From the IMG/VR virus record IMGVR_UViG_3300020183_000011: a stretch of 64,000 bases of DNA; one strand, 5' to 3'. The stretch comes from a virus. The notes under the pieces were generated by a model. It saw only the letters and a program-made list of their open reading frames with translations, ran no database searches and had not been told where the DNA came from. Positions 1 through 64,000 of the stretch are shown here, one piece after another. Every line of letters begins with the position of its first letter. Positions within the stretch are counted from its first letter, which is position 1. The position numbers were made by a program, and so were the translations under genes.

Positions 1-1
1 C

Positions 2-262
2 GACGTCAATTCTTATTATATCACATACACAGAAGGCAAGTATGCAGGAGTAAAGATAGTACTAGGCGCAGTCAAGTTCGTTGAGAACGTAGAGAAAGAT
101 AACTGTACTTTAAAATATAACTATGATATAATTGATGGTATAGTTGAAGAGTCTGATAAGAAGGACTTTGATATATACATTGGAGACACCTTGATGCAGA
201 TGTTATCTGACGGTGTTAAGAACAACGATTTAGTTTATACAGGCGGTGTTGATGAGGATTGA
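2..262 (+). CDS. 3' part of a conserved T4-like hypothetical protein upstream of gene 41 (runs off the window edge)
   Basis: Open frame DVNSYYITYTEGKYAGVKIVLGAVKF...YTGGVDED* read by hand; stop overlaps the helicase start. Confidence 0.7.
   Translation, partial: DVNSYYITYTEGKYAGVKIVLGAVKFVENVEKDNCTLKYNYDIIDGIVEESDKKDFDIYIGDTLMQMLSDGVKNNDLVYTGGVDED
104..132 (+). promoter_or_regulatory. Phage early/middle-type promoter
   Basis: TGTACT-TTAAA..(17 nt)-TATAAT; same motif as about 14 other sites. Confidence 0.65.
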
Positions 263-1640
263 AGACACAATCTTAAGTAATTTGATTCACAACGAAGAGT
301 ACTGTCGTAAGGTATTGCCATTCCTTAAGAAGAGATACTTCTCTGAACGTAAGGATGCTATGGTGTTTGAAGAGATCAATAGGTTCTTTAACACTTACAA
401 TAAGCCAATCACCAACGAGATCCTTCAGATCGAGGTTGGCAATCGTAAGGACATGTCAGACACAGACTTTAATGAAACAATGATAGCTGTCAAGAACCTT
501 ACAAAACAAGATACAAATGAGGAGTGGTTGTTAAATGAAACGGAAACTTTTTGCAAGAAGAAAGCAGTATACAATGCCATACTCGACTCCATCGCGATCA
601 TTGATGGAAGAGATAAAGAAAGACAAGATGACGCTATTCCATCGTTACTATCAGATGCTCTTGGCGTTAGTTTCGATAATCATGTTGGGCATTCCTATCT
701 TGCTGATTCTGATGCACGCTATGAGTTCTATCATAAAGTAGAAGAGAAGGTTAGGTTCGACCTTGACATGTTGAATAAGATCACTAAGGGTGGTCTAAGT
801 AACAAGACATTAAACGTAGTGCTTGCAGGCACAGGTGTAGGTAAGTCATTATTCATGTGTCATTGTGCCGCGGCAAACTTACTAGCAAATAAAAATGTAT
901 TGTATATAACCATGGAGATGGCTGAAGAACGTATCGCAGAACGTATCGATGCAAACTTACTTAACCTCTCTATGGATGAGTTAAAGGTGGTCGATAAACC
1001 CATCTTTGATAATCGGTTAGATAAGGTCAGGAAAAAGTCTGAAGGTAAACTTATCATCAAGGAATACCCAACTGCCGGTGCCCATGCTGGTCATTTTAGG
1101 GCATTACTTGAAGAGTTAAAGCTTAAACAAGAGTTTACTCCTGACATTATCTACATCGATTATCTAAATATATGTAGTTCACAACGACTTCGATATGGGG
1201 CTAACGTAAACAGTTATACCTATGTCAAGACGATTGCTGAAGAACTAAGGGGTTTGGCAGTTGAGTATAATGTACCTATAGTGAGTGCCACACAGACTAC
1301 TCGGTCCGGTTTTACGAATTCCGACCCAGGTCTTGAGGACACATCCGAATCCTTTGGTTTGCCAGCAACTGTTGATCTCATGTTAGCTTTGATATCTACA
1401 GAAGATCTTGAAGCTCTAGGTCAAATCATGATCAAACAACTTAAGAATAGATACAACGACCCATCTTATTACAAACGATTCGTCATCGGTGTTGATAGGT
1501 CTAAGATGAAGCTATTTGACGTGGAAGTATCGGCACAGACTAACATAGCAGATGCAGGTCAAGACGATAAGCCTGTGTTTGATAAGTCTGAGTTTGGCCG
1601 GCGATCCAACGCCGAAGGGTTTACTGGATTCAAGTTTTAA
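252..1640 (+). CDS. 41: Replicative DNA helicase (T4 gp41-like, DnaB family)
   Basis: Walker A AGTGVGKS, YITMEM, IYIDYL, SATQTTR, QLKNRY; ATG 252 preferred over GTG 246. Confidence 0.97.
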   Translation: MRIEDTILSNLIHNEEYCRKVLPFLKKRYFSERKDAMVFEEINRFFNTYNKPITNEILQIEVGNRKDMSDTDFNETMIAVKNLTKQDTNEEWLLNETETFCKKKAVYNAILDSIAIIDGRDKERQDDAIPSLLSDALGVSFDNHVGHSYLADSDARYEFYHKVEEKVRFDLDMLNKITKGGLSNKTLNVVLAGTGVGKSLFMCHCAAANLLANKNVLYITMEMAEERIAERIDANLLNLSMDELKVVDKPIFDNRLDKVRKKSEGKLIIKEYPTAGAHAGHFRALLEELKLKQEFTPDIIYIDYLNICSSQRLRYGANVNSYTYVKTIAEELRGLAVEYNVPIVSATQTTRSGFTNSDPGLEDTSESFGLPATVDLMLALISTEDLEALGQIMIKQLKNRYNDPSYYKRFVIGVDRSKMKLFDVEVSAQTNIADAGQDDKPVFDKSEFGRRSNAEGFTGFKF

Positions 1641-1642
1641 AC

Positions 1643-1664
1643 AGGGAGCTACGGCTCCCTTTTT
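1643..1664 (+). terminator. Rho-independent terminator
   Basis: AGGGAGC-TACG-GCTCCCT hairpin (UNCG loop) followed by a T tract. Confidence 0.9.
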
Positions 1665-1668
1665 GTTA

Positions 1669-1676
1669 TATAAATA
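1669..1676 (+). promoter_or_regulatory. T4-type late promoter
   Basis: TATAAATA 4 nt before ATG 1681. Confidence 0.85.
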
Positions 1677-1680
1677 ACCA

Positions 1681-2670
1681 ATGGACATCATATCATTTAT
1701 AAAAAAATCTCTAGCACAAGTTACAGTAACTGCAGATAAAAAAGATATTGTAGTTAAATCAAAGGATAGAGAAAAGACTAAAGCAGCTCTAGAGAAGGCT
1801 CTTAAAGCCAAGAACATAAAGTTTAAGAGTGTATTTAAGAAAAGTAAATCTTCAAGCTTAGACGTGCTTGAGGTCTCTGGCTATGCTGGCGATATCATAT
1901 TTAAACCAATCATTCAAAAGGGAGCTGGAGGGGTTGGTTTCGAAAAAGAACTTAAACTCGATCTTGAAAACTACTTTAATGGTGCAAATAAAAAAGACCT
2001 AAAACATGGAGATGTTTTAGCTGAGCTAGAAAAAGTATTAAAGATGACCCAGCGTTCAGGATACAAAGTAATCCATGAAGGATCTAAAAATCAAAAGAGA
2101 CTATTAACATATTCTCCAGGTAAACTATCAGTAAGTAACTCGACAGGAGTTACACTAACAGACTTAACTTTAGAAAAGGCTGGCAAAAAAGTATACCTAT
2201 CTCTTAAGATGTCTAAGTCATACTATATCTTATCAGCATCTATATTCAATTACTTTTTAGATAAAAAACTTAACTCATCACTATGCGAGTATTTAGGACT
2301 TGATGGGGCAATGATGGGTGGGTTTGGTAAAGAGTATTATTGTGTTACTAAAAAACCAAACTATAATAGAGTAAGAGCAAACATAGAAAAATTCTTGTCT
2401 GTAGCTTATGGTTCAAACGTAGTTATAGTTCACAAGAAGATGATGAACAATGTCATGGTATCTGATATCAAGTCATCAGCTTCAGTTAAGGTATCAGATC
2501 TTGATGCTGAATCATATATCTATCCTGAAGTAGGTAAACGTAAGTATGCTGCCATCAAATTTAACGCTGACATCAATAAGCATAAATATATAGTTAATTT
2601 CCAATTTCGTGGAACCACGGCCACTGACACGGGCCCTAAATACCTCAGGATTTTAATGGAAAGGTTGTAA
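1681..2670 (+). CDS. Basic hypothetical protein, possible PD-(D/E)XK-like nuclease fold
   Basis: 329-aa Lys-rich ORF; G..FEKE ... TDLTL ... YLSLK pattern. Confidence 0.45.
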   Translation: MDIISFIKKSLAQVTVTADKKDIVVKSKDREKTKAALEKALKAKNIKFKSVFKKSKSSSLDVLEVSGYAGDIIFKPIIQKGAGGVGFEKELKLDLENYFNGANKKDLKHGDVLAELEKVLKMTQRSGYKVIHEGSKNQKRLLTYSPGKLSVSNSTGVTLTDLTLEKAGKKVYLSLKMSKSYYILSASIFNYFLDKKLNSSLCEYLGLDGAMMGGFGKEYYCVTKKPNYNRVRANIEKFLSVAYGSNVVIVHKKMMNNVMVSDIKSSASVKVSDLDAESYIYPEVGKRKYAAIKFNADINKHKYIVNFQFRGTTATDTGPKYLRILMERL

Positions 2671-2729
2671 CAATTCGTTACAAACTGTTACAATTTGGTA
2701 ACACCTTTAATTAAGATGTATGGTATAAT
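2667..2729 (+). promoter_or_regulatory. Four phased GTWACA boxes overlapping a promoter with a weak -35 and extended -10
   Basis: GTAACA 2667, GTTACA 2677, GTTACA 2687, GTAACA 2698; TGGTATAAT at 2721-2729. Confidence 0.6.
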
Positions 2730-2746
2730 AAGAATATAGAGAATTT

Positions 2747-3364
2747 ATGCTCAATTTTAAAGAATATATAAAAGAACAACAGGAATTTAAGCCAGGTTAC
2801 CTAACCATATTTGACATAGATGACACTCTATTCCATACGACTGCCAAGATCATAATACGTAAGTCTGGTAAGGCTATAAAGAAGCTTACTAGTGGTGAGT
2901 TTAATACCTATAAATTAGGTCCTGGAGAGTCCCCAGACTTCTATGAGTTCGAAGATGCAGAGAAGTTCAATAAAGAATCTAAGCCAATCACTAAGATGTT
3001 TAATAAGGCTAAGGCCCTCTTAGCTGATACCAAGAAGCATCCAAACAACAAAGTAATCATAGTCACAGCAAGGCCAAACCTAGACGATAGGGAAACCTTC
3101 TTAAATACATTTAGGAAGTTTAACTTTGACATCGATAAGGTTCGAGTAGAAAGGGCTGGAAGGATCAGTTCTTTAAACGCGGCCCAAAGTAAAGCTGTCA
3201 TCATCAATAACTACTTGAAAACAAAACAGTTTGACAAAGTTAGGCTGTTTGACGATAGTATAAATAATCTTAATGAGTTTCTCAAGTTAGAGAAACATTT
3301 CCCAAGCATTAAATTTACTGCTTGGCATGCACATACAGATGGGACAGTGAGACAAGTCAAATGA
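2747..3364 (+). CDS. HAD-superfamily phosphatase with capsid-targeting-like N-terminus
   Basis: IFDIDDTLF (DxDxT), IVTAR, LFDD motifs; N-terminus MLNFKEYIKE. Confidence 0.8.
   Translation: MLNFKEYIKEQQEFKPGYLTIFDIDDTLFHTTAKIIIRKSGKAIKKLTSGEFNTYKLGPGESPDFYEFEDAEKFNKESKPITKMFNKAKALLADTKKHPNNKVIIVTARPNLDDRETFLNTFRKFNFDIDKVRVERAGRISSLNAAQSKAVIINNYLKTKQFDKVRLFDDSINNLNEFLKLEKHFPSIKFTAWHAHTDGTVRQVK
3259..3266 (+). promoter_or_regulatory. Late promoter inside the HAD gene
   Basis: TATAAATA about 95 nt upstream of ATG 3361. Confidence 0.6.
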
Positions 3365-4545
3365 TTAAGTTTACAGAATTCTTAACAGAAGCCGCAGATG
3401 ACGGCAAATTAAAGCATATCCACCATCCAGAGGATCGTCCACTGATGCATGGTAAAAAGGGGTTTGAACATGCCTTTGGTGCTTTAAGTCAAGCACATGA
3501 ACACTTAAAGTCTGGTAAGAAGAGCACTGATATGACCATGAAGTATGATGGCTCTCCAGCTATTGTATTCGGTCATCACCCAAAGACAGGTAAGTTCTTC
3601 GTAGCTTCTAAGTCTGCATTCAACAAGAACCCAAAGATTAACTATTCTTTAGAAGACATCGAACGTAATCACGGTCATGCTCTAGGTCTTGTACAAAAAC
3701 TATCTGCAGCATTAGAACACCTACCTAAAGTATCACCTAAGAAGGGTGTATTCCAAGGTGACATGATGTTTAGTCACGGAGATGTGGTGCATAACCCAAA
3801 CGGATCAGCTTCATTTACACCGAACACCATCACTTACTCTGCTCATGGTACAGAAGCTAACAATATTAAGAAAGCAAAGGTTGGTGTAGTCGTACACCAA
3901 CAGTATCGTGGATTAGATTTACATACTATGAAGGCTAGTCCTAATATCGAACATAAGTTTAAAGCACATCCAGATGTATGGCATAAAGGTGCAGAACATG
4001 ATACATCGTTCACTAACTACTCGCCTAAGTCACAACTAGAATTTAATAAACACATGGAGAAAGCTAAGGCTATCCATGATACACATCATAAGACGATGTA
4101 TCCGCTTACAGAGCCTCATCATGGAGAAGGCGGCCATCTAGCTACATATATAAACAAAACGGTCAGGAACGATGAGAAGCCAACACCACGTGGCTTTCAA
4201 CAGCATATCCTTGACAGATCACAAGCATCACAAGATAAACTTAAGACTGCTGCAGCTGCACAGAAGAAACAAGCTGAGGCAAGATCACACGTTGATCATA
4301 TACAGAAAAACAAAGAACACTATGATAATTTATTGAAGATGCACCAGCATCTAGCAGCGGCAAAGAACACGTTGGTGTCAGCGCTTAATGCCCATCCCGG
4401 TACATTAAGTCATCATATCAATGGTAAACCAACTGCACCTGAAGGTTTTGTAGTACACCATCAGAACGAGCCAACTAAGTTGGTTAATCGAGCAGAGTTT
4501 AGTAAAGCAAACCTTTTAAAAGGAAAAAAGAATGTTAACATTTAA
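3361..4545 (+). CDS. Conserved T4-like protein (DUF6267-like) with ATP-dependent ligase/nucleotidyltransferase motifs
   Basis: MKYDGSP (motif I KxDG), VFQGD (III), EGFVV (IV), KLVNR (V); N-terminus MIKFTEFLTE. Confidence 0.65.
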   Translation: MIKFTEFLTEAADDGKLKHIHHPEDRPLMHGKKGFEHAFGALSQAHEHLKSGKKSTDMTMKYDGSPAIVFGHHPKTGKFFVASKSAFNKNPKINYSLEDIERNHGHALGLVQKLSAALEHLPKVSPKKGVFQGDMMFSHGDVVHNPNGSASFTPNTITYSAHGTEANNIKKAKVGVVVHQQYRGLDLHTMKASPNIEHKFKAHPDVWHKGAEHDTSFTNYSPKSQLEFNKHMEKAKAIHDTHHKTMYPLTEPHHGEGGHLATYINKTVRNDEKPTPRGFQQHILDRSQASQDKLKTAAAAQKKQAEARSHVDHIQKNKEHYDNLLKMHQHLAAAKNTLVSALNAHPGTLSHHINGKPTAPEGFVVHHQNEPTKLVNRAEFSKANLLKGKKNVNI

Positions 4546-4822
4546 AGAGTATCTATTAGAGTATGCGATCGACGCTAAAGGTCATAAGTCTTCTACAGGC
4601 GGGTTGACTAAGAAAGGTGTTGATGCATACAACAGAGAAAACCCTGGCAGCAACTTAAAGATGGCCGTAACTACAAAACCATCTAAGTTAAAACCTGGAA
4701 GCAAAGCAGCAGGCCGACGTAAGTCATTCTGTGCTCGTATGGGTGGAGTCAAAGGCCCAATGAAGGACGAGAACGGTAAACCAACAAGGAAGGCACTTGC
4801 CTTAAGGAAATGGAATTGCTAA
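4532..4822 (+). CDS. Small basic conserved phage protein (DUF6321-like)
   Basis: GGLTKKGV...RRKSFCARM...ALRKWNC; N-terminus MLTFKEYLLE. Confidence 0.75.
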   Translation: MLTFKEYLLEYAIDAKGHKSSTGGLTKKGVDAYNRENPGSNLKMAVTTKPSKLKPGSKAAGRRKSFCARMGGVKGPMKDENGKPTRKALALRKWNC

Positions 4823-5421
4823 ACTTTAAAGAATACTTAAAAGAAGAAACTGATGCTAAGCACCATGTCTTAGCATTTGGTCGTATGAACCCACCTACAA
4901 CTGGTCATATGAAGGTGATTGATAAGGTGCACGATGTTGCGGCTAAACATAGCGCTAGTCATGGCGTCGTTACTTCACATAGCCAAGACAAGAAGAAAAA
5001 CCCTTTGACTGCTGCACAAAAGTTGAAACATTTAAAACGTTATTCTCCACAGACAAACTTTAAAGCATCATCTCCTGAGAGTCCAACTATACTACATCAT
5101 GCTGCTGATCTACATAAGAAAGGTATAACACACTTACATGTGGTGGTTGGTTCTGATCGTAAGAAAGAGATGCATGATTTACTACATAAGTATAATAATA
5201 AAGAATCTGGTCATGGTCATTATAACTTTAAGAAGATAACTGTACATTCTGCAGGTAGTAGAGACCCAGATGCTGAAGGTACTAGTGGAGTATCAGGTAC
5301 TAAACAAAGAGAACATGCCGCGATAAAACACTTTGACAAGTTTAAGAAGGGCGTGCCTTCACATGTATCAGATGCACACGCTAAAGAATTAATGCACGAC
5401 GTACACCATGGGATGAAATAA
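4816..5421 (+). CDS. Cytidylyltransferase-like (HxGH nucleotidyltransferase) protein
   Basis: FGRMNPPTTGH, KKNPL, VVGSDR, SGTKQR; TTG 4816 gives MLNFKEYLKE (ATG 4810 is the alternative). Confidence 0.85.
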   Translation: MLNFKEYLKEETDAKHHVLAFGRMNPPTTGHMKVIDKVHDVAAKHSASHGVVTSHSQDKKKNPLTAAQKLKHLKRYSPQTNFKASSPESPTILHHAADLHKKGITHLHVVVGSDRKKEMHDLLHKYNNKESGHGHYNFKKITVHSAGSRDPDAEGTSGVSGTKQREHAAIKHFDKFKKGVPSHVSDAHAKELMHDVHHGMK

Positions 5422-5768
5422 TGAAACAACTAATCTTAGCATCACTATTATTAACTGGCTGTAGCTTCATCATGCCAGTACCACATGATCCAGCCGAAGC
5501 TGCAAAGCTCGTGGATGTTAAACAGAAGATGGAGACTCTAACCTGTGATGCTACAAAGGACTTCCCAAGATGGCAGTCAACCGTAGACGACCTTAGATGG
5601 TTAAACCTATACACAGAGTTTAGAGCAGACCCACAAGCAAAGACTATTGAGGAACTATATTTCGCAATCCAAAAGGCTAGGGACGGTTCAGTACCTTACT
5701 GTGAAGCCGCTTTAAAACTACAAAAGACTCGTATTCAAGTAATCGAGAAAGCATGGAAAGGAAGGTAA
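5421..5768 (+). CDS. Putative lipoprotein
   Basis: Signal peptide with lipobox LLLTG-C. Confidence 0.7.
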   Translation: MKQLILASLLLTGCSFIMPVPHDPAEAAKLVDVKQKMETLTCDATKDFPRWQSTVDDLRWLNLYTEFRADPQAKTIEELYFAIQKARDGSVPYCEAALKLQKTRIQVIEKAWKGR

Positions 5769-5769
5769 T

Positions 5770-6006
5770 ATGTCAGTATTAGACGACTTAAGAACGGCAA
5801 TGAAAGAGCCAGGCATCAAAGGTGCATTGGCCCAACAACTACATGACATCACAGAACAATACAATGATGGCATCCTTACAGAAGCTGAATTTAAAGACTT
5901 GGTAGAACAGATTGCTGATGTCCAAGCTAACGATGAGCTTGCAGGAGATGAGGTAACTTCAAGATGGGTCGTAAATATAACTAAAGTGATTCTCTCGGCC
6001 GTATAA
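5770..6006 (+). CDS. Hypothetical acidic protein
   Basis: 78-aa ORF with SD (GAAGG) in an operon. Confidence 0.7.
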   Translation: MSVLDDLRTAMKEPGIKGALAQQLHDITEQYNDGILTEAEFKDLVEQIADVQANDELAGDEVTSRWVVNITKVILSAV

Positions 6007-6009
6007 ATA
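6002..6009 (+). promoter_or_regulatory. Late promoter
   Basis: TATAAATA. Confidence 0.8.
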
Positions 6010-6038
6010 ATAGTAATACCTTATATAGATGGAATAAA

Positions 6039-7712
6039 ATGAAGAACTATAGACAGCTTATCAAAGAACTGCCTTCCAAGACGCTTATAATGTCTGTTGG
6101 AAGCTTTAACCCGCCTACTCTCCAAAGCGAGATGGCTTTCAAGCTAGTCGAGAAGCTAGTTGAGACTCATAATGCTGACCATGTCATATACGTGACAGAG
6201 GAAGCAAACAACCTCCCAGTAGACAGAAAGATACACTTCCTTGATCTCATGTTCAATAAGTTAAACTTTCGTCCATTGTCAGAGGAGAAGCTAGTATCAG
6301 AGATCGGTAAGTTAAAGTCAAGGTATAAGAACGTCATCGTAGTTACTTCAGAAGACAAGTCTAAGCTATACGAGTCAATGCAAGTGGTATCCACAGGATA
6401 CCCTGACGTAGAAACACCTAAGCTCCGTTCAATGGTTACCAAAGGTGACTATCAAACATTTAAGAAAAACCTCCCGTCCTCAGTAAGAGACATCGATGCA
6501 AGACGCATGATGAACGAAATGAGACAAGCTCAAGGGCTTGAGTTCATCAAGGAAGACGTTAAGTTCTCTGTAGACATGTTAAGAGACAAGTACTTTAAAG
6601 GTGAGATCTACCACATCGGTGACATCGTTGAGTCTGCTGGACAACAATATGAAATCATGGACCGTGGATCAAACTACCTAGTGGTCGTCAATAACACAGG
6701 TGACTTATCACGTAAATGGGTAAAAGACGTGACTCTAGTCGAAGCATGCTGGAAAGGCTATAAAGCAAAAGGCCTCAAGAAAAAGGGCAACAAGATGGTG
6801 CCTAACTGTGTACCTGAGGAAGTCAAAGAAGACACAGACCCACAAGTATCCTATAAAGGATACACTACAAAGAACATGCATCACAGCGCTGACTTAGCTA
6901 AGACATTCAAGCTCGCTTCAGCAGACGCTAAGGATCCAATAGCTATGCTTAATGCTATCAAGACTACAGACACATACTTAGAGCTACATAACGATAGAGG
7001 TGATAATCCTACACTCGACCAGCTCAAGACATGGAAACATGCACACATCAAAGCTAAAGAAGCCTTACAAAAGATCGGTCACTTTGATGCACACCAAGAA
7101 CACTGGCTACAAAGCTCAGAAGCTCTAGACAAGATGTTGATACCTCATGCTTCGAAGTTAAGAGAAGAGTTAGACATCGGTAAGCATAGTAATCAAAACA
7201 TCGAGCGTTCTGTAACCATGTTCCAAAACTTCATGAAGATGGGTAAAAAAGAACCTGGCTTCATCAAAGACCCTAAATCAGGCGACTTAGCTAAACCTAT
7301 AGAGCCAAACGTTAGTCAACAGATAGATGACTTAGAGCCAAATTGGCCAAGACATGTACAGACAAAAGTTGGTCATACGTTAGCTACGCGAGACCACCTT
7401 CGCAGACAAAAAGTGCAATACGCTACAGAATCTACAAACATATTGGTAGGTGACATGATGGATGAGGACTTTGCTGTTAAGTTTTCTGAAAGTCATGGCG
7501 GAGAAGTAGGAGACGGTATAGGAGATGAAGACATAACGAAAGTTAAGTCGATACCACCACACCTTGTACCTAAAAAAGAATTCGGTGATGTTTCTAAACA
7601 AAAGGGTAAAGGGTTCTCTGCATTGTTTAATGGCAAAGAGAACGTGGACTTTGACTTTCAAACATTTAAAAACTATAGGTTGCAAAGAGAACAAGGAAAA
7701 AAGAATAAATAG
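6039..7712 (+). CDS. Multidomain protein with a degenerate cytidylyltransferase-like N-terminal domain
   Basis: VGSFNPPT (His of HxGH lost); ACWKGY...KMVPNCV module; N-terminus MKNYRQLIKE. Confidence 0.65.
   Translation: MKNYRQLIKELPSKTLIMSVGSFNPPTLQSEMAFKLVEKLVETHNADHVIYVTEEANNLPVDRKIHFLDLMFNKLNFRPLSEEKLVSEIGKLKSRYKNVIVVTSEDKSKLYESMQVVSTGYPDVETPKLRSMVTKGDYQTFKKNLPSSVRDIDARRMMNEMRQAQGLEFIKEDVKFSVDMLRDKYFKGEIYHIGDIVESAGQQYEIMDRGSNYLVVVNNTGDLSRKWVKDVTLVEACWKGYKAKGLKKKGNKMVPNCVPEEVKEDTDPQVSYKGYTTKNMHHSADLAKTFKLASADAKDPIAMLNAIKTTDTYLELHNDRGDNPTLDQLKTWKHAHIKAKEALQKIGHFDAHQEHWLQSSEALDKMLIPHASKLREELDIGKHSNQNIERSVTMFQNFMKMGKKEPGFIKDPKSGDLAKPIEPNVSQQIDDLEPNWPRHVQTKVGHTLATRDHLRRQKVQYATESTNILVGDMMDEDFAVKFSESHGGEVGDGIGDEDITKVKSIPPHLVPKKEFGDVSKQKGKGFSALFNGKENVDFDFQTFKNYRLQREQGKKNK
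7704..7711 (+). promoter_or_regulatory. Late promoter variant
   Basis: AATAAATA 4 nt before ATG 7716. Confidence 0.6.
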
Positions 7713-7715
7713 AAA

Positions 7716-8168
7716 ATGGACAAACTAATAGCATCTTTAAAAGTAATCCTTGGTAATACGTTCGTCATGTATTTCAAGACCCATTCATATCATTGGAACG
7801 TTGAAGGCATAAACTTCAGTCAGTATCATGACTTCTTTGCCACGATCTATGAAGACTTATATGGTGCTGTAGACCCATTTGCAGAAGAGATTAGAAAGCT
7901 AGATACTTATGCTCCTATCAGCTTGATGGAGTTATATAACTATAAGACTATCACAGAAGACGCTACAAAACCAACAACTATCCATGAGATGTTAGTCAAC
8001 TTGTTGATGGCAAACACAGAATTATTATCTGCTTTGTCTGCAGCCTTTGATACAGCTACAGCTGAAAAACAACAAGGCCTTGCAAACTACATAGCAGATC
8101 GTATGGCCGCACATAAGAAACATGAATGGATGTTAACAGCATCACTTAAGAACATTGGAGGAGTGTAA
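7716..8168 (+). CDS. dps: Dps / DNA-binding ferritin-like protein
   Basis: HSYHWNVEG..F...H..F...YE......D..AE ferroxidase signature; H..H.WML C-terminus. Confidence 0.93.
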   Translation: MDKLIASLKVILGNTFVMYFKTHSYHWNVEGINFSQYHDFFATIYEDLYGAVDPFAEEIRKLDTYAPISLMELYNYKTITEDATKPTTIHEMLVNLLMANTELLSALSAAFDTATAEKQQGLANYIADRMAAHKKHEWMLTASLKNIGGV

Positions 8169-11100
8169 TGAAGACGCTAAAAGAGTTTAACTTACAGATA
8201 AACGAAGTATTAAGAGCATCTGATCCCATTGATAAATGGATCTCAGACTTCGTACACTCTAAGAATGCTAAGTTTGCTGGTAAGACTACTAAAGAACGCA
8301 TCGAGATGGCAAAAGGTGCATACTATGGTGCACAAAAACATAGGATGACTAGAATGGAATCGGTAGCAGTATCGCAAAATAGTACAGCTAAAGTAGATAT
8401 GAGAGAAGCCGCGCGTGAACATTTAGTACATGTTAACGATGGTTCTAAGTATGACGAAGAGCCTCATGAAAAAGATGTAGAGCATATCATGGCTGGTGTT
8501 AAACAACATGGTGGTGAACACGCTGGTGCATCTGACAAAGGTGTATTCTTTAAGTTCAAATCAAAAGAACATGCTGATGCATTTAAAGCTCATGCCAATA
8601 AATGTCCTAATAAATCATGCGACGCAGAGCATGTTACAGAAGGATATGAGAATGACATGGTTGATAAGAAAAAGGTATTGAACCCTCCAATTCCACTAAC
8701 ACAAAAGAAAAAGGCTGTTAAAGACTTCCTCAAGAAAGAGGAAGCAGAACTAGACGAAGGTAAAGTATACGACCCTATCACTAAGAAGATGGTAGCTAGT
8801 AAACCTATCAAAGTTCAAGCTGGTGGAGGTGCTACAAGAAACGGTGTTCCTGTAGAGACTGGTCCATCTAAATACAAGAGTAAGCTGCCTATGAGTAAAG
8901 CTGCTGCAGTATTAGCTGCAGAAGAGATAGGAATAGATGAAGGCGATAACGGTTTAGCAGCAAAAGCTAAGAAGTCTGGTGTATCCTTATCTACACTCAA
9001 GACAGTATACAAGAGAGGCGTAGCCGCATGGAACTCCGGTCATCGTCCAGGTACAACGCCTGCACAATGGGGTATGGCACGCGTTAACTCATACATCACA
9101 AAGGGTAAAGGTACATATCACGGAGCCGATAAAGACCTACGTGAAGACGCACGTCTTGATAAGAAAGAATACCATAAAGGTATGAGTGCTGCTACCGCAA
9201 AAGCTCGTGTAGCACATTGGAAAAAAGCAGATAAGATGTCTGACAGCAATCCAAAGGCATATAAGCCAGCACCTGGTGACAAGACTGCAAAGACTACACC
9301 AAGCGTACATACTAAGAAGTACCATGCTATGTACGGAGAAGCTAAAGAAGGTAAAAATAAGTGGCACATCTATGATACTAAGACAAGAGAAGTTCATAGT
9401 ACATATAATAATAAGAATGTAGCCATACGTAAGTATGAAGAACTAAACGATAAGCATAAGGGTTATGATAGTCCAGGTGGTTTAGTACACTCTAAATATG
9501 GTCTTAGACAAGAGCTACAGAAAGAAGAGACAGAGATCAATGAGATATCTAAATATACATTAGCTAGATATATCGATAAGGCTGCACAAGACGTACATGA
9601 TAAAGCTTTAGCTGCTGGTTCACATCATGGCGGTAAGAGCTATAAAGAATTCATGAAGAACTATACTAAGTCTGGTAAAAGACAAGCTGGTATCACTAGA
9701 GCTGCAGTTAAGCTTGCTACACAAAAAGAAGAGGTACAAGTAGACGAAGCTATCGCTAAGAAGTTGCCAGTACAGCATGCAGTGAATGCTGTAACTAAGA
9801 CATTAGGTTCACAAGCTGCTACAAGGTTCTTAGGTCATCTAAAACCTGGTACAGATAAACATACATCATGGGATAAAGTAAACGATGCTTTGATGAAGCA
9901 AGGTGTACAAACACATCACATCGCTTCTATAGCACAAAAGACTTCTCATGAAAACATGAATGAATCAAGAGGTCATAAAGTATTAGCAACGTTCTTTAAG
10001 AACAGAGAAGTTGCACAAAGAGCTTTTACTGGCCAAAATCAACCTAAAGCTGCTGAACCAAAAGAAACTGATAAAAATAAGTTGCCTATGAGTAAAGCTG
10101 CAGCAGTATTAGCAGCAGAAGATCAATACACTTCAGAGTATAAGATCAAGTATTATGTAGACCCGATTACTGGTGAGAACAAACAAAGAAAGATTAGGCC
10201 TCACCGTGTCAACTTTAAAAACAGTAAGATGCATGGAGAACCAGTACAACAAGATGCACAAGCAGATTACGGCATGAAAGAAGGATATGTAGCAGAAGGT
10301 GGTTTCGATAACTATCATGAGATAGCTAAGGAACTTGTTAAACGTCATGGTAAGAACGTTGATTCTGGTCATATCAATGACATAGCTGGCGAGAGAGATA
10401 CTCACAGAGGTCTTGATCATTCCGAAGTCATGCATCATGTTAACAAGATACTAAACAAAGAAGTTAAAGAAGGTGATGAGTATGATGAAGTATGGAAAGA
10501 ATACAAAGGAAAAACATTTAAAAAGGAAAGTCGTATGATTAATTTTAAAGACTACTTAAAAGAAGCTTTATCAGCTAAACAAAAGAAGATCGCTGCTATC
10601 GCTGGCGATAAAGATAAGATCGATGCTGATGATCTAGCTGCTTTAAGAGCTGGTAAGAAGCCTGTAGAAGAAGCTAAGAAGTGCATGGACGAAGATGACA
10701 TGGACGAATCAGGTCTTCGTATGGCTGCACACGCGGCTCATAAAGCTGGTAAGAAAGAGTTTGAGTTTCAAGGCAAGACTTATCCAGTTAAAGTACAAAA
10801 AGAAGGCGTGTTAAAGCCTGAACTTGAAAAAGGTTTCCCTGCACGTGGTGTAAAGACTGGTGCTTCTGCCCCAAAAGGTACAACATACATGCCTAAGAAA
10901 AATGTTAAAGAAGAAGTAGAACAGATCGACGAGTTATCTAAGAAGACACTAGGTTCTTATGCGCATAAAGCTGTCGATGACACGCAAGATAAAGTTCATG
11001 ATGCTTATGATTCAGGAACACCAACAAGACATGAACTTGAGGTGCAAGGTGGAAAAAATAATGATGGAAAATACGGATATAAACCTCTTCAAAATAGATT

Positions 11101-11791
11101 AACTGGTGTAGCAAGAGCTGCAAAAAGATTAGGTGATAAAGAAATTTCTAAGCGCACTGAAAAATCAGTAGCTCACCATCTTAAACAAAGATATCATTAT
11201 GATAATATGGATGATAGAAAGGCAGCCAATTCTGATAATGCTGCACGTCATCAATATTATCGCGCAAAAGATCATATTGAAAAAGCTTCAGGAGTTAAAG
11301 AAGAAGTAGAGTTAGACGAAGGTCGCATGAAAGAACTTGCAATGGATCTTAAAGATATGAGCCATGACGAGTTTCATAAACATTATGGTAAGCCTAAATC
11401 ATACTATGATCCATTAAACTTCAAGAAGCCAGTACAAAAAGGCCATGAAATGGATCGTGCTAAAGCTTTAGCTCAACGTGGTATCCAATCTTTATCTAAA
11501 GAAGAAGTAGAACAAGAAATGTCACCATACCTAAAAGCAACACTTGCAGTTATGGATGAATCAAAGTACGACGATTATAAAGATGCATTAAGATCTAAGA
11601 AAGCTACTCAATCTGCATATGATAAAGACTTTAAGCCAGACACAACTCATCCACATATTCAAGTGGTTAAGGGTACACAGTATGGCGGAGAGAACCAAAA
11701 AGATGATGACTATGATGAGAAGCCTGATGAACCAAAAGAGAAGCGCGGACGTGGCAGACCAGCGGGATCTAAGTCAGGTGCTAGAGTATAA
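8168..11791 (+). CDS. 1207-aa modular, charged protein; probable internal head polyprotein
   Basis: Repeated KEE(V/A/T)xxxxE linkers; N-terminus MKTLKEF; internal MINFKDYLKE; DUF5824-like module (SGVSLSTLKTVYKRG..AW...RP....QW..ARVNSY). Confidence 0.65.
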   Translation: MKTLKEFNLQINEVLRASDPIDKWISDFVHSKNAKFAGKTTKERIEMAKGAYYGAQKHRMTRMESVAVSQNSTAKVDMREAAREHLVHVNDGSKYDEEPHEKDVEHIMAGVKQHGGEHAGASDKGVFFKFKSKEHADAFKAHANKCPNKSCDAEHVTEGYENDMVDKKKVLNPPIPLTQKKKAVKDFLKKEEAELDEGKVYDPITKKMVASKPIKVQAGGGATRNGVPVETGPSKYKSKLPMSKAAAVLAAEEIGIDEGDNGLAAKAKKSGVSLSTLKTVYKRGVAAWNSGHRPGTTPAQWGMARVNSYITKGKGTYHGADKDLREDARLDKKEYHKGMSAATAKARVAHWKKADKMSDSNPKAYKPAPGDKTAKTTPSVHTKKYHAMYGEAKEGKNKWHIYDTKTREVHSTYNNKNVAIRKYEELNDKHKGYDSPGGLVHSKYGLRQELQKEETEINEISKYTLARYIDKAAQDVHDKALAAGSHHGGKSYKEFMKNYTKSGKRQAGITRAAVKLATQKEEVQVDEAIAKKLPVQHAVNAVTKTLGSQAATRFLGHLKPGTDKHTSWDKVNDALMKQGVQTHHIASIAQKTSHENMNESRGHKVLATFFKNREVAQRAFTGQNQPKAAEPKETDKNKLPMSKAAAVLAAEDQYTSEYKIKYYVDPITGENKQRKIRPHRVNFKNSKMHGEPVQQDAQADYGMKEGYVAEGGFDNYHEIAKELVKRHGKNVDSGHINDIAGERDTHRGLDHSEVMHHVNKILNKEVKEGDEYDEVWKEYKGKTFKKESRMINFKDYLKEALSAKQKKIAAIAGDKDKIDADDLAALRAGKKPVEEAKKCMDEDDMDESGLRMAAHAAHKAGKKEFEFQGKTYPVKVQKEGVLKPELEKGFPARGVKTGASAPKGTTYMPKKNVKEEVEQIDELSKKTLGSYAHKAVDDTQDKVHDAYDSGTPTRHELEVQGGKNNDGKYGYKPLQNRLTGVARAAKRLGDKEISKRTEKSVAHHLKQRYHYDNMDDRKAANSDNAARHQYYRAKDHIEKASGVKEEVELDEGRMKELAMDLKDMSHDEFHKHYGKPKSYYDPLNFKKPVQKGHEMDRAKALAQRGIQSLSKEEVEQEMSPYLKATLAVMDESKYDDYKDALRSKKATQSAYDKDFKPDTTHPHIQVVKGTQYGGENQKDDDYDEKPDEPKEKRGRGRPAGSKSGARV
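8881..10122 (+). repeat. 45-bp direct repeat (8881-8925 and 10078-10122) encoding KLPMSKAAAVLAAE
   Basis: Near-identical nucleotide copies. Confidence 0.9.
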
Positions 11792-11794
11792 ATA
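11787..11794 (+). promoter_or_regulatory. Late promoter
   Basis: TATAAATA, then AAGGAG SD and ATG 11821. Confidence 0.85.
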
Positions 11795-11820
11795 ACTAAT
11801 TACATTTAAGGAGTAATAAA

Positions 11821-12747
11821 ATGGCTTTATGGGGAAAATCAGATACTTTAGCGGCATCGCCAAAGTATGTAACTAGAAAGGCGGTGTTCGATGCGCAGAG
11901 CAAAGTTAGTTCAGCAAATGACACTATCGATCTATCAAGTGCAAATACAAATTTTTCAACAGGTGATGGCGTTGTTTACACTGGTGCTAGCGGCATTGGT
12001 TTAACACAAGACACATCATACTATGTGATGAGACAAACAGATAACACAATTAAGTTAGCAACTACAGAAGCTGGCGCTAAAGCTGGTGCAACTGGTATTA
12101 ACCTAACAGCTGGTGCAACAGGTGCTATTGGTTTCTTACAACGTAATGCTGAAGGTAATGAATCTACTGCAGCAGGTAACGGCGACCATATCAACAACGG
12201 AAGCGACCTCTACTTCATCGATGCTGACGAAGCTCAACAAGCAGAGAACAAAGCTCGCGGATTAACAGGTCCTGGTTGGTGGTTATATCGTTCATGGACA
12301 AATGCAGACGGTTCAGTACAACATAGAGCAGAATGCTTGATCGCTATGGGCGCATACTCAGGTGCTACAGGTGTTGGTACATACCAAGCTCAAACTGGTG
12401 ATGCTTCAGATGATTCAGTTTTAGTAGATGCTACAGTATCTATTACTACACAACCATCTAATGTTTCTGTAACTGCTCCAGCTACAGCTTCATTCTCAAT
12501 AGTTGCTGCAATTGCTGGCGCTGGTTCATTGACATATCAATGGCAAATCCAACAATCAGGTGTTGGTGCATTTGCTGACGTAACTACTGGTTCAGGTGGC
12601 ACAACTGCTACATATACAACTGCTGCAACTGCAGTAGCTGCAGGAGCTGGTGCTACAAACGGTGATAAGTTCCGTTGTATCGTTGGTGCTTCAACAGGTA
12701 ATACAGACGTTACATCTAATGCTGTAACATTAACAGTAACAGCTTAA
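11821..12747 (+). CDS. Virion structural protein with a C-terminal Ig-like domain
   Basis: MALWG start, PGWW motif, SITTQP...LTYQWQ...NGDKFRCIV...TSNAVTLTV Ig signature; late promoter and terminator. Confidence 0.75.
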   Translation: MALWGKSDTLAASPKYVTRKAVFDAQSKVSSANDTIDLSSANTNFSTGDGVVYTGASGIGLTQDTSYYVMRQTDNTIKLATTEAGAKAGATGINLTAGATGAIGFLQRNAEGNESTAAGNGDHINNGSDLYFIDADEAQQAENKARGLTGPGWWLYRSWTNADGSVQHRAECLIAMGAYSGATGVGTYQAQTGDASDDSVLVDATVSITTQPSNVSVTAPATASFSIVAAIAGAGSLTYQWQIQQSGVGAFADVTTGSGGTTATYTTAATAVAAGAGATNGDKFRCIVGASTGNTDVTSNAVTLTVTA

Positions 12748-12748
12748 T

Positions 12749-12778
12749 AGAGTAGGGGAGGAAACTCCCCCCTCTTTT
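12749..12778 (+). terminator. Rho-independent terminator
   Basis: GGGGAG-GAAA-CTCCCC hairpin, then CTCTTTT. Confidence 0.75.
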
Positions 12779-12781
12779 AAT

Positions 12782-13159
12782 ATGAACCAAGTGTTGACAG
12801 AAGATAATTTTTTACAGTATGCTATGCATCATTATGACAATAGCCAATGTTATTCGTTGGAAGAGTTTAATGATGACTTAAAGAGGTTTTTATATCTTAA
12901 GAAGTTGTTTAGTAGATATAAACATGAGTGTGATTTAAAAGAGAACTTAATACTAAATCATCTCATAGTAATCTATAACATATTTGGAGATAGTTCTACT
13001 AATATGTTGTTCTTTAAGATAGAGGAAGAGTATTGGGACACATTAGTAACTTTCTTGGTATTCCTTAACAGGATGCCTGAAGATATACCTCAATACGGAA
13101 TAAAATTATCAGAGATTAAACTTGACGATCATATTATACAAACGCTTAGGAAGATTTAA
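12782..13159 (+). CDS. Conserved T4-like hypothetical protein
   Basis: YAMHHYDN..C...EEF..DLKRF.Y.K.LF...LILNH.I..YN.FG pattern. Confidence 0.75.
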   Translation: MNQVLTEDNFLQYAMHHYDNSQCYSLEEFNDDLKRFLYLKKLFSRYKHECDLKENLILNHLIVIYNIFGDSSTNMLFFKIEEEYWDTLVTFLVFLNRMPEDIPQYGIKLSEIKLDDHIIQTLRKI

Positions 13160-13737
13160 TGTCGCAAGTAATAGATAACATAATAGCTTACAAAGTACTC
13201 ACCATGTTGGTTAAACCCTTCAGGGAGACTGATGCCTATAGATTGGGCATCATCGATGCAAAAGGAAAAAATCTCATAAAGCCTTCTGTTCTTTCCTCAC
13301 AGGAAGAAAAGAACTCTTACACGTTCCTACATCGATTAGTCTTTAACATGAAAAAGATAATCAACAAACTGCCGGGTGGAGAAAGTAAATTAAAGAGTCT
13401 AGCTGCGGCTTTCTTTTTAATCAAAGAATACTATGAAAATAATACTCGTTCTACATCGATGATGGAGGAAAAGTATAATAAACTAATAGAGTCTAATGCG
13501 ATACTAGCAGAAGAAACTATTATCATAGAGAAGTACATGAAAGACATAGATGAAGATGGTGGTGCGGGTGGCGTTTCTGGAGGAGGTGGAGCTAGCGCTG
13601 CTCCAGTTGCAAACGTAACAGGCTCGATGGTATCTACAGACATCCCATTACCTAAAAAGAAAGATTTAGAAAAATACAAGAAGACGAATCAAGCTGGTGT
13701 TGTAGCTATGACTCGTCGTAACAATAAGGTGTTATAA
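13159..13737 (+). CDS. Conserved T4-like hypothetical protein
   Basis: PF.ETDAY.LGIID.KG ... YT.LHRLVFN.K. Confidence 0.75.
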   Translation: MSQVIDNIIAYKVLTMLVKPFRETDAYRLGIIDAKGKNLIKPSVLSSQEEKNSYTFLHRLVFNMKKIINKLPGGESKLKSLAAAFFLIKEYYENNTRSTSMMEEKYNKLIESNAILAEETIIIEKYMKDIDEDGGAGGVSGGGGASAAPVANVTGSMVSTDIPLPKKKDLEKYKKTNQAGVVAMTRRNNKVL

Positions 13738-13738
13738 T

Positions 13739-14344
13739 ATGTGGTTATTGAGCTTATTACCAGATAGTTTACTCTATGGATTTATCCTATCTGTCATGGG
13801 TATCGGAGCAGCACTCTTTATATTTGGTACGTTTACAGTATTCCTGCCTCTAGTTAAAGGTTGGGGTATGTTGATGAGAACGATCGGTACATTACTATTG
13901 ATAGGTAGCGTATACTTATATGGTGGTTATGGTACAGAGATGAAGTGGAGAGCTGAAGCCGCTAAACTAAAAGCAGATATGGATCGTAAGGTCGCATTAT
14001 CTGAAAAGAATTCAAAACAAGTAGTCACAAAATATATTGAAAAAGTAAAGGTAGTTAAGGAGAAAGGTAATGTCATTATTAAAGAAGTCCCTAAATATAT
14101 CACTAAAGATGCTGACGCTAACTGCGTTGTGCCTAAGTCTTTTGTCTTGCTCCACGATTCTGCCGCAAAAAATGAAGTTCCCGACTCCACCCAAGGAGTT
14201 GATGGAGCCGCCAGCGGAACTAAACTCTCTACCATCGGAGAAACAATAACGATCAACTACAATAACTATCATCAGTTATCAGAAAGATTGAAAGCGTTAC
14301 AAGACTGGGTTAGTTCACAAGAAAGAATCTATAATGGCAAATGA
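13739..14344 (+). CDS. Membrane protein, Rz/i-spanin-like
   Basis: N-terminal TM helices, coiled coil, VVTKY..KVKVVKEKG..IIKEVP.Y.....D..C..P..F..LHD.AA. Confidence 0.6.
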   Translation: MWLLSLLPDSLLYGFILSVMGIGAALFIFGTFTVFLPLVKGWGMLMRTIGTLLLIGSVYLYGGYGTEMKWRAEAAKLKADMDRKVALSEKNSKQVVTKYIEKVKVVKEKGNVIIKEVPKYITKDADANCVVPKSFVLLHDSAAKNEVPDSTQGVDGAASGTKLSTIGETITINYNNYHQLSERLKALQDWVSSQERIYNGK

Positions 14345-14717
14345 TTTAGAACAGTTAGAACGTATAGTCGAAAAGCTAGATATATCGATAGATAAGCTTA
14401 CAGAAGTTAGCAATAACGTAAGTAAGTTACTAGCAGTGCATGATACTAGATTAAACGTCATAGAGAAAGATACCGTGCGAAACGAAGACGACATACGAGA
14501 TATTCATGTAAAGATGGATAATATAGCTAAAGAGATCAATGCAAAGTTGGACGAATCTATGCGTAGTAGTGTAGAGGGCCATGCTAAGATCCAAGCTGCT
14601 ATCGAAGACAAGCTTAAAGGCATCGATGCCCGCGTACGAGTATTAGAAGTATGGCGTTGGTTAGTTATTGGCGGTGCACTTGCTATTGGATACCTAGTTA
14701 ATAAGTTGTATAAATGA
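14334..14717 (+). CDS. Coiled-coil protein with C-terminal TM helix (XhlA/holin-like)
   Basis: Heptad repeats then RVRVLEVWRWLVIGGALAIG. Confidence 0.55.
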   Translation: MANDLEQLERIVEKLDISIDKLTEVSNNVSKLLAVHDTRLNVIEKDTVRNEDDIRDIHVKMDNIAKEINAKLDESMRSSVEGHAKIQAAIEDKLKGIDARVRVLEVWRWLVIGGALAIGYLVNKLYK

Positions 14718-15421
14718 AAACCCTTAATGAATTAAAGCTTCAATTACAATACCATAAACAGTTAAATCCAAAGTTATGGGACGGCTTTGTATTGAAACCT
14801 CAGATCAGAGCAAAGCTATTACAGTTCGCAGAAGTATGGAGAGAATATGCTAAGATTCCTAAGTCAGCTGTTAAAGAAGTTATCATGCTCGGCGGAAACG
14901 CTAACTACAATTACACTGATAAGTCTGACATTGATGTACATGTGGTTGTTGATAAGTCTTTAATATCTAAAGATAACCCATTACTAGACGACTACCTACA
15001 AGATAAGAAACAGATGTGGACTATGGCACATAAGATTACCATTCTTGGATATGGGCTAGAACCATATGCACAAGATATATCGGTTGAATATCCAAAACAA
15101 CAAGGCGTCTATTCATTGACAAAGGATGAATGGCTAGCAAAGCCAGAATTTGTTGGTGATGATATGTTGAAAGACCCATACCTTAAGAAGAAGGTTAAGT
15201 TCTATATGAAGATGATCGACGACATGATTAAAGGCCATGTTGATATTGATTCAGTAAAACACTTCAAAGAAAAACTCAGAGACATGCGTGGAGTTGCTAT
15301 TAAGAAAGGTGGAGAGTTCTCATTCGAAAACCTAGTATTTAAAGAACTACGCAATCAAGGCTATTTAGACAAACTATCAGTATACCAAAGAACAGAACAA
15401 GACCAAGCATTAAGTTTATAA
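14714..15421 (+). CDS. Pol-beta-like nucleotidyltransferase
   Basis: LGGNANYNYT..SDIDVHV (G[GS]...DxD) and E.Y.QD; N-terminus MKTLNE. Confidence 0.8.
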   Translation: MKTLNELKLQLQYHKQLNPKLWDGFVLKPQIRAKLLQFAEVWREYAKIPKSAVKEVIMLGGNANYNYTDKSDIDVHVVVDKSLISKDNPLLDDYLQDKKQMWTMAHKITILGYGLEPYAQDISVEYPKQQGVYSLTKDEWLAKPEFVGDDMLKDPYLKKKVKFYMKMIDDMIKGHVDIDSVKHFKEKLRDMRGVAIKKGGEFSFENLVFKELRNQGYLDKLSVYQRTEQDQALSL

Positions 15422-15432
15422 TAAAGGATATC

Positions 15433-15807
15433 ATGGAAAATACTAATGAATTTTGGGGTTATCATCTAATATTGGACTGTCACGCATGTGATGTTCCTAG
15501 CATCAAGAGTTATGATAATGTTCATAACTGGATTAAGACTCTAGTTAAAGATATAGATATGGAACCTATTGGTGAGCCTCGTATCGAATATACAGCAGCA
15601 GAGTTTCCCGACAAGGCAGGATTTACAGCAGTACAGATCATAGTAACATCAAGTATAGTAGCACACTTCATTGACTCTACGGGTGATGTCTATATAGATG
15701 TATTCTCATGCAAGCCGTTTGATAATGCTGTAGTCATCTCCTCAATCAACAAAGCATTTGCTCCTAAGAAAGTCAGAGCTAATTACCTAACCAGACAAGC
15801 TGGATAA
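15433..15807 (+). CDS. speD: S-adenosylmethionine decarboxylase proenzyme
   Basis: WGYHLILD, G.T....I.TS.I..H, Y.DVFSCK motifs. Confidence 0.85.
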   Translation: MENTNEFWGYHLILDCHACDVPSIKSYDNVHNWIKTLVKDIDMEPIGEPRIEYTAAEFPDKAGFTAVQIIVTSSIVAHFIDSTGDVYIDVFSCKPFDNAVVISSINKAFAPKKVRANYLTRQAG

Positions 15808-15808
15808 T

Positions 15809-15837
15809 TGTACTTTAATTAATACATAGGATATAAT
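15809..15837 (+). promoter_or_regulatory. Early/middle-type promoter
   Basis: TGTACT-TTAATT..17 nt-TATAAT; ATG 5 nt later. Confidence 0.8.
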
Positions 15838-15842
15838 ACATT

Positions 15843-16076
15843 ATGAAGTATTTTGATATCAAGTGGATCTCTACGATCCTTATCATAGTATCCGGAACCG
15901 TATTAGCCTTAAAGTTACCTGTCATGAGGTTTGCTTTTCCAGGCTTTGTTATTGCTCATGGCATACTCACACATCACTTCTATAAAGTACATCCAAACAA
16001 ACCACTATTTATCCAAAATATCTACTTCTTTTTCTTAAACATCATGGCCAGTTATATTTGGCTTATTAAAGGATAA
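15843..16076 (+). CDS. Small multi-TM membrane protein
   Basis: 77 aa, three hydrophobic segments. Confidence 0.7.
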   Translation: MKYFDIKWISTILIIVSGTVLALKLPVMRFAFPGFVIAHGILTHHFYKVHPNKPLFIQNIYFFFLNIMASYIWLIKG

Positions 16077-16078
16077 TC

Positions 16079-16132
16079 ATGCAATTTAAACCATTAGGTA
16101 AGAAAGTATTAGTAGCTATATTAGAAAATTAA
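16079..16132 (+). pseudogene. groES: Truncated GroES/gp31-like co-chaperonin N-terminus
   Basis: AAGGA SD + MQFKPLGKKVLVAILEN*; matches the GroES (K/R)PLxx(K/R)V(L/I)V start and stops after 17 aa. Confidence 0.55.
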
Positions 16133-16161
16133 TATACTTTAATTAAGTTATATTATATAAT
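16133..16161 (+). promoter_or_regulatory. Early/middle-type promoter
   Basis: TATACT-TTAATT..17 nt-TATAAT; ATG 6 nt later. Confidence 0.75.
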
Positions 16162-16167
16162 GGTCTT

Positions 16168-16677
16168 ATGACAATGTTGAAGATATTAGCTGTGATGAGT
16201 TTTATCATCATTCAAGGCTGTGCTACAGAATTAGGTGTAAAGCACATGAAAGATCGTGACTATAAAGTTCAAGGTCATTTAGATCGTGACGAGTACGATG
16301 AAATCATTCGTATTGTTAAGGCTAATCCAAACGACATCATAAATTTTTATGCATCAAGCAGAGGCGGTACCAGTCATGACTTATTTGATTGTATGGATGC
16401 ATTATATCAACATGGTCAAGTCTATTGGTATAGTTTAGATCGCTGTGATAGTGCATGTGCTGTATTAGCACTTAGTACCAAACACGCTAACGGGCACTTT
16501 AGGTTACATAGCTTTTATCGGCACCATAACCATCATACTGAGACTGCTCCTGCCTACAATCACCAGATATTAGACCACTTGAACAAATATGGATATGATA
16601 CTACTAAATTAGATCATATGTTTCATAGTGTAGAAGAGCTATGGGATATTACTTTAGATGACGGTAAATTGAAATGA
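16168..16677 (+). CDS. Putative lipoprotein with ClpP/crotonase-like fold
   Basis: Lipobox IIQG-C; S.GG, CDSAC and H motifs. Confidence 0.55.
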   Translation: MTMLKILAVMSFIIIQGCATELGVKHMKDRDYKVQGHLDRDEYDEIIRIVKANPNDIINFYASSRGGTSHDLFDCMDALYQHGQVYWYSLDRCDSACAVLALSTKHANGHFRLHSFYRHHNHHTETAPAYNHQILDHLNKYGYDTTKLDHMFHSVEELWDITLDDGKLK

Positions 16678-16686
16678 AAAAATTAA

Positions 16687-16715
16687 TGTACATTAATTGT
16701 TATTTGAGATATAAT
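16687..16715 (+). promoter_or_regulatory. Early/middle-type promoter
   Basis: TGTACA-TTAATT..17 nt-TATAAT. Confidence 0.8.
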
Positions 16716-16723
16716 TATACTAT

Positions 16724-17737
16724 ATGTTATACATCGATTCTAAATACGTAGGACAAATCTCCTACAAACTCCGTAACTTTAAAAAGAAAGCCGACTACTA
16801 TTGGAACTTTAGTTGTCCGATATGTGGTGACTCAAAGAAAAATACTTTAAAAGCTCGCGGATATGTATTTAAAAATGATAATAGATTAGTATACAAGTGC
16901 CATAATTGTGGTATATCAACTTCTGTAGGTAACTTGATAAAGCAATTAGATCCTATCATGTATAACGAATACGTGTTAGAAAGATATAAAGAATCAACTT
17001 CGCACCACACACCTCATGCCCAGCTTAAATTGGAGACACCTACTGTTTCCGTTGAGTTAAAAGATAATATATTAGATAAGTTGGATCCGATAGAAGTATT
17101 ACCTATCAGTCATCCAGCAATACAGTACCTTATATCACGTAAGATACCTAAAGATAAATGGAAGTTACTTTATTACACAGATACATTTAAAGCATACACT
17201 AATTCTGTAAAGTTTCATTTCACAAACACCAAAGACGATCATCCTCGTATCGTCATACCATACTTTAATGAACATGGTAAAGTATTTGCGTTTCAAGCTA
17301 GAGCACTTGGCGGTGAACAACCTAAGTATTACTCTATTAAGATAGACGATAAAGAAGAGAAGATCTATGCTTTAGATCGTGTAGATTATTCTAAGAGGAT
17401 ATATGTTACAGAAGGTCCTATCGATTCTTTATTTGTGCCTAACTGTATAGCAGTCTCAGGCGCATCATTTGATACACCAACTATTAAATCATTAGCTAGC
17501 AATGCTACGCTTATCATGGATAATGAACCAAGGTCTAAAGAGATATGTAAGTTCATAAACAAGTTGATTGAATCCAATTATACAGTATGTCTATGGCCTG
17601 ACACAGTAAGAGAAAAAGATATCAATGAGATGATCATGGCTGGTAAGACTATCGAGTCAATCATGGACACTATAAATACAAATACATTCCAAGGAATGGA
17701 AGCAAAGCTTAAATTTACACAGTGGAGAAAGTGTTGA
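16724..17737 (+). CDS. 61: DNA primase (T4 gp61-like)
   Basis: CPICGDS...KARG...CHNC zinc finger; TEGPIDS, DNEPR, KDINEM TOPRIM motifs. Confidence 0.97.
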   Translation: MLYIDSKYVGQISYKLRNFKKKADYYWNFSCPICGDSKKNTLKARGYVFKNDNRLVYKCHNCGISTSVGNLIKQLDPIMYNEYVLERYKESTSHHTPHAQLKLETPTVSVELKDNILDKLDPIEVLPISHPAIQYLISRKIPKDKWKLLYYTDTFKAYTNSVKFHFTNTKDDHPRIVIPYFNEHGKVFAFQARALGGEQPKYYSIKIDDKEEKIYALDRVDYSKRIYVTEGPIDSLFVPNCIAVSGASFDTPTIKSLASNATLIMDNEPRSKEICKFINKLIESNYTVCLWPDTVREKDINEMIMAGKTIESIMDTINTNTFQGMEAKLKFTQWRKC

Positions 17738-18606
17738 AAGTACTAATCACAGGAGTTACAGGATACATCGGCTCACACTTAGCAAAGGTGTTATTTGAAG
17801 CTGGTCATAAGATTACCGGGATTGATATACAATGGAAGAAACATAATGATAAAGTGTCTCGTTACTGCCATCGCATATTAATCAAAGACGTAACTAAACA
17901 TATATGTGATGAAGACTATGACGTCATCGTACATCTTGCAGGGCTAATCCAAGTCGAAGAGAGCGTAGCATACCCAACAAAGTACTACTCAACAAACCTT
18001 GGTGGCACAGTAAACATGTTGAGACAAAACATCAACCATGAACCACACTTTATATTCGCATCGACAGCTGGAGCATTTGACGCTCAGTCGCCTTATGCTA
18101 GATCTAAAGTAGCTGCCGAAGATGTCATCAAAGAAAGATCAAAGAACTATACTATATTTAGGTTCTTTAATGTTGCTGGTTCTGATGGTATGCACAGACA
18201 AGTAGGTAGATCCTCACACTTGATTCGTACTGCTGCAGAAGCCGCAGCAGGTAAGAGGGATTACATGAACATTTATGGAGATGATTATGATACACCAGAT
18301 GGTAGTTGTGTTAGGGATTATATTCACGTTGTGGATCTTGTTAACGCTATTCGTGATACGATTAAGCATGGTCCCTTTAACACACCATACGAATGTATTG
18401 GTTCGGGCAAAGGGTACTCGGTCAAAGAAGTAGTTCAAACCATGAAAGATGTTACGGGTCAAGACTTTACCGTAAAGATGGAGGGTCGTAGAGCTGGAGA
18501 TCCTGCTTCTTTAGCAATTAGTAATAGATTCAACCTGTTACAGCCACAATATCAACTAAAAGATATGTGTCTATCTGCATACAACATTGAAATGGCCACT
18601 ATATAA
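17734..18606 (+). CDS. galE: UDP-glucose 4-epimerase
   Basis: TGVTGYIGSH, V.ES...P..YY..N, YARSK, R.FNVAG, DG.CVRDYIHV.DL, RR.GDP; start approximate. Confidence 0.88.
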   Translation: MKVLITGVTGYIGSHLAKVLFEAGHKITGIDIQWKKHNDKVSRYCHRILIKDVTKHICDEDYDVIVHLAGLIQVEESVAYPTKYYSTNLGGTVNMLRQNINHEPHFIFASTAGAFDAQSPYARSKVAAEDVIKERSKNYTIFRFFNVAGSDGMHRQVGRSSHLIRTAAEAAAGKRDYMNIYGDDYDTPDGSCVRDYIHVVDLVNAIRDTIKHGPFNTPYECIGSGKGYSVKEVVQTMKDVTGQDFTVKMEGRRAGDPASLAISNRFNLLQPQYQLKDMCLSAYNIEMATI

Positions 18607-18609
18607 ATA
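18602..18609 (+). promoter_or_regulatory. Late promoter upstream of nrdA
   Basis: TATAAATA. Confidence 0.7.
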
Positions 18610-18647
18610 CAAATAGCCTACCTTAAAAATACACCCACGGAGTTTAA

Positions 18648-20435
18648 ATGAAAAAAGTTTTAGATAATGGAATTCAGATAGACCTATCTCGGGACCAGTT
18701 ATTCGATGAATTAGGTATAATCAGGTTAAAAGAATCATACATGGCAGATAATGAAGAAAGTCCACAAGAAAGATTCGCGTTCGTATCAAATCATTTCGCA
18801 ACAGATAAATATCACGCACAAAGGTTGTATGAGTATAGTAGCAAGCATTGGTTAAGCTATGCTACACCGGTTTTATCGTTTGGTAGATCTAAACGCGGTT
18901 TACCGATATCATGTTTTTTAAACTTTATTGAAGATACGGCCGAAGGGTTGGTGGAGAACTTAAGTGAAACTAATTGGTTATCTATGCTTGGTGGTGGTGT
19001 TGGCATTGGCTTTGGAATTAGGTCTGCTGACGATAAGTCTACTGGCGTTATGCCTCATCTTAAAATGTATGATGCTAGCTCTCTTGCTTATCGTCAAGGC
19101 CGTACTCGTCGCGGCAGTTATGCTGCTTACCTGGATATTTCACATCCTGACATTTTAATGTTCCTTGAGATGCGTAAGCCAACAGGTGACCAAAACATGC
19201 GTTGCTTGAACTTACATCATGGTGTAAACATTCCAGATAGTTTCATGGAGATCATCGAAAGATGTATGATCGATGAAGCGGCTGATGATATATGGGAACT
19301 AAAAGACCCACACTCAGGTATAGTGACAGAAAAAGTATCAGCAAAAGAATTATGGCAAAAACTATTAGAACTTCGTATGCAAACGGGTGAACCGTACCTA
19401 CACTTTATCGATGAGTCTAATAGGAAGTTGCCACAATGGTTGAAGGATAAAGGATTACAAGTACATCAATCAAATCTTTGTTCTGAGATCATCCTACCTA
19501 CTAATGAAAAACGTACAGCAGTATGTTGTTTGTCTAGTTTAAACTTGGAGTATTATGATGATTGGAAAGATGATAAGTTGTTTCTTAAAGACGTTGCAGA
19601 GATGTTGGATAATGTGTTACAACACTTTATTGACAATGCTCCTTCTGTTATTAAGCGCGCTAAGTATTCTGCTTCTCGCGAACGGTCTATTGGTATTGGC
19701 GCTCTTGGTTTGCACGCTCTATTGCAGCGAAAGAATATCCCATGGGAGTCCGCGATGGCTACAGGACTCAATAAGCAGATATTCGCACATATTAGAGGGA
19801 GTCTCGATAAAGCAAACAAACAACTCGGAAAAGAAAGAGGAGAAGCGCCAGATGCCGAAGGCACTGGAAACAGGTTTAGTCATCTTATGGCTATTGCTCC
19901 CAATGCTAGCTCTTCTATCATTATGGGTAATACTTCCCCATCAATAGAACCATTTAGAGCAAATGCTTATAGACAAGATACATTATCAGGATCTCATCTA
20001 CATAAGAACCAGTACCTTGATAAGATACTCAAAGATAAAGCAGGAGATAAATACGATGAAGTTTGGTCTTCTATCATAGCAAACGATGGTTCAGTTCAAC
20101 ACCTAGATATCTTAGATGATTGGGCGAAAGACGTGTTTAAGACGTCTATGGAGATCGACCAACGTTGGGTAGTTCAACACGCAGCAGATCGTCAAGAGTT
20201 TATTGACCAAGCACAAAGCTTAAATGTATTCTTTAGACCTGACGCTCATATTAAATATATCCATGCAGTTCATTTCCAAGCATGGAAACAAAAACTTAAA
20301 ACTATGTACTACTGTAGATCAGATAAGATCGCTAAGGCTGATAAGGTAGCTAAGAAGATCGAGCGTGAAGTTATCGCAGAGATCGACTTAAAAGCTATGA
20401 CAGAAGGCGAAACTTGTTTAGCGTGCGAGGGATAA
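18648..20435 (+). CDS. nrdA: Ribonucleotide reductase class Ia alpha subunit (short, no ATP cone)
   Basis: PISCF, SNLCSEI, VCCLSSLN, AIAPNASSS, KTMYYCR, C-terminal CLACEG. Confidence 0.97.
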   Translation: MKKVLDNGIQIDLSRDQLFDELGIIRLKESYMADNEESPQERFAFVSNHFATDKYHAQRLYEYSSKHWLSYATPVLSFGRSKRGLPISCFLNFIEDTAEGLVENLSETNWLSMLGGGVGIGFGIRSADDKSTGVMPHLKMYDASSLAYRQGRTRRGSYAAYLDISHPDILMFLEMRKPTGDQNMRCLNLHHGVNIPDSFMEIIERCMIDEAADDIWELKDPHSGIVTEKVSAKELWQKLLELRMQTGEPYLHFIDESNRKLPQWLKDKGLQVHQSNLCSEIILPTNEKRTAVCCLSSLNLEYYDDWKDDKLFLKDVAEMLDNVLQHFIDNAPSVIKRAKYSASRERSIGIGALGLHALLQRKNIPWESAMATGLNKQIFAHIRGSLDKANKQLGKERGEAPDAEGTGNRFSHLMAIAPNASSSIIMGNTSPSIEPFRANAYRQDTLSGSHLHKNQYLDKILKDKAGDKYDEVWSSIIANDGSVQHLDILDDWAKDVFKTSMEIDQRWVVQHAADRQEFIDQAQSLNVFFRPDAHIKYIHAVHFQAWKQKLKTMYYCRSDKIAKADKVAKKIEREVIAEIDLKAMTEGETCLACEG

Positions 20436-20436
20436 T

Positions 20437-20628
20437 ATGCAACTAGAAGGAATGATGAAAAGATTAAAAGACGCTGGCCGTGATATTTTTATAGGGCTTA
20501 ACAATGCAGCAACATTAAAGAAAAGATATGTTGAGCCGCATGTTTATGTAAAGATAAATGGCAAGAAAGTAAAGATCATGGATATTACGGTAAGTGAATG
20601 TAATATATATTTGGAGACAGAGGAATGA
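20437..20628 (+). CDS. Hypothetical protein
   Basis: 63-aa ORF coupled to its neighbours. Confidence 0.55.
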   Translation: MQLEGMMKRLKDAGRDIFIGLNNAATLKKRYVEPHVYVKINGKKVKIMDITVSECNIYLETEE

Positions 20629-21377
20629 AGAAGTTTTTAGCAATACTACTATTAGGATTTACATCATTAGCATCAGCAAACCCAATAGATGACAAGTGTC
20701 CACAGCATGTATGGCAAGGTGCACCAGCATTAAAAGATGGTAATAACCAATACTTATGTCGTATCGGTTATGCAGTCAACTATAACTATGCTACAAAGGT
20801 TGCGTACTATGCAGTAGAACATGTAGTTCCAGCAAACTTAGTAAAGAACGCACCACGTAAAGACGAATTCAGAGAAGATCCAGAAGTTCCTGTACAACAT
20901 AGACAAACGCTTGCAGATTATACTGGTATGGGATATGATCGTGGTCATATTGCTCCAGCCGCAGACATGACATTTGATAAGACTGCTATGTCTGAATCGT
21001 TCTATCTAACTAACATGATGCCACAAGTGCCAGGTAATAATCGTGGTATTTGGAAATACCTTGAAGAGAACGTACGATATTGGGCACAAGTTAAAGGTGA
21101 AGTATACGTAATCACTGGAGCTTTGTTTGAAGGTGCACCATTAATGATGAATAAGGTTTCTGTACCATCACATGTATACAAGATCATCATCGATCCAAAG
21201 ACAGGCAGTCAAATAGCTTTCTTATTTCCTAATGAGAAGCTAGATCCAAAACTCATAGATAATTATTCAGTATCTGTTGAATCTATAGAACAAAGAGCTG
21301 GCATAAACTTCTCGCCAAAGTTACCTGATAGATGGATTGCTTACGAAAAAACTAAATTAAAACTAAAAGACTTCTAA
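20625..21377 (+). CDS. Secreted DNA/RNA non-specific endonuclease (NucA/EndoG family)
   Basis: Signal peptide (ASA cleavage); GYDRGHIAPAAD, ESFYLTNMMPQ...NRGIW..LE. Confidence 0.93.
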   Translation: MKKFLAILLLGFTSLASANPIDDKCPQHVWQGAPALKDGNNQYLCRIGYAVNYNYATKVAYYAVEHVVPANLVKNAPRKDEFREDPEVPVQHRQTLADYTGMGYDRGHIAPAADMTFDKTAMSESFYLTNMMPQVPGNNRGIWKYLEENVRYWAQVKGEVYVITGALFEGAPLMMNKVSVPSHVYKIIIDPKTGSQIAFLFPNEKLDPKLIDNYSVSVESIEQRAGINFSPKLPDRWIAYEKTKLKLKDF

Positions 21378-21378
21378 G

Positions 21379-22359
21379 ATGACAAATAAACTAACAGATA
21401 CCCGAGAGTATTTCAAACCGTTTAACTATCCATGGGCATATGAATCATGGTTAAAACACGAACAAGCACACTGGCTTCATACAGAAGTTCCGATGGCAGA
21501 AGACGTAAAAGATTGGAAAAAGAAACTAACTGCTGAAGAGAAACACTTCCTTACAAACATATTTAGGTTCTTTACACAAGGAGACATCGACGTTGCTGGT
21601 GGATATGTAAAGAACTACTTACCATACTTCCCTCAACCAGAGATTAGAATGATGCTTATGGGGTTTGCTGCTCGTGAAGCATTACACATCGCAGCATACT
21701 CTCATTTGATTGAGACATTAGGTATGCCTGAATCTACGTACAATGAATTCTTGGAATACCAAGAGATGAAAGATAAACACGATTACGTTACTGACCTATC
21801 TAGTCGAAATGGCGATCTTGATAGCACTGCCACTCACATCGCAGTATTCTCTGCTTTCACGGAGGGTATGCAGTTATTTAGTTCTTTCATTATGCTTCTT
21901 AATTTTCCAAGACATGGACTTATGAAAGGTATGGGTCAGATCGTTACATGGTCAATCGTAGACGAGACCATGCATGCTGAGAATATGATTAAACTATTCA
22001 AGACGTTTATCAAAGAGAACAACGAGATCTGGAATGATGATCTTAAGAGTCGTATATATACTATAGCAGAGAAGATGGTTGAACTCGAAGATAAGTTCAT
22101 CGACCTATCATTCTCTGGTACACACATGAGAGAACTTGAACCAGCAGACGTTAAACAATACATCCGTTACATCGCTGACAGACGTTTAATCTCATTAGGA
22201 TTAAAAGGTATCTTTAAAGTTAAAAAGAACCCATTACCATGGGTAGAGGAGATGATCAATGCTCCAGTTCATGGTAACTTCTTTGAGAACCGCGTTACAG
22301 ACTATGCCAAAGGTGCATTGAAAGGTTCTTGGCAGGATGTATGGGGTGGAGCCCAATAA
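21379..22359 (+). CDS. nrdB: Ribonucleotide reductase class Ia beta subunit
   Basis: FFTQGDIDV, REALHIAAYS, EGMQLFSSF, DETMH, NFFENRVTDY. Confidence 0.97.
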   Translation: MTNKLTDTREYFKPFNYPWAYESWLKHEQAHWLHTEVPMAEDVKDWKKKLTAEEKHFLTNIFRFFTQGDIDVAGGYVKNYLPYFPQPEIRMMLMGFAAREALHIAAYSHLIETLGMPESTYNEFLEYQEMKDKHDYVTDLSSRNGDLDSTATHIAVFSAFTEGMQLFSSFIMLLNFPRHGLMKGMGQIVTWSIVDETMHAENMIKLFKTFIKENNEIWNDDLKSRIYTIAEKMVELEDKFIDLSFSGTHMRELEPADVKQYIRYIADRRLISLGLKGIFKVKKNPLPWVEEMINAPVHGNFFENRVTDYAKGALKGSWQDVWGGAQ

Positions 22360-22505
22360 TGGCAACAAAATTATTTGAATGCACTAACTGTGAGAGTCAT
22401 GGTAAGATTACCGTAAAGACTAATGATGTCACGGTAGAGGACATAGTATTTTGTCCTGTATGTGGTGCAGAGATATTTGACGAAGAAGACGACTACGAAG
22501 AATGA
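22359..22505 (+). CDS. Small zinc-ribbon protein with acidic tail (48 aa, below ORF-track cutoff)
   Basis: MATKLFECTNC...FCPVCGAEIFDEEDDYEE; start overlaps the nrdB stop. Confidence 0.8.
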   Translation: MATKLFECTNCESHGKITVKTNDVTVEDIVFCPVCGAEIFDEEDDYEE

Positions 22506-22933
22506 CATGGACCTACAAGGGCGAACCAGTAGAAGAGATCGATGAGAAGTATACAGGATTCGTTTACATCATAACTAACTTAGTTACTGGTAAAGCATAC
22601 ATCGGTAAGAAGTTATCAAAGTTTAGTAAGACATCAGTGAAGACCGTTACGCTTAAGAATGGTACAAAGAAAAAGAAAAAGATTCGTAGCAAGATAAATT
22701 CAGATTGGAAGACCTATTGGTCTTCAAGTAAAGAAATACAAGACGATGTCAAAGCATTGGGTGAAGATAAGTTCAAACGGGAAATACTCATGTTTTGTTT
22801 GTCTAAGGGAACGGCCTCATATTTTGAGGCCAAGTACCAAATGCAGAATGAAGTATTAGAGCACCCTGATATGTGGTATAATGGGATCATAAATTGTAGA
22901 GTACATAGGAGTCATATAAAGTATGAAGATTAG
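22502..22933 (+). CDS. GIY-YIG endonuclease
   Basis: GFVYIITN..TGKAYIGKK, Y.SSS, F.REIL. Confidence 0.88.
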   Translation: MTWTYKGEPVEEIDEKYTGFVYIITNLVTGKAYIGKKLSKFSKTSVKTVTLKNGTKKKKKIRSKINSDWKTYWSSSKEIQDDVKALGEDKFKREILMFCLSKGTASYFEAKYQMQNEVLEHPDMWYNGIINCRVHRSHIKYED

Positions 22934-23207
22934 ATTAGCATTTTTATTGATAACACTGATAGCTGTAGTGGCAAGTTATTTTGCGTATGCATCATATATC
23001 CAAACAAAGCACTATGAAAATATCTTAGTTGAATTTGATAAAAAAATAAATTTTGCCAATAGTAGATACGATAATGTTCAAGAGGAAGATCATAAATTAA
23101 ACGTTAAGATAGACAGTCTTAATGCACAGATCAATGAACTTAATAACAAGATCCGTATCCAAGAAGCACTAATAATTGAAACTCGTGCTAAATTAAAAAG
23201 AAAATAG
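22923..23207 (+). CDS. Membrane-anchored coiled-coil protein
   Basis: N-terminal TM plus heptads. Confidence 0.6.
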   Translation: MKIRLAFLLITLIAVVASYFAYASYIQTKHYENILVEFDKKINFANSRYDNVQEEDHKLNVKIDSLNAQINELNNKIRIQEALIIETRAKLKRK

Positions 23208-23209
23208 TT

Positions 23210-24190
23210 ATGAAGAGAGTATTGATCACAGGCGGAGCTGGTTTCATCGCACATCATGTAATTAACCACATTTTAAATACTACTGATTGGAATGTAGTAA
23301 CATTAGATCGATTAGATTTTTCTGGAAATTTAAATAGATTAGCTGAAGTTGTTCCAAACGACGGAAGAGTTAAAACTGTGTTTCATGATCTTAAAGCTGA
23401 ATTAAATTCACAAATAATCAAATCAATAGGTGATATAGATATCATTTTACATCTTGCTGCAGGTTCCCATGTGGATCGATCAATTGAATTCCCTATGGAG
23501 TTTGTTATGGACAATGTTGTTGGTACATGTAACATATTAAACTATGCAAGAACATTACCAAATTTAGAGCGGTTCATTTACTTCTCAACAGATGAAGTGT
23601 TTGGTCCTGCTCCAAATGGTATAAATTATAAAGAATATGACAGATATAATAGTTCTAATCCATACTCAGCTTCAAAAGCTGGCGGTGAAGAGCTTGCCGT
23701 TGCATTCGCTAATACATACAAGATGCCTCTTTATATTACTCATACCATGAACGTATTTGGGGAGAGACAACATCCTGAGAAATATATTCCGGTTTGTATC
23801 AAACGTGTAAGAGATGGTGAAAAAATCATCATCCACTCAGATCCAACTAAAACTATTCCTGGTAGCAGATGTTATATACATGCTTTAGATGTTGCAGAAG
23901 CTTTAATATTCATATTAAATCTAAAAGATCAATACAATGGTTCTAAATTCAATGTTGTAGGTAAAGAAGAAATAAATAATCTACAATTAGCACAAATTAT
24001 ATCTGATGCACAAGGCAAAAAACTTATCTATGAGTTATCGGACTTTCATAGTGCAAGACCCGGTCATGACTTACGATATGCTTTAGATGGTGGTTTATTA
24101 AGAGAACTTGGGTGGGAACCTAAGATATCGCTTAAAGAACGTATCAAAGAAGTCGTTGATTGGACATTAAAAAACGATAGATGGTTATAA
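23210..24190 (+). CDS. rfbB: dTDP-glucose 4,6-dehydratase-like NDP-sugar enzyme
   Basis: TGGAGFI, HLAA.SHVDRSI, STDEVFG, PYSASKA, RPGHDLRYALD. Confidence 0.88.
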   Translation: MKRVLITGGAGFIAHHVINHILNTTDWNVVTLDRLDFSGNLNRLAEVVPNDGRVKTVFHDLKAELNSQIIKSIGDIDIILHLAAGSHVDRSIEFPMEFVMDNVVGTCNILNYARTLPNLERFIYFSTDEVFGPAPNGINYKEYDRYNSSNPYSASKAGGEELAVAFANTYKMPLYITHTMNVFGERQHPEKYIPVCIKRVRDGEKIIIHSDPTKTIPGSRCYIHALDVAEALIFILNLKDQYNGSKFNVVGKEEINNLQLAQIISDAQGKKLIYELSDFHSARPGHDLRYALDGGLLRELGWEPKISLKERIKEVVDWTLKNDRWL

Positions 24191-24198
24191 ACTTATAA

Positions 24199-24206
24199 CA
24201 TAAATA
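24199..24206 (+). promoter_or_regulatory. Late promoter variant
   Basis: CATAAATA 6 nt before ATG 24213. Confidence 0.65.
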
Positions 24207-24212
24207 ATATAT

Positions 24213-24542
24213 ATGGATCAAATAACGATAGACGAATCAGCTGCTAATAAGATTAAAACTCTCTTAGCTGACGAGGAAAACAAAGATTTATTGCTACGCA
24301 TATTCGTGTCTGGAGGCGGGTGCTCCGGATTTCAATACGGGTTCACGTTTGATGAATGTCAAAATGAAGACGACTTTGTCATAGAACAATATGGTATTAA
24401 ACTATTAGTAGACGCCATGAGCATGCAGTATTTAACAGGTGCAGAGATAGGTTATAAAACATCTTTAATGGGAGAACAATTTGAGATAAAGAACCCAAAT
24501 GCTACAAGTAAATGTGGATGCGGTTCATCATTCTCAGCATAA
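24213..24542 (+). CDS. erpA: A-type Fe-S carrier ErpA/IscA
   Basis: [11 protein letters not shown]...NPNA...CGCGSSF. Confidence 0.92.
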
Positions 24543-24543
24543 T

Positions 24544-24951
24544 ATGGCTTATTCAGATAAAGTTTTAGATCACTATGAAAACCCGAGAAATGTAGGAAGC
24601 CTTGATAAAGCAGATCCAAATGTAGGAACAGGGATGGTGGGTGCACCTGCTTGCGGTGACGTCATGAAATTACAAATTCAAGTAGGAGAAGATGGTGTTA
24701 TCGAAGATGCAAAGTTTAAAACTTATGGTTGCGGTTCTGCTATTGCCAGTTCTAGTCTTGTTACAGAATGGCTCAAGGGCAAAACACTTGACGAGGCAAT
24801 TGCAATCAAGAATTCAGATATTGCGGAAGAATTAGCTTTACCTCCTGTAAAAATTCACTGTTCAGTTTTAGCTGAAGATGCTATTAAAGCAGCTATCGCT
24901 GATCTTCAAAATAAACAAGTAAAAGCAGCCAAGTGTGTCTGCAAAGTATGA
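24544..24951 (+). CDS. iscU: Fe-S scaffold IscU
   Basis: MAYSDKVLDHYENPRNVG, GAPACGDVM, GCGSAIASSS, LPPVKIHCS. Confidence 0.96.
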   Translation: MAYSDKVLDHYENPRNVGSLDKADPNVGTGMVGAPACGDVMKLQIQVGEDGVIEDAKFKTYGCGSAIASSSLVTEWLKGKTLDEAIAIKNSDIAEELALPPVKIHCSVLAEDAIKAAIADLQNKQVKAAKCVCKV

Positions 24952-25967
24952 ATACAGTAATGTTAATCTCAGCGCTTTCATTAAGCGCAATCGCAGCATT
25001 TTACTCGATCGCTGGACTAGCTGCCATATTCGCTGCAGCTGTGGTGCCTATCATCATCATGGGAGGCATCTTAGAAGTATCTAAGTTGGTCGTCGCGTCA
25101 TGGTTATACCAGAACTGGGATGAAGTCCCATTCTCATTCAAAGCATACTTTACTTCTGCTATCGTTATCCTCATGATGTTAACATCTATGGGTATCTTTG
25201 GCTTCTTATCAAAGGCACACTTAGACCAAGCAGTTCCAGCTGGAGATATTACAGCTCAGGTCCAGATCTTTGATGACAAGATCAAGACTGAAAGAGAGAA
25301 CATTGAAGCAGCTCGTAAAGCATTAAAACAAATGGACGCTCAGGTAGACGAGAAGCTTGCTCGTACTACAGACGATAAAGGAACAGAACGTGCAGTACAG
25401 ATCCGTAGAGCTCAATCATCTGAACGTAAGAAACTACAGAACGAGATCACTGTAGCTCAGGCATCTATAGTTAAACTACAAGCTGAGCGAGCTCCTGTCG
25501 CATCTCAAGCTCGTAAGGTCGAGGCTGAAGTTGGTCCGGTTAAGTATATCGCAGCTTTAATCTATGGAGATACCTTAGACCAGAACATGCTGGAAAAAGC
25601 TGTCCGTTGGGTCATCATCATGATCGTCTTGGTGTTTGATCCGCTTGCAGTTCTTATGCTAGTGGCAGTAAACTGGTCTTTAAAAAAAAGACAACCTGAA
25701 GTAGAGCCGGAAGAACTTCCTGAGGATCTATCACCTTGGCTGAATTATCCTATTGATTTAAAGAAACCAAAAAGAAAACCCCGTAAACGTAAGTGGCTTG
25801 AACCTGATCCTGTACCTCTACCAGAGGAAGCAGAATGGAATGATGGAACACATTATGATCCAGATGAGTATGTCTCCCCTTCAAAGACCATTGAGCAAGA
25901 AGTTGACGAACTTAATCATAAGCCTTTGAATTCATTAGAAAGATTAAATAAAAAATACGGACCCTAA
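24948..25967 (+). CDS. Conserved phage membrane protein with coiled coil
   Basis: Three N-terminal TMs, LEV.K, TS.GIFGFLSKAH, EVGP.KYIA, VFDPLA. Confidence 0.7.
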   Translation: MNTVMLISALSLSAIAAFYSIAGLAAIFAAAVVPIIIMGGILEVSKLVVASWLYQNWDEVPFSFKAYFTSAIVILMMLTSMGIFGFLSKAHLDQAVPAGDITAQVQIFDDKIKTERENIEAARKALKQMDAQVDEKLARTTDDKGTERAVQIRRAQSSERKKLQNEITVAQASIVKLQAERAPVASQARKVEAEVGPVKYIAALIYGDTLDQNMLEKAVRWVIIMIVLVFDPLAVLMLVAVNWSLKKRQPEVEPEELPEDLSPWLNYPIDLKKPKRKPRKRKWLEPDPVPLPEEAEWNDGTHYDPDEYVSPSKTIEQEVDELNHKPLNSLERLNKKYGP

Positions 25968-25972
25968 ACTAT

Positions 25973-25980
25973 TATAAATA
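25973..25980 (+). promoter_or_regulatory. Late promoter for the curli-like operon
   Basis: TATAAATA 4 nt before ATG 25985. Confidence 0.85.
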
Positions 25981-25984
25981 GTAC

Positions 25985-26263
25985 ATGGGCGATATTTTTA
26001 AACTAATTGCTGATGTAGGATTCCCAATAGCCGGAGCATGTGCTGCTGGATATTTTGTGTTTCTTACCGTTAAATTTATCCTTGATGGGGTGACAGGCTC
26101 AGTAAAGGGTATGTCTAACATCATTAAAGCTTTGGATAGACGGGTAGCAGCAATGAATCACGACGTTATTCGCATAGATACTAAGGTGTCTCATGCATTA
26201 GGTATACCACCAGATCTAGATAGGATCGCGAGGGCCGAACAGTCAGACGCTAGGAGAGACTAG
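25985..26263 (+). CDS. Small single-TM membrane protein (paralog 1)
   Basis: GFPI.....GYFV TM plus coiled coil (LD.R...MN.D.IR). Confidence 0.75.
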   Translation: MGDIFKLIADVGFPIAGACAAGYFVFLTVKFILDGVTGSVKGMSNIIKALDRRVAAMNHDVIRIDTKVSHALGIPPDLDRIARAEQSDARRD

Positions 26264-26532
26264 TGGAAGATATAGCTGACTTAATAAGCAAGTATGGGTT
26301 TCCCATCGTTGCAGCAGGCGGATTAGGATACTTCGTCTACTATATATGGAAATGGGTAACTGAAGAGATAGACCCTGTAATAGGTGAATCAAATAAAGTT
26401 TTAATTGAACTGATCGATCGTATCCGCATGTTGGATAATGACTTGATCAGGCTCAACCAAAAAGTGAATGTCATTTTGTCTTTAAGAGAGAGGGAAGAAA
26501 ATGAAGTTCACGATAAGGATACTAAGTCTTAG
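26263..26532 (+). CDS. Small single-TM membrane protein (paralog 2)
   Basis: YGFPIVAA.GLGYFVYY, LIDRIRMLDNDLIRL; GTG start. Confidence 0.75.
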   Translation: MEDIADLISKYGFPIVAAGGLGYFVYYIWKWVTEEIDPVIGESNKVLIELIDRIRMLDNDLIRLNQKVNVILSLREREENEVHDKDTKS

Positions 26533-26953
26533 TATTTTACTGATAGGTTGTGTCGCTCAGGCCCAACCACTCCCTGATTATACGTTCAAGAATCCATCCT
26601 TTAATGGAAATGGATACAGTAGCCACATATTGACTATTGAAAATCAAGAACGAACACGAAAAGATAATATCAAGAAAGAGATCCAAGCTGCATTAGATAA
26701 AGCAAAAAACGATGCTAACAACACTAATGTAGCTAAGTTCCTTAACAACCTTGAAAGCCGTATATATGCACAGATTAGTCAAAACCTAGCAACAGAGATG
26801 TTTGCAGATGGTGGTGCAACAAGTGGTACATTAAATTTCGAAGGTAACATCATAAATTGGAACAGGACTGGTACTGAGATCACAATGAACGTGACTGACT
26901 ATCTAGGCAGCACAACGACTGTTGTTATACCACTAGGACAGTGGCAATTCTAA
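26501..26953 (+). CDS. csgF: Curli assembly component CsgF
   Basis: Signal peptide then YTFKNPSFNG; C-terminal G.TT...IP; adjacent to csgG. Confidence 0.85.
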   Translation: MKFTIRILSLSILLIGCVAQAQPLPDYTFKNPSFNGNGYSSHILTIENQERTRKDNIKKEIQAALDKAKNDANNTNVAKFLNNLESRIYAQISQNLATEMFADGGATSGTLNFEGNIINWNRTGTEITMNVTDYLGSTTTVVIPLGQWQF

Positions 26954-26954
26954 A

Positions 26955-27755
26955 ATGTATAAACTACTAATTTTATTATCGCTGATGTTTTTAGCTGGTT
27001 GTGCAACTACTCGCGTAGTCACTACACCAGAAAAGCCTGTAGAGGTGAAGAGTATCATGCAAAAAGAGTTTGATACTATACCTCCACCTGCTGGTAGACC
27101 GATTATCGTAGCTGTATATACGTTTATTGATAAGACTGGTCAAAGAAGACCTGCTGCTAATTTTGCAAACCTTAGTTCAGCGGTAACACAAGGAGCCGAG
27201 GCTTTCTTAATAAAGGCTTTACAAGATGTAGGTAAAGGTGTTTGGTTTGAAGTCGTCGAAAGGGTAGGTATCGATAGCTTGACTAAAGAGAGACAACTAA
27301 TTCGTCAGATGCGTGAGGCGTATGATGGTCCTAAAGCTAAACCGTTAGGTCCAATGCTTTATGCAGGTGTCATCGTAGAAGGTGGTATAACTGGATATGA
27401 TACAAGCGTTAAGAGTGGTGGTAGTGCTGCACGTATGTTAGGCATTGGACCACAGACACAATACAGCGAAGACATAGTAACAGTAAGTCTTAGAGTTATT
27501 AGTGTAAACTCTGGTAAAGTTTTAGCTGCTGTAAATATACAGAAAACTATTTACAGCGCTAGTGATAGCATGGCAGTATTAAAGTTTATTAAAGATGGAA
27601 CACAGGCATTTGAGATAGAAAGTGGGTTAACCATAAATGAGCCTGGAACTCAAGCAGTAAAAGCTGCTATAGAGAGTGCAGTAGTAGAGTTAATAAAAGA
27701 AGGTAGCAAGAAAGGTATCTGGGAATTCTCCTATGAACCCTTGCAACCACAATAA
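26955..27755 (+). CDS. csgG: Curli secretion channel lipoprotein CsgG
   Basis: Lipobox LAG-C; VAVY.F.DKTGQR, SSAVTQGA...LIKAL, WF.VVER..ID.L.KERQLIR, EGGI.GYD. Confidence 0.93.
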   Translation: MYKLLILLSLMFLAGCATTRVVTTPEKPVEVKSIMQKEFDTIPPPAGRPIIVAVYTFIDKTGQRRPAANFANLSSAVTQGAEAFLIKALQDVGKGVWFEVVERVGIDSLTKERQLIRQMREAYDGPKAKPLGPMLYAGVIVEGGITGYDTSVKSGGSAARMLGIGPQTQYSEDIVTVSLRVISVNSGKVLAAVNIQKTIYSASDSMAVLKFIKDGTQAFEIESGLTINEPGTQAVKAAIESAVVELIKEGSKKGIWEFSYEPLQPQ

Positions 27756-27761
27756 GGAAAG

Positions 27762-28550
27762 ATGATGATAAAATCATTAAAACTTTTTATCATGATTTTA
27801 TTATTAAGTTTCAATGCATGGGCTGCAGACAATAGTATCTACATTGATCAAAGTGGTGATAACAGCACCATCGATGTGATACAAACTGGTGCAGGTAACG
27901 TCATACGTGGCATACAAGGAGTTGGTACAGGTAACACAACACCAGCAAAGATGTATGGTAACAACAGTGTAATCGATATCCAACAAATTGGTAGTACTAA
28001 CACATTAAACTTAGGTTTAAACGTAAGTACAGCAGTTGGTCGTGCGTATGGTATCGACTTAACATACTATGTAACTGGTAATAATGGTACAGCAACCATC
28101 AACAGTAACAATGCTGGTTCAGGTACAAGTGGAAGTAACTTCATAGATGTGCGTCAAACTGGTAACAGTGCAAGCATTAACTTGAACGTATTAGGTAGTA
28201 AGAATGACTTTACTGCTGTTACATCAGGTGGAGCTTCTAACAGTATCACTGCTACTATTAATGCAAACGAGACAGTAAGTAATATTAGTATGACTGGTGG
28301 TGCAAGTAATACATTTACTGGTACTCTTAGCAGCAACAAAGGTCAAGTTAACGTAACTACTGTTGGCGCAAGTAATGGTGTGACACTATCGCAAACTGGT
28401 ACTGCTGGTATTAATGGTCATGAATTTACACTAAACCTAACTGGATCTAGTAACACGTTTGGTGTTACTCAATCTGGAACTATTGACACAACAGTTAATG
28501 TATTGAGTTCTGGAAGCGGTAATACATGGAACATTACTACTGGAAATTAA
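27762..28550 (+). CDS. Curlin-like (CsgA/CsgB-type) repeat protein
   Basis: Signal peptide; DNSIYIDQSGDN, QTGAGN, QIGSTN, QTGNS repeats; G/N/S/T rich. Confidence 0.75.
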   Translation: MMIKSLKLFIMILLLSFNAWAADNSIYIDQSGDNSTIDVIQTGAGNVIRGIQGVGTGNTTPAKMYGNNSVIDIQQIGSTNTLNLGLNVSTAVGRAYGIDLTYYVTGNNGTATINSNNAGSGTSGSNFIDVRQTGNSASINLNVLGSKNDFTAVTSGGASNSITATINANETVSNISMTGGASNTFTGTLSSNKGQVNVTTVGASNGVTLSQTGTAGINGHEFTLNLTGSSNTFGVTQSGTIDTTVNVLSSGSGNTWNITTGN

Positions 28551-29644
28551 TATGTATCATATTGCTCTGGCCGCAACTAACACTTGCGGCCGTGGGTAGT
28601 ATAACTGAACTTCAAAACACCCCCGCAAACATCCAACGTAAAGGCTCTAGTCTTACCGGAAATAAAGGTATAGGTGTAGAGATGAACGACGTCGTCAAGA
28701 CGGCTCAAGGCAAAACAGGTATAACTTTTGCTGACGACACAAGAGTACAAGTAAGTGAAAACAGTAAGCTAGTCATCGATGACTTTGTGTATGACCCTAA
28801 TAGCAAGAAGGGTGGTAAGCTTGCAATGAAGGTCGCTTTAGGCACAGTACGTTATGCATCAGGTGCAGTCGCACATAATAACCCAGACAACGTTAAGATC
28901 AATACACCAAGCGCTACTATCGCAGTCAGAGGTACAGACTTTACTGCTACAGTAGACGAGTTAGGTAGGAGCACCATAATCTTATTACCAAGTTGTCCTA
29001 AAGATTATAAAGACGTCATACTTGATTGTAAGACTGGTAAAATCGAAGTACTTACAGACGAAGGCAAAGTTGTATTAGATCAACCGTTTCAAGCCACGAG
29101 GGTTGATAACAGAGATAGTAAGCCGTTTAAACCAGTTACTTTAAACTTAGATGAAACTCAAATAAGTAACATACTCATATTAAGTCCACCAAAAGAGCTT
29201 AGAGAGTCTGATGAAGATAAATCTAAGAAGAGATCTGAAGTAAAAGGTGCACTAGATGTAGACTTCTTAGCGGAGAACAAACTCATAAACGTGTTAGAAA
29301 AACAGGCAGCTGAGACATATAAGAGCAAGCTAGATCGAAACTTCTTAGATAATGATTTATTAGCAAACATACTAGACATCATCAATGCACAATTAGCAGC
29401 TCAATTAGATCTATTAGGTAAGACTAAGTCTGGATTATTACCAGATTATATACCAACTTCTGGTGTATTAGTTGAAGTCGATGATCTACAAGTCACATTA
29501 TGTCGTGAAGGTAACGGAGATGTACAATGCATCACGACTCCAAAAAATCAAAATACAACCATAACACAAACTCAAGGACCAGTAGAGATCAAGAATAGGA
29601 TTAACAATGGTGGTAACACGGTTATTAACGCTACTCAAAATTAG
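28526..29644 (+). CDS. FecR-domain periplasmic protein
   Basis: Signal peptide; D.V.T...I.F.D.T.V...ENS.L.ID.F.YDP, G.VRYASG, I.TPSATIAVRGTDF. Confidence 0.88.
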   Translation: MEHYYWKLICIILLWPQLTLAAVGSITELQNTPANIQRKGSSLTGNKGIGVEMNDVVKTAQGKTGITFADDTRVQVSENSKLVIDDFVYDPNSKKGGKLAMKVALGTVRYASGAVAHNNPDNVKINTPSATIAVRGTDFTATVDELGRSTIILLPSCPKDYKDVILDCKTGKIEVLTDEGKVVLDQPFQATRVDNRDSKPFKPVTLNLDETQISNILILSPPKELRESDEDKSKKRSEVKGALDVDFLAENKLINVLEKQAAETYKSKLDRNFLDNDLLANILDIINAQLAAQLDLLGKTKSGLLPDYIPTSGVLVEVDDLQVTLCREGNGDVQCITTPKNQNTTITQTQGPVEIKNRINNGGNTVINATQN

Positions 29645-31130
29645 TCTATTGTTATTTTGCTTAGGTGCAAAAGCTGAAACTTTAGGTATAGGCTTTGAAA
29701 ATAATAGCATAGACGGGTGGACAGTTTCTGGAACATTAGCCGCTACGAAGAGTACATGGAGTTCTACAGGAGTGGGTGTAGCTCTTACCACAGGAGTTAC
29801 AAACTATAGTCCAGGTGGAGGTAAGACGTGGAACATAAACCCATATGGATCTTATATGGCTAGTATACAAGCTGGATCTTCAAACACTGTTACTTTTGAT
29901 AGTGCTATCAGCAGCTTAGGGTTGACTGGCACTGAAAATACTGCTATTAAACAATACCTGACATATCAATCACAAAACGGTGGAGGTGGAAACCCTACTC
30001 CAACTAATTCTAGCTGGATGAAAAAAACTTTTACGTTACAAACTGGTGTAACATACACGATTGCTTGGCAATACTTGAGTACAGACTACACACCATATAA
30101 TGACGGTAGTATCATGACACTAACACACACTAGTAATGCTAATATCATGCCAACACTAAACAACCTTGCACAAAGATATGCATTGTTAGGTTTTACAAAT
30201 CCTGGAACCGGTAACTATGCTACAGGCAGTTATGGAGCTACAGGATGGCAAGTAGCTCAGTTTACTGTTCCAGAAAATGGTAGTTATACTTTAGGCTTTG
30301 CATCGTTTAACTTAGGTGACACTGCATTGAGTCCTATCTTATTCATAGACGTCATGCAAGGAACTACTACACTCAATGGACAAACGTTTACACCAGTAAC
30401 ACCAAATGCTGGTAGCTCTGCTCCACCTCCTCCAGCTCCAGGCCCATCTTACAGTTCTGGAATAACACCAGCACAAACGACTACAAAGAACAATGCAAAT
30501 ACTATCAGACAAGGACAACATGGTAACGAGATATACGTTGAACAGTCTGGAAATAACAACACCTTTGATATTAGTCAAGGAGCTACAGTTACGGGTAAAG
30601 CTAGGATAGAACTATATTCTACGGGAGATAATAATACTTTTAACTTGAAACAAGGAAAGAACTCTGATGGCACTACGCCTTTGGCTGATAGTAATAATCA
30701 TTACTTATACTTTAACCTAAACGGTAGCTCAAACAATATCACTACAAGACAAGTGGATGGGACGACTTCAGGATCTGGTCATTTTAATCATTCGACTGTG
30801 GCTGGAAGCAATAACAGTATATTAAACTTACAAACTGGATCTGGTAGCAAGACTTTATTTCAAAGCGTAACTGGTAATAATAACACTGTGTCGACTACTC
30901 AGCAAGATTCTGGTCAACACTACTTAGACCTTAAACTAACTGGTCCTGGTCATAACACGACCATACTTCAGTCTGGTTCAGGTAATCATGCAGCAACCAT
31001 AGACTTAACAAATTCTGGTGGAGCAGCTACATTAAACCTTAATCAGTCAGGATCAACTAATCAAGTTTACAGTATCCAACAAAGTTGTGTTACTGCTGCA
31101 GGTTGCTCAACAAGCATCACACAACCATAG
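29607..31130 (+). CDS. Secreted protein with N-terminal beta-rich domain and C-terminal curlin-like repeats
   Basis: Signal peptide; NEIYVEQSGNNN, QTGSG, QSGSGNH, QSGSTNQ repeats; C-terminal C....C. Confidence 0.72.
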   Translation: MVVTRLLTLLKISLLLFCLGAKAETLGIGFENNSIDGWTVSGTLAATKSTWSSTGVGVALTTGVTNYSPGGGKTWNINPYGSYMASIQAGSSNTVTFDSAISSLGLTGTENTAIKQYLTYQSQNGGGGNPTPTNSSWMKKTFTLQTGVTYTIAWQYLSTDYTPYNDGSIMTLTHTSNANIMPTLNNLAQRYALLGFTNPGTGNYATGSYGATGWQVAQFTVPENGSYTLGFASFNLGDTALSPILFIDVMQGTTTLNGQTFTPVTPNAGSSAPPPPAPGPSYSSGITPAQTTTKNNANTIRQGQHGNEIYVEQSGNNNTFDISQGATVTGKARIELYSTGDNNTFNLKQGKNSDGTTPLADSNNHYLYFNLNGSSNNITTRQVDGTTSGSGHFNHSTVAGSNNSILNLQTGSGSKTLFQSVTGNNNTVSTTQQDSGQHYLDLKLTGPGHNTTILQSGSGNHAATIDLTNSGGAATLNLNQSGSTNQVYSIQQSCVTAAGCSTSITQP

Positions 31131-31137
31131 ATAAATA
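31130..31137 (+). promoter_or_regulatory. Late promoter variant
   Basis: GATAAATA 4 nt before ATG 31142. Confidence 0.65.
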
Positions 31138-31141
31138 ACAA

Positions 31142-31885
31142 ATGAAAAAGTATAAGACTATTTGCATCTCTGACACTCATCTTGGTTCTAAGGATGCTAA
31201 GGCTGATCTACTTAATAATTTCCTTAAACACCATGAATGTGATAATCTGTTCTTAGTAGGAGACATCATAGATGGATGGAAGATACAGCAGAACAAATGG
31301 AAATGGAAGCAAAGCCATACTAATGTTATCCGTAGGATACTAGGTTATGCTAAACGTGGAACTAAGGTTACATATGTGACTGGCAACCATGATGAGTTCC
31401 TTAGACCATTCGTCAATCAGTTTGCTTTAGGTTCTATTACTATATGTAACCAAGCAGAGTATAGAGACACTGATGGAAACCTATTCTTAGTAACACATGG
31501 TGACATGTTTGATGGTATTACAAGAGTTGGTAAATGGATTGGGTTTCTTGGCGATACAGCTTATGATTGTGTATTATGGATCAATACTAAATTTAACTAC
31601 ATAAGACATAGGTTAGGGTTTGGTTATTGGTCATTAAGTAAGTTTCTTAAACATCAAGTAAAGAAAGCGATAGATTTTGTATTCAAATTCGAAGAAAACC
31701 TTGCAGGATACTGTGAACGAAAAAACTTTGATGGAGTTATTTGCGGCCATATCCATACTCCACAGATTAAGACAATCAATGGAATAATCTACATGAATGA
31801 TGGTGACTGGGTAGAATCATGCTCAGCTCTTGTAGAACATGAAGATGGTAAATGGGAAATAATTTATTGGAATGAGATCATATGA
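31142..31885 (+). CDS. plcP: Metallophosphoesterase, PlcP-type phospholipase C (often mis-annotated LpxH)
   Basis: SDTHLG, GDIIDGW, GNHDEFLR, HGD.FD, ICGHIH, YMNDGDWVESCSALVEH; coupled to a GT4 gene. Confidence 0.75.
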   Translation: MKKYKTICISDTHLGSKDAKADLLNNFLKHHECDNLFLVGDIIDGWKIQQNKWKWKQSHTNVIRRILGYAKRGTKVTYVTGNHDEFLRPFVNQFALGSITICNQAEYRDTDGNLFLVTHGDMFDGITRVGKWIGFLGDTAYDCVLWINTKFNYIRHRLGFGYWSLSKFLKHQVKKAIDFVFKFEENLAGYCERKNFDGVICGHIHTPQIKTINGIIYMNDGDWVESCSALVEHEDGKWEIIYWNEII

Positions 31886-32874
31886 AGATATTAATAGTAA
31901 CAGACAATTTAAGAGATCAAGTCAATGGCGTTGTCACTACATACAAAAATATTGAGGATCATGCTGTTTCTGCTGGTCATAGTATTGTTTATCTTGATCC
32001 CGGGAAGTTCCGTCATATTAGCTGTCCTTTTTATCCTGAGGTCAAACTTTCCCTTCCTTCGTTCTTTATCAGTAAGATTAAGAAGATGGGTGCGGATCGT
32101 ATTCACATCGCGACAGAGGGACCGCTAGGACTATTTGCAAAGTTCTACTGTGACGCAAACAAGATACCATACACTACAGCGTATCATACTAAGTTTCCAG
32201 AATTCTTAAAAAAATTATTATGGATACCTACATCTATCACATATAGGTATCTTAAATGGTTTCACAAGTATTCAAAAGCTGTGTTAGTACCGAGTGAATC
32301 GATGAGCATAGAATTGCAATCTAAGGGGTTTGTAAATCTAGTTATATGGACTAGAGGCGTATCAAAAGATCTCATAGAAAAGCGTAAAGACAAAACAAAG
32401 AATATGCCTCCAAAGATTTTGTATGTAGGTCGGGTAAGCAAAGAAAAGAACTTAGAAGACTTATGTAATTTACAAAATATGTATGATATCACTGTAGTCG
32501 GAGACGGGCCTATTTTACCTCAGCTGATCCGCAAATACAGAAAGGTTAACTTTACTGGTTATAAATTTGGAGATGAATTAAAGCAAATATATGTAGAGAA
32601 CGACATATTTGTTTTCCCAAGTCTAACTGATACTTTTGGTATAGTTATCATAGAAGCTTTATGTAATGGATTACCTGTAGCAGCATATAGGGTAACTGGT
32701 CCACAAGATATCATTGAATATGGTGTTACAGGATATCTAAGCATGTATGGCAATGGGTTACAGTCTGCTATAGAAAAATGTAAGTCATTAGATAACGTTA
32801 AAGTACAAGAATTATCTATTAAAACATGGACTTGGAAAAATTGTTTTGATATATTTATCAAAGCTGTTAAATAA
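31882..32874 (+). CDS. GT4 glycosyltransferase, Agt-like glycolipid synthase
   Basis: MKILIVTD....QVNGVV.T, IHIATEGPLG, TAYHTKFPE, W.RGV, YVGRVSKEKN, FPS.TDTFG.V..EA. Confidence 0.85.
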   Translation: MKILIVTDNLRDQVNGVVTTYKNIEDHAVSAGHSIVYLDPGKFRHISCPFYPEVKLSLPSFFISKIKKMGADRIHIATEGPLGLFAKFYCDANKIPYTTAYHTKFPEFLKKLLWIPTSITYRYLKWFHKYSKAVLVPSESMSIELQSKGFVNLVIWTRGVSKDLIEKRKDKTKNMPPKILYVGRVSKEKNLEDLCNLQNMYDITVVGDGPILPQLIRKYRKVNFTGYKFGDELKQIYVENDIFVFPSLTDTFGIVIIEALCNGLPVAAYRVTGPQDIIEYGVTGYLSMYGNGLQSAIEKCKSLDNVKVQELSIKTWTWKNCFDIFIKAVK

Positions 32875-32875
32875 T

Positions 32876-32904
32876 TTTACTTTAATTAACTATAGGAGTA
32901 TAAT
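32876..32904 (+). promoter_or_regulatory. Early/middle-type promoter
   Basis: TTTACT-TTAATT..17 nt-TATAAT; ATG 6 nt later. Confidence 0.8.
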
Positions 32905-32910
32905 GTCAAT

Positions 32911-33546
32911 ATGAGTTTCCTTGTAGCTAACTTGCCTCCAGTACATTGCTATGTTCGTAAGGAGTTCTTATATGATTTTAAATCTGGTCATGGCGAATAT
33001 GAGTCATGTATATGGGTTAGTATCAAGAGCCTTCGTAGTCAAGCATTTAGGATAGAGTCATACTTCCCAAGATACGGAGCTTTATATGATAAGTTGCCGT
33101 TGCATGCTTATGTAAGTAGAACGACTGATCTAGAACCTGAAAAGTTCTTATCACTAGACACTTTACAGATATGGGATTGTTTTAGTTATGACATAGCAGT
33201 CATACAAAAAGCATTCTTAAGGAACTTAAGCTGTAAGGTGTATGCTAAAGATAAACAGTTTCATCATGGTGACTATATGTTTACGGTAGATAATTCAGCT
33301 CCAGACTTAAACATACTAGATACGAGTTACAGTGAAGTTCCAGAAGATCATAAGAGTTTTAACTTTATACAACTAAACAATGGACAGTATGCTGCTCAGC
33401 CGAATAACAGGTGTATATTCTTTGATGCAGCAAGTAATCCAAAAGAGATGTTATTCCCTGATTTTAAAGTCTGCACCAAGAAGTATGTGGTAGAGACTAA
33501 TCCTAAATGGAGACTAGGTGATAGCGATACAGTAACATACGAATAA
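32911..33546 (+). CDS. Conserved phage hypothetical protein
   Basis: ANLPP...VRKEFLYD...GHGE, YGALYDKLP, WDCFSY, HKS.N.I.L.NGQ.AAQPNNR. Confidence 0.75.
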   Translation: MSFLVANLPPVHCYVRKEFLYDFKSGHGEYESCIWVSIKSLRSQAFRIESYFPRYGALYDKLPLHAYVSRTTDLEPEKFLSLDTLQIWDCFSYDIAVIQKAFLRNLSCKVYAKDKQFHHGDYMFTVDNSAPDLNILDTSYSEVPEDHKSFNFIQLNNGQYAAQPNNRCIFFDAASNPKEMLFPDFKVCTKKYVVETNPKWRLGDSDTVTYE

Positions 33547-33549
33547 ATA
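33542..33549 (+). promoter_or_regulatory. Late promoter variant
   Basis: AATAAATA 5 nt before ATG 33555. Confidence 0.6.
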
Positions 33550-33554
33550 AACAT

Positions 33555-35564
33555 ATGAAAAAATTACTTAGCCCATGGTTTGCACTAGTCACCCTATTAG
33601 TTTTAGTAGGCATTAGAGTATCAGATCCATCATTTGTAGAGTCAGTTCGTCTTAGATACTTTGACACGCTGATCACAAGTAAACCTGTAGTACAATCAAA
33701 ACAAGTCCATGTCGTAAACATAGATGATAAGTCTATAGAACACCTTGGGCAATTTCCATTTCCAAGGACCCAATATGCAAATATCATCGAAGATCTTTAC
33801 AGCCGTGGGGCTGGTCTTGTTGTCTTTAATCTGTTTATGCCTGATAGTGATAGGTTTGGAAAAGATGCTGGACTGGCTGATACCCTTACTAGGCATCCTG
33901 TAGTATTACCACAAGTCGCAACATCAGACAAACAAAAACCTGGTGCATTTAGACCGGGAGTATCAGAAATCGGAGGCAAAGCTTCTGATCATGCAGTAAA
34001 CTATCCGGGCATTCAAGCCAATATATCATCATTTAACAGCAAAGCTGCTGGAATAGGAGTCGTAAATGTATTACCTGAAATTGATGGTGTTGTTCGTCGT
34101 ATCCCTATGGTCGTCGCAAGTGATGGCCAATTGTACCCAAGTATCAGTCTTGAAACAATGCGTGTTGCAGTTGGAGACCCAAGTTTCCAAGTCAAGTCAA
34201 ACGCAAACGGGATTGAAGCTGTCAGAATACCTAGCTTCGCCAAGGTCGTCACAGACCCAATGGGTAGAATATGGGTCGATTGGAGTTCCACGCCGATTGA
34301 ACACAGTCTTGTGGGATTACCCAAGTCATTCGATGGAGGTATCGTCATCGTTGGGTTATCGGCACGCGGACTTAACAATCCCGTTGCAACCCCACGAGGA
34401 GCCGTCTATCCTCATTATGTACAAGCTTCAGTTTTAGATACACTAACATCTGGCGCCAACATATCTCGTCCTGATTGGGCAGATGGTGCTGAGATGCTTG
34501 CTATAGTTGTATTATCAATCATCATAATCTTTTTAACGAGGTGGAAATATGCTATTCTTCCTATCATTAGTATTATTGGTTCTATATATTACGCTTCTCG
34601 CTACGTGTTCGCCCATCAAGGTATTCTGTTGGACGGCATTTATCCTATTATTAGCTTGTCTGTTGTCTATGGTCATGCATACACCGTTAAGTTCATTTCT
34701 GAATTAAACCAAAAGCTACAGATCAAGAAACAATTTGGTACATACTTATCGCCAGCAATGGTTGAAAAGTTACAAAAGAACCCAGAGCTATTGAAGCTTG
34801 GTGGTGAGACTAGAGAATTATCAATCATGTTTACAGACGTTCGTGGCTTCACGACTATCTCAGAACATTATGGTAAAGACGTTCAAGGTCTGACTAAGAT
34901 CATGAACAGATACATGACAGCCATGACAGCAAAGATCATTGAAAATAATGGTACACTTGATAAGTATATAGGTGATGCTCAGATGGCTTTTTGGAATGCT
35001 CCTTTAGATGATAAGGATCATGCATTAAATGCAGTTAAGACTGGATTGGAGATGTTAAATGATTTGGATAAATTCAATGAAGAGATCGCTAAAGAAAATA
35101 TACCAGCGTTCGGTATGGGACTTGGTATTAACAGCGGCGACGTGGTTGTTGGGAATATGGGTAGCAGCCAGCGTTTTGATTACACTTGTCTTGGTGATGC
35201 GGTCAATCTTGCTTCCCGTTTAGAAGGACAATCAAAGAACTATGGTGTACGTATCGTATTAGGTACAAAGACCGCAGAGTATGCTAAAGAAGTTTATTCA
35301 GTCGTAGAGATGGATACGATCGCTGTTAAGGGCAAGACCGAAGGAGTTAAGGTATACACGATAGGCGAGACTATTAAACATAAACATGAAGAGTATCTAA
35401 AAGAATACTATCGCGGTAATTGGAAACGTGCTACAGAATGGGCACAAGAACTCATCGATGATAAGAACGTTACTATCAAAGACTACTATCACAAGATGAT
35501 AGAACGAATGGACGAAGGTCTCCCTGCTGAGTGGGACGGTGTATATCGAGCCACAAGCAAGTAA
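33555..35564 (+). CDS. CHASE2-sensor class III adenylate cyclase
   Basis: IDDKSI...GQFPFPR and DGVVRRIP (CHASE2); three TMs; F.DVRGFT, DKYIGDA, DYT.LGDAVNLASRLE (Lys/Asp ATP-specifying residues). Confidence 0.93.
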   Translation: MKKLLSPWFALVTLLVLVGIRVSDPSFVESVRLRYFDTLITSKPVVQSKQVHVVNIDDKSIEHLGQFPFPRTQYANIIEDLYSRGAGLVVFNLFMPDSDRFGKDAGLADTLTRHPVVLPQVATSDKQKPGAFRPGVSEIGGKASDHAVNYPGIQANISSFNSKAAGIGVVNVLPEIDGVVRRIPMVVASDGQLYPSISLETMRVAVGDPSFQVKSNANGIEAVRIPSFAKVVTDPMGRIWVDWSSTPIEHSLVGLPKSFDGGIVIVGLSARGLNNPVATPRGAVYPHYVQASVLDTLTSGANISRPDWADGAEMLAIVVLSIIIIFLTRWKYAILPIISIIGSIYYASRYVFAHQGILLDGIYPIISLSVVYGHAYTVKFISELNQKLQIKKQFGTYLSPAMVEKLQKNPELLKLGGETRELSIMFTDVRGFTTISEHYGKDVQGLTKIMNRYMTAMTAKIIENNGTLDKYIGDAQMAFWNAPLDDKDHALNAVKTGLEMLNDLDKFNEEIAKENIPAFGMGLGINSGDVVVGNMGSSQRFDYTCLGDAVNLASRLEGQSKNYGVRIVLGTKTAEYAKEVYSVVEMDTIAVKGKTEGVKVYTIGETIKHKHEEYLKEYYRGNWKRATEWAQELIDDKNVTIKDYYHKMIERMDEGLPAEWDGVYRATSK

Positions 35565-36280
35565 TGAAGTTCTTAATTTTACTTTTATTAGCATTCAACT
35601 GCTATGCTCAAGACATAACTGCTAACTCATGGGTGGTGACAGATGAAGATGGAAAGGTGATCGCGGGGCAAAATATTGCAGAAGTCAGGTCAATAGCATC
35701 TATCACAAAACTAGTCACAGCGATGACCATATTAAACAGCGGAGAGAACATAGAAGCTCCAGTCAAGACTAAAGCTTTTGGTATGATAACACGCCATCAG
35801 CTGATAGACATGGCCATAGTAAAGTCAAATAACCAAACTGCAGACTTATTATGTCAGTTATATGTAGGTGGATATGACAGGTGTATAGCTGACATGAATC
35901 ACTTGTTATTTAAGCTTAACCTACTCAACACCATCGTCTATGATGCTACTGGTCTTGATAGACGTAACAAATCCACAGCCATGGAGCTAACACAGTTAGT
36001 CCAGGAAGCTGCAAAATATCCAGAATTAGTCAACGCATCTCAACAGGCAAAGATCAAGATTAAGACCAAGAAGCGTTTCTGGGTCTTTAAGAACACTAAC
36101 CCTCTCATAGGTAAACGTCAGGACATACTGATCTCCAAGACAGGCTATACAAGGCCTGCCGGAGGCTGCCTGGCGATGCTTATGTCCACAGATAAGGGCC
36201 AGAGATCAGTCGTGGTTTTAGGCTCCCAGAACACTCATACACGCATCCCCGAAGCTGAATTCTTAGCTGAAAATTACTAA
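35564..36280 (+). CDS. Serine DD-peptidase S11 (PbpG/DacA-like)
   Basis: Signal peptide; ASITK, SNN, KTG motifs. Confidence 0.9.
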   Translation: MKFLILLLLAFNCYAQDITANSWVVTDEDGKVIAGQNIAEVRSIASITKLVTAMTILNSGENIEAPVKTKAFGMITRHQLIDMAIVKSNNQTADLLCQLYVGGYDRCIADMNHLLFKLNLLNTIVYDATGLDRRNKSTAMELTQLVQEAAKYPELVNASQQAKIKIKTKKRFWVFKNTNPLIGKRQDILISKTGYTRPAGGCLAMLMSTDKGQRSVVVLGSQNTHTRIPEAEFLAENY

Positions 36281-36296
36281 TAAAATCATAGGTTTA

Positions 36297-36309
36297 TAAG
36301 TTATTGATT
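36297..36309 (-). promoter_or_regulatory. IHF-consensus site
   Basis: AATCAATAACTTA on the minus strand matches WATCAANNNNTTR. Confidence 0.5.
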
Positions 36310-36339
36310 TATATAGATAATTTATTTTAGTCCAGACTA

Positions 36340-36368
36340 TGTACATTAATTAGCCTTTTCTGTATAAT
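36340..36368 (+). promoter_or_regulatory. Early-type promoter
   Basis: TGTACA-TTAATT..17 nt-TATAAT with AT-rich upstream region. Confidence 0.85.
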
Positions 36369-36401
36369 GGTTCTATACTAATTAATAACGGAGAGAAAAC
36401 T

Positions 36402-36674
36402 ATGAAGACAAATACAGAACAATTAGCTTGGGAAATTCAAGCTTATGGCATGACAAAAGCTCAATTAAATCTAATGGTAAAACAACAAGCTTTTCCAGGT
36501 ACTGAGATGATGTTTGCAGCTGGCTTATTAAGCGACGCTCAACAAATCATGGATCCAGAATTCAATGATGAAGGTTGGGTAAGTCCTAAGACAGCTAATC
36601 AAGCTCGTCAGTACATCAACTGTGCTAAGGCAATCATGTTTGATGTTATGGATCCATCAAGAAAGGCTGCTTAA
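36402..36674 (+). CDS. Hypothetical early protein
   Basis: SD GGAGA; 90 aa. Confidence 0.75.
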   Translation: MKTNTEQLAWEIQAYGMTKAQLNLMVKQQAFPGTEMMFAAGLLSDAQQIMDPEFNDEGWVSPKTANQARQYINCAKAIMFDVMDPSRKAA

Positions 36675-36835
36675 TGACCTTCAAAGTGAATGGGCACTAT
36701 TATAAGTGTATTGTTAACCCTCAGTTTGCCTTCTCTGGTAATACTTTGGAAGGCTGGATGTTAACAGCGCAAGATAACGATAACGGTATCATTGACAGTT
36801 TACTTAAAGCAAGATTTATCAAGGAGATTATATAA
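36674..36835 (+). CDS. Hypothetical 53-aa protein
   Basis: MTFKVNGHYY...KEII*; TAATG coupling at both ends. Confidence 0.6.
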   Translation: MTFKVNGHYYKCIVNPQFAFSGNTLEGWMLTAQDNDNGIIDSLLKARFIKEII

Positions 36836-37203
36836 TGGGATTAGATATGACAGCATACACCCGCGCGAAGGGTGCCGAAGAAACAACAGAGATCCAATAC
36901 TGGCGTAAACACAACGCGCTTCATGGTCTCATGGAAGAGATATGGCGTGATAAGGCTGAGTTAGCTGGTGAGGACATTAGCGATGTTCAGTTTAACTGTG
37001 TTGAGTTACAACTTACTGAAGCTGATCTTGACTATATCGAGTCACAGGTTGTAGGTGAAACTTTACCAGAAACAGAAGGCTTCTTTTTTGGTCATGACTC
37101 AAGGTTTAGTGACGAAGACAAATTAAAGGACTTAGAGTTCATCACTAAGGCTCGTGAAGCTTTGGCCAACGGTGAAGAAGTATTTTACGATAGTTGGTGG
37201 TAA
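36835..37203 (+). CDS. Conserved phage hypothetical protein
   Basis: MGLDM...YWRKHNALHG...FNC...GFFFG...YDSWW family. Confidence 0.8.
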   Translation: MGLDMTAYTRAKGAEETTEIQYWRKHNALHGLMEEIWRDKAELAGEDISDVQFNCVELQLTEADLDYIESQVVGETLPETEGFFFGHDSRFSDEDKLKDLEFITKAREALANGEEVFYDSWW

Positions 37204-37206
37204 GCA

Positions 37207-37235
37207 TGTACATTAATTCATTTATTTGGTAGAAT
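37207..37235 (+). promoter_or_regulatory. Early/middle-type promoter
   Basis: TGTACA-TTAATT..17 nt-TAGAAT; ATG 6 nt later. Confidence 0.75.
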
Positions 37236-37241
37236 TATATT

Positions 37242-37403
37242 ATGGAAAATAAAAATACAGTAGTTAGTGTCAAGGACATTAAAAGGGGTCGTATGTATAC
37301 GGTACCAGAGCCAATCGACTATGATGACCTCATAGAAGACGAACGCCAGTTATTAAACGCTATGGCTGATCCCCACTTCAATGGTCCTGGCTACGACGAA
37401 TAA
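37242..37403 (+). CDS. Hypothetical 53-aa acidic protein
   Basis: MENKNTVV...GPGYDE*, directly after a promoter. Confidence 0.6.
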   Translation: MENKNTVVSVKDIKRGRMYTVPEPIDYDDLIEDERQLLNAMADPHFNGPGYDE

Positions 37404-37496
37404 GACTCTCAGCCAATCAATAAAATATATGCGGACACTGCATAGCACTGCTTCCGATGGGTCAGCTACTAGTGCACTGGTAGTTCCGAGAGTCTT
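37402..37496 (+). ncRNA. Candidate structured RNA 1 in the tRNA transcript
   Basis: Closing stem AAGACTCTC/GAGAGTCTT; internal hairpins TATGCGG/CTGCATA and CTACTAG/CTGGTAG. Confidence 0.45.
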
Positions 37497-37559
37497 TTTA
37501 AAGTACATTAGAGGGGTTAAACTAAGGTACCTCTATTTGACCTAGTGTACTTTAAAAAG
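37494..37559 (+). ncRNA. Candidate structured RNA 2 / long inverted repeat abutting the tRNA
   Basis: CTTTTTAAAGTACATTAG pairs with CTAGTGTACTTTAAAAAG (18 bp, one G-U). Confidence 0.5.
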
Positions 37560-37635
37560 GGCCTATAGCTCAGTTGGTTAGAGCAGAGGACTCATAATCC
37601 TTTGGTCCATGGTTCGAGTCCATGTGGGCCCACCA
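37559..37635 (+). tRNA. tRNA with CAT anticodon, Ile2 (lysidine) type
   Basis: GGGCCTA acceptor stem, AGTTGGTTAGAGC D-arm, CT-CAT-AA loop, GGTTCGAGTCC T-arm, encoded CCA; resembles ileX-type rather than Met tRNAs. Confidence 0.9.
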
Positions 37636-37641
37636 AATTAT

Positions 37642-37670
37642 TTTACATTAAATCATCTTTATATTATAAT
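37642..37670 (+). promoter_or_regulatory. Early/middle-type promoter
   Basis: TTTACA-TTAAAT..17 nt-TATAAT. Confidence 0.8.
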
Positions 37671-37679
37671 GGAGTTATT

Positions 37680-37934
37680 ATGCAAGATATGAATGTTCGT
37701 CAGTTAATCTTAAATTCAATCAAAGATAAAAGCATCACAGTATCCTTTACTAAAAAGGATGGCAGTAATCGCAACATGCTTTGTACTTTAGCAGAGTCAT
37801 TAATACCTGAAGACAAAAAGCCAAAGACAGAGAATACAAAATTTAGTGATGACGCACTACGTGTGTTTGATTTAGATAAGCAGGAATGGAGATCATTCCG
37901 TTGGGACTCAATTAAAACAGTGAAAGGTATATAA
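37680..37934 (+). CDS. WYL_2/Sm-like SH3 beta-barrel protein
   Basis: V.FTKKDG..R.M.CTL...VFDLDK..WRSFR. Confidence 0.8.
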   Translation: MQDMNVRQLILNSIKDKSITVSFTKKDGSNRNMLCTLAESLIPEDKKPKTENTKFSDDALRVFDLDKQEWRSFRWDSIKTVKGI

Positions 37935-38185
37935 TGCAATTATTAGAAGAAGATAAAAAGAAAATCAAAGGTGCTTTAAACGAGATTAGTGACTCTATGA
38001 CTCGTGTTGAGGCTGAGAAGGATTTCGTTAAGGAAGTTCTTAAGAATCTATATGACGAGTTCAAGATCCCTAAAAAGACATTAGCAAAGTTAGCTAATAC
38101 ATATCATAGACAAAACTTCAACGAAGAGGTCGCATTGAACGATGAGTTCGAGACCATCTATACCACAGTTACAAACCAAGAATAA
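37934..38185 (+). CDS. dsbA: T4 DsbA-like double-stranded DNA-binding protein
   Basis: EISDSMTR.EAE.D..KE...PKK...KLA..YH.QNF.EE; near rnh/33/59/32 as in T4. Confidence 0.7.
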   Translation: MQLLEEDKKKIKGALNEISDSMTRVEAEKDFVKEVLKNLYDEFKIPKKTLAKLANTYHRQNFNEEVALNDEFETIYTTVTNQE

Positions 38186-38186
38186 T

Positions 38187-38215
38187 TGTACATTAATCCA
38201 TAACTATGGTATACT
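38187..38215 (+). promoter_or_regulatory. Early/middle-type promoter
   Basis: TGTACA-TTAAT..17 nt-TATACT; ATG 6 nt later. Confidence 0.8.
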
Positions 38216-38221
38216 GTCATC

Positions 38222-39358
38222 ATGAAAACTAAAAAACCAACCAAAGAATGGAAAGAGAAAGCCCTCGCACAAGGTAAAGGCGACGGCGCTCCTACAGTCA
38301 CACAAGAAAACTATAAGTCAACATTGATGGCAGCTCTTGGTTACTATAATACTAATGCTGAAAACTCTACACGAGCTAATGCACTTAGGAAATATATCAA
38401 AGGCTATGCTAAAGAATGGGACGGTAAACTGTCAATGAAGGACGTATCGTTCAAAGATATCTATAAAGTCTTATCTGATAAGGTGCCTGACTATGAGCTC
38501 ATCAACATGGGTTCATTATGTATGATCATGGAGAACGGTGGCTTCATATCACCTATAAATCATGATGATATGTTACAAAAGGTCGTAGCTATCTATCACA
38601 AGTACAACACAGACGAAGTCATTGATGATAGACCTAAAGCACCAGTCATCTCTATAGATCAGCGCGTAGCAGATGCAGCTCGTGCGGCCTCTGAAGACAT
38701 TGACTATGCTATCGATAACTTTATTAAAAATAAGACATGGGACTTTAATACTAAAGCACACCTCTTATCCAATAATATATCAGGCATGGTCGCTAAGCGT
38801 ATCGGTGATTACTATAAGCTTAACGTAAACGAGATCGATGAAGCGCTTGAAGGTAAAGACGAACAGCTTGTAGAAGGCTATTCATTCCTTACTAGGACTG
38901 AACTCAAGAAGTTTAGAGCAGCAATCCAATCTATCGTAGATGATTGTGCTCAACACCAAGTTACTGTTAAGAAGCCAAGAGTCACCAAAGCAAAACCACC
39001 AGCAGTCATCGTTAAGAAACTTAAGTATATGTTTAAGCATGATCTATTAAACCTTAAGTCTATCAACCCTGCTGATATCGTTGGTGCTAAAGAGTTATGG
39101 GTATACAACATTAAGTATCGTAAGCTTGTATCTTATATGGCTGATGACTCTGATACACTATCAGTCAAAGGTACAACGATCATCAACTATAGTATCGCTA
39201 AGTCATGGTCATGGACACTAAGAAACCCTGAGAAGTTCTTTAAAGACTTATCTATTGGTAAACGTAACCTTAACACAGCAGTAAAAGCTTTGACTACAAA
39301 ACCAACTGCACCAAATGGTCGTATCAATGAAGAGACCATATTATTAGGAGCATTTTAA
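38222..39358 (+). CDS. Conserved T4-like hypothetical protein
   Basis: QL.EGYS, SI.P..I.GA.ELWVYN.K.RKL..Y, VKGTT, LR.P, PNGRIN..T.LL. Confidence 0.8.
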   Translation: MKTKKPTKEWKEKALAQGKGDGAPTVTQENYKSTLMAALGYYNTNAENSTRANALRKYIKGYAKEWDGKLSMKDVSFKDIYKVLSDKVPDYELINMGSLCMIMENGGFISPINHDDMLQKVVAIYHKYNTDEVIDDRPKAPVISIDQRVADAARAASEDIDYAIDNFIKNKTWDFNTKAHLLSNNISGMVAKRIGDYYKLNVNEIDEALEGKDEQLVEGYSFLTRTELKKFRAAIQSIVDDCAQHQVTVKKPRVTKAKPPAVIVKKLKYMFKHDLLNLKSINPADIVGAKELWVYNIKYRKLVSYMADDSDTLSVKGTTIINYSIAKSWSWTLRNPEKFFKDLSIGKRNLNTAVKALTTKPTAPNGRINEETILLGAF

Positions 39359-39359
39359 A

Positions 39360-40256
39360 ATTATTATATTAGACTATAGTCAGATTGCTCTGAGTAACAT
39401 ATTACCGTTTCAGAACGATATCAAGCGTCAGTCACCTGAAGAGATCAAGAACCTCATCAGGCATACTACATTATCCACGATTAAGTCATATAAGAAAAAG
39501 TATGGTAAAGAATATGGTGAACTAATCATCGCGTGTGATGGTCGAAACTATTGGCGTAAGTCAATATTCCCACACTATAAAGCACATCGTAAGGCGAACA
39601 GAGATAAGTCAGACCTTGATTGGGGTTTCATCTTTGATACGCTCGCAGAGTTAAGACAAGAACTGATTGATCATTTCCCGTACAAGGTACTTATCAACGA
39701 AGGCGCTGAAGCTGACGACATCATAGCTACTTTAGTAGATTATAGCCAAGAAAATTTATTGATACAAGAAGGGCTGTTTTACAGCCCTCAAAAGATATTG
39801 ATCGTCTCATCTGATAAGGACTTCATACAGCTACAGCGCAACAAGAACGTGCGTCAATGGTCACCTATGCAGCGTAAGTATGTAGAAGGATCACAAAAAG
39901 ATATACAAGAGTATACGATCCAGCATATAGTTAAAGGTGATAGTGGCGATGGCATACCCAACATCTTGTCAAGAGATGACGTGTTTATGTCAGGCGATAG
40001 ACAAAAGCCGTTCTCAGCTAAGCGTTTACCAGAATTCTTTGAAAAGGGTATCGATGCTTGCAAGAACGACGAGGAACGCAGGAACTATCAGCGTAATCAG
40101 ACTTTGGTTAACTTCGATCATATACCTAAAGAACTAGCTAAAATCATCATATATACTTATGAGAATACTAAACCTAAAGGTGATAAAAATTCTATAATGA
40201 ACTATTTAATTCAAAACAAATGTCGTCTACTTTTAGACGAAATCGAGGACTTTTAA
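39360..40256 (+). CDS. rnh: RNase H / 5'-3' exonuclease (T4 Rnh), non-canonical ATT start
   Basis: IILDYSQIA, NYWRK..FP.YK..RK, AEADDII, SSDKDFIQL, KGD.GDGIPN; AGGAG SD 9 nt before ATT; in-frame TAG at 39345. Confidence 0.92.
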   Translation: MIILDYSQIALSNILPFQNDIKRQSPEEIKNLIRHTTLSTIKSYKKKYGKEYGELIIACDGRNYWRKSIFPHYKAHRKANRDKSDLDWGFIFDTLAELRQELIDHFPYKVLINEGAEADDIIATLVDYSQENLLIQEGLFYSPQKILIVSSDKDFIQLQRNKNVRQWSPMQRKYVEGSQKDIQEYTIQHIVKGDSGDGIPNILSRDDVFMSGDRQKPFSAKRLPEFFEKGIDACKNDEERRNYQRNQTLVNFDHIPKELAKIIIYTYENTKPKGDKNSIMNYLIQNKCRLLLDEIEDF

Positions 40257-40257
40257 T

Positions 40258-40677
40258 ATGGCTATTAGATTTTTACCAGAGATATTAGATGAGATCAATA
40301 AAGATCCCAAACTATTATCAACCAAATATAAAGGTAATACAGCTTTACGCATAGTGTTTGAACACTCATTCTTACCTGATAAGAAGTTCTTACTACCAGA
40401 TGATGCACCTCCATTCAAAGCGGATGCAGCACCACTTGGCATGAGTCCAGCTATCTTAACACAGGAGCTTAGACGCTTTTATATATTCTTACGCAAAGAC
40501 TTAAAACCTATCAAACGTGAAGCCTTATTCATATCATTGTTAGAGTCTGTACACCCAACTGAGGCTGACCTATGCATAGCTATTAAGGATCAAAAGCTAC
40601 ATAAGATGTATAAGAAAATCACTCGTAAGGTGGTTGAAGAGGCAGGGTTCATTGCACCTGAGACGACAGGAGCATAG
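40258..40677 (+). CDS. Conserved T4-like hypothetical protein
   Basis: LP...PPF, E.RR.Y.F, KRE.LFI.LLE.VHP.EA....IKD. Confidence 0.75.
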   Translation: MAIRFLPEILDEINKDPKLLSTKYKGNTALRIVFEHSFLPDKKFLLPDDAPPFKADAAPLGMSPAILTQELRRFYIFLRKDLKPIKREALFISLLESVHPTEADLCIAIKDQKLHKMYKKITRKVVEEAGFIAPETTGA

Positions 40678-40749
40678 ATTTACATAAATAGATAGTAAGC
40701 TGTATGCTGGATAAACTATGAATCCAGGTGAGTTTAAAATTGTCTTTAT

Positions 40750-40762
40750 AATCAACACCTTA
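40750..40762 (+). promoter_or_regulatory. IHF-consensus site
   Basis: AATCAACACCTTA matches WATCAANNNNTTR, just upstream of a promoter. Confidence 0.45.
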
Positions 40763-40770
40763 TGTTAACA

Positions 40771-40799
40771 TGTACTTTTATTAGGGGATGTGGTATACT
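40771..40799 (+). promoter_or_regulatory. Early/middle-type promoter
   Basis: TGTACT-TTTATT..17 nt-TATACT with extended TG; ATG 7 nt later. Confidence 0.75.
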
Positions 40800-40806
40800 G
40801 TATAGT

Positions 40807-41331
40807 ATGATAAGGCATATATTACTCTATAAGTCAGACACTATTTCAGTCAGCTGTACGTCAGCTGTGTATGAGTTATCTACACGTAGGTTAACCACGT
40901 ACGTCAAGCAATGCATTGCAGCTGAAAAGACCCTTATCAAAGACATATCCAAAAAATATCCTAAGAAGTCCAAAGGTATCAAGTATGACTTCTTGTTTAA
41001 GAACTTCAAAGCTGAGGATATGCTTGGCACTACCGATCAACAGTACGATGACGACTTATTGATTGAGCTCAACTCAAAGAACACTGCTAACTTATGTCGT
41101 ACCATATCACATGAGTTAGTACATGCCAGACAGTTTATATCTGGCCAATTGAAGTATAACGTTAAGATTAAATACTTAACGTATGAAGGTGAAGCACATC
41201 GTTATATCTATCGTAAGCAACCATGGGAAATAGAAGCTTATGCATTAGAACAATCAGGTGCACTTAAGATGAAAAGGTGGCTATTAAATCATGCACATTT
41301 TAACCCAAAACTCGTTACACCAGCCATATAA
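40807..41331 (+). CDS. HEXXH zinc metallopeptidase-like protein
   Basis: SHELVHARQ and QPWEIEAY. Confidence 0.75.
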   Translation: MIRHILLYKSDTISVSCTSAVYELSTRRLTTYVKQCIAAEKTLIKDISKKYPKKSKGIKYDFLFKNFKAEDMLGTTDQQYDDDLLIELNSKNTANLCRTISHELVHARQFISGQLKYNVKIKYLTYEGEAHRYIYRKQPWEIEAYALEQSGALKMKRWLLNHAHFNPKLVTPAI

Positions 41332-41476
41332 AGCGAAAGTAGTTTCGTTCGAACCACTCCAAGATTGGAAGTTTAAAGTGTCATACTTTGACGACGAAGG
41401 TTTTTTATGGACAGAAGTCGTAGATCATACAAGGTTAGAAGGAGAGTTCGTAGATGAACATCTTTTATCTGCATAA
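41291..41476 (+). CDS. Hypothetical protein (true start uncertain)
   Basis: 61-aa ORF filling the gap. Confidence 0.45.
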   Translation: MHILTQNSLHQPYKAKVVSFEPLQDWKFKVSYFDDEGFLWTEVVDHTRLEGEFVDEHLLSA

Positions 41477-42032
41477 AGATCCAGTAAAAGCAGCTGAGAT
41501 GCATGTTGACAAGCATGTAGTCAAGATGATCCTCGAGTCATGTCAGTTATTATCAACTGCACATCGTATATTGGATGGTAAGCAAGTCATGGGTAAAACC
41601 AAGACTGGTCGAAACGTCAAACGTTGGATACTACCTGAAGATTTTTTAATAGACATGAACGATGTGATATACCAAGCAACACATGTCAACCATCCATCTG
41701 CAGTATGGGCTCGGCATTCAAAAGCAAACTATATGTGGTTACATGAATTGTTAGATGCATTATGTAACGAATACACCTATCGATATGGTAAGGTGCATAA
41801 GTGCGAAGCTGATGGGCTTGTAAATATACTATCAATGCCACCGATCAATATACCTGATCTATCATTTACCGAACCGACCCCAGCAATGCCTGACCAATAC
41901 AAGGTATCTGAGGACTCTATACAGTCATATCGTAACTATTACAATGGAGAAAAGCAACGGATGTTCTCATGGAAGAAAAGGTCAGTCCCTGAGTTTATAA
42001 ATAAAACAGGAGATAATTATGCCATTGTATGA
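41454..42032 (+). CDS. Pyrimidine-dimer glycosylase (DenV)-family-like protein
   Basis: MNIFYL...DKHVVKMILE..Q.LSTAH, TH.NHPS..W.R, EY..RYGK.H, AMPD.YK. Confidence 0.7.
   Translation: MNIFYLHKDPVKAAEMHVDKHVVKMILESCQLLSTAHRILDGKQVMGKTKTGRNVKRWILPEDFLIDMNDVIYQATHVNHPSAVWARHSKANYMWLHELLDALCNEYTYRYGKVHKCEADGLVNILSMPPINIPDLSFTEPTPAMPDQYKVSEDSIQSYRNYYNGEKQRMFSWKKRSVPEFINKTGDNYAIV
41996..42003 (+). promoter_or_regulatory. Late promoter
   Basis: TATAAATA then AGGAG SD. Confidence 0.75.
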
Positions 42033-42264
42033 TTTTAGAAACAAGGACACTGGTGAGGTGTTCGAGAAGTTTATGAGTATATCTGCTAAAGAGGAATACT
42101 TAAGAGAAAATCCAAACATTGAACCAATGTTGGGTATGAATGCACTCATAGATCCAGTCAGGTTAGGTGTTCGTAGACCAGATCAAGGGTTTAAAGAAGT
42201 ACTACAACGTATTCACGAAAAGACTGCAGGTTCTCAACTAAATAAATTTAGTAACCACTTATAA
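42019..42264 (+). CDS. FmdB-like small protein (Cys-less variant)
   Basis: MPLYDF....TGE.FE..MS....E.YL..NP. Confidence 0.65.
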   Translation: MPLYDFRNKDTGEVFEKFMSISAKEEYLRENPNIEPMLGMNALIDPVRLGVRRPDQGFKEVLQRIHEKTAGSQLNKFSNHL

Positions 42265-42266
42265 AA

Positions 42267-42305
42267 TATGGGTCCGCTGAACCCCATAGCATTATTAAGT
42301 TCAGT
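42267..42305 (+). ncRNA. Candidate H-type pseudoknot in the lysis-gene leader
   Basis: Stem TATGGG/CCCATA; loop GCTGAAC complementary to downstream GTTCAGT. Confidence 0.5.
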
Positions 42306-42329
42306 TGTTAACTTACAAAGGAGAATCAC

Positions 42330-42470
42330 ATGTTAACAAACATTATTGTATTTTTAGTTGGTGCTCATTTGGGTGCAAAATACCCACAAAAAGCAACACT
42401 AATCGTTGACACAGCTGTATCTTTTGCAAAAGCAGTATGGGCAAAAGTATCAGGTTTAGTGGCAAAATAA
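42330..42470 (+). CDS. 46-aa hydrophobic/amphipathic peptide coupled to the endolysin
   Basis: AAGGAG SD; MLTNIIVFLVGAHLGAKYPQ...LVAK*; TAATG overlap. Confidence 0.75.
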   Translation: MLTNIIVFLVGAHLGAKYPQKATLIVDTAVSFAKAVWAKVSGLVAK

Positions 42471-43111
42471 TGAGCTTCGATTTCGAATTTACTGAGCAAA
42501 AACTAGCTAAGATACTTACTCGTAATAAGAAAGTACACGAGTGGTATGAGGCAATGTTTGAGCAGTTACCTCAATTTGAAGTAACTACAGCAAAACGCGT
42601 TGCTGCTTTTGTGGCTCAGTGTGCACATGAATCTGCGGACTTCACGACTCTTCAAGAAAACCTAAACTACTCTGCTGATGCATTGAACAAACTGTTTAGT
42701 AAGTACTTTGCTTCAGCTGGTAGAGATGCTGCTCCATATCATCGTAAACCTGAAATGATTGCAAACGTAATATATGCAAACCGTATGGGTAACGGAGATA
42801 CTGCAAGCGGAGAAGGTTACAAGTATAGAGGACGTGGTCCAATTCAATTAACAGGTAAGGCTAATTATCAAGCGTTTGCAACTGACTTCTTTGAAGATCC
42901 AGAAACGGTGATGAATGATCCTGACCTCGTGACAGACGATATACCTACCGCATTATATTCAGCATTATGGTTTTGGAATAAAAACAAACTAAACCGTGAA
43001 GCTGATCTAGGTGATATTAAGTTAATGACTAAGAAAATTAATGGTGGTTACATCGGCCTCGAAGACCGAATCAAACATTATAACCACGCCATTGAGATTT
43101 TAACAGCTTAA
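42470..43111 (+). CDS. GH19 chitinase-family endolysin
   Basis: AAF.AQ..HES..F..L.ENLNYS, YANRMGNGD, YRGRG.IQLTG..NY, TK.INGG..GLEDR. Confidence 0.93.
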   Translation: MSFDFEFTEQKLAKILTRNKKVHEWYEAMFEQLPQFEVTTAKRVAAFVAQCAHESADFTTLQENLNYSADALNKLFSKYFASAGRDAAPYHRKPEMIANVIYANRMGNGDTASGEGYKYRGRGPIQLTGKANYQAFATDFFEDPETVMNDPDLVTDDIPTALYSALWFWNKNKLNREADLGDIKLMTKKINGGYIGLEDRIKHYNHAIEILTA

Positions 43112-43115
43112 TCAT

Positions 43116-43144
43116 TGTACTTTAATTAGACCTTGATATATAAT
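43116..43144 (+). promoter_or_regulatory. Early/middle-type promoter whose -10 overlaps ATG 43143
   Basis: TGTACT-TTAATT..17 nt-TATAAT. Confidence 0.6.
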
Positions 43145-43670
43145 GAAGGTAGCAGTACTATGTAACGGTCCCAGTCGGTCAGCCTATGATCCCAATAAAG
43201 AATATGCATACCGCATAGGATGCAATATCCCTTGGACAAAGGTTGACTGTACTGTGATACTCGATCCACAACTTGTTAAAGTATTGATCAGAGATATATC
43301 ACTCATAGATTGTAAAGTATACTTTAGTCAAAATGTAGTGGATTACGTTAAAGAAGTTGGAGCTGCAACATTATTTGATGTTGTAGGTATAATACAAAAG
43401 ACCCGTAGAGGTCTATCAAGCGGAAACATAGCATGCTTGAAGGCAGTAGAGCTTGGTTACAAAGACATAGATATATACGGAGCAGACGCGTTTATCACTA
43501 ATGACATACGCAGTAACACTGCTAGTAAGAGTTATACAAGAAACTTCTTAAGTTCAGACGGTATGAACATGTCTCCAGATTGGAGAACTAATTTTAATAA
43601 GATGATTAAAGATCATCCAGAAGTAAAGTTTAATTTCATTGAAAGGAACGAAAATGTTAAAGAACTATAA
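43143..43670 (+). CDS. Rossmann-like protein resembling MAF/DUF115 or sialyltransferase-like families
   Basis: VAVLCNGPSR, IGCN, SSG..A...A...G...I.IYG.D. Confidence 0.55.
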   Translation: MKVAVLCNGPSRSAYDPNKEYAYRIGCNIPWTKVDCTVILDPQLVKVLIRDISLIDCKVYFSQNVVDYVKEVGAATLFDVVGIIQKTRRGLSSGNIACLKAVELGYKDIDIYGADAFITNDIRSNTASKSYTRNFLSSDGMNMSPDWRTNFNKMIKDHPEVKFNFIERNENVKEL

Positions 43671-43911
43671 AAATGATTTAATAATTATAGCTACTTTTTT
43701 TGCTCTTATTAGTTATTCGATGTATATATTAGCAGCGGGTCAAACTATAATCAATGTTGCTGCAGCGGTAGAACAAGCAAAAAAACCAGCCGCACCAGTG
43801 AAGAAAACGGAACCTGTTAAGAAGGTAGATAAAGCTGCAGCAAAACCAGCAGAACCAAAAAAAGATCCTAATCGTAAAAAGCCAACGCTTAAGAAAAAAT
43901 ATAAAAAATAA
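43654..43911 (+). CDS. Membrane-anchored protein with K/A/P-rich tail
   Basis: TM helix then AKKPAAPVKK low-complexity region. Confidence 0.6.
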   Translation: MLKNYKNDLIIIATFFALISYSMYILAAGQTIINVAAAVEQAKKPAAPVKKTEPVKKVDKAAAKPAEPKKDPNRKKPTLKKKYKK

Positions 43912-44562
43912 TTGAAGAACTTTATATATCATGATTTCCCGAAGCTTGAACGGGTTGATGGTCCAGACGGTAGAACGTACAATACACCAGACGGTAAAAG
44001 GTATCCATCAATAACGAGGGTGACGGGCATGCTTACTCAATCATATATCGCTGAATGGCGTAATAGGGTAGGACATGAAGCAGCAACACGTATCTCTACA
44101 AAAGCATCAAGCAGAGGTACACGTATACATACGTTATGCGAAGAGTTTCTAAAAGGTAACACTGTAGACCCTTCACTCACTGATCATGAGATGTGGAAGT
44201 CAATGATACCGTATGTAGATAAGATAGATAATATACACGCTCTGGAGAGCAAACTATATTCCGATAAACTACAAGTTGCAGGCACTGTTGACTGTATAGG
44301 TGATTATGACGGTATACCGAACATCATCGATTTTAAGACTTCTGGAAAACCAAAGGATATAAATAGTATACAGCATTACTTTTTACAGGCCACAGCTTAT
44401 TCAGTTATGTTTGAGGAACTAACAGGTATCGCAGTTCCTAATATAACTATTTTAATAGGAGTAGACCATGACAAAACACAAGTATTTCAAGGGAAGCGTA
44501 GCAGCTTCATTCGCCAGTTAATTGACATCCGTCAATCTTTCAAAAAATTAAATTTACTTTAA
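43912..44562 (+). CDS. PD-(D/E)XK exonuclease
   Basis: YPSIT, RGT.IH, AGTVDC, IDFKTS, YFLQ..AY; TTG start. Confidence 0.9.
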   Translation: MKNFIYHDFPKLERVDGPDGRTYNTPDGKRYPSITRVTGMLTQSYIAEWRNRVGHEAATRISTKASSRGTRIHTLCEEFLKGNTVDPSLTDHEMWKSMIPYVDKIDNIHALESKLYSDKLQVAGTVDCIGDYDGIPNIIDFKTSGKPKDINSIQHYFLQATAYSVMFEELTGIAVPNITILIGVDHDKTQVFQGKRSSFIRQLIDIRQSFKKLNLL

Positions 44563-44581
44563 TTAGCAACTAGAGTATAAT
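44553..44581 (+). promoter_or_regulatory. Early/middle-type promoter
   Basis: TTTACT-TTAATT..17 nt-TATAAT. Confidence 0.8.
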
Positions 44582-44616
44582 ATAATCAAGTAACGAATCG
44601 CAAGGAGAATATCCCC

Positions 44617-45144
44617 ATGAAGAGAACTTTTGCTGTCATTTTGGCATTGTGTTACCTGTGTAATTTTACAATTGCACATACAGAACAAACACGACAAAAG
44701 ATAGAACCACCTAAAAAATTAACTAAGGTGGAAAAACAACAAGTAGAATGTCTAGCACAAAATATCTATTATGAAGCTGGATACGAACCTAAACAAGGTA
44801 AGGTAGCAGTAGCACTAGTCACACTAAACCGCGTATATTCTGGAAATTATCCAAGATCTATATGTGCTACCATGACTCAAAAGTTTGAGGAAGTATGCCA
44901 GTTTAGTTGGTACTGTGATGATTATAAAAGGATCAAAGCACAATCATATAGATACACTAAACACGAGAAACAAGCGTTTGAAGATGCTAGACAGATAGCT
45001 CTACATACGTACTTAAACTATAGAGAGATGTACGACTTAACAAAAGGTGCATTGTTTTTTCATACAAAAGCTGTTAAACCTGAATGGAAAAACGTAACAG
45101 TAACAGCTGTTATTGGGAATCATATTTTTTACAGAAAGATTTAA
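44617..45144 (+). CDS. SleB-like cell wall hydrolase (Hydrolase_2)
   Basis: CLA.NIYYEA, VA.VTLNRV, CQFSW, GA.FFH, IGNHIFY; signal peptide. Confidence 0.9.
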   Translation: MKRTFAVILALCYLCNFTIAHTEQTRQKIEPPKKLTKVEKQQVECLAQNIYYEAGYEPKQGKVAVALVTLNRVYSGNYPRSICATMTQKFEEVCQFSWYCDDYKRIKAQSYRYTKHEKQAFEDARQIALHTYLNYREMYDLTKGALFFHTKAVKPEWKNVTVTAVIGNHIFYRKI

Positions 45145-45146
45145 TA

Positions 45147-45824
45147 ATGACTAAATTGGCAAATGAAAACGTCCCTAATTTATTAAGTGGACTAATTAAT
45201 AATGTACATATCAATACGATAACATCTACAACATGTGTGCATGAAGTATTCTTAGATGCAGAGATCGAGGAACCAAGTAAGTATAGAGAACTTATCTCTG
45301 TGCTAGTCAATGCTGGTCCAAACGATAAGATCCATCTTTATATCAACTCGCCGGGTGGTCACCTTGATACAGCCGCAGCCATAGTTTCTGGTATCCTATC
45401 AAGTGAAGCAGAAGTCACAGCGTTCATCATGGGTGCATGTCATTCTGCGGCCTCTATTATAGCTATGTACTGTCATGCTGTACACGTTTACGATACAGCC
45501 TACATGATGGTTCATACAGCCTCATTCGGCTCATCTGGTAACACCCCAACAGTCAAGGCACATACAGACTTTACTGTCAAGCAGTGTGAAAATCTCATGA
45601 AGGATGCTTACGAAGGGTTCTTAACTCCTGACGAACTTAAGAAAGTCCTTAACGGTATAGAGCTATGGTATAATGCAGAAGAGATCAAGCCGCGTTTGAA
45701 GAAACGTTTTGCTGCTGTAGAAATGATGAAGAAGAAACAAGATAATAAGGAGGTCGTAGACCAGCCGAAGCCAAAGAAAACTCGAATTAAGTTAAAAGTA
45801 GAAGACGGTGAAGCTATCGATTAG
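45147..45824 (+). CDS. ClpP-like protease
   Basis: LYINSPGG, CHSAAS, MVH motifs. Confidence 0.85.
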   Translation: MTKLANENVPNLLSGLINNVHINTITSTTCVHEVFLDAEIEEPSKYRELISVLVNAGPNDKIHLYINSPGGHLDTAAAIVSGILSSEAEVTAFIMGACHSAASIIAMYCHAVHVYDTAYMMVHTASFGSSGNTPTVKAHTDFTVKQCENLMKDAYEGFLTPDELKKVLNGIELWYNAEEIKPRLKKRFAAVEMMKKKQDNKEVVDQPKPKKTRIKLKVEDGEAID

Positions 45825-45827
45825 TTG

Positions 45828-45856
45828 TGTACATTAAATGTTTATTATGATATAAT
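45828..45856 (+). promoter_or_regulatory. Early/middle-type promoter
   Basis: TGTACA-TTAAAT..17 nt-TATAAT. Confidence 0.8.
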
Positions 45857-45881
45857 ATAATTTTAAATCAAGGAAAATGAA

Positions 45882-46139
45882 ATGAACGTGGCACAACATA
45901 TCAATCACAGTTATCAAACAGGCAACAAGCAAGAACTAATAAGAGTCAAAGGTGAACTAGAAAAGAACTTAAAAGAAGTAGACATATTCTTTGACGAGTA
46001 CTTAGAACTATTCTCTGAGCAGATGAACTCTGCTAATAAATCAGATCCAGTTTGGAAAGCATATAACGACCAGTACAAAGCTTATGAGAATATTAAGCAT
46101 AGCCTTAAGTTAACTAATCATTATATAAGTATGCTATGA
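45882..46139 (+). CDS. Hypothetical protein
   Basis: SD AAGGA; 85 aa. Confidence 0.65.
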   Translation: MNVAQHINHSYQTGNKQELIRVKGELEKNLKEVDIFFDEYLELFSEQMNSANKSDPVWKAYNDQYKAYENIKHSLKLTNHYISML

Positions 46140-46366
46140 TGGAAGGTAAGATGTTTAAGAACACCAATGAGTTTTCATTATTCATTGAATCCATCGTAGC
46201 CGAAAAGCGGATATCCCATATGGACGCAATATTATTGTACTGTGAACAAAACTTTATAGATCCTGAGGACATCTCAGGTATGATCAATAAAAACCTCAAG
46301 CAAAAGATAGAAAACAACTTGATAGAACTTAACTACTTGCCAAAGAAGGGTAAGCTAGACATATGA
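46136..46366 (+). CDS. 33: Late transcription coactivator gp33
   Basis: FS..IE..V....S.MDAI..YCE...I.PE.I...I...LK.KIE.....LN.LP; order 33-59-32. Confidence 0.88.
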   Translation: MMEGKMFKNTNEFSLFIESIVAEKRISHMDAILLYCEQNFIDPEDISGMINKNLKQKIENNLIELNYLPKKGKLDI

Positions 46367-46998
46367 ATGGATTTAAGGCATATCGTTATTACCTTGCCTT
46401 AAAGCTCCATTTTACAACAGATAAGTTTAATGTATTTGAGAACAAAGGCCATGTTAAAGGATCGTACGAGTCGTTTAATGCTCGTAATGATAGACACCTG
46501 TTTGAAAAGCTTGGTTGTAAGTTTAATGCCGACAAAGAACTCATACAGTTCATAGTAGCACAGTTCGTCTACAATAACCCTAACTTCATATACGAGTTAG
46601 AGCAAGCAGACGATCATTATAGGGAATGGATCAAGGTTAAGGAAAGCCTGTCAAAGGTATTTGAGGATGACCTCAATGAACTGACACTAGAAGCAGAAAA
46701 GAACGGATACAAATTATCTGAGCTTTTTAATTGTACATTAAATGACTTTCCTGTTATAATTAAACTATATCTTGGAAAACGAATACACCCTCAGACACTA
46801 TCGATATTATCTACCATGGGTACACCTGTGGCAGAACTATGTAATAATGATCATATCGACTTATTACTAGGCAACGAGCTGAGGATCATATACAAGATGG
46901 CTGGATTTATCAAGATCCAGAACAAAGAAAAGATCAATAAGATCTTTAAAGAATTTATCGAAAATAACAACATGGGCATGATAAATAAAGATGAGTAG
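46363..46998 (+). CDS. 59: Helicase loader gp59
   Basis: AY..YLALKLHFT, F..R.D...FEKL; synteny. Confidence 0.88.
   Translation: MNGFKAYRYYLALKLHFTTDKFNVFENKGHVKGSYESFNARNDRHLFEKLGCKFNADKELIQFIVAQFVYNNPNFIYELEQADDHYREWIKVKESLSKVFEDDLNELTLEAEKNGYKLSELFNCTLNDFPVIIKLYLGKRIHPQTLSILSTMGTPVAELCNNDHIDLLLGNELRIIYKMAGFIKIQNKEKINKIFKEFIENNNMGMINKDE
46732..46760 (+). promoter_or_regulatory. Promoter inside gene 59, probably serving gene 32
   Basis: TGTACA-TTAAAT..17 nt-TATAAT. Confidence 0.7.
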
Positions 46999-47045
46999 AA
47001 GTTATACTCTATACTACGCAATATTAACATACAAAGGAAAATACG

Positions 47046-47972
47046 ATGGACATTAATACACTCCGCGCTTCGCGCAATCAAGACTTCAGCAAGATCTCAT
47101 CTGCATTCGAATCAGATAACAATAAGAACTATGAAGACAATCGCTTTTGGAAACTAGAGCGTGACAAAGCAGGTAATGCAACTGCAGTGATTCGTTTCTT
47201 ACCAAGAGTCGAAGGTGATGAACTACCATGGGTTAAAGTATTCTCTCATGGCTTCAAAGGTCCAACAGGTAAATGGTACATTGAAAACTCATTGACCACT
47301 GTTGGAAAACCAGATCCAGTTGGTGAACTCAACACCACACTTTGGAACTCAGGTTCTGATGCAAATAAAGAGATCGCACGTGATCAAAAGCGTCGCTTAA
47401 CATTCATCTCAAACATTGTGGTCGTATCAGATCCAGTACATCCAGAAAATAATGGCAAAGTAGTGCTGTTCAAGTATGGTAAGAAGATCTTTGACATGAT
47501 CATGAACAAAGCACAACCTACATTTGAGGATGAAAAACCAGTGAATGTGTTTGACTTATGGGAAGGTGCAAACTTCAAGATCCGTATGCGTACGGTCGAA
47601 GGTTATCCTAACTATGACCAATCAGTGTTCGCGGAGCAAACACCAGTGGCTCCAACTGATGAAGCGATCTTAGCTATCGTAAATCAACAAGTTAAGCTAG
47701 CTGAGTTCATTGATCCTAACAACACTAAACAGTTTAAGTCTTATGACGAACTTAAAGCTAAGTTAGATTCAGTGTTAAGTGGTGGAGTTGCTGTACCTAC
47801 GGCAGAGTCAATGAGTAATGATCCATTACCATCTGCACCACCACCATCATTCACTGCCAAAGCTGAACCAACATTTACTGCGGCACCAGCTCCAGTATCT
47901 AAAGCGCCAGAGATCAATGATGAGGATGAAGACATGATGGGTTTCTTTGCAAGTATCGCTAACGAAAACTAA
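47046..47972 (+). CDS. 32: Single-stranded DNA-binding protein gp32
   Basis: D.RFWK...DKAGN..AVIRFLP, HGF.GP.G.WYIENSLTT, KYGKKIFD, acidic tail. Confidence 0.97.
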   Translation: MDINTLRASRNQDFSKISSAFESDNNKNYEDNRFWKLERDKAGNATAVIRFLPRVEGDELPWVKVFSHGFKGPTGKWYIENSLTTVGKPDPVGELNTTLWNSGSDANKEIARDQKRRLTFISNIVVVSDPVHPENNGKVVLFKYGKKIFDMIMNKAQPTFEDEKPVNVFDLWEGANFKIRMRTVEGYPNYDQSVFAEQTPVAPTDEAILAIVNQQVKLAEFIDPNNTKQFKSYDELKAKLDSVLSGGVAVPTAESMSNDPLPSAPPPSFTAKAEPTFTAAPAPVSKAPEINDEDEDMMGFFASIANEN

Positions 47973-47984
47973 GAGTAGATGTAG

Positions 47985-48010
47985 AAAAGGGACCGAAAGG
48001 TCCCTTTTTT
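47985..48010. terminator. Bidirectional terminator between convergent operons
   Basis: AAAAGGGACC-GAAA-GGTCCCTTTT. Confidence 0.92.
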
Positions 48011-49940
48011 ATGTAGCATACCTAGAGTTATAGTAAGACCTAACAGAATGGTCTTGATCTCTTATAGGTACTTTAATAGAATTATTTGTTGATGACTTAC
48101 TAATATTAGTTGGAGCATTAACGATAGTATTTGATGGAGCTGCATTAGATGGTAACTTAGATGTTGCGTTATCTGCTGATCGTGCTGAAACTTCCGCCGC
48201 TTTTTGACGATCAGCATAAATCTGCATCTTAGCTTTATCTATTGCAATGTCTTTTGAAATTTGAGATTTACTTGCTGGTTTATAATACTTCGATTTCATA
48301 GCTTGTGTATCAGTTACTGCGCCTTCATCTTCAGCGTTATCTGCAGATCGTGCTGAAACTTGATCAGCTTTATTTGATGCTGCAGTTATGGCTTTAGCTT
48401 GATCGCGTAAGTCTTCAATGTTTTGCAACCTCATGTATTCATCAGCACTGATCTCTTTATCATCTACGAGGTATCTTATATTGTTAGGATCACTAGTATC
48501 CATGCGTAAGCTGTGTGTTTCTTTATTTGATGTAGCCTTTGGAGCACCTTTGTAATAGTTATCATAGATGCCTTTACCTAAACCTATAGCACCACCGATA
48601 CCCGCACCGATAGCAGTACCAACACCAGGAATAACAGAACCGATCATAGCTCCATAACCAGCATACTTAACTGCTGTACCACCAGTTCCTACAGCTTTAC
48701 CAGTCTTTTCGTATCCTGCTTCTTTAAGCTTATCACCACCCCATTGCATACCTTCACCAACTGCAGCTCCAACTGCACCTATGCCGACACCTTTCATGAG
48801 CTTACCAGCACCACCTACTTTTGATAGGTATCCAGCTCCCTTTTTAGCAGCTCCAATAGCACCTTTTCTGCCGATAAGATCGGTTGCAACACTAGCTAGT
48901 CCTCCTAAAGATCCGCCTTGACCTGCCGACGCAGCAACGTTGTTTAAAGCAACTAACATGTCAGAGTCGGCTTTAGCCTTACGTTCATTCTCTATCTTAG
49001 TGATGGTTATCAGTTCATTGAGTGGTTCTGTAGAAGCTGTTAATGCTTTTAATGTATCACTCTCTTCTTGCGATACATTTAGTTCATCTTGTGAGACATC
49101 TTCTTTAGCAGATTTAATTGCTCCCTTTTTCTCACCTTGTTTTGTAGGATCAATATCAATTAGCGCTTGTGCGGCTTTATCTCGGGCTTCTATATTCTTT
49201 CGACCACCAGTAGTCCTAGCATACTCTTCTTCTGACATTAATCCTTGAGCTGTGTCTATCTTGTATTGTTCTGTTTGAAGGTTAGCTTTAGCTTCTTGTA
49301 CCTTTTTACCTCTTTCAGCGTAATAGTCTTCTACAGCAGCATCTGTCTTAAACTGCTTTAGGTTTTTCATAGTAGAGTTTGCTTTAGTCATCTCATGAGC
49401 AGTTCTCAAACGCTCTTCTCGTACGTCTAGCTTTTTATCTAACCAGCTTCCACCTCCAGCTTTAACCAACCCAGTAGTATGTAATAAACCTCTGATTGAT
49501 CCAAACTTCCAAGCCATGCCGCTTGGATCAAACTTATTACCAGCTCTACCTGTAAGTCTTTCTTTAAACTGTTGTCCTATCCCGCGATAGTCCTTCTCTT
49601 GCTCTTTTGCTAACTTTTCAGCTTTTTCTCCAGTAATACCTTTTCCTTTAGAAGTATCACTGATAGTTTTTGTTAACTTTTCTATGTTTTTATTTAATCT
49701 TTTATTTTCATCTATCAAGTATTCTGTATTTTTATTAGAATCTTCTTTAAGTTTAGTTTCTTTAGAGTCTTTGATAATCGGTTCTGCAGCAAGCGTTTTC
49801 GTCTTGACACCTTCAGCTGATAGGTTATGCGAACGTAACTGTTGGATAACCTGTTTAAGAGCTCCTTCGCCCATCCTTTCAGGTTGATACTCTTTCTGAA
49901 ACTCTGCTTCAGATTTAAAAATTAATCCGCTTTTTGCCAT
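48009..49940 (-). CDS. Probable tail tape-measure / hub protein (gp29-like position)
   Basis: 643 aa helical, Gly/Ala-rich hydrophobic segment (GAMIGSVIPGVGTAIG); directly downstream of 26/51. Confidence 0.6.
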   Translation of the reverse strand: MAKSGLIFKSEAEFQKEYQPERMGEGALKQVIQQLRSHNLSAEGVKTKTLAAEPIIKDSKETKLKEDSNKNTEYLIDENKRLNKNIEKLTKTISDTSKGKGITGEKAEKLAKEQEKDYRGIGQQFKERLTGRAGNKFDPSGMAWKFGSIRGLLHTTGLVKAGGGSWLDKKLDVREERLRTAHEMTKANSTMKNLKQFKTDAAVEDYYAERGKKVQEAKANLQTEQYKIDTAQGLMSEEEYARTTGGRKNIEARDKAAQALIDIDPTKQGEKKGAIKSAKEDVSQDELNVSQEESDTLKALTASTEPLNELITITKIENERKAKADSDMLVALNNVAASAGQGGSLGGLASVATDLIGRKGAIGAAKKGAGYLSKVGGAGKLMKGVGIGAVGAAVGEGMQWGGDKLKEAGYEKTGKAVGTGGTAVKYAGYGAMIGSVIPGVGTAIGAGIGGAIGLGKGIYDNYYKGAPKATSNKETHSLRMDTSDPNNIRYLVDDKEISADEYMRLQNIEDLRDQAKAITAASNKADQVSARSADNAEDEGAVTDTQAMKSKYYKPASKSQISKDIAIDKAKMQIYADRQKAAEVSARSADNATSKLPSNAAPSNTIVNAPTNISKSSTNNSIKVPIRDQDHSVRSYYNSRYAT

Positions 49941-50119
49941 TACCTACTCTCTAGTCTTTGTTTTTCTTCTTCTAAATACTTAATCAACATAGCAACATAG
50001 ATCTCGCGTTCAAATGGGAACATCTCTTCAATCTCAGTCAACGAATACTTGTGGTATTGCATGAGAGCGAAGTTCATCTTATAATAGTTGGACAAGCTCT
50101 CGTGACTGAGATTAACTAA
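49940..50119 (-). CDS. 51: gp51-like baseplate/tail assembly catalyst frame, probably reached by -1 frameshift (first ATG 50077)
   Basis: SHESLSNYYKMNFALMQYHKYSLTEIEEMFPFEREIYVAML. Confidence 0.8.
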   Translation of the reverse strand, partial: LVNLSHESLSNYYKMNFALMQYHKYSLTEIEEMFPFEREIYVAMLIKYLEEEKQRLESR

Positions 50120-50829
50120 AAAAAACTTGCCAGGCCCTCCATAGACTTAACATGATGCTTGCTACATACTGGGCAATCATATTCTACTGTCTGCTTTAAC
50201 TTAGGTACAGTTAAGAAAAAGTTTTCAATCTTCTTAAACTGTTCTTGAGTTAAGTTTTCAAGGAAGTCTAATACTTCTTGTCTTGTTTGATCTTTAGTAT
50301 TAAACACCTCATCAGTGTTGTATATTGATTCTATACAATCAACTACTACATCAAATATACTGTCTATATCTCCGTCTCGTATCTTCTCTAACTTATCTAA
50401 AGTATCTAGCGACGGGTTTTTCATCATGATCCCAACATCATCAAATAAAGGGATGTTAGTGTCATGTCCTTCTGGAAACTCTACCTTAAACTTTGTTATA
50501 TCTAACTTAACGTTAGCCTTTGCCTTTTCGTCATCGCATGTATCACAAAGGAATATTAACTCTACTATCTCGCCTACAGACTTTGCTCTGATCTGTGTAA
50601 ATAAGTATTCATAGTCAAACGTAGCTAAGTTATCTATGTCTACGTCTCCGACTATGCAAGACTGTAAGACGTTCTTTAATGTGTTGATCATTACCTTAGG
50701 GTCTTCAGACTGCTGTGCTAAGAGTAATGCTTTCTCTTCTTTGACCAAAAACGGTCTAAACTGTATCTCTCTCTTTGTAGATGGCACCGTTACATTATAT
50801 AACGGTGCCTTCATCATAGGTAGTGCCAT
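50116..50829 (-). CDS. 26: Baseplate hub assembly protein gp26-like
   Basis: MALP....P.Y...VPST.....RPFLVKEEK.LL.A, IRAKSVGE, C..C....EGL.SFF. Confidence 0.9.
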   Translation of the reverse strand: MALPMMKAPLYNVTVPSTKREIQFRPFLVKEEKALLLAQQSEDPKVMINTLKNVLQSCIVGDVDIDNLATFDYEYLFTQIRAKSVGEIVELIFLCDTCDDEKAKANVKLDITKFKVEFPEGHDTNIPLFDDVGIMMKNPSLDTLDKLEKIRDGDIDSIFDVVVDCIESIYNTDEVFNTKDQTRQEVLDFLENLTQEQFKKIENFFLTVPKLKQTVEYDCPVCSKHHVKSMEGLASFF

Positions 50830-50830
50830 A

Positions 50831-51262
50831 CTATTCTCCTTTATTCATATCTTTGATCATCTTGCTCAATTCGGAGGTTGACCCCACAAAAATCGCATTA
50901 TTATTTGTTACTTGTTTATTTGGCTGCCCTTCTTGTTGCTTAGGCGAATCCAACTTCTGCTTACGTTCACTCAATGCTAACAGCTGCTCGTTAGTGTCAG
51001 CTAGTTGTTTCATTAAGTTACCTACTACTTCAAAAGCTCTTGGGTGTTCTGATTGTTTTGCAATCTCTAACGCATGATACAATGCATCTTGGCCTTGATT
51101 CAACAACTTATGTAGGTTATTACGAGCTGAATCATAGTCGTAATCTACGTTCTCTTCAACCTTAGTAGAAGCTGGCACTATCTCAGCGCCAGTACTAATC
51201 GTTTCCCCAGGTTTGAGAGGCTCTACGTTAAAAACCTTTGACAAATTATCATCAGACTTCAT
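50831..51262 (-). CDS. 16: Terminase small subunit gp16
   Basis: DY..AR.NL..L...G..AL.....A..SEHPRAFEV, NNAIFVGST.EL. Confidence 0.9.
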   Translation of the reverse strand: MKSDDNLSKVFNVEPLKPGETISTGAEIVPASTKVEENVDYDYDSARNNLHKLLNQGQDALYHALEIAKQSEHPRAFEVVGNLMKQLADTNEQLLALSERKQKLDSPKQQEGQPNKQVTNNNAIFVGSTSELSKMIKDMNKGE

Positions 51263-51276
51263 GATATACCTTTATG

Positions 51277-51777
51277 TTAAGTTATCTTTCTTCTTGGTGT
51301 AGCACGTTCAGCACTAACTTCAGGCTCACTATAATCCTCTACACTCGGTGGTGCTGGTGGAGCAGGAGGTGGTGGAGCTGATGGAGCTGGTCTTTGTGGG
51401 ATTGGCATCTGCATCTGTTGTGGTGCATCATTCTTTTTAGATGCTGAGTATGCATTAGCACCAAAGAATGCTGCCACCAAAGCTGAGATGGCTACAAAGT
51501 ATGTAGGAGCGATATTACCAATGATAGTTGCTGCATCGTCTACGTCTAACCATGAAGCGATAACGATGGTCACTGGATATAATAACATACCCCATAGTGC
51601 AAACCATGTCATCTTACGCATAGCATCACGTTGAGCATCTTGGTCTTCAAGCTCTCTACGCTTAAACTCAAGATACATAGCTAGTTCTTGGCTACTCACA
51701 TAGCCGTCACCGTTTGTATCCGCCTCTTGTAAATGTTGGTAAGCATTATCGCTTACACCTTGTTTTTTGTATTCCAT
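51277..51777 (-). CDS. EF-hand, two-TM membrane protein with Pro-rich tail
   Basis: DTNGDGYVSSQE loop; two TM helices. Confidence 0.7.
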   Translation of the reverse strand: MEYKKQGVSDNAYQHLQEADTNGDGYVSSQELAMYLEFKRRELEDQDAQRDAMRKMTWFALWGMLLYPVTIVIASWLDVDDAATIIGNIAPTYFVAISALVAAFFGANAYSASKKNDAPQQMQMPIPQRPAPSAPPPPAPPAPPSVEDYSEPEVSAERATPRRKIT

Positions 51778-51786
51778 TTTAAGTCC

Positions 51787-52479
51787 TTAAGTTAATATTG
51801 TTCCGCGACCTGTAGACGCTGTTTCTGAAGAGTATAATGAATTTCTAGAGTTCTCAAAAGAATTATATCCTGTTTGATACTGATCAAAGTTGGTAAAGTA
51901 TGTGTCTGGCACCTCTACAGTATCACTCAAGAATGATTCTGTAGTGTTTGTTGCTGGTGAAGATCTCCAATACTTGTACTCCATAGCTACTGATAGCTTC
52001 ATCACGTCTTTATTTGCATAGTCCATTTGGATAGCGTTTATAGCTTTTGGATAGGCATGATATAATGTTACTTGATAACGACTCTTGTCTTTTATATCAA
52101 ATATATCAATGTTTATGTCTGTCACATAAGTCCAATAGTAATTAAAGTTACGAGTTACTGGGTCTTGAATAGCATTCATCCACTTATCAAACAGTTCTTT
52201 AACTGTCATCGAGTTATCTACATAGAACCCCATGTTTATGGTCTCGTATTGTTTTTGGTGTGGCATCTGACGCTCTTCGCCAAAAGTCTTTGCTGCCGTG
52301 GTCTCTAATGTTAACCCAGGCAAGCTTATGGCATCACAGTATAATAGTATCTTACGTAAATCTGCACTATATAGTCCTGCAGATAGAGAGCTTGGTAAAG
52401 CAAAAGATACCGCGAACCTAGATGTTCGCATCAACCCTTCGCCAGCTACTTGTGATATGAATTCGTTTAAAGTTGCCAT
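51787..52479 (-). CDS. Tail tube initiator-like protein (gp54/gp19 fold)
   Basis: C..ISLPG, FYVD, F..W...I, L..AYP..I....DY, V...YKYW. Confidence 0.75.
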   Translation of the reverse strand: MATLNEFISQVAGEGLMRTSRFAVSFALPSSLSAGLYSADLRKILLYCDAISLPGLTLETTAAKTFGEERQMPHQKQYETINMGFYVDNSMTVKELFDKWMNAIQDPVTRNFNYYWTYVTDINIDIFDIKDKSRYQVTLYHAYPKAINAIQMDYANKDVMKLSVAMEYKYWRSSPATNTTESFLSDTVEVPDTYFTNFDQYQTGYNSFENSRNSLYSSETASTGRGTILT

Positions 52480-53063
52480 TAGTATCCCATTGAGTCTTTC
52501 CAGACCCTGTTCTTATTTGCACCAACAAACTGCTCTACAGGTAACATGATCGCCGTAGCCCAGTCGTTTGCATCTATCTTCCTAAAAGTTGTCTTAACAT
52601 GATCAATCAAATAATGCTTAACACATGGTTCTGCTGATTTAAATTTACTGACTCCGTTTATTAGGCTCCATGAATATCGTATACGAGTGTTTTCGTTCAT
52701 GTTCCTGTCAGACACAAAGTCCATCAGCCTTTGTAATAGTATCATCCTAGGCTGATAAGGTAAGTAGTGTAAGTTTAAGCCAAGAAACCCACCAGCAACC
52801 TTCTTAAAAGGTAACACTAACGGGAACTTATCATAGTATGGCAGTTCATCTTTACCCTTAGGATCATATATAAACATATACATCGATCCTGGAACTATAG
52901 TGTTCTTAACCCTTGCAGAATCAGAATTCAGTACTTTAGCAGCTGTAAGGTTCTGTCTTCCAAGGAGCAAAGCTTGTTGTTGAAACCATGCCTTAGACTT
53001 GATAGCAGCTTCTTTTAAGTTATACTGATTGTTAGCAAATACGTCTTTAATCTGTTGAGCCAT
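52479..53063 (-). CDS. 2: DNA end protector gp2
   Basis: G.MY.F.YDPK.K..LPYYD.FPLV, GFLGLNLHYLP, K.YL..HV. Confidence 0.92.
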   Translation of the reverse strand: MAQQIKDVFANNQYNLKEAAIKSKAWFQQQALLLGRQNLTAAKVLNSDSARVKNTIVPGSMYMFIYDPKGKDELPYYDKFPLVLPFKKVAGGFLGLNLHYLPYQPRMILLQRLMDFVSDRNMNENTRIRYSWSLINGVSKFKSAEPCVKHYLIDHVKTTFRKIDANDWATAIMLPVEQFVGANKNRVWKDSMGY

Positions 53064-53068
53064 TTGAT

Positions 53069-53076
53069 TATTTATA
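53069..53076 (-). promoter_or_regulatory. Late promoter
   Basis: TATAAATA on the minus strand, 5 nt before the gp2 ATG. Confidence 0.85.
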
Positions 53077-53078
53077 TG

Positions 53079-53516
53079 CTAATTTAAGCCTAATTCATTC
53101 TCGGTTATGATCACGAACTCATACCCTCGATCCTTACACCATTCTGTAGCTGCCTTCCATTTTGCTTGGTTCTTGATAAAGGTGACTGACTCCATCAAGT
53201 AGTGTCTTGTCTTCTTGCCTGGAAACACTGGTGGCTGGGTCTGTTTGGCAGGTTTAACCTCTACGAGGTATGTCTTTGTTTGGTTTTCTTTGGTCTTAAC
53301 TCGTATCTTAAAGTCTATGAAGTACCTGTGAAGCCTATTGTCGGTGGGGCATTTATAAGGGATGACCGTCTCTTCTGAACACCATTTTATGATGGATGGG
53401 TTTTTATCACACCATGCAGCAAACCTGGTTTCCCAACTAGACCTCATGATGATGTTAGTAGGATCCCCTTCATACTTCTCTGGGAACATTGGTTTATATC
53501 TTCTTTTATGAAACAT
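53079..53516 (-). CDS. 4: Head completion protein gp4
   Basis: P.KY.GDP..I..RSSWE, W.SEE..IPY, HRYF.DF, EVKP..QT, NQAKW.AA; start at MFHK. Confidence 0.92.
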   Translation of the reverse strand: MFHKRRYKPMFPEKYEGDPTNIIMRSSWETRFAAWCDKNPSIIKWCSEETVIPYKCPTDNRLHRYFIDFKIRVKTKENQTKTYLVEVKPAKQTQPPVFPGKKTRHYLMESVTFIKNQAKWKAATEWCKDRGYEFVIITENELGLN

Positions 53517-53521
53517 ATCCT

Positions 53522-53538
53522 TATTTATCATATAAATA
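53522..53538. promoter_or_regulatory. Back-to-back divergent late promoters
   Basis: GATAAATA (minus, 53522-53529) and TATAAATA (plus, 53531-53538). Confidence 0.8.
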
Positions 53539-53563
53539 ATCAATAAACGTTTAGGAATATAAT

Positions 53564-54778
53564 ATGCCAGATTTAAAATTATTTGGGAAAAACTTCGGTG
53601 ACCCATTTAAATCTAAAAGTACTCAAACTAAAGAAGATAACATTCCGTCAGGAAATAAAAACTTTTTTGGTAGTGAGTTGTTTTCTGCAAGAGGTGGTCA
53701 AGCAACATTTGATAGCAACAAATACAGGATCAACGAACACACTTATCCTTCAGACTTGATGGGTAATTTAGCTGAATATGGAAGTAACTACGTAGTGTTT
53801 TATATCAACGCTGCAGTAGATTCAAAGCTAATCAAAGACCAGATAGAAGCTACTGTAGAAGACAATACTCCCAGAGATAACGGTGAACTATTAGCTTTAT
53901 CAAGAAAGTTTGGCACTGGAGTTGGAGGAGCTATAGCTGCCCCAGCAGGAATAGCCATTGGCGGATTAGCATTAGGCGGCAGCTTAACAACATCTTCAGT
54001 GGTGAATGGAGTAGCAGCACGAGGCTTATCAAAAGAGGCGTTAACCACTGCTGCAGCCATAGGATTAGGTGCTGGTGCAGTAGCAACAGCTGCTAGCACT
54101 TTCTCAGGTCAAAAGAAAAGATTAAAGACAGCCATCGCTTTACACTCTCCTAATAACATGAGTACTACATACAGCATGAACTACGACGAAGAAGACCTCG
54201 ACATCTATGCTATGGGTGTAGCTGCAGCTGGAGGTACAGCTGCGGGCATTGAAGCCCTAGCCCAAAAAGGAGCTAGCAATGTATCTGGAGAAGGCGCGTT
54301 AAGTTCTATAGCCGCGGCAGGTTTAGGCTTAGGTTTATCAAAACTACCAGGAACCGCAGGCATAAGCAAGCTTACTGGCCTAGCACCTAACCCAAGAAAA
54401 GAACAACTATTCAAGCACGTATATTTTAGGACTTTTAACTTTGACTACCAGTTTTATCCAAGAGATCATATAGAAGCAGAAAAGGTATTAAACATCATCT
54501 ATGAGTTCAAGCTACACATGCATCCAGAGTTTAAAGACGCAAATAACTTCTTATACATATACCCATCAGAGTTTGATATATTCTATTATAATGGTACACA
54601 AGAAAATAAAAACGTAAATAGACACACATCATGCGTACTTACTGACATGACAGTAAACTACTCTCCAAACGGTCAGTTCACCACGTTCGAGAACGGTATG
54701 CCTACACAGATCAACATCACGTTGACATTTAAAGAACTTGCAACTCTTACAAAAGAGAAGATACAAGACGGGCTATAA
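53564..54778 (+). CDS. 48: Baseplate tail tube cap gp48-like
   Basis: NP..EQLF....R.F.F...F.PR...EA..V..II..FK..M.P, YP.EF.I, C.LT...VNY.P.G. Confidence 0.85.
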   Translation: MPDLKLFGKNFGDPFKSKSTQTKEDNIPSGNKNFFGSELFSARGGQATFDSNKYRINEHTYPSDLMGNLAEYGSNYVVFYINAAVDSKLIKDQIEATVEDNTPRDNGELLALSRKFGTGVGGAIAAPAGIAIGGLALGGSLTTSSVVNGVAARGLSKEALTTAAAIGLGAGAVATAASTFSGQKKRLKTAIALHSPNNMSTTYSMNYDEEDLDIYAMGVAAAGGTAAGIEALAQKGASNVSGEGALSSIAAAGLGLGLSKLPGTAGISKLTGLAPNPRKEQLFKHVYFRTFNFDYQFYPRDHIEAEKVLNIIYEFKLHMHPEFKDANNFLYIYPSEFDIFYYNGTQENKNVNRHTSCVLTDMTVNYSPNGQFTTFENGMPTQINITLTFKELATLTKEKIQDGL

Positions 54779-54781
54779 TAT

Positions 54782-55276
54782 ATGTACTTTAAAAACTTCC
54801 CTACATTTTTATATGACTATGATATCAATGGTACGACCCAGTACAAGCTAGTCAAGGACATCACACAGAACGTTAGGTTGCGTAAAGAACTACTATCTAA
54901 CATAACGTTGTATGATGAGTATGACTTCAGAGACGGAGATACACCTGAAATCATAGCAGAGAAGGTATATGGGTCTCCACTATACCATTGGGTCGTCATG
55001 CTGGTTAACGAAAAGTATGACTACATCAATGACTTCCCTCTCCCGGTATATGAACTAGAGAAGCATATCACTGCAAAGTATGGCGCAGGTAATGAGTACG
55101 ATACGCATCATTATGTAGATAGCAACGGGTTCATAGTACACTCATCATACCCTGGAGCAACATCTGTATCTAACTATACGTATGAGTCAGACGTGAACGA
55201 GAGTAAACGCAGGATCAAGCTAATATCACCTTCACTACTAAACACCATCCTTAAAAACTTTAAAGACCTTATATAA
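54782..55276 (+). CDS. 53: Baseplate wedge subunit gp53
   Basis: MYF..FP...Y, DG.TPE.IA...YG....HWV....N, E...NE.KR.I. Confidence 0.9.
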   Translation: MYFKNFPTFLYDYDINGTTQYKLVKDITQNVRLRKELLSNITLYDEYDFRDGDTPEIIAEKVYGSPLYHWVVMLVNEKYDYINDFPLPVYELEKHITAKYGAGNEYDTHHYVDSNGFIVHSSYPGATSVSNYTYESDVNESKRRIKLISPSLLNTILKNFKDLI

Positions 55277-56565
55277 TGCCAGCAGATTCTGAAGTAATAC
55301 GGTTCGCGGGAGACGTCTCGATCGACAAGATTGAGATCATCTCGTCTAATGGGTTTGGTCAAGACGTAACCAATCAAGTCATAGCCATAGAGATGTACGA
55401 GGACATATTCTCTCCGTTCATATCTGGAGTACTGGCATTAAAAGACTCGTTAGACTTAGCAAACCTGTTCCCGTTTGTAGGTGAAGAGTTCGTCAACATC
55501 AAGATGCATACTCCTTCCTTCGAAGGTAAGGATAACATAATCAGCGACCAGTTCTATATCTTCAAGATGTCAAATCGTATCAAGAAGGGTGACAGGAACC
55601 TTATCTATGAACTACACTTCATATCACGTGAAGCCATAGTTGACTTAAACAAGAAGGTCAGTAAGTGTTATCAAGGTAAGTGTTCTGACATAGCTCAATC
55701 GATAATCACAGATAAGATCAATGGCTTGGAGACTGTTAAGACTCCTATCATAGAAGAGACGCCTAACGGGGTCAAGTACATATCAAACTTTTGGTCTCCT
55801 GTAAAAGCATTGAACTATACGGCAGAGATCGCTGTTAACAGGAACGGCAACGCTTCTTATCTGTTCTTTGAAAATAAGTACGGGTTAAACTTCGTATCGC
55901 TCGAGACGTTGTATCAAGCAGAGCCCACACAATACTTCACTTATGATGCTTTCATGAGGGAGTTTACTCCAGACGGCAGGTCATTCAGGAACATAGAAAA
56001 AGAATACCAACGTATCATAGACATCAACATGCCAACCATATTTGACTACATAGACAGGGCAAAGAGCGGCATGTATGCTTCTAAGATGATCAACTATGAC
56101 CTAACTACCAAGAAGTATGTGGTCAAAAACTTTGATATGCTCACCGAGTTTAGTAATCAAAAACACCTAAACGAGTTTGCTGGTGCCTCTAATAATGTCA
56201 TTCGTAGGTCAAACTCAATGGTGTTTGCTATGCCAAAATACTATGGAAACTTTAATAACTTTGGTGACGTGACTAATGCTAGGTCGATCCAAAGAAGGAT
56301 GTCATTGATACAACAAGCAGAGATATCAAAGGTGGAGATAGTCGTCCCAGGTAGGACAGACTACACAGTAGGCAAGAAGGTTTACTTGAACTTGAATAAG
56401 TTTAATCCTACCGATAAGGAAGACATGGATACGGCTGATAACATGTTTTCGGGTAACTATATAATAGCAGCTATAAATCATTTTGTAAATAGAGAGAAGC
56501 ATGAGTGTCATATGGAGTTGATCAAAGACACGTTCATAGTTGATCTAAATAAAGGTGGAAGATGA
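55276..56565 (+). CDS. Baseplate hub protein (gp27-like)
   Basis: YEDIFSP..SG....D, YLFFEN..G.NF.S...L, VPG.....VG, SG.Y.I..I.H; between 53 and 5. Confidence 0.7.
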   Translation: MPADSEVIRFAGDVSIDKIEIISSNGFGQDVTNQVIAIEMYEDIFSPFISGVLALKDSLDLANLFPFVGEEFVNIKMHTPSFEGKDNIISDQFYIFKMSNRIKKGDRNLIYELHFISREAIVDLNKKVSKCYQGKCSDIAQSIITDKINGLETVKTPIIEETPNGVKYISNFWSPVKALNYTAEIAVNRNGNASYLFFENKYGLNFVSLETLYQAEPTQYFTYDAFMREFTPDGRSFRNIEKEYQRIIDINMPTIFDYIDRAKSGMYASKMINYDLTTKKYVVKNFDMLTEFSNQKHLNEFAGASNNVIRRSNSMVFAMPKYYGNFNNFGDVTNARSIQRRMSLIQQAEISKVEIVVPGRTDYTVGKKVYLNLNKFNPTDKEDMDTADNMFSGNYIIAAINHFVNREKHECHMELIKDTFIVDLNKGGR

Positions 56566-58841
56566 AGTTATACACTGGATGCGTAGAGAACAGGAACGAC
56601 CCGCTCAAGCTTGGTAGATGTCAAGTTAGAGTCGTTGGTCTACATAACCATGATAAGAACCAGCTAAAGACTGAAGACTTACCATGGGCATATCCTATGC
56701 AGCCAATAACTTCTGCTGGTATATCAGGCATAGGTCACTCTCCATTAGGTCCAGTTGAAGGAACCTGGGTCCTCATCATGTTTAGAGATGATGACGAACA
56801 ACAACCAATCATATTAGGTTCTATCGGCGGTATCCCACAAGCACAAGGTGCAATAGATCAAGATAATGATCAGATGATATTAAAAGAAGATGGTATGATC
56901 GCGCCGGCCGATCAACAATCAATCACAGATTCAAATGGAAACATAATAAGTAATGATTCTCCTGAAGATAAAATAGAAGAATTAACTGGGTTAAATCCAG
57001 CATCATCATATACATTATCTCAAGCTGGTATCGATGAGATCAAGAGAAACGATCCAGCATTATCAGATACAGAGATACAAGACTATGTAGCAACAAATAT
57101 AGCACCAGCAATCCAATCCACGGTCAAAGCTCCTATCAGTCAATCAATGTTTGATGGATTATGTGCTCTTGCATATAATACTACACCAGAAACTGTAACT
57201 AATTCATCAATGATGGTTGATCTTAATTCTGCAAAATACTTAGATGCAGCCACTGCATTCAATGGTCTAAATCCAGATACTACACAGAAAGACTTATTCT
57301 TAAAAGATGGTATACCAAATGTTGCTGGTGAACTATCACCAGTAGCTTCCGCTACTCCACCAGTCGACTCATCAACTACTAGTTCGGGATTAACTAACGA
57401 CGGTATAGCTATGGTCCTCGGATTTAAAGATCCAAAAGGTAAGTACCCGCTATACTTAAACGAACCAGATACCAATAAGCTTGCAAGACATGAAGACATC
57501 AAGAAGACCATAGTTCGTAAGAAGGAACTAGCGAGGGAGAAAGGTGTCATCTCTGCATTTAACGTGACATGGGACCAATCTCCCGTACCATACAACTCAT
57601 TGTACCCGTATAATCATGTGTTCATGTCCGAGTCTGGCCATGTCATGGAGTTTGACGATACACCAAACTCAGAGCGCGTACACATCTATCATAAGTCTGG
57701 TACATACACAGAGATCGACTCTAACGGTACAGAAGTCAAGCGTATAGTAGGTGACAAGTACGAGGTGCTTGAACGAAACGGTCACCTATATGTTAAAGGC
57801 ACTGCTGACGTCACCATAGATGGTAACCATAATGTCAAGATCAACAATGCATTAAATGTTGAGGTCATTGGTGACGTTAAGATGCACGTTACTGGTAAAA
57901 TGGACGTTGATGTTGCAGGAGTCTATAACTTAAAAGCAAAAGGCATTAATATCGAGACTAGCACTGATCCTATTAACATATTATCAGGCAATAGTGTAAA
58001 CGTACAATCTGCTGCAGCGCAAAACTTTAAAGCCGCAGCAACATTTAACGTTGATGCCGTACGAGTAGACATGAACAGTGGTACAGCTGGTGATGCAACT
58101 GGTACAGGGTTAGATACACTAGAGATAGCAACTCCTGAACTACCAACGTTTTCTGAACTAGTAGTGTTAACTCGTGGAGTAGAAGCTGCAGCACACTATG
58201 AAACACCTGAGGAAGGTGATCCATCAGAGTACATAGACAAACAAATCTCAGATGGTACATTAGACCCTGCCGACAAAGACTTTGGTACTTCTCAAGGCTC
58301 TGCTTCCGCAGCAGAAAACAACGTTGCTCCTTTACCACAGAGCTGTAACATCATCAGTTCTATGGAGAAGTTTACTCCAGACCTAATACTATCTCCACAC
58401 TTTAGCCTTGGCGGGTTAACAAAGGGTGGATCAAGGATGCCTGTGAACCAACAAGGATTAACTGCACAAGAGATCGTATGTAACCTTAAGGGTCTTGCTG
58501 AAAACTGCCTTGAGCCTATCATCAACTTATACCCAGGTATGGTGATAACTTCAGGATACAGGAGACCTGGTGATGTACCTAAGTCGTCTGCTACATCACA
58601 ACACTATTTAGGTCAAGCAGCAGACATCATCATCCCAGGGTTTAACAGAGAAAGACACTATGAAGCTATACAAGCCATCCAAAAGATCATCCCGTATGAC
58701 CAATTGATATTAGAGTATTCTGGTAAGACTACTGTATGGATCCATGTGTCGTTTAAGTATACGGCAAATAGGTTGATGGCGTTTACCATGAGGGATCATG
58801 CAAAAGTTGGTGGCACAGGACAATTTACACTCATAGCATAA
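56562..58841 (+). CDS. 5: Baseplate spike gp5 with lysozyme relic and C-terminal M15 peptidase
   Basis: OB-fold VE.R.DPL.LGR..VRV.G.H, YPYNHV..ESGH..EFDDTP, beta-helix; C-terminal SGYR...SQH..GQAAD...WIHVS. Confidence 0.92.
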   Translation: MKLYTGCVENRNDPLKLGRCQVRVVGLHNHDKNQLKTEDLPWAYPMQPITSAGISGIGHSPLGPVEGTWVLIMFRDDDEQQPIILGSIGGIPQAQGAIDQDNDQMILKEDGMIAPADQQSITDSNGNIISNDSPEDKIEELTGLNPASSYTLSQAGIDEIKRNDPALSDTEIQDYVATNIAPAIQSTVKAPISQSMFDGLCALAYNTTPETVTNSSMMVDLNSAKYLDAATAFNGLNPDTTQKDLFLKDGIPNVAGELSPVASATPPVDSSTTSSGLTNDGIAMVLGFKDPKGKYPLYLNEPDTNKLARHEDIKKTIVRKKELAREKGVISAFNVTWDQSPVPYNSLYPYNHVFMSESGHVMEFDDTPNSERVHIYHKSGTYTEIDSNGTEVKRIVGDKYEVLERNGHLYVKGTADVTIDGNHNVKINNALNVEVIGDVKMHVTGKMDVDVAGVYNLKAKGINIETSTDPINILSGNSVNVQSAAAQNFKAAATFNVDAVRVDMNSGTAGDATGTGLDTLEIATPELPTFSELVVLTRGVEAAAHYETPEEGDPSEYIDKQISDGTLDPADKDFGTSQGSASAAENNVAPLPQSCNIISSMEKFTPDLILSPHFSLGGLTKGGSRMPVNQQGLTAQEIVCNLKGLAENCLEPIINLYPGMVITSGYRRPGDVPKSSATSQHYLGQAADIIIPGFNRERHYEAIQAIQKIIPYDQLILEYSGKTTVWIHVSFKYTANRLMAFTMRDHAKVGGTGQFTLIA

Positions 58842-59359
58842 TGCCATTCTCACCGTCAACATCGTCATTAAATACACTAAATGAGTTTAAGAACTTAAGT
58901 CATACTATAACGTATGTGTCGAGCGGAGGAATTAGTTATCCTGTAACTATAACTGCAAGTGAAAGCAATCCAACTATAGTAATTTCTGGAAACACTATAT
59001 CTGGATATTATTCAGATGTTTTTGTTGGAGAGATAGGATATAGAACAGTTGACGATCAATTTATTACTGTAGACAATTGGCAAGATGTTGAAGATGCAGT
59101 AAATGATGGTTCATTGTCAGAAATATATTACTATTATGCAGATCAAGCAATCAATTATGTTTATACATATACCGCATCTGCTAATAACGAAACTCAAATA
59201 TATACTATTACAGTTACTAATGATTGGACGTATGGAAGAGATCAATTATTACGATATATTAATCCATCACAAATTTCTGGCATCATATGGATAAATAATA
59301 ACGGACAGACAATTACATGGAAAAATTCTGCTGGCAACAATATTACTTGGGCTAATTAA
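58841..59359 (+). CDS. Hypothetical beta-rich baseplate-associated protein
   Basis: 172 aa, coupled to gene 5. Confidence 0.65.
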
Positions 59360-59700
59360 TGACTATACCAAATACACTTGCTAACTTATCAGGATCGATC
59401 CAGTTATCATTACTGGATGAAAACTTTACATATTTAGATGGTGCTGTAGCTACTGCTGTAACTGGAGCTACAGGAGTTCAAGGCGCATCTGGAGTAAATG
59501 GAGCTACTGGTATTCAAGGCCCAACAGGTGGTGCATCTGGACCTCAAGGTGCATCAGGTGCATCAGGTGCAAGCGGTGCCACAGGTTCTACCGGACCAAT
59601 TGGTGCGACAGGTCTTGGTGCTACAGGTTTAACTGGTGCAACTGGAGTTGCTGGTATGCAATTTACTGTATCAGGCAGCAGTTTGTACATTACTACATAA
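59359..59700 (+). CDS. Short collagen-like protein
   Basis: G-X-Y repeats (GATG, GASG, GPQG). Confidence 0.8.
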
Positions 59701-59708
59701 AGCAATAT

Positions 59709-60200
59709 ATGCCTACTCAGCAAATAGATTTTAGTACAATCCAAAATATATATCTAAATGGTAATGAAATTTTTGAATTACAATTAGATAATCAAGTATT
59801 ATGGAAAAAGTATCTATTTAATGGTACGACAACTTTTACCACTTCATATAATACATCAGTATCAAGTACGACTAGTGCTATAACAAATTATGCTACAAAT
59901 TATACAACATCAGTTACAACTTCTAATCTGACAGCTTATTCACAAACTACGTCTAATACTACATCGATCGCTACTATTGTTGGGCAGGACAAAAAACTCG
60001 GACCAATATATGCAAATACTGCTTATTTGACGTATTTTATTACTTCATACAATGAAACTACTTCATATACTACTTCATGGTCTACAAGTAACACAACTAG
60101 TAACACGACTTCATATTTGACAAATTATCTAGCTTCTACTTCTAACCCAACAAGTTTAAATTATAGTACGTATTTGATAACATATATTGGTAAAGTTTAA
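59709..60200 (+). CDS. Thr/Ser/Tyr/Asn-rich repeat protein
   Basis: TTSY/TTSN 4-residue periodicity. Confidence 0.7.
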   Translation: MPTQQIDFSTIQNIYLNGNEIFELQLDNQVLWKKYLFNGTTTFTTSYNTSVSSTTSAITNYATNYTTSVTTSNLTAYSQTTSNTTSIATIVGQDKKLGPIYANTAYLTYFITSYNETTSYTTSWSTSNTTSNTTSYLTNYLASTSNPTSLNYSTYLITYIGKV

Positions 60201-61084
60201 TGGATACAATTAACAGTAGATGGGAAGATGAATCACGGATAGGTAATAATGTACCGCTTTATGATAAAGAAATCTTTTTAGAGATTGAAAAATATATTAT
60301 AAAAACATGTGCTAAGTACGACTTAACCTGTAAGTATAATGTTGGCCCATTAATAGGAGGGGTTCCTCCTATCGAAGATAATACAATCATAGTTAATCCG
60401 TTAGTTAATGCTATAGCATATCATGATGTTATGGGTGGTATCCTGATAAGTACTAGAAACGCTGAACTAAACTGCAGAAATGTTGACACAATATTAGCTA
60501 ATCATATGACAGATGATATATCTGAAATTGTTATTTCTAAATTAAAAGACAAGTATGTATTAAATAGTAGTGATAAACTATATGATAAAGTTGCATTTAT
60601 GCCGGGATCTAACTTATTTCATACAGTTAATTGGGAAAAACTAAATGAAGCTATGATTGATAATCCATCTGCTATGATTAAACTACACCCAGTTATAACT
60701 GAAAAGTCTGCTAAGTCAATTAAGAATAAGTGGCCTGAAAGAGTTATAGATGAAAAAACTAGTGGACTACAGCTACTTAATGCTTCATCTTTAATTTGGA
60801 CTTCTTATAATAGTGAATTTGGTTTAATAGCTAGTTTAAAGAAAATACCATTTTCAAATTTAAGTAAATGGAATGATATATTTTCAATGGTATATGCACC
60901 AATATATAGAAATTTAAAATATAAAGATTTAGAGCATAATAAAGATGTAGTTTCAAAAGTAATTTCAAGTAAGAGAAGTGGATACATATTTCCTTGGCAA
61001 GATGATTGGAAACAGCGAGTTGAAATATATTTTGAATCTATACATAAGTTTAATACTGGAATGGAATATCCATATGCCGAGTAA
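60200..61084 (+). CDS. Hypothetical protein, possibly GT-B / capsule-modification-like
   Basis: IKLHP...LL..S..I.T..NSE.GL.A.L...P resembles KpsS/KpsC-type C-terminal motifs. Confidence 0.4.
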   Translation: MDTINSRWEDESRIGNNVPLYDKEIFLEIEKYIIKTCAKYDLTCKYNVGPLIGGVPPIEDNTIIVNPLVNAIAYHDVMGGILISTRNAELNCRNVDTILANHMTDDISEIVISKLKDKYVLNSSDKLYDKVAFMPGSNLFHTVNWEKLNEAMIDNPSAMIKLHPVITEKSAKSIKNKWPERVIDEKTSGLQLLNASSLIWTSYNSEFGLIASLKKIPFSNLSKWNDIFSMVYAPIYRNLKYKDLEHNKDVVSKVISSKRSGYIFPWQDDWKQRVEIYFESIHKFNTGMEYPYAE

Positions 61085-61883
61085 AGTAATATCACAACAA
61101 TTAAAAATATATTCTGAAAATATAGATCATCATTTAGCCATCAATAGTATACCAAATTGTGGGCTTGTTACTTTATTAGATGATGCTGATATTATCTTAG
61201 ATTCAACAAATAAATTAGAATTTAAAAATATAGATATAAATGCATATTTTTCTAATAAAAGGACTAATATTAAAAGCATGCCGGCTTATGTAAAATATAT
61301 TGATCAACAAAGTATGTTATATCATATTAATAATAAGCAAGTATTGTATTCAAAGATCTCCGTGGTTCCATTCCATGAATTTATTAATAATACTTCATTT
61401 AAGTATTTTGTTGATATGTATAAAGATCAAACATTTGACTTAGTTAAGCTTGATAAAGATGATGAAACTGTTTTAACAACTGATACGCTAGAAAATATAT
61501 TAATCATTCATGATAATTTATTAGAAACAACATTGATAGAAGATGTAATGTTTAGTTCAAACTCAAAATATATGGTCAGAAAAATAAAAAATCCTCAAAC
61601 AAAATATGTTTATGGAGCTATTTCTTTTGATGGTACATCACTCCATATTGCTACTAATGTTAGGATGCCTAATCAAATTTTATCATTGGTTAAATTATTA
61701 TTTGCGGCTTGTGCCGGGTTTTTTCAAATAGAATACTTTGATAATGTTAATAAGTATGAAATTTATAGTTTTAAATTTTCAATGGATCTAGATATTTTAT
61801 CAGATAATATAATTAATATACCTCAAGTGCAAAAAGCTTTTGAAGAAATTTCAAATCAATATGAATTTGGAATGGATGTATGA
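61074..61883 (+). CDS. Hypothetical protein (low GC)
   Basis: Long AT-rich ORF; ATG 61074 chosen to limit overlap. Confidence 0.6.
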   Translation: MPSKVISQQLKIYSENIDHHLAINSIPNCGLVTLLDDADIILDSTNKLEFKNIDINAYFSNKRTNIKSMPAYVKYIDQQSMLYHINNKQVLYSKISVVPFHEFINNTSFKYFVDMYKDQTFDLVKLDKDDETVLTTDTLENILIIHDNLLETTLIEDVMFSSNSKYMVRKIKNPQTKYVYGAISFDGTSLHIATNVRMPNQILSLVKLLFAACAGFFQIEYFDNVNKYEIYSFKFSMDLDILSDNIINIPQVQKAFEEISNQYEFGMDV

Positions 61884-62536
61884 GTAAATTTCTATTGTCT
61901 CTTTCAGGTGGAAAAGATAGTTTAGCTGCTTATCTTAAATTAAAAGAAACTTTTGGTTCTAGTTGTATTAAAACGTTTACCATTAAATCAAACAATGATG
62001 TGGTCTGGAATACAGATCTAGATTTAATAGATGAAATGTATGAAAATAATATAATACTAGATTCTGGCGATAAAGTCTATTATGATGCATTTGGCCAAAT
62101 GCTAAATGATCATGATATTAATCCTAATGAATATTATTTTTCATCAGGAGAATTAGATTCTATAAATGAAACAGTAGACTATTATCCTATAATAAGTAAG
62201 TTTGGGTTTAAAGGATTTGTTACTCCATTCTATGGTAAACCTAAACAACTTGTATTTGATATCTTGCAAAAATATAACTGCGAGTTTATTATAACTCAAG
62301 CCTTTGTAACACCTACAGCTAATATTGATGAAGTTTATTCTAATATTGGTCGTATAGTAACAGCCGAGCAGCTTAAAAACATGTATCTGGATAAGAATTT
62401 TAATTATTTTTTTGCATATCAGACTTTTGCTATTAAATGTGATTCAATAATAACATTAAGCCAAAACAAAATAACAGGTTTATATGAATCTATTAATATG
62501 TCTAAAGATAAAAATACATCAATATTTATTATGTAA
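61880..62536 (+). CDS. PP-loop (adenine nucleotide alpha hydrolase) ATPase
   Basis: LSLSGGKDS. Confidence 0.7.
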   Translation: MSKFLLSLSGGKDSLAAYLKLKETFGSSCIKTFTIKSNNDVVWNTDLDLIDEMYENNIILDSGDKVYYDAFGQMLNDHDINPNEYYFSSGELDSINETVDYYPIISKFGFKGFVTPFYGKPKQLVFDILQKYNCEFIITQAFVTPTANIDEVYSNIGRIVTAEQLKNMYLDKNFNYFFAYQTFAIKCDSIITLSQNKITGLYESINMSKDKNTSIFIM

Positions 62537-62567
62537 TTAATAAATAGTTTATCTATAAGGATATAAA

Positions 62568-62675
62568 ATGCTTGAATATATTTTGTGCTATGCCTGGTCT
62601 TTTACTTTAGGTACCATTTTTGGCGCAGCCTTAACATGGTACCTATTTTATTTACAATCTAAAGATAGAATATAA
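62568..62675 (+). CDS. 35-aa membrane peptide
   Basis: AAGGA SD; MLEYILCYAWSFTLGTIFGAALTWYLFYLQSKDRI; AATAAATA upstream. Confidence 0.5.
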   Translation: MLEYILCYAWSFTLGTIFGAALTWYLFYLQSKDRI

Positions 62676-62678
62676 GAT

Positions 62679-62963
62679 ATGTCAGCAGCTACTAGATTAG
62701 GAGATATTTGCACAGGACATGGATGCTTTCCTCCCAGAGTGAATGATGAAGCATCTGACAATGTATTCATCAATGGCATAGGAGCTCATAGGTTAGGAGA
62801 CCATTGGGTAACCCATTGTTGTACTATTATATGTCATGATGGAGTAGCAGCAGAAGGTTCATCTACTGTCTTTATTAATGGTAAAGCTGCAGTAAGGATA
62901 GGCGACATGATCTCATGTGGGTCAGCTTCTGCAGAGGGTTCACCTAATGTGTTCTTTGGATAA
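62679..62963 (+). CDS. 5.4: PAAR spike-tip protein gp5.4
   Basis: RLGD.CTGH.CFPP, VFING..A.R.GD, GS.NVF. Confidence 0.93.
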   Translation: MSAATRLGDICTGHGCFPPRVNDEASDNVFINGIGAHRLGDHWVTHCCTIICHDGVAAEGSSTVFINGKAAVRIGDMISCGSASAEGSPNVFFG

Positions 62964-62968
62964 AGTCA

Positions 62969-62976
62969 TATAAATA
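62969..62976 (+). promoter_or_regulatory. Late promoter
   Basis: TATAAATA 4 nt before ATG 62981. Confidence 0.85.
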
Positions 62977-62980
62977 AGAC

Positions 62981-63373
62981 ATGGCGCGAAATACCAGAAC
63001 ATTTTCTGATCTAGACCTTAACTTCACTAAACACCCGGTGACTAAGGATGTCGTACGTAAGTTCGACGAAGAGGCTATCAAGGCAGCTGTCAAGAACTTA
63101 GTCTTAACACAAAACTACGAGAGACCATTCCATTCAGAGATTGGGTCTCAGATACGAGGCCTGCTGTTTGAGCCAGCGACGCCTATGTTAAACATAATGC
63201 TCAAGAGAGCTATCGCTGATACCATCATTAACTTTGAACCAAGGGTTAAGCTTGATGAAGTATTGGTGACTTTCTCACCAGACAATAATGAAGTCTATGT
63301 ATCGATATACTTCACCATAGTCAACACAGTTCGACCATTACAGGTTGATCTTATTTTAACGAGAACAAGATAA
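62981..63373 (+). CDS. 25: Baseplate wedge gp25
   Basis: SDLDLNF..HP, ERPF....GS.I..LLFE, NFEPRV. Confidence 0.93.
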   Translation: MARNTRTFSDLDLNFTKHPVTKDVVRKFDEEAIKAAVKNLVLTQNYERPFHSEIGSQIRGLLFEPATPMLNIMLKRAIADTIINFEPRVKLDEVLVTFSPDNNEVYVSIYFTIVNTVRPLQVDLILTRTR

Positions 63374-63374
63374 T

Positions 63375-64000
63375 ATGGAAAATAAAAACATAACCACTGC
63401 TGAGTTAGACTTTGATGCGATTAAATCCAACTTAAAAACATTCTTACAAGGCCAAGCAGCTTTTGCTGACTATGACTTTGAGGGTGCCGGCCTTTCCGTA
63501 CTGATGGATATACTCGCATACAATACCCATTACAACGCTCTATATACAAACTTAGCTGTCAATGAATCTTTCTTGGATTCTGCTAGCAAACGATCAAGCG
63601 TCGTTTCAAGAGCTAAAGAAATTGGGTACGTGCCTCATTCAGCCACTGGTGCTGTAGCTACGGTCAACATAACTGTCACAGGGACGACTTCATCACCTGC
63701 TACCTTGACACTACCAGCATACAGCTCGTTCTCTACCACCGTGGATGGAGTCCAATATACATTTTATAACACCGAAGCCGTATCGACGAGTAAGGTAGGA
63801 TCATCATACACGTTTACAGGTATTAACATCAAAGAAGGTACACCATTAACGTTCAAGTATACGGTGGCTTCTGGAACTAGGTACATACTACCAAACGCTG
63901 AAGTAGACTTATCTACCTTAAGCGTACGTGTCCAAGATAACTCAACGTCGTCAGTTTTCAACTCGTTCGTCAACCAAGAGCTGATCTTAAACCTAGACGA
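63375..64000 (+). CDS. 6: Baseplate wedge gp6 (5' partial, runs off the window)
   Basis: ELDFDAIK.NLK.FL..Q..F.DYDFEG..LS.L.D.LAYNTHYNA...N....ESFLDSA..RSSVVS.AK..GY.P. Confidence 0.93.
   Translation, partial: MENKNITTAELDFDAIKSNLKTFLQGQAAFADYDFEGAGLSVLMDILAYNTHYNALYTNLAVNESFLDSASKRSSVVSRAKEIGYVPHSATGAVATVNITVTGTTSSPATLTLPAYSSFSTTVDGVQYTFYNTEAVSTSKVGSSYTFTGINIKEGTPLTFKYTVASGTRYILPNAEVDLSTLSVRVQDNSTSSVFNSFVNQELILNLD

Follow-up and report, generated by a model that had tools for sequence, protein, structure and literature searches.

The window, a 64,000-nucleotide stretch of the viral record IMGVR_UViG_3300020183_000011, comes from a T4-like aquatic myovirus that is a relative of the pelagiphage/cyanophage family Kyanoviridae. 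It contains a plus-strand block bounded by two terminator-like hairpins, one 3′ of the gp41 helicase gene (positions 1643..1660) and the other at 12755..12770. At the head of the block a TATAAATA late-promoter box (1669..1676) precedes a gene for a 329-aa protein (phrog_8438; 1681..2670) that we could not relate to its positional counterparts in Melnitz, HTVC008M, S-SM1, P-HM2 or S-SCSM1. There follow genes for a HAD phosphatase with its DxDxT motif at FDIDDT (2747..3364), a DUF6267 protein with a predicted ligase-type fold, a helical insert and a K61-x-D-G motif (3361..4545), a small basic DUF6321 protein (4532..4822), an HxGH (cytidylyltransferase-like, NMNAT-like) nucleotidyltransferase (4810..5421), a 557-aa paralogue of that enzyme (6039..7712), a Dps/ferritin-like protein (7716..8168) and a 1207-aa lysine-rich protein of several modules, DUF5824 among them (8168..11791). 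The last gene (11821..12747) encodes a protein homologous to T4-GC537, a structural component of cyanophage virions (PMC3037559, Table S8). Further TATAAATA boxes at 3259..3266, 6002..6009 and, ahead of the last gene, 11787 bring the number in the block to four. An earlier note on this DNA had placed most of the genes of interest under such boxes, which is the case for 3361 and 6039, each with a box within about 100 nt upstream, and not for the other tagged genes described below. At the near-DNA level the block had no match among 50,697 phage records.

Several proteins of the block begin with the same leader. A six-frame scan of the window for the decapeptide M-x-x-[FY]-x-[EQD]-[FYL]-[IL]-x-E identified six copies, all on the plus strand and each after a Met: five are N-terminal, at 2747, 3361, 4532, 4810/4816 and 6039, and one is an internal in-frame copy at 10535..10564 with AAAGGA ahead of it. 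The carriers are the HAD, DUF6267, DUF6321, HxGH and polyprotein genes, with the tag forming residues 1–10 of the HAD and DUF6267 proteins; the 329-aa and Dps/ferritin-like proteins have none. Fifty shuffles of the window gave no match to the decapeptide (0.32 expected for the seven-residue core), in agreement with the proposal that otherwise unrelated proteins share one leader. From the 4810 start the leader has two residues more than the pattern; the probable start is the TTG at 4816, which yields the exact 10-mer and has AAGGAA 6 nt ahead of it. At 8168, where a further copy had been proposed, the N-terminus is a variant of the tag that ends in I-N-E and contains three residues more than the pattern. 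We rejected the Pol-beta-type nucleotidyltransferase (14714..15421) as a tagged protein, since its MKTLNE... start lacks the aliphatic-x-Glu end; its gene also lies outside the block and its transcription unit. On two otherwise good structural models the tag residues have pLDDT values below 50.

The tag is conserved among homologues, which carry it in 77 of 80 related contigs, and a tagged N-terminal module is common to 331 cyanophage records. From 77 related loci, 122 tag sequences distinct at the DNA level give the consensus M-K-S/T-F-K-E/Q-F/Y-L/I-K-E. We counted the DUF6267 tag positions in an unconstrained MAFFT alignment of 90 proteins (31–75% identity), 69 of which have the N-terminal extension. 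Position 4 is F in 62/69 and F or Y in 64/69, position 7 is F or Y in 63/77, position 8 is L or I in 73/78 and position 10 is E in 71/78; positions 2, 3, 5, 6 and 9 are free to vary. The variable positions showed no within-genome co-variation (0.24 observed versus 0.22 permuted, with 135 of 2,000 permutations reaching the observed value) and thus no signal of co-evolution with a receptor.

The T4 internal proteins IPII and IPIII both start with MKTYQEFIAE, the capsid targeting sequence (CTS). Mutagenesis of the IPIII CTS linked positions 4 and 7 (Tyr4 and Phe7) to targeting and positions 8 and 10 to processing (PMC9026906, section 2.6), and these are the four positions conserved here. The proposed likeness to the T4 CTS stands, and the leader is conserved in homologues. 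Like the T4 CTS, which also occurs on IPI and Alt and is removed by gp21, the tag resembles a 10-residue propeptide starting at Met1, with aromatic residues at 4 and 7, an aliphatic side chain at 8 and a final Glu at 10. It likewise belongs to a T4-like lineage with an S77 protease, sits on unrelated carriers and is followed by Ala/Glu-rich residues; the end of the 3361 tag (..FLTE/A) resembles a region of T4 gp23 (..SFLTE/AE). The two systems differ in cargo, which in T4 consists of small basic anti-restriction proteins and here of enzymes (ligase fold, HAD and HxGH) and multi-module polyproteins. The lineage is also distant from the T-evens, and cleavage and injection here are proposed by analogy.

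Published virion proteomes of other phages back the claim that proteins of this kind are packaged. S-SM1 virions contain the cytidylyltransferase T4-GC190 (25 peptide counts) together with its neighbours T4-GC1453, 1454 and 1455, and the untagged DUF6267 homologue T4-GC71 is not among the proteins detected in them (PMC3037559, section 26, Table S8). An NMNAT was detected in S-SCSM1 virions (PMC9602691) and a cytidylyltransferase in those of S-CREM2 (PMC10665884). We found the tag at the N-terminus of the virion-detected S-SCSM1 NMNAT and at the start of SSM1_190, which shares 39% identity with the 4810 protein (E 4e-38); SSM1_189 has none. The cyanomyovirus virion enzymes (T4-GC190 of S-SM1, S-SCSM1 ORF91, S-CREM2 ORF154 and that of S-CBWM1) are homologues of the 4810 protein with the same tag and the same gene order 3′ of gp41, and differ from it in their extra modules, which the 4810 protein, a minimal form of 203 aa, lacks. 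The tag's correlation with presence in virions involves very few proteins, and the S-SM1 virion proteins SSM1_188 and SSM1_191 carry no tag, indicating that the tag is not the sole route into the virion. A Peptidase_S77 gene, for a gp21-type head protease, is present in 4/4 large related contigs; the window itself holds neither head genes nor such a protease. Among searchable papers, those on the virion enzymes give no loading signal and we found none that links the tag to them, and the titles and abstracts of the 'capsid targeting sequence' literature include no cyanophage or pelagiphage study.

The same virion data bear on a different reading, in which the tag is a peptide for docking that assembles the enzymes into a complex in the cytoplasm, for instance on a common scaffold, with no loading into the head. 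Such a complex would suit the position of the tagged genes between the replication genes gp41 and gp61, the frequent fusion of DUF6267 to the HxGH enzyme, which suggests joint action, and the sequence before 2747, which has repeated GTWACA boxes and resembles an early-type promoter (a sigma-70 promoter scan showed no enrichment over shuffles). However, tagged HxGH homologues are found in the CsCl-purified virions of S-SM1 and S-SCSM1, and the tag agrees with the T4 CTS in the functional positions, with a protease motif at its end. We therefore regard cytoplasmic docking as unlikely. Because the tag is the one that T4 uses for head loading, the tagged proteins probably travel in the virion and are injected along with the DNA.

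Among the putative cargo, the DUF6267 protein is modelled with confidence as an RNA/DNA-ligase-type nucleotidyltransferase fold. The AF2 model (pLDDT 94.3, pTM 0.91) has RNA or DNA ligases in all of its best 16 VIA-align rows (Z 8.2–6.0), with Z scores of 8.2–7.2 over 175–208 residues against RNA-ligase nucleotidyltransferase domains, and ligases are also its top Foldseek matches in the PDB, at E values of 0.03 or worse. K61, D63 and G64 of the KxDG motif are each kept in at least 90% of 90 family members. The earlier note had read ligase motifs I, III, IV and V in this protein: at the level of the predicted fold this holds, with KxDG for motif I, and the conserved QGD(132–134), PEG(360–362) and K373..R377 are candidates, picked by sequence conservation, for motifs III, IV and V. 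The model aligns with both the Rnl1 and Rnl2 folds; hhalign of the family against T4 Rnl2 gave a probability of 0.1. Pfam assigned the 3361 protein to DUF6267 only, with no ligase family, and a DUF6267 profile search of PDB sequences recovered only chance matches and no ligase. With its modelled domain fold and nearly invariant KxDG, the family resembles ATP-dependent nick-sealing RNA ligases (Naegleria NgrRnl 5cot, T. brucei REL1 1xdn, T4 Rnl2 2hvq, T4 Rnl1 9do4 and fungal Trl1), but differs from them in lacking a sequence-profile match and a recognizable OB or other C-terminal ligase domain, and in a helical insert of about 120 residues between the candidate motifs. Our literature search for DUF6267 found nothing.

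The HAD and HxGH assignments also hold, with one exception. FDIDDT is invariant among HAD relatives, in which DxDxT + DD is kept; close relatives have the tag in full, in truncated form or not at all. The 4810 protein matches PF01467 (31.3 bits, cut-off 21) with TTGH and SGTKQR intact, and the exception is the 6039 paralogue, which has PTLQS in place of the HxGH motif and holds extra modules common to other cluster proteins. The pair therefore apparently comprises one active and one degenerate enzyme, as judged from their motifs. The 1207-aa protein is a candidate protease-processed polyprotein on the strength of its sequence: acidic E-[LI]-[DN]-E linkers recur in it (plain [LI]-x-E is not enriched in the tagged proteins; only the extended acidic linker motif recurs), and in some relatives the part 3′ of the internal tag is a separate gene with the tag at its start.

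These features allow a second reading, in which the packaged proteins are mainly structural or DNA-condensing and the enzyme domains idle after injection. DUF6321, DUF5824 and the 1207-aa protein (K 14.5%) are lysine-rich, like T4 internal proteins, and the loss of HxGH from the 6039 paralogue points the same way. The strong conservation of catalytic motifs, namely K61xDG in DUF6267, TTGH/SGTKQR in the 4810 protein and DxDxT + DD in the HAD protein, argues against idle domains, and we give this explanation little weight.

Synonymous codons in the 122 tag sequences are highly varied, with 12 codons at position 8, and codons that vary so widely while the residues hold imply that selection acts on the peptide. 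The tag can be gained or lost independently, on unrelated folds: it is missing from cyanophage P-HM2 homologues and from some HAD relatives. In a complete 174-kb relative it is confined to proteins of this cluster, and the remaining ~270 ORFs, called with a simple script, have none. On these grounds we reject, as very improbable, the explanation that the shared N-terminus is an mRNA or translation-initiation element or an inherited duplicated gene start with no peptide function, even though its A/T-rich codons are common at efficient starts.

We consider it likely that the block at 1669–12770 encodes head cargo, comprising at least six proteins with a T4-type CTS that are loaded, cleaved and injected. 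By analogy with T4 IPII and IPIII, the tag would be a propeptide of 10 disordered residues, M-x-x-F-x-x-[FY]-[LI]-x-E, whose aromatic positions 4 and 7 would dock the protein on the scaffolding core during prohead assembly, and a gp21-type (S77) prohead protease would cut after Glu10. The same protease would probably cut at the E-L-D-E-type acidic linkers in the 1207-aa polyprotein. After maturation the proteins would remain in the DNA-filled head and enter the cell alongside the DNA, with a cargo of the RNA-ligase-fold nucleotidyltransferase (DUF6267), the HAD phosphatase, two HxGH enzymes and the lysine-rich DUF6321 and DUF5824 modules. What the data show is the tag, its conservation, the predicted folds and the occurrence of tagged homologues in virions of other phages; it is by this analogy that we infer docking, cleavage and injection in this phage.

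Any function after injection would most likely be nucleic-acid end work, such as the sealing of nicks or breaks, or nucleotide/NAD handling. The clade-wide set of ligase fold, HAD phosphatase, P-loop kinase and Pol-beta nucleotidyltransferase, partly fused, recalls T4 Pnkp and Rnl1 and eukaryotic PNKP/Pol-beta/Lig3. In another phage the C-terminal domain of a DUF6267+HxGH+NTase fusion protein shares 37% identity with the 14714 nucleotidyltransferase along the latter's entire length, a functional connection of this enzyme with DUF6267 and the HxGH protein, and in relatives a P-loop kinase is fused to, or lies beside, the HxGH enzyme. T4 Pnkp/Rnl1-style healing and sealing, as earlier suggested, is not borne out by the window: the cluster contains no Walker A motif and the window no polynucleotide kinase, so the pathway is incomplete here, and the T4 enzymes are not packaged. 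The tie of the HAD protein to the Pnkp phosphatase is also weak (phrog_415 at 2.3e-6, 4xru_D at E 1.2e-3), and it is at least as close to AphA and Lem4 (Foldseek: Lem4 HAD domain at E 2.7e-5, then AphA and MDP-1). Only tentatively, then, do we propose that the tagged ligase-fold, HAD and nucleotidyltransferase proteins, joined in relatives by the kinase and Pol-beta nucleotidyltransferase, are a kit for repair or counter-defence that the virion delivers and that acts as the DNA enters. It might, for instance, restore NAD, or seal breaks made by defence nucleases in host RNA or breaks in the arriving genome. The anti-defence role is an inference.

Cyanophage virion proteomes have repeatedly shown NMNAT-like enzymes whose way into the particle had no explanation, and a T4-type tag offers a simple, testable mechanism. 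The tag would predict, from sequence alone, the injected proteins of abundant aquatic myoviruses, and may be usable for loading foreign proteins into these phages, as done with T4. The predicted DUF6267 ligase fold covers a family with over 2,000 members in public data, many of them capsid-tagged. Injected enzymes would act before any phage gene expression, which makes them prime candidates for a part in early counter-defence or in the repair of the genome; if such a kit exists, no injected system of its kind based on a ligase would have preceded it, and it would be widespread in aquatic T4-like phages.

A six-frame scan of the window with the pattern M-x-x-[FY]-x-[EQD]-[FYL]-[IL]-x-E returned six matches (2747, 3361, 4532, 4810, 6039 and 10535), compared with none in 50 shuffles of the sequence. 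All six lie on the + strand, span less than 8 kb and start from a Met. The tagged proteins have unrelated folds, comprising a HAD phosphatase (2747), DUF6267 (3361), DUF6321 (4532), a cytidylyltransferase-like HxGH enzyme (4810) with a degenerate second copy (6039), and a 1207-aa multi-module protein with DUF5824 (8168-11791), bearing out the earlier note's claim of a common leader on otherwise unrelated proteins. The 4810 tag has two surplus residues; a start at the TTG at 4816, which lies six bases past AAGGAA, would yield the exact decapeptide. The 1207-aa protein starts with a variant that has three inserted residues and the end I-N-E, at a place where relatives carry the plain 10-residue tag. 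We rejected the Pol-beta-type NTase (14714-15421), once credited with a weaker leader, as a tagged protein because the aliphatic-x-Glu end is absent.

The leader proved to be conserved in homologues: the tag is found on homologues of the block proteins in 77 of 80 related loci, on three to five proteins per locus. The 122 tag sequences that differ in their DNA give the consensus M-K-S/T-F-K-E/Q-F/Y-L/I-K-E, and the conserved residues are encoded by many synonymous codons, indicating selection on the peptide, not on RNA. Aligning 90 database-called DUF6267 proteins (31-75% identity) free of any pattern constraint revealed an N-terminal extension in 69 of them and conservation at only four tag positions, F4 (62/69), F/Y7 (63/77), L/I8 (73/78) and E10 (71/78). 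About one-quarter of the family, including the protein of cyanophage P-HM2, begins right at the first conserved domain motif, and HAD proteins that are 57-83% identical have the tag intact, truncated or absent. The tag is also the sole N-terminal stretch with pLDDT below 50 in both structure models. Collectively, this patchy presence and low pLDDT mark the tag as a portable add-on that belongs to none of the folds.

The lability of the HAD tag is illustrated by three loci (L007:1922-2521, L004:1982-2596 and L003:2577-3173), with Asp at position 10 in one relative and a truncated tag or none in others. We also noted a second conserved module (..L-x-L-x3-G-[YF]-G-R-Y..) following the tag in cyanophage cytidylyltransferases and some DUF6267 proteins (L101:4257-5420 and L103:1183-2412; proteins P0242, P0250 and P0263).

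The window derives from a T4-like myovirus, with genes for a gp41-type helicase (246-1640) and a gp61-type primase (16724) and candidates, called by eye on N-terminal sequences, for gp59, gp32 and the baseplate genes gp5 and gp25. No deposited phage is a near relative at the DNA level; by protein similarity, the closest isolates are Kyanoviridae (Phage C48C1, Methylophilales phage Melnitz, Pelagibacter phage HTVC008M and cyanomyoviruses), together with Stenotrophomonas phage DLP_6. In IMG/VR, 80 related contigs encode a DUF6267 protein with 61-87% identity to that of the window. The block runs between two terminator-like hairpins, 1643-1660 upstream and 12755-12770 downstream; its genes overlap or adjoin each other, and the product of the final gene (11821-12747) is homologous to a virion structural protein of cyanophages. 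TATAAATA boxes occur at 1669, 3259, 6002 and 11787. The proposal that most of the tagged genes lie under late promoters is borne out in part: not every tagged gene has a late box of its own, and the region 5′ of 2747 is early-type promoter-like, with repeated GTWACA boxes. Four of these, at 2665-2729, are phased and double as an inverted repeat; they immediately precede a TATAAT-like box in front of the HAD gene and may constitute a regulator binding site. Inside the block, a lipoprotein with an LTGC lipobox (5421-5768) and a 78-aa open reading frame (5770-6006) are untagged and conserved in relatives. An untagged Dps/ferritin-like gene (7716-8168; PF00210, E 1.7e-21) separates two tagged genes and keeps this place in the complete 174-kb relative, and a SpeD-like S-adenosylmethionine decarboxylase gene (PF02675) is found at 15433-15807.

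The tag is real, and its behaviour is that of a T4-type capsid targeting sequence (CTS). The N termini of T4 IPII and IPIII both read MKTYQEFIAE. According to section 2.6 of PMC9026906, which cites Mullaney and Black 1996, residues 1-10 of IPIII are enough for encapsidation; the main determinants of targeting are residues 4 and 7, those of processing are residues 8 and 10, and a protein with Asp at position 10 is still targeted but not cleaved. The tag is conserved at exactly these four positions (4, 7, 8 and 10). The end of the 3361 tag (..FLTE/A) resembles the ..SFLTE/AE region of T4 gp23, where gp23 is cut after Glu65, and the capsid protein of a complete relative reads ..ALFE/AAP at the corresponding place. 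A gp21-type Peptidase_S77 protease is encoded in all four large related contigs (E 1e-32 to 1e-38). In the complete 174-kb relative, the tag is confined to proteins of this cluster; one more open reading frame (151299-151724) matches a looser pattern, in what looks like a chance occurrence.

Published virion proteomes connect the tag to the particle. In purified S-SM1 virions, Sullivan et al. 2010 (PMC3037559 section 26, Table S8) detected a putative cytidylyltransferase, gene cluster T4-GC190, whose 25 peptide counts exceed those of the portal protein, and also its neighbours T4-GC1453, 1454, 1455, 425 and 426. The virion-detected SSM1_190 of this phage begins with the tag M-K-K-F-S-A-F-L-N-E and shares 39% identity with the 4810 protein of the window (E 4e-38). 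The S-SM1 DUF6267 protein, SSM1_189, has no tag, and Table S8 has no proteomic entry for S-SM1 under the DUF6267 homologue T4-GC71. An NMNAT-like protein, ORF91, reported from S-SCSM1 virions (PMC9602691) carries the tag at its N terminus, a cytidylyltransferase is reported in S-CREM2 virions (PMC10665884), and the tagged N-terminal module is common to 331 cyanophage records. Packaging of the tagged proteins is the best explanation of these observations, and we consider it probable. The text of Sullivan et al. (PMC3037559) makes no mention of 'internal protein', the relevant passages of that paper, PMC9602691 and PMC10665884 name no loading signal for the virion enzymes, and among 21 papers that use the term 'capsid targeting sequence', titles and abstracts point to no cyanophage or pelagiphage study.

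The 3361 protein had been proposed to be ligase-like. Its structure model (pLDDT 94.3, pTM 0.91) was compared by VIA-align with 48,161 chains, and the 16 best matches are all RNA or DNA ligases, with Z scores, middling at about 8 by the tool's own note, of 8.2 (NgrRnl), 8.1 (REL1), 7.9 (Trl1), 7.5 (T4 Rnl2) and 7.4 (T4 Rnl1) over 175-208 aligned residues. Even so, the uniformity of the top structural matches and a nearly invariant K61-x-D-G motif make it likely that DUF6267 holds a ligase-type nucleotidyltransferase domain; sequence profiles gave no ligase match. The HAD protein retains DxDxT and a DD motif. Its resemblance is to Lem4, AphA and MDP-1, with the Pnkp phosphatase further down the match list. 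The 4810 enzyme retains TTGH and SGTKQR; its 6039 paralogue, with PTLQS in place of the HxGH motif, is probably inactive.

The 1207-aa protein (14.5% lysine) has three E-[LI]-[DN]-E linkers (residues 194, 456 and 1048) and two more L/I-D-E sites at 256 and 920. An extended form, E-E-[VA]-E-L-D-E, separates modules of long lysine-rich cluster proteins in more than 15 relatives and P-HM2 (for example, L001:7761-9098), and these acidic linkers are candidate prohead-protease sites. The in-frame tag copy at 10535 is preceded by AAAGGA, and in some relatives the part downstream of it is a separate gene with the tag at its start. Linkers, internal tag and split gene together fit a polyprotein cleaved by the head protease.

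Gene fusions suggest which enzymes may act together. DUF6267-HxGH fusions recur in either order, and in a 1145-aa protein of another phage (P0176) DUF6267 and the HxGH enzyme are combined with a C-terminal Pol-beta-type NTase, a Rosetta-stone link among the three. The 14714 protein is 37% identical to this NTase domain over its full length (E 1e-43), which places it in the functional set though it is untagged in the window. In relatives, the HxGH enzyme is followed, as a fusion or in an adjacent gene, by a Zeta_toxin/AAA_33-like P-loop kinase that weakly resembles polynucleotide kinase (L066:12238-13881, L041:1291-3009 and L099:6333-6995). As a set, ligase, phosphatase, kinase and NTase bring nucleic-acid end repair to mind, a possible if doubtful role for the cargo; HxGH enzyme and kinase recall NadR-type NAD salvage, and NAD or nucleotide handling is a slightly less likely role. 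No kinase was found in the window, nor a Walker A motif in its cluster, so neither pathway is complete there.

What this analysis adds is that the tag of these phage proteins is matched to the mutational determinants of the CTS and linked to published virion proteomes.

Follow-up and report, generated by a model that had tools for sequence, protein, structure and literature searches.

A candidate phage-borne curli (T8SS) export module joined to a putative envelope-sensing adenylate cyclase

A T4-like aquatic phage carries a compact plus-strand gene block that we interpret, with moderate confidence, as a T8SS (curli) module of the alphaproteobacterial type, which would export and anchor curlin-repeat proteins and is joined genetically to an adenylate cyclase that probably senses the cell envelope. 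This interpretation draws on what is established directly here: which genes are present, with intact domains and signals for export, how their order and co-occurrence are conserved among relatives, and which counterparts exist in cells. An earlier note on this DNA held that csgF and csgG of some marine T4-like phages have been discussed mainly without curlins; this premise of novelty is outdated, because curlins, FecR and cyclase were already reported in 2022 as the cluster HK–CsgF–CsgG–CsgA/B–FecR–CsgA/B–AC in podo- and myo-pelagiphages (PMC9599517, mSystems). That report left CHASE2 unnamed, treated FecR as an iron regulator, and described FecR and AC as not lying within bacterial T8SS operons. 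Added here are the identity of the CHASE2 sensor, a recurrent cellular FecR and CHASE2 cassette, a mobile island in Caulobacteraceae, the recognition of TM1 and TM2 as coiled-coil membrane proteins not fixed to the module, and the apparently swappable heads of curlin-2.

Gene content and protein architecture

The window is the whole 64,000-nt stretch of virus record IMGVR_UViG_3300020183_000011 that was analysed; of 50,697 phage records, none matches it at the nucleotide level. Family and profile searches recovered every gene named in the earlier note, in place and on the plus strand, in the order TM1, TM2, CsgF, CsgG, curlin-1, FecR protein, curlin-2, a three-gene insert and the CHASE2 cyclase:

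25973..25980, plus strand: octamer TATAAATA, T4 late-promoter-like, 4 nt 5′ of the TM1 ATG
25985..26263, plus strand: TM1, 92 aa, single-pass membrane and coiled-coil protein (phrog_18771, 3e-33)
26263..26532, plus strand: TM2, 89 aa, paralogue of TM1 (phrog_18771, 2.5e-35; alignment)
26501..26953, plus strand: CsgF, signal peptide, conserved N-terminal motif and C-terminal domain (PF10614, 3e-16)
26955..27755, plus strand: CsgG, outer-membrane lipoprotein pore (PF03783, 2.7e-46; NCBIfam CsgG, 3e-50)
27762..28550, plus strand: curlin-1, secreted curlin-repeat protein, 262 aa, about ten strand-turn units (profile)
28526..29644, plus strand: secreted FecR-domain protein (PF04773, 7e-10)
29607..31130, plus strand: curlin-2, 507 aa, signal peptide, variable head and curlin-repeat tail (alignment)
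31142..31885, plus strand: LpxH/PlcP-like metallophosphoesterase, insert (family/profile search)
31882..32874, plus strand: GT4 glycosyltransferase, insert (family/profile search)
32911..33546, plus strand: phrog_3704 protein, insert (phrog match)
33555..35564, plus strand: CHASE2 class III adenylate cyclase with 1+3 TM segments (PF05226, 4e-38; PF00211, 2e-20)
35531..36280, plus strand: S11 D-Ala-D-Ala carboxypeptidase-like gene (PF00768, 2.8e-32)

From 25985 to 36280, neighbouring genes overlap or are spaced by at most 36 nt, which bears out the tight coupling previously claimed for the operon. The description of the operon as late is not supported: its sole basis was TATAAATA before TM1, and the window has 12 copies of this octamer where 8.1 would be expected, no significant excess; it also stands before nrdA. 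The gap of about 2.4 kb noted ahead of the cyclase holds the PlcP-like/GT4/phrog_3704 cassette (31142..33546), which is absent at this site in Melnitz and HTVC008M and present in only a few relatives, and is an insertion rather than part of the module. The S11 carboxypeptidase-like gene is a frequent neighbour on the 3′ side of the cyclase, in six or more viral loci, and is at most a candidate member.

The elements by which a T8SS is recognized are present, namely a CsgG lipoprotein pore, CsgF with its N-terminal motif, and secreted curlin-repeat subunits. The CsgG lipobox, L-x-G-C, is conserved. The N-terminal motif of CsgF, F-K-N-P-S-F-N-G-N-G, is kept across 56 homologues and is presumably the counterpart of the pore-inserting N-terminal motif of E. 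coli CsgF; by its sequence, the phage protein appears to retain a fibre-nucleating architecture. The CsgE, CsgC and CsgD families are matched by no ORF of the block, and a module without them agrees with the alphaproteobacterial type (PMC9599517).

Curlin-1 has invariant Q/G/N columns spaced by about 11 or 22 residues and falls below threshold against Pfam Curlin_rpt (0.04), while a profile of 17 sequences matches two solved structures, the curlin-repeat protein 8c50 (3e-10) and CsgA of E. coli (8enq, 1.6e-3). Curlin-2 consists of a head (residues ~24-275), a Pro-rich linker and a conserved curlin-repeat tail (~285-507) that ends in a Cys pair; it too lies below the Pfam cut-off (0.02), whereas its orthologues exceed it. 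The AF2 model renders the tail as regular strand pairs (pLDDT 80-94) and the head only poorly (pLDDT about 30). Orthologous heads are PA14 or combine with discoidin and GLEYA modules, and relatives of the head in the window occur on curlin proteins with or without discoidin/PA14 modules, a distribution suggesting that the curlin-2 heads are swappable lectin-type domains. The earlier note had allowed that the curlins might be virion fibres; this is not borne out, since both carry Sec signal peptides and their genes are distant from the virion genes, which points to exported proteins.

The FecR protein comprises a 22-residue signal peptide, a FecR/PupR-type domain (24-215), a disordered linker, a helix and a six-strand C-terminal module (314-371). 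Its AF2 model (mean pLDDT 76.7) resembles 6ovk_R, the PupR cell-surface-signalling domain solved with its outer-membrane partner (Z 16.0, rmsd 3.0 over 136 residues), as well as 4m0n (Z 14.8), and the modelled structure is that of a periplasmic FecR (CCSSD) fold. A curlin-like assignment of its tail was rejected after failing a profile test.

In the cyclase, the CHASE2 domain lies between one N-terminal TM segment (4-22) and three further ones (309-329, 333-351, 355-375). Across 23 homologues D428, K470, D474 and R555 do not vary, and the window protein also has T544 and N551. We take D428/D474 to be the catalytic metal Asp pair, N551/R555 the transition-state residues and K470/T544 the adenine-specifying pair, the latter of purine-type K/T. 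The claim of a CHASE2-TM-adenylate cyclase with intact catalytic residues is therefore sustained, and the protein is predicted to synthesize cAMP.

TM1 and TM2 are indeed two paralogous single-TM proteins, as first described, both of phrog_18771; they are not integral to the module. In many relatives their genes stand elsewhere or on the opposite strand, and they are absent from the bacterial copy in Caulobacteraceae, which marks them as accessory genes outside the fixed core. Genes of this type were labelled 'HK' (histidine kinase) in PMC9599517. We reject that label: the proteins are only 89-92 aa long, lack HisKA/DHp or HATPase domains (HisKA/HATPase searches gave no match even at E up to 10), and match coiled coils only in profile searches.

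Conservation in phages and counterparts in bacteria

Relatives of the phage preserve the association of FecR and cyclase with csgFG, on which the earlier note had staked its proposal, and they preserve the order as well. Within a sample of 67 viral contigs, every locus that continues for 1 kb or more beyond csgG carries FecR (42/42), a curlin ORF directly follows FecR in 31/31 loci, and 25/27 of the loci that continue for 4.5 kb or more have the cyclase. Many viral contigs, as well as Melnitz and HTVC008M, have the cyclase directly 3′ of curlin-2. Expression of the module in ocean metatranscriptomes has been reported, and the known hosts of its virus lack curli (PMC9599517); Melnitz-infected cultures show no clumping (PMC9004378).

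FecR and CHASE2 also form a recurrent cassette in cells. In Sulfurimonas, whose locus was confirmed here, in Sulfurovum and in other Campylobacterota, all without curli genes, a CHASE2 cyclase gene is immediately preceded by a FecR gene, and a Campylobacterota TPR-FecR-CHASE2 AC-PDE cluster has been described (PMC9239204), as has the pairing of LysM-FecR with a CHASE2 histidine kinase in Burkholderia (PMC5192318). The S. meliloti FecR-domain protein SMc02177 is dispensable for signal perception (PMC5498481). Among alphaproteobacterial CHASE2 cyclases, 4/29 have a FecR gene inside the available 1.5 kb flanks.

The closest cellular counterpart is a chromosomal module, csgF-csgG-curlin-curlin-FecR-CHASE2 cyclase, in two Caulobacteraceae genomes (L074 and L075). 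Its conserved unit runs exactly from csgF through the cyclase and behaves as a mobile island; a module of this type occurs in 1/301 sampled genomes of that order. The flanks differ, with an SpdA/CpdA-like phosphodiesterase in one genome and a PycTM effector in the other. The latter, in L074, is separated by 440 nt from the cyclase upstream of it (PF18967, 9e-25; PADLOC PycTM, 1e-17), and PycTM is absent beside the module in L075. Classification of the phage locus as a Pycsar system was rejected: PycTM is missing among the ORFs of the block, neither a PycTM effector nor a cNMP-binding protein was found in two complete (Melnitz, HTVC008M) and three partial phage relatives, and the PycC match of the cyclase (2e-26) is generic to class III cyclases.

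Proposed mechanism and alternative explanations

According to the reading we favour, CsgG and CsgF would form an outer-membrane channel, curlin-1 would serve as fibre or nucleator subunit, and the curlin-2 tail would join the fibre and thereby display a swappable lectin- or adhesin-type head on the cell surface. The secreted FecR-domain protein would act as a periplasmic adaptor, a role suggested by its constant company with the T8SS and by the pairing of the same domain with CHASE2 sensors in bacteria. Most likely it binds the pore or its cargo on the periplasmic side and influences the CHASE2 domain, such that cytoplasmic cAMP would report the state of secretion, fibre or adhesion. Contacts of FecR with CsgG and with CHASE2, and signalling from FecR to CHASE2 in that direction, are plausible. 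As the search for a receptor encoded by the phage gave none, the cAMP target would be a host protein; the phage may profit through adhesion or aggregation, through the timing of lysis, or through control of superinfection. Several observations speak against this reading: the absence of clumping in Melnitz-infected cultures, the dispensability of SMc02177 in S. meliloti, the low proportion (4/29) of alphaproteobacterial CHASE2 cyclases with a FecR neighbour, the persistence of FecR in loci without a cyclase, the lack of PycTM and cNMP-binding proteins in the phage relatives searched, and the poor model of the curlin-2 head.

A possible, if unlikely, alternative is that two independent cassettes travel together: a T8SS for adhesion or aggregation, in which FecR is a structural accessory standing in for CsgE, and a separate CHASE2 cyclase that senses an unrelated periplasmic cue and manipulates host cAMP. 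The presence of FecR in 42/42 loci fits this account, together with its persistence where the cyclase is missing, as in locus L041 and often in podophages (PMC9599517), and so does the lack of a CsgE homologue among the ORFs of the block. Variable insertions, moreover, are confined to the interval from curlin-2 to the cyclase, with FecR-to-cyclase distances of 1.9 to 6.2 kb, and in locus L010 the cyclase is inverted. Because FecR persists without the cyclase, its primary role may lie within the T8SS rather than in signalling. However, FecR and CHASE2 adjoin repeatedly in bacteria that have no T8SS (Sulfurimonas, Sulfurovum; PMC9239204), and the cyclase stays beside the module across deep phage divergence (38-47% identity) and in the Caulobacteraceae island, both of which speak against this account.

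An extended form of the favoured reading, which we judge decidedly unlikely, envisions a trans-envelope contact sensor: swappable, curlin-anchored lectin heads on the infected cell would bind a surface ligand, for instance on neighbouring cells, particles or incoming phages, FecR would pass on occupancy or secretion state from the CsgG pore to the cyclase, and cAMP would set lysis timing or superinfection exclusion, while in cells the mobile module and a PycTM-type effector would constitute an envelope-triggered anti-phage system. Quite improbable is a related scheme of envelope surveillance and superinfection control, whereby surface curlin/lectin structures and FecR would detect attack or contact at the envelope and the cyclase would make a nucleotide signal, to which the lysis machinery or an effector in the membrane would respond, in an abortive-infection-like manner in cells and through lysis timing or exclusion in phages. 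The PycTM-family gene beside the L074 cyclase, the mobility of the Caulobacteraceae island and a weak holin-family match of the TM1/TM2 pair (phrog_4898, 4e-5) are consistent with it, but the effector is confined to that single locus, the phage relatives searched encode neither PycTM nor a cNMP-binding protein, and the cyclase has purine-type specificity residues and only generic PycC matches.

It is very improbable that CsgG and CsgF have taken on the timing of lysis, as a gated pore, secretin or pinholin, without fibre export (Buchholz et al., 2022). Synteny and modelling led to that proposal (PMC9004378), and the block has no CsgE gate; however, csgA/B were then taken as absent, whereas two conserved curlin-repeat genes with signal peptides accompany every module, and CsgF seems to keep its fibre-nucleating architecture. 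Scarcely credible is a nutrient- or iron-uptake channel with FecR as iron-citrate regulator, one reading offered in PMC9599517. The name FecR speaks for it, as does a CsgG pore that is open and has no CsgE. Against it, the signal peptide of the FecR protein leads straight into the periplasmic domain with no cytoplasmic anti-sigma domain, the ORFs of the block include no sigma-70 (FecI) or TonB-receptor (FecA) family member, and cellular FecR relatives pair with CHASE2 sensors rather than ECF sigma factors.

Comparison with known systems

In Caulobacter, the CsgG-family pore HfaB exports the amyloid-like anchors HfaA and HfaD, which hold another surface structure, the holdfast. The phage module has a CsgG-family pore in common with this HfaA/HfaB/HfaD anchor, by analogy only, as the match of phage CsgG to HfaB (6e-7) is weak and far below the HfaB cut-off. 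The curli system of E. coli and Salmonella (csgBAC-csgDEFG) likewise has a CsgG lipoprotein pore, the CsgF motif and Q-x-G-x-x-N curlin repeats; in contrast to it, the phage module has no CsgE, CsgC or CsgD, has longer subunits (262 aa, and 507 aa including a folded head), and includes in addition a FecR protein and a cyclase.

The pelagiphage T8SS cluster (PMC9599517; HTVC008M gp011-019, Melnitz gp97-104) has the same genes in the same order, and its proteins in these cultured phages are 37-47% identical to those of the window, which differs in the extra PlcP-like/GT4/phrog_3704 cassette before AC and in a curlin-2 head that is not PA14. Proteins of the Caulobacteraceae module are 39-45% identical to those of the window; there, both curlins precede FecR, TM1 and TM2 are lacking, and GC is about 50%.

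NsrA of Sinorhizobium is said to be a FecR-containing outer-membrane protein that works with the CHASE2 cyclase CyaK, and S. meliloti CyaD1/CyaD2/CyaK with NsrA (PMC13001267) are reportedly akin to FecR and CHASE2 cassettes. The bacterial cassettes and the phage locus both encode a secreted FecR-domain protein near a CHASE2 TM sensor; in those cassettes the two genes are adjacent and T8SS genes are lacking, whereas in the phage a curlin lies between FecR and cyclase, within a secretion operon.

Gene order and the published cluster

The window stems from a T4-like myovirus, with genes for a DnaB-like helicase, primase, NrdA/B, baseplate hub, tail lysozyme and tail tube cap at a GC content of ~38%, and it carries a divergent new member of an already published phage gene cluster. 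From 25985 to 36280 all genes lie on the plus strand, overlapping or with gaps no longer than 36 nt; domain matches, strand and order confirm that the gene set described in the earlier note is real and was accurately reported.

Genes of the cluster in the window
From 25985, +: TM1 and TM2, small paralogous single-transmembrane proteins (phrog_18771)
After TM2, +: CsgF (PF10614, 3e-16)
After CsgF, +: CsgG (PF03783, 2.7e-46)
After CsgG, +: curlin-1, 262 aa, Asn/Gly/Thr-rich
28526-29644, +: FecR-domain protein (PF04773, 7e-10)
After the FecR gene, +: curlin-2, 507 aa
31142-33546, +: metallophosphoesterase, GT4 glycosyltransferase and phrog_3704 protein, between curlin-2 and the cyclase
After the phrog_3704 gene, +: CHASE2 and class III cyclase protein (CHASE2 4e-38, cyclase 2e-20)
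35531-36280, +: short S11 D-Ala-D-Ala carboxypeptidase-like gene, overlapping the end of the cyclase gene

CsgF, CsgG, both curlins and the FecR protein all bear N-terminal signal sequences, and the CsgG lipobox and the N-terminal F-K-N-P-S-F-N-G-N-G motif of CsgF are conserved. The FecR protein has an exact copy on a 151.9 kb contig, and the whole block has no nucleotide match among the 50,697 phage records searched.

Earlier accounts treated csgF and csgG and viewed csgA/B as missing, with FecR and the cyclase unmentioned (Zaragoza-Solas 2020, PMC7029224; Buchholz 2022, PMC9004378). The phage cluster is nonetheless already known, since it was described whole in 2022 from HTVC023P-type podophages and pelagimyophages, in the order one or two "HK" genes, CsgF, CsgG, CsgA/B, FecR, a second CsgA/B and adenylate cyclase (AC), together with phylogenies pointing to Alphaproteobacteria, metatranscriptome expression, global distribution and an abundance of ~0.1% of assembled viral proteins (PMC9599517). 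That study took FecR as an iron regulator, did not mention CHASE2 and stated that FecR, HK and AC do not occur within bacterial operons for type VIII (curli) secretion (T8SS). A literature search found no later functional study of the cluster.

A search of viral contigs based on CsgG yielded 67 loci, throughout which the order CsgF-CsgG-curlin-1-FecR-curlin-2 holds. All 42 loci that extend 1 kb or more past csgG contain FecR, a curlin-repeat ORF lies directly 3′ of FecR wherever there is room (31/31), and the cyclase follows in 25 of the 27 loci that extend 4.5 kb or more (18/19 at 9 kb or more), so that FecR and the cyclase do co-occur with csgFG in relatives. Insertions vary in size, and every one of them separates the cyclase from curlin-2. 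The cultured relatives Melnitz and HTVC008M have the same eight genes in one uninterrupted run, with the cyclase immediately 3′ of curlin-2, which marks the genes at 31142-33546 as an insertion in the window; the cyclase does stand 2.4 kb off, as first described, but it is these three inserted genes that set it apart and it is not truly distant. The LpxH/PlcP-like metallophosphoesterase of this cassette overlaps the GT4 glycosyltransferase, which is followed by the phrog_3704 "ferredoxin" protein, and the cassette recurs at this position in just a few relatives (L016, L024, L036, L066). The phosphoesterase was rejected as a cAMP phosphodiesterase, being LpxH-like and followed by the overlapping GT4 gene. 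At least six viral loci likewise have an S11 carboxypeptidase-like homologue 3′ of the cyclase.

Two elements of the earlier description fared less well. The TM pair is not a fixed part of the operon, as it lies ~10 kb away on the opposite strand, or divergent from csgF, in several phage lineages and is absent from the bacterial copy of the module; TM1 and TM2 are labelled histidine kinase in print (PMC9599517), whereas in the window they give no kinase signal. "Late" expression also loses its footing: the octamer TATAAATA found 4 nt 5′ of the TM1 ATG also precedes nrdA, its 12 copies in the window against 8.1 expected are within chance, and scans for sigma-70 promoters and terminators did as well on shuffled sequence. 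Three TATAAATA octamers (1669-1676, 25973-25980, 62969-62976) each stand exactly 4 nt before an ATG, which, were they T4-type late promoters, would leave too little room for a normal leader.

The surroundings hold further features. Directly 5′ of TM1 (24933-25967) is a 344-aa multi-TM protein with a weak DUF4407 match, whose homologues lie near the module, at varying distance, in most viral loci. The stretch 24213-24951, shortly before the module, holds phage-encoded genes for Fe-S cluster assembly (IscA-like and NifU/IscU-like), whose homologues lie 3′ of curlin-2 and ahead of the cyclase in one other locus (L076). A SegE-like GIY-YIG homing endonuclease gene (22502-22933) is flanked by nrdB and an NAD-dependent sugar epimerase/dehydratase gene, and GC content drops to 27% at 60001-62000 against ~38% in the rest of the window. 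Much larger phages may carry the module, given contigs of 114-123 kb (L054, L063) that CheckV rates only 30-35% complete, and FecR homologues (P0062, P0079, P0102) on 328-339 kb contigs suggest that larger carriers may exist.

Curlins, FecR protein and cyclase

In the window, curlin-1 and curlin-2 fall below the Pfam Curlin_rpt cut-off (0.04 and 0.02). In an alignment of 17 curlin-1 orthologues, however, nearly all invariant columns are Q, G or N at a spacing of ~11/22 residues, and its profile matches the curlin-repeat protein of solved structure 8c50 (3e-10) and E. coli CsgA (1.6e-3), and nothing else; curlin-2 orthologues clear the cut-off outright. The spacing, the profile matches and these orthologues together uphold the curlin-repeat identity of both proteins.

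Curlin-2 joins an exchangeable head to a conserved curlin tail. Invariant Q/G/N columns and a terminal Cys pair mark the tail, which is modelled at a pLDDT of 80-94; the head cannot be aligned across lineages and ranges from none (proteins of ~200 aa) to multi-domain (778 aa). PA14, found as the head in at least four lineages, matches sugar-binding modules of Lap-type adhesins and of a Marinomonas ice-binding adhesin. For the window's head there are over 1,100 metagenomic relatives; almost all of them belong to curlin proteins, with discoidin or PA14/GLEYA modules added in the longer forms. The AF2 model of the window's head has a pLDDT of ~30, at which Foldseek matches are meaningless. Atlas structure matches of this head to choice-of-anchor-L/PEP-CTERM surface proteins are leads only, and a further atlas lead, to an autotransporter, was not confirmed among the best 120 of the more than 1,100 sequence relatives.

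The FecR protein, whose family exceeds 5,000 metagenomic clusters at 90% identity, is modelled by AF2 (mean pLDDT 76.7) as a FecR/PupR-type domain (residues 24-215), a disordered linker, a helix and a six-strand C-terminal module, and it has no anti-sigma domain. The FecR domain matches 4m0n (Z 14.8) and the PupR cell-surface-signalling domain (Z 16.0), the latter solved in complex with its outer-membrane partner. The C-terminal module forms strand pairs with a ~22-residue period and has no clear structural match. A curlin-like C-terminus was ruled out at profile level, as hhalign paired only the signal peptides (3.8% probability). A match of this module to 5ix9 was likewise discarded: the "cell surface anchoring domain" of 5ix9 aligns instead with the N-terminal part of the FecR domain, residues 20-116 (Z 7.2, 25% identity over 73 residues).

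Hydrophobic segments of the cyclase span 4-22, 309-329, 333-351 and 355-375. Its CHASE2 sensor and intact catalytic residues agree with the earlier note; the residues are the metal-binding Asp428 and Asp474, with Lys470, Thr544, Asn551 and Arg555. Lys470 sits four residues ahead of the second Asp, a position held by Glu in the guanylate cyclase Cya2.

The module in Caulobacteraceae

Bacterial counterparts were sought by a FecR-profile scan of species-representative genomes by one peptide pattern and then with HMMs built from the phage proteins, the resulting counts being lower bounds. The set csgF-csgG-curlin-curlin-FecR-CHASE2 cyclase is found in at least two MAG species of Caulobacteraceae, on contigs of 54-58% GC with ordinary chromosomal genes. 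The two contigs share only the stretch that runs from csgF through the cyclase (87% identity) and differ in their flanks, which argues that the six-gene module moves as an island; among 301 sampled genomes of the same order, one has it. Cells thus hold the whole module as a unit, which corrects the published statement that bacterial T8SS operons do not include FecR and AC (PMC9599517).

One copy (L074) has a PycTM-family effector gene at 13527-14120, 440 nt 3′ of the cyclase, that is missing from the other (L075), which in turn has an SpdA/CpdA-like cyclic-nucleotide phosphodiesterase upstream of csgF (5776-6636) with no homologue in the window or the viral loci. When the cyclase tree is rooted on Campylobacterota, the bacterial copy joins one phage lineage (support 98/96), the two being sister to the other 26 phage sequences, a grouping compatible with transfer in either direction between bacterium and phage.

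Proposed adhesin display and signalling, and cellular parallels

The best-supported reading, on sequence and comparative grounds, is a functional T8SS that would export curlin-1 and, as a curlin-tailed adhesin, curlin-2, with the FecR protein as putative periplasmic adaptor and the CHASE2 cyclase as candidate inward signalling arm; the protein contacts, signal direction and signal output are what we infer. FecR would be the hinge of this model, because it is found with the T8SS even without the cyclase and with CHASE2 sensors even without the T8SS. A search of two complete and three partial phage relatives revealed neither a cNMP-binding nor a PycTM gene, so any cAMP receptor would be host-encoded. 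Rival readings would make of the same genes independent cassettes, a defence or superinfection sensor, a lysis pore or a nutrient-uptake system. The trans-envelope signalling proposed in the earlier note appears a reasonable hypothesis, strengthened by the comparative evidence and unproven.

Phage curli clusters are abundant in aquatic viromes and would give the host a surface structure absent from its own genes. The CHASE2 sensor, the recurrent FecR and CHASE2 pair and the swappable lectin-type heads turn a vague "regulatory FecR and AC" label into a testable model in which surface display of an adhesin would be coupled to cAMP signalling, for which HTVC008M on SAR11 and Melnitz on OM43 offer cultured systems.

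Our analysis adds that FecR with CHASE2 is a recurrent cellular cassette and sensor pair. CHASE2 cyclases at ~40% identity occur in 164 of 401 alphaproteobacterial genomes; within 1.5 kb flanks, 4 of the 29 inspected have FecR and none has CsgG. A FecR gene lies immediately upstream of a CHASE2 cyclase, with no curli genes there, in Sulfurimonas (as TPR-FecR-CHASE2 cyclase), Sulfurovum and at least two other Campylobacterota, in agreement with published loci (PMC9239204), and this pairing is paralleled in Burkholderia by an operon of LysM-FecR and a CHASE2 kinase (PMC5192318).

Follow-up and report, generated by a model that had tools for sequence, protein, structure and literature searches.

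The locus contains a pair of overlapping genes that are predicted to remodel membrane lipids. They lie in a stretch of viral DNA of 64,000 nucleotides (IMG/VR record IMGVR_UViG_3300020183_000011), called the window here. The first gene (31142..31885, + strand) encodes a PlcP-family metallophosphoesterase of 247 amino acids with no signal peptide, predicted to be a Mn-dependent phospholipase C that releases diacylglycerol. The second (31882..32874, + strand) encodes an Agt/GTcp-type GT4 protein of 330 amino acids, predicted to be a UDP-sugar:diacylglycerol glycosyltransferase. On the plus strand the two open reading frames overlap by 4 nt, as ATGA. A sequence-only reading of this DNA had described overlapping metallophosphoesterase and GT4 genes, and both reading frames are present where it placed them. 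The Pfam domains agree, with Metallophos in the esterase and Glyco_transf_4 and Glycos_transf_1 in the GT4. Every motif quoted in that reading is found in the two proteins.

The pair belongs to the genome of a T4-like lytic phage, where it follows a curli-type locus. The phage genes flanking the pair encode a DnaB-type helicase, primase, ribonucleotide reductase, a tail protein, a gp5-type hub, gp32, and gp59. Among isolates, Methylophilales phage Melnitz and cyanomyophages are the nearest, and megablast with 20 kb of the window found no match in INPHARED. The curli-type locus (26501..31130) consists of plus-strand genes for CsgF (26501-26953), CsgG (26955-27755), a curlin-like repeat protein (27762-28550), a FecR-domain protein (28526-29644), and a 507-amino-acid repeat protein (29607-31130). 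The locus was annotated with Pfam. The last gene of the locus ends 11 nt before the esterase gene; the locus is treated as context and is not shown to belong to the pair. The downstream context, also on the plus strand, comprises a conserved phage protein (phrog_3704, 32911-33546), a CHASE2 class III cyclase (33555-35564), and an S11 D-Ala-D-Ala peptidase (35531-36280). The order of curli genes followed by the esterase recurs in 11 related phage loci, and in 11 loci of related phages the esterase or the pair is followed by a CHASE2 cyclase. The majority of phage esterase-glycosyltransferase pairs have no curli locus or cyclase. No pstS homologue is present in the window. The sequence-only reading also placed GalE and an RfbB-like enzyme nearby. 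Two SDR enzymes do exist (17722-18606 and 23210-24190), but they are 13.5 and 7 kb upstream of the pair, and neither reaches the NCBIfam cut-off. They were considered as suppliers of the sugar donor and dropped, as a loose proximity to the pair is their one link to it.

Profile scores, genome-wide matches, and phylogeny support the assignment of the first gene to the PlcP family of metallophosphoesterases and not to LpxH. LpxH is the best NCBIfam name for the esterase, despite scores below the cut-offs of both LpxH equivalog models (43.1 bits against 134 for NF003743, and 32.7 bits against 190.35 for TIGR01854). In each of five bacterial genomes a true LpxH scores 238-335 bits with the LpxH model, and the plcP-type gene of the same genome scores 35-55 bits. 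The plcP-type gene is the sole match of the window esterase in each of these genomes, while the true LpxH is never matched. In the phylogenetic tree the LpxH proteins of the five genomes, used as the outgroup, are split off by the longest branch (length 3.79, 100% support), and the window esterase places on the PlcP side. An identity as LpxH was rejected on the profile score, the unmatched LpxH proteins, and this long, fully supported branch. The sequence-only reading had judged the motifs a better fit to PlcP than to LpxH and had proposed the phylogeny as a check; the HMM cut-offs, the genome-wide matches, and the tree all bear this judgment out. In PHROGs there is no dedicated family for the esterase, and matches to generic phosphoesterases are weak.

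The esterase resembles bacterial plcP-locus proteins, and it retains the residues of the family. Its identity to proteins encoded at plcP loci is 45-54%, in Pseudomonas, Burkholderia, Methylocystis, and numerous further Proteobacteria. The characterised proteins SMc00171, MED193_17359, PB7211_983/960, PA3219/18, and BCAL2364/65 were compared by way of published motifs and of proxies from the same genus or family, and with such proxies the identity is 48% for a Burkholderia genome, 51% for Pseudomonas, and 46% for Methylocystis. Characterised PlcPs are about 46-47% identical among themselves (PMC8528852). The motifs of the window esterase are SDTHLG (position 10), GDIIDGW (40), GNHD (81), THGD (118), GHIH (202), and GDWVES (221). 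The metal ligands D11, H13, D41, N82, H119, H203, and H205 are invariant among 25 family members (alignment A1), and the GDWVES block, which is family-wide, is kept in the window copy.

The structural model of the esterase resembles LpxH in fold. The AF2 model (pLDDT 84.5, with a confident core) shares with LpxH a calcineurin-like metallophosphoesterase core and a helical insertion, here at about residues 120-195, which sits where LpxH has its lipid-binding cap. LpxH is the top structural match, with a TM score of about 0.58 and a structural identity of 17-21%. Unlike LpxH, the esterase falls in a separate clade with sub-cut-off scores, and by sequence it has no match in the PDB at E<=0.01, LpxH structures included. 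The pLDDT is below 50 at residues 126-141, and with the helical insert modelled at such low confidence the model does not indicate the substrate.

The identification of the second gene as an Agt/GTcp-type GT4 is supported by signature motifs and by its closest bacterial relatives. GTcp has the UDP-sugar motifs GRVAXEKN and FPSXTDTFG, along with a catalytic dyad of His and Asp, not Glu; its Arg163 and Trp320 are proposed to contact diacylglycerol, and mutagenesis showed that donor-site residues are essential (PMC8231724). The window GT4 has the motifs NGV (position 15), EGPLG (79), YHTKF (101), GRVSKEKN (183), and FPSLTDTFG (245). It carries an H102/D250 dyad plus R158 and W318, as in the GTcp signatures, with residues mapped onto the GTcp numbering by motif and offset. 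Residues R158, W318, G16, G80, G83, R184, K189, T251, F252, G253, and E258 are common to the window GT4 and 54 plcP-adjacent bacterial GT4s. Its identity to GT4s adjoining bacterial plcP is 36-45%. In a Burkholderia genome (G003) a search at E<=1e-5 matches the window GT4 to one gene only, which immediately follows plcP (45% identity, 269 bits). The AF2 model (pLDDT 89.3) has a GT-B fold, and the PDB structures that match it best belong to retaining UDP-sugar GT4 enzymes. An Agt-type GT4 had been proposed from the sequence, and the GTcp motifs, the catalytic residues, and the sole Burkholderia match adjoining plcP support that proposal. Among 30 viral GT4s, 20 have Trp-Glu in place of the Thr-Asp of the catalytic motif, which puts Glu where GTcp needs Asp; the window copy keeps Asp.

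The association of the esterase with a GT4 is conserved in bacteria. Of the 80 closest bacterial loci, which are the best 80 of at least 600 candidates, 57 have a GT4 directly downstream of the plcP-type gene. These loci were found with the family alignment; a scan with patterns from a single protein found nothing. This arrangement corresponds to the usual cellular plcP-agt operon. Members of this operon include Sinorhizobium meliloti SMc00171, Phaeobacter MED193_17359, SAR11 HTCC7211 PB7211_983/960, P. aeruginosa PA3219/PA3218, B. cenocepacia BCAL2364/65, and the genes of Methylosinus OB3b. In the Burkholderia cepacia complex every genome has plcP-agt-dagK, and the identity to the mutant-tested BCAL2364/65 exceeds 84% (PMC13691135). 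The window pair is like the bacterial operon in having the same two families in the same order as coupled genes, and its GT4 retains the signature motifs and the catalytic residues. It differs from the operon in being encoded by a phage, in belonging to viral clades, in having no dagK partner and no Pho box, and in following a curli-type locus.

Phages have their own lineages of both genes. The esterase is found on at least 96 IMG/VR contigs, jumbo phages of more than 300 kb among them, and some of its protein clusters have hundreds of metagenomic members. A glycosyltransferase is directly downstream in 69 of 86 phage loci, belonging to GT4 in 38 and to the GT2 family in 31. The frequency of a downstream GT4 in these phage loci and in the closest bacterial loci indicates that the adjacency is not due to chance. 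Viral esterases and viral GT4s each form a clade of their own, set off by supported branches. The viral esterase clade shares only some 50% identity with any PlcP from cells and may have moved to a different substrate. Other phage settings of the pair are between nrdA and nrdB, beside a fatty-acid desaturase, or beside pstS. A desaturase lies within about 5 kb in 15 phage loci, with ACP in addition on one jumbo-phage contig (three loci), and a true pstS adjoins the pair in four. A cellular origin was considered for high-identity homologs on contigs of 100-350 kb and rejected; all four contexts inspected are phage (RecA/UvsX, nrdA/nrdB, SegE, RNaseH, rIIB, and ligase).

Homologs of the esterase are also present in cultured phages. 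Pelagibacter phage Mosig EXVC030M (QOI69083.1) and Synechococcus phage S-SRM01 (QPX48289.1) have proteins 47% and 36% identical to the window esterase, respectively. Like the window copy they are in T4-like genomes, of the Kyanoviridae, and they are annotated as UDP-2,3-diacylglucosamine hydrolase. In contrast to the window, neither has an annotated glycosyltransferase alongside, and both branch outside the main viral clade. In Mosig, a cultured pelagiphage whose host is HTCC1062, the esterase gene is divergently adjacent to pstS. The isolation papers of the two phages contain no discussion of the gene. JGI and GenBank likewise label the phage relatives UDP-2,3-diacylglucosamine hydrolase, and surveys of viral auxiliary metabolic genes file the gene as lpxH under LPS biosynthesis, so that its meaning has been misread. 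The literature searched contained no description of a phage plcP and nothing joining plcP to auxiliary metabolic genes, in agreement with the earlier remark that this is not known to be a well-characterised phage auxiliary pathway.

A motif upstream of the esterase gene is a candidate late promoter on positional grounds. The GATAAATA motif at 31130..31137 (+ strand), which is T4-late-promoter-like (NATAAATA), lies 11 nt before the esterase ATG, with its end 4 nt before the start codon. The sequence-only reading had given the pair its own late-type promoter, which the analysis bears out only in part. Over the whole window ATAAATA shows no enrichment (28 copies, 29.9 expected), but its position before start codons is non-random. 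On the plus strand 7 of 23 copies start 11-13 nt before the start of an open reading frame, versus about 0.08 expected by random placement, and the motif is therefore positionally real. Besides the esterase, six window genes (1681, 7716, 24213, 25985, 33555, and 62981) have it 11-13 nt before the ATG. In 12 of 60 distinct loci from related phages ATAAATA stands at -12/-13 upstream of the esterase, and other loci show TAAATA variants there. A scan for sigma-70 promoters and terminators around the pair found no more than in shuffled sequences. A start site so near the esterase ATG would leave almost no leader.

Regulation by phosphate is suggested for some of the related phages. The Pho box has the consensus CTGTCATNNNNCTGTCAT (PMC8528852), and relatives have a similar direct repeat, TGTAAY-N5-TGTAAY. 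There are 25 of these repeats in 782 kb, 19 of them 38-69 nt upstream of the esterase, and the repeat occurs upstream of pstS too. Its presence at both genes points to phosphate control in those relatives. Pho box control is a regulatory feature and does not define the PlcP protein family. There is no Pho box (TGTMAY-N5-TGTMAY repeat) anywhere in the window. Since the pair also begins 11 nt after a curlin-like gene, its expression may be tied to the envelope locus rather than to phosphate.

The pair is probably a phage version of the PlcP-Agt operon with which bacteria renovate their lipids, making glycolipid and freeing phosphorus. The sequences establish the family of each protein, the conserved pairing in cells and phages, and the viral clades; what the enzymes do, which sugar is donated, when the genes are expressed, and what the phage gains are inferred. 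The esterase would act as a phospholipase C at the cytoplasmic face, converting host phosphatidylethanolamine and phosphatidylglycerol to diacylglycerol and a phospho-alcohol. The translationally coupled GT4 would use a UDP-sugar as donor and place glucose or glucuronic acid, possibly galactose, on the diacylglycerol to form phosphorus-free glycolipids. The bilayer would be kept intact, and diacylglycerol would not accumulate. The infected cell would be able to draw on the freed phosphate esters, and the most likely gain is extra phosphorus for phage DNA synthesis. Mining of membrane phosphorus with the membrane kept intact is consistent with the Pho-box-like repeats of the relatives, the pstS genes adjoining the esterase, and the Mosig copy.

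Other explanations accept the two enzymes and give them another purpose or another substrate. PlcP and Agt could be part of a late envelope island, where a changed lipid make-up of the inner or outer membrane would support curli-type secretion, block superinfection, or change the cell surface. The pair does lie 11 nt after a curlin-like gene and ahead of the cyclase and the S11 peptidase, the curli-esterase-cyclase order occurs in 11 phage loci, and the window copy has no Pho box. In addition, lipid remodelling has been connected in published work with the attachment of phages and with the protein content of the membrane (PMC9804370). Such a purpose is nevertheless unlikely, as most phage pairs are without curli genes or cyclase and are found instead at nrdA/nrdB, a desaturase, or pstS, and the repeats common to pstS suggest phosphate control in relatives. 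A shift of function in the viral clade appears quite improbable. The esterase would then act on another phosphoester and the GT4 on an acceptor other than a lipid, perhaps a small molecule or the curlin-like proteins encoded nearby. Supported branches separate both viral clades from the cellular ones, Trp-Glu replaces Thr-Asp in two thirds of the viral GT4s, and the nearest solved GT4s use small molecules, for example tetrahydrobiopterin and malate. However, the window GT4 retains every residue essential in GTcp, including the proposed diacylglycerol-contacting Arg and Trp, the esterase retains all metal ligands and the GDWVES block, and the pairing with a glycosyltransferase is kept as in cellular lipid operons.

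A reading of the esterase as a divergent LpxH and of the GT4 as an LPS glycosyltransferase, which together would modify lipid A or LPS, is very improbable. The best NCBIfam name, the best structural match, the JGI and GenBank labels, and the LPS category of the surveys all agree with LpxH. However, the score is 43 bits against a cut-off of 134, the structural identity is only 17-21%, and bacteria with a homolog also encode a distinct true LpxH, which the window protein fails to match. A long, fully supported branch also sets the esterase apart from LpxH, and the GT4 has Agt-specific motifs, with Asp for the usual GT4 Glu.

A phage-encoded lipid renovation operon would be relevant to phosphorus supply during infection. 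Phosphorus frequently limits phage production in surface waters. To our knowledge, the known phage answers to phosphorus shortage (pstS, phoH, and phoA, as in cyanomyophages and pelagiphages) are all uptake or signalling. The PlcP-Agt pair is like these genes in its proposed gain, more phosphorus for replication, and in relatives the esterase adjoins true pstS and has a Pho-box-like repeat in common with it. In contrast to uptake of external phosphate, the esterase would tap internal membrane phospholipid. The pair would add another route, in which host membrane phospholipid is drawn down and the cell stays intact until lysis. A broader reading, to which we give slightly less than even chances, is that phages hold old, virus-specific lipid renovation cassettes of a PlcP-type esterase and an interchangeable GT4 or GT2. 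Some lineages would be Pho-wired and linked to pstS, and the cassettes would convert host phospholipid to glycolipid and direct its phosphorus to virion DNA. The idea is directly testable in the Mosig system, and for PlcP and Agt both mutant strains and biochemical assays are available. If the cassette reading is true, membrane lipid would be a previously uncounted source of phosphorus for viral production in phosphate-poor waters.

The phage encodes a predicted PlcP-type esterase followed directly by an Agt-type glycosyltransferase. Both ORFs lie on the + strand where the sequence-only reading had placed them, the esterase at 31142-31885 (247 aa; calcineurin-like metallophosphoesterase in Pfam) and the GT4 at 31882-32874 (330 aa; GT4 glycosyltransferase in Pfam, both Rossmann halves). 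They overlap at ATGA, and all of the motifs listed in that reading are present in the two proteins. The genes of the window are tightly packed and predominantly on the + strand, and they include a DnaB-type helicase, primase, ribonucleotide reductase, tail protein, gp5-type baseplate hub with lysozyme, gp32, and gp59. Helicase identity is 63% with Methylophilales phage Melnitz and about 60% with cyanomyophages. CsgG matches the CsgG proteins of Melnitz and Pelagibacter phage HTVC008M. No near-identical genome was found in INPHARED. The window also has overlapping Fe-S cluster assembly genes at 24213-24951, IscA-like (Fe-S_biosyn) and IscU/NifU_N, and one tRNA-Met (CAT) gene at 37559-37635. Its GC content is 27% at 60001-62000, compared to about 38% elsewhere.

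The esterase is by sequence a member of the PlcP family and resembles LpxH in fold only, as judged from HMM scores, relatives, paralogy, phylogeny, calibration against studied proteins, and predicted structure. It scores 43.1 and 32.7 bits against the two NCBIfam LpxH equivalog models, which have cut-offs of 134 and 190, and a PDB sequence search gave no match at E<=0.01 although many LpxH structures are in the PDB. A scan with the family alignment, using one genome per bacterial species, found relatives with 45-53% identity in Pseudomonas, Burkholderia, Paraburkholderia, Methylocystis, and many other Alpha-, Beta-, and Gammaproteobacteria. Five of these genomes have a separate true LpxH gene scoring 238-335 bits on the LpxH model, while the esterase relative scores 35-55 bits. 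When the phage esterase was searched against the five genomes, its sole match was the esterase relative (46-54% identity), and the true LpxH was never matched. Rooted on these LpxH proteins, the tree separates LpxH from the rest with 100% support, and the separating branch measures 3.79 changes per site. An LpxH identity was dropped on the basis of the scores, the searches, and this split, and the earlier preference for PlcP over LpxH is thus supported. Among bacterial proteins, PA3219 has 46-47% identity to the Phaeobacter and Sinorhizobium PlcPs (PMC8528852). Every genome of the Burkholderia cepacia complex has plcP-agt-dagK, and the identity of its PlcP to the mutant-tested BCAL2364 exceeds 84% (PMC13691135). 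LpxH is the top structural match of the predicted structure (pLDDT 84.5), with only 17-21% identity and a TM score of about 0.58, and a helical insert at approximately residues 120-195 is found where LpxH has its lipid-binding cap.

The features of the GT4 bear out its assignment to the Agt type. The SAR11 enzyme GTcp (Agt) is recognized by two motifs, GRVAXEKN and FPSXTDTFG, by a His104-Asp256 dyad that does not tolerate Glu in place of Asp, by essential donor-site residues, and by Arg163 and Trp320 as proposed diacylglycerol contacts (PMC8231724). The phage protein has GRVSKEKN, FPSLTDTFG, H102, D250, R158, W318, and every donor-site residue. These columns are also conserved in 54 bacterial GT4s encoded directly 3' of plcP. 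In a Burkholderia genome the phage GT4 has a single match at E<=1e-5, with 45% identity, and it is encoded next to plcP on the 3' side. The model has a confident GT-B fold (pLDDT 89.3) and matches retaining UDP-sugar GT4 enzymes. Among 30 viral GT4s encoded in related loci, 20 have Trp-Glu instead of the Thr-Asp of the FPSxTDTFG motif. The donor or acceptor of this subgroup may differ, since the D256E change in GTcp lowered activity by more than 90% (PMC8231724).

The arrangement of the two genes is shared with bacteria and is widespread in phages. Among the best 80 of at least 600 candidate bacterial loci, 57 have this type of GT4 directly 3' of the esterase, which is the "type 2" arrangement of the plcP-agt operon, plcP then agt (PMC4796936). 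At least 96 viral contigs in IMG/VR, some of 329-383 kb, encode the esterase with an identity of no less than 61%. Neighborhoods were counted in 86 phage loci: the gene directly 3' of the esterase is an Agt-type GT4 in 38, a 238-aa GT2-family transferase in 31, and neither in 17, some of them at contig ends. The esterase with GT2, which takes the place of the Agt-type GT4 (for example at 6904-7620 of phage locus L030), is a second type of cassette. The best metagenomic homologues of the esterase (66-98% identity) had phage surroundings in all four cases read, namely nrdA-esterase-nrdB in T4-like genomes, TauD-ACP-desaturase-AdoHcyase-esterase-GT4 in a jumbo phage, a 209-kb contig with numerous small genes and an HNH endonuclease, and an esterase adjoining rIIB and ligase. 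The same nrdA-nrdB slot holds a PlcP-like esterase in related T4-like phage loci (L019-L026, L177-L179), and in the window (18648-22359) it holds an Endonuclease_NS gene (20625-21377). On jumbo-phage contigs of 253-345 kb, L174:5812-12622 encodes a TauD-like dioxygenase, acyl carrier protein, fatty-acid desaturase, AdoHcy hydrolase, PlcP-like esterase, GT4, and OMP beta-barrel protein, a predicted lipid-centered auxiliary island. In 15 phage loci the esterase has a desaturase gene no farther away than about 5 kb.

In the esterase tree the window copy and 22 IMG/VR copies, after removal of near-duplicates, form one clade with 98% support. Outside it are the copies of Pelagibacter phage Mosig, Synechococcus phage S-SRM01, and a fecal phage contig. 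A branch with 100% support separates viral from bacterial GT4s. The pair seems to have entered phages long ago and to have spread between them afterwards, rather than to be a recent capture from a host.

Family membership of both proteins predicts a route from phospholipid through diacylglycerol to glycolipid, which would most likely serve phosphorus supply or, as the main but less likely rival, envelope remodeling. Envelope remodeling is suggested by the neighborhood, itself taken as context: a curli-type locus (CsgF, CsgG, two curlin-like repeat proteins, and a FecR-domain protein) is upstream of the pair, and a conserved phage protein, a CHASE2 cyclase, and an S11 peptidase are downstream. 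This order of curli locus, pair, and cyclase is seen in 11 phage loci, and the majority of pairs lack that neighborhood. The CHASE2 class III cyclase (33555-35564) matches phrog_35576 over its full length with 946 bits, and such a cyclase comes after the esterase or pair in 11 phage loci.

Phosphorus supply is suggested by the relatives. In Mosig the esterase and pstS are adjacent and divergent. Related phage loci, 782 kb in all, contain 25 copies of the direct repeat TGTAAY-N5-TGTAAY, and 19 of these are 38-69 nt upstream of an esterase start, with varied spacers; across 751 kb of bacterial loci the relaxed TGTMAY-N5-TGTMAY was counted just 8 times. The phage repeat shares its 11-bp period and most of its bases with the Pho box consensus, CTGTCATNNNNCTGTCAT (PMC8528852). 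In L027, L030, and L036 it also precedes, by about 60 nt, a gene scoring above the PstS equivalog cut-off (400 bits versus 339). The repeats are candidate PhoB sites, and PhoB probably controls genes in these phages. L047 likewise has a Pho-box-like repeat before both the esterase and a true pstS. These four loci have the order esterase, GT2 transferase, pstS, and L030 has repeats at 5963-5979 and 7624-7640 and pstS at 7684-8688.

No TGTMAY-N5-TGTMAY-type repeat is found in the window, where GATAAATA ends 4 nt 5' of the esterase ATG. The motif NATAAATA occurs on the + strand at 1670, 7705, 24200, 25974, 31131, 33543, and 62970, in each of the seven cases 11-13 nt ahead of a gene's ATG; about 0.08 such start-linked copies are expected. 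Of 60 distinct phage loci, 12 have ATAAATA at that position upstream of the esterase, and TAAATA variants are visible in others. Should NATAAATA be a late promoter of the T4 type, its transcripts would have hardly any leader.

In the literature searched, with most subscription journals outside it, no paper combines plcP with auxiliary metabolic genes, or lipid remodeling with phage-encoded, phosphorus, and glycolipid. A paper on pelagimyophages describes curli genes and LPS-type glycosyltransferases and does not include the PlcP-Agt pair, and the esterase gene goes unmentioned in the papers on Mosig and S-SRM01. Two viral surveys entered "lpxH" as an LPS biosynthesis auxiliary metabolic gene. 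Judged from its sequences, the pair would be an already known pathway found in a new kind of carrier. With the indirect support from relatives, phosphorus mining is a reasonable inference for its purpose, and a phage-borne pair of this kind is of clear ecological interest.
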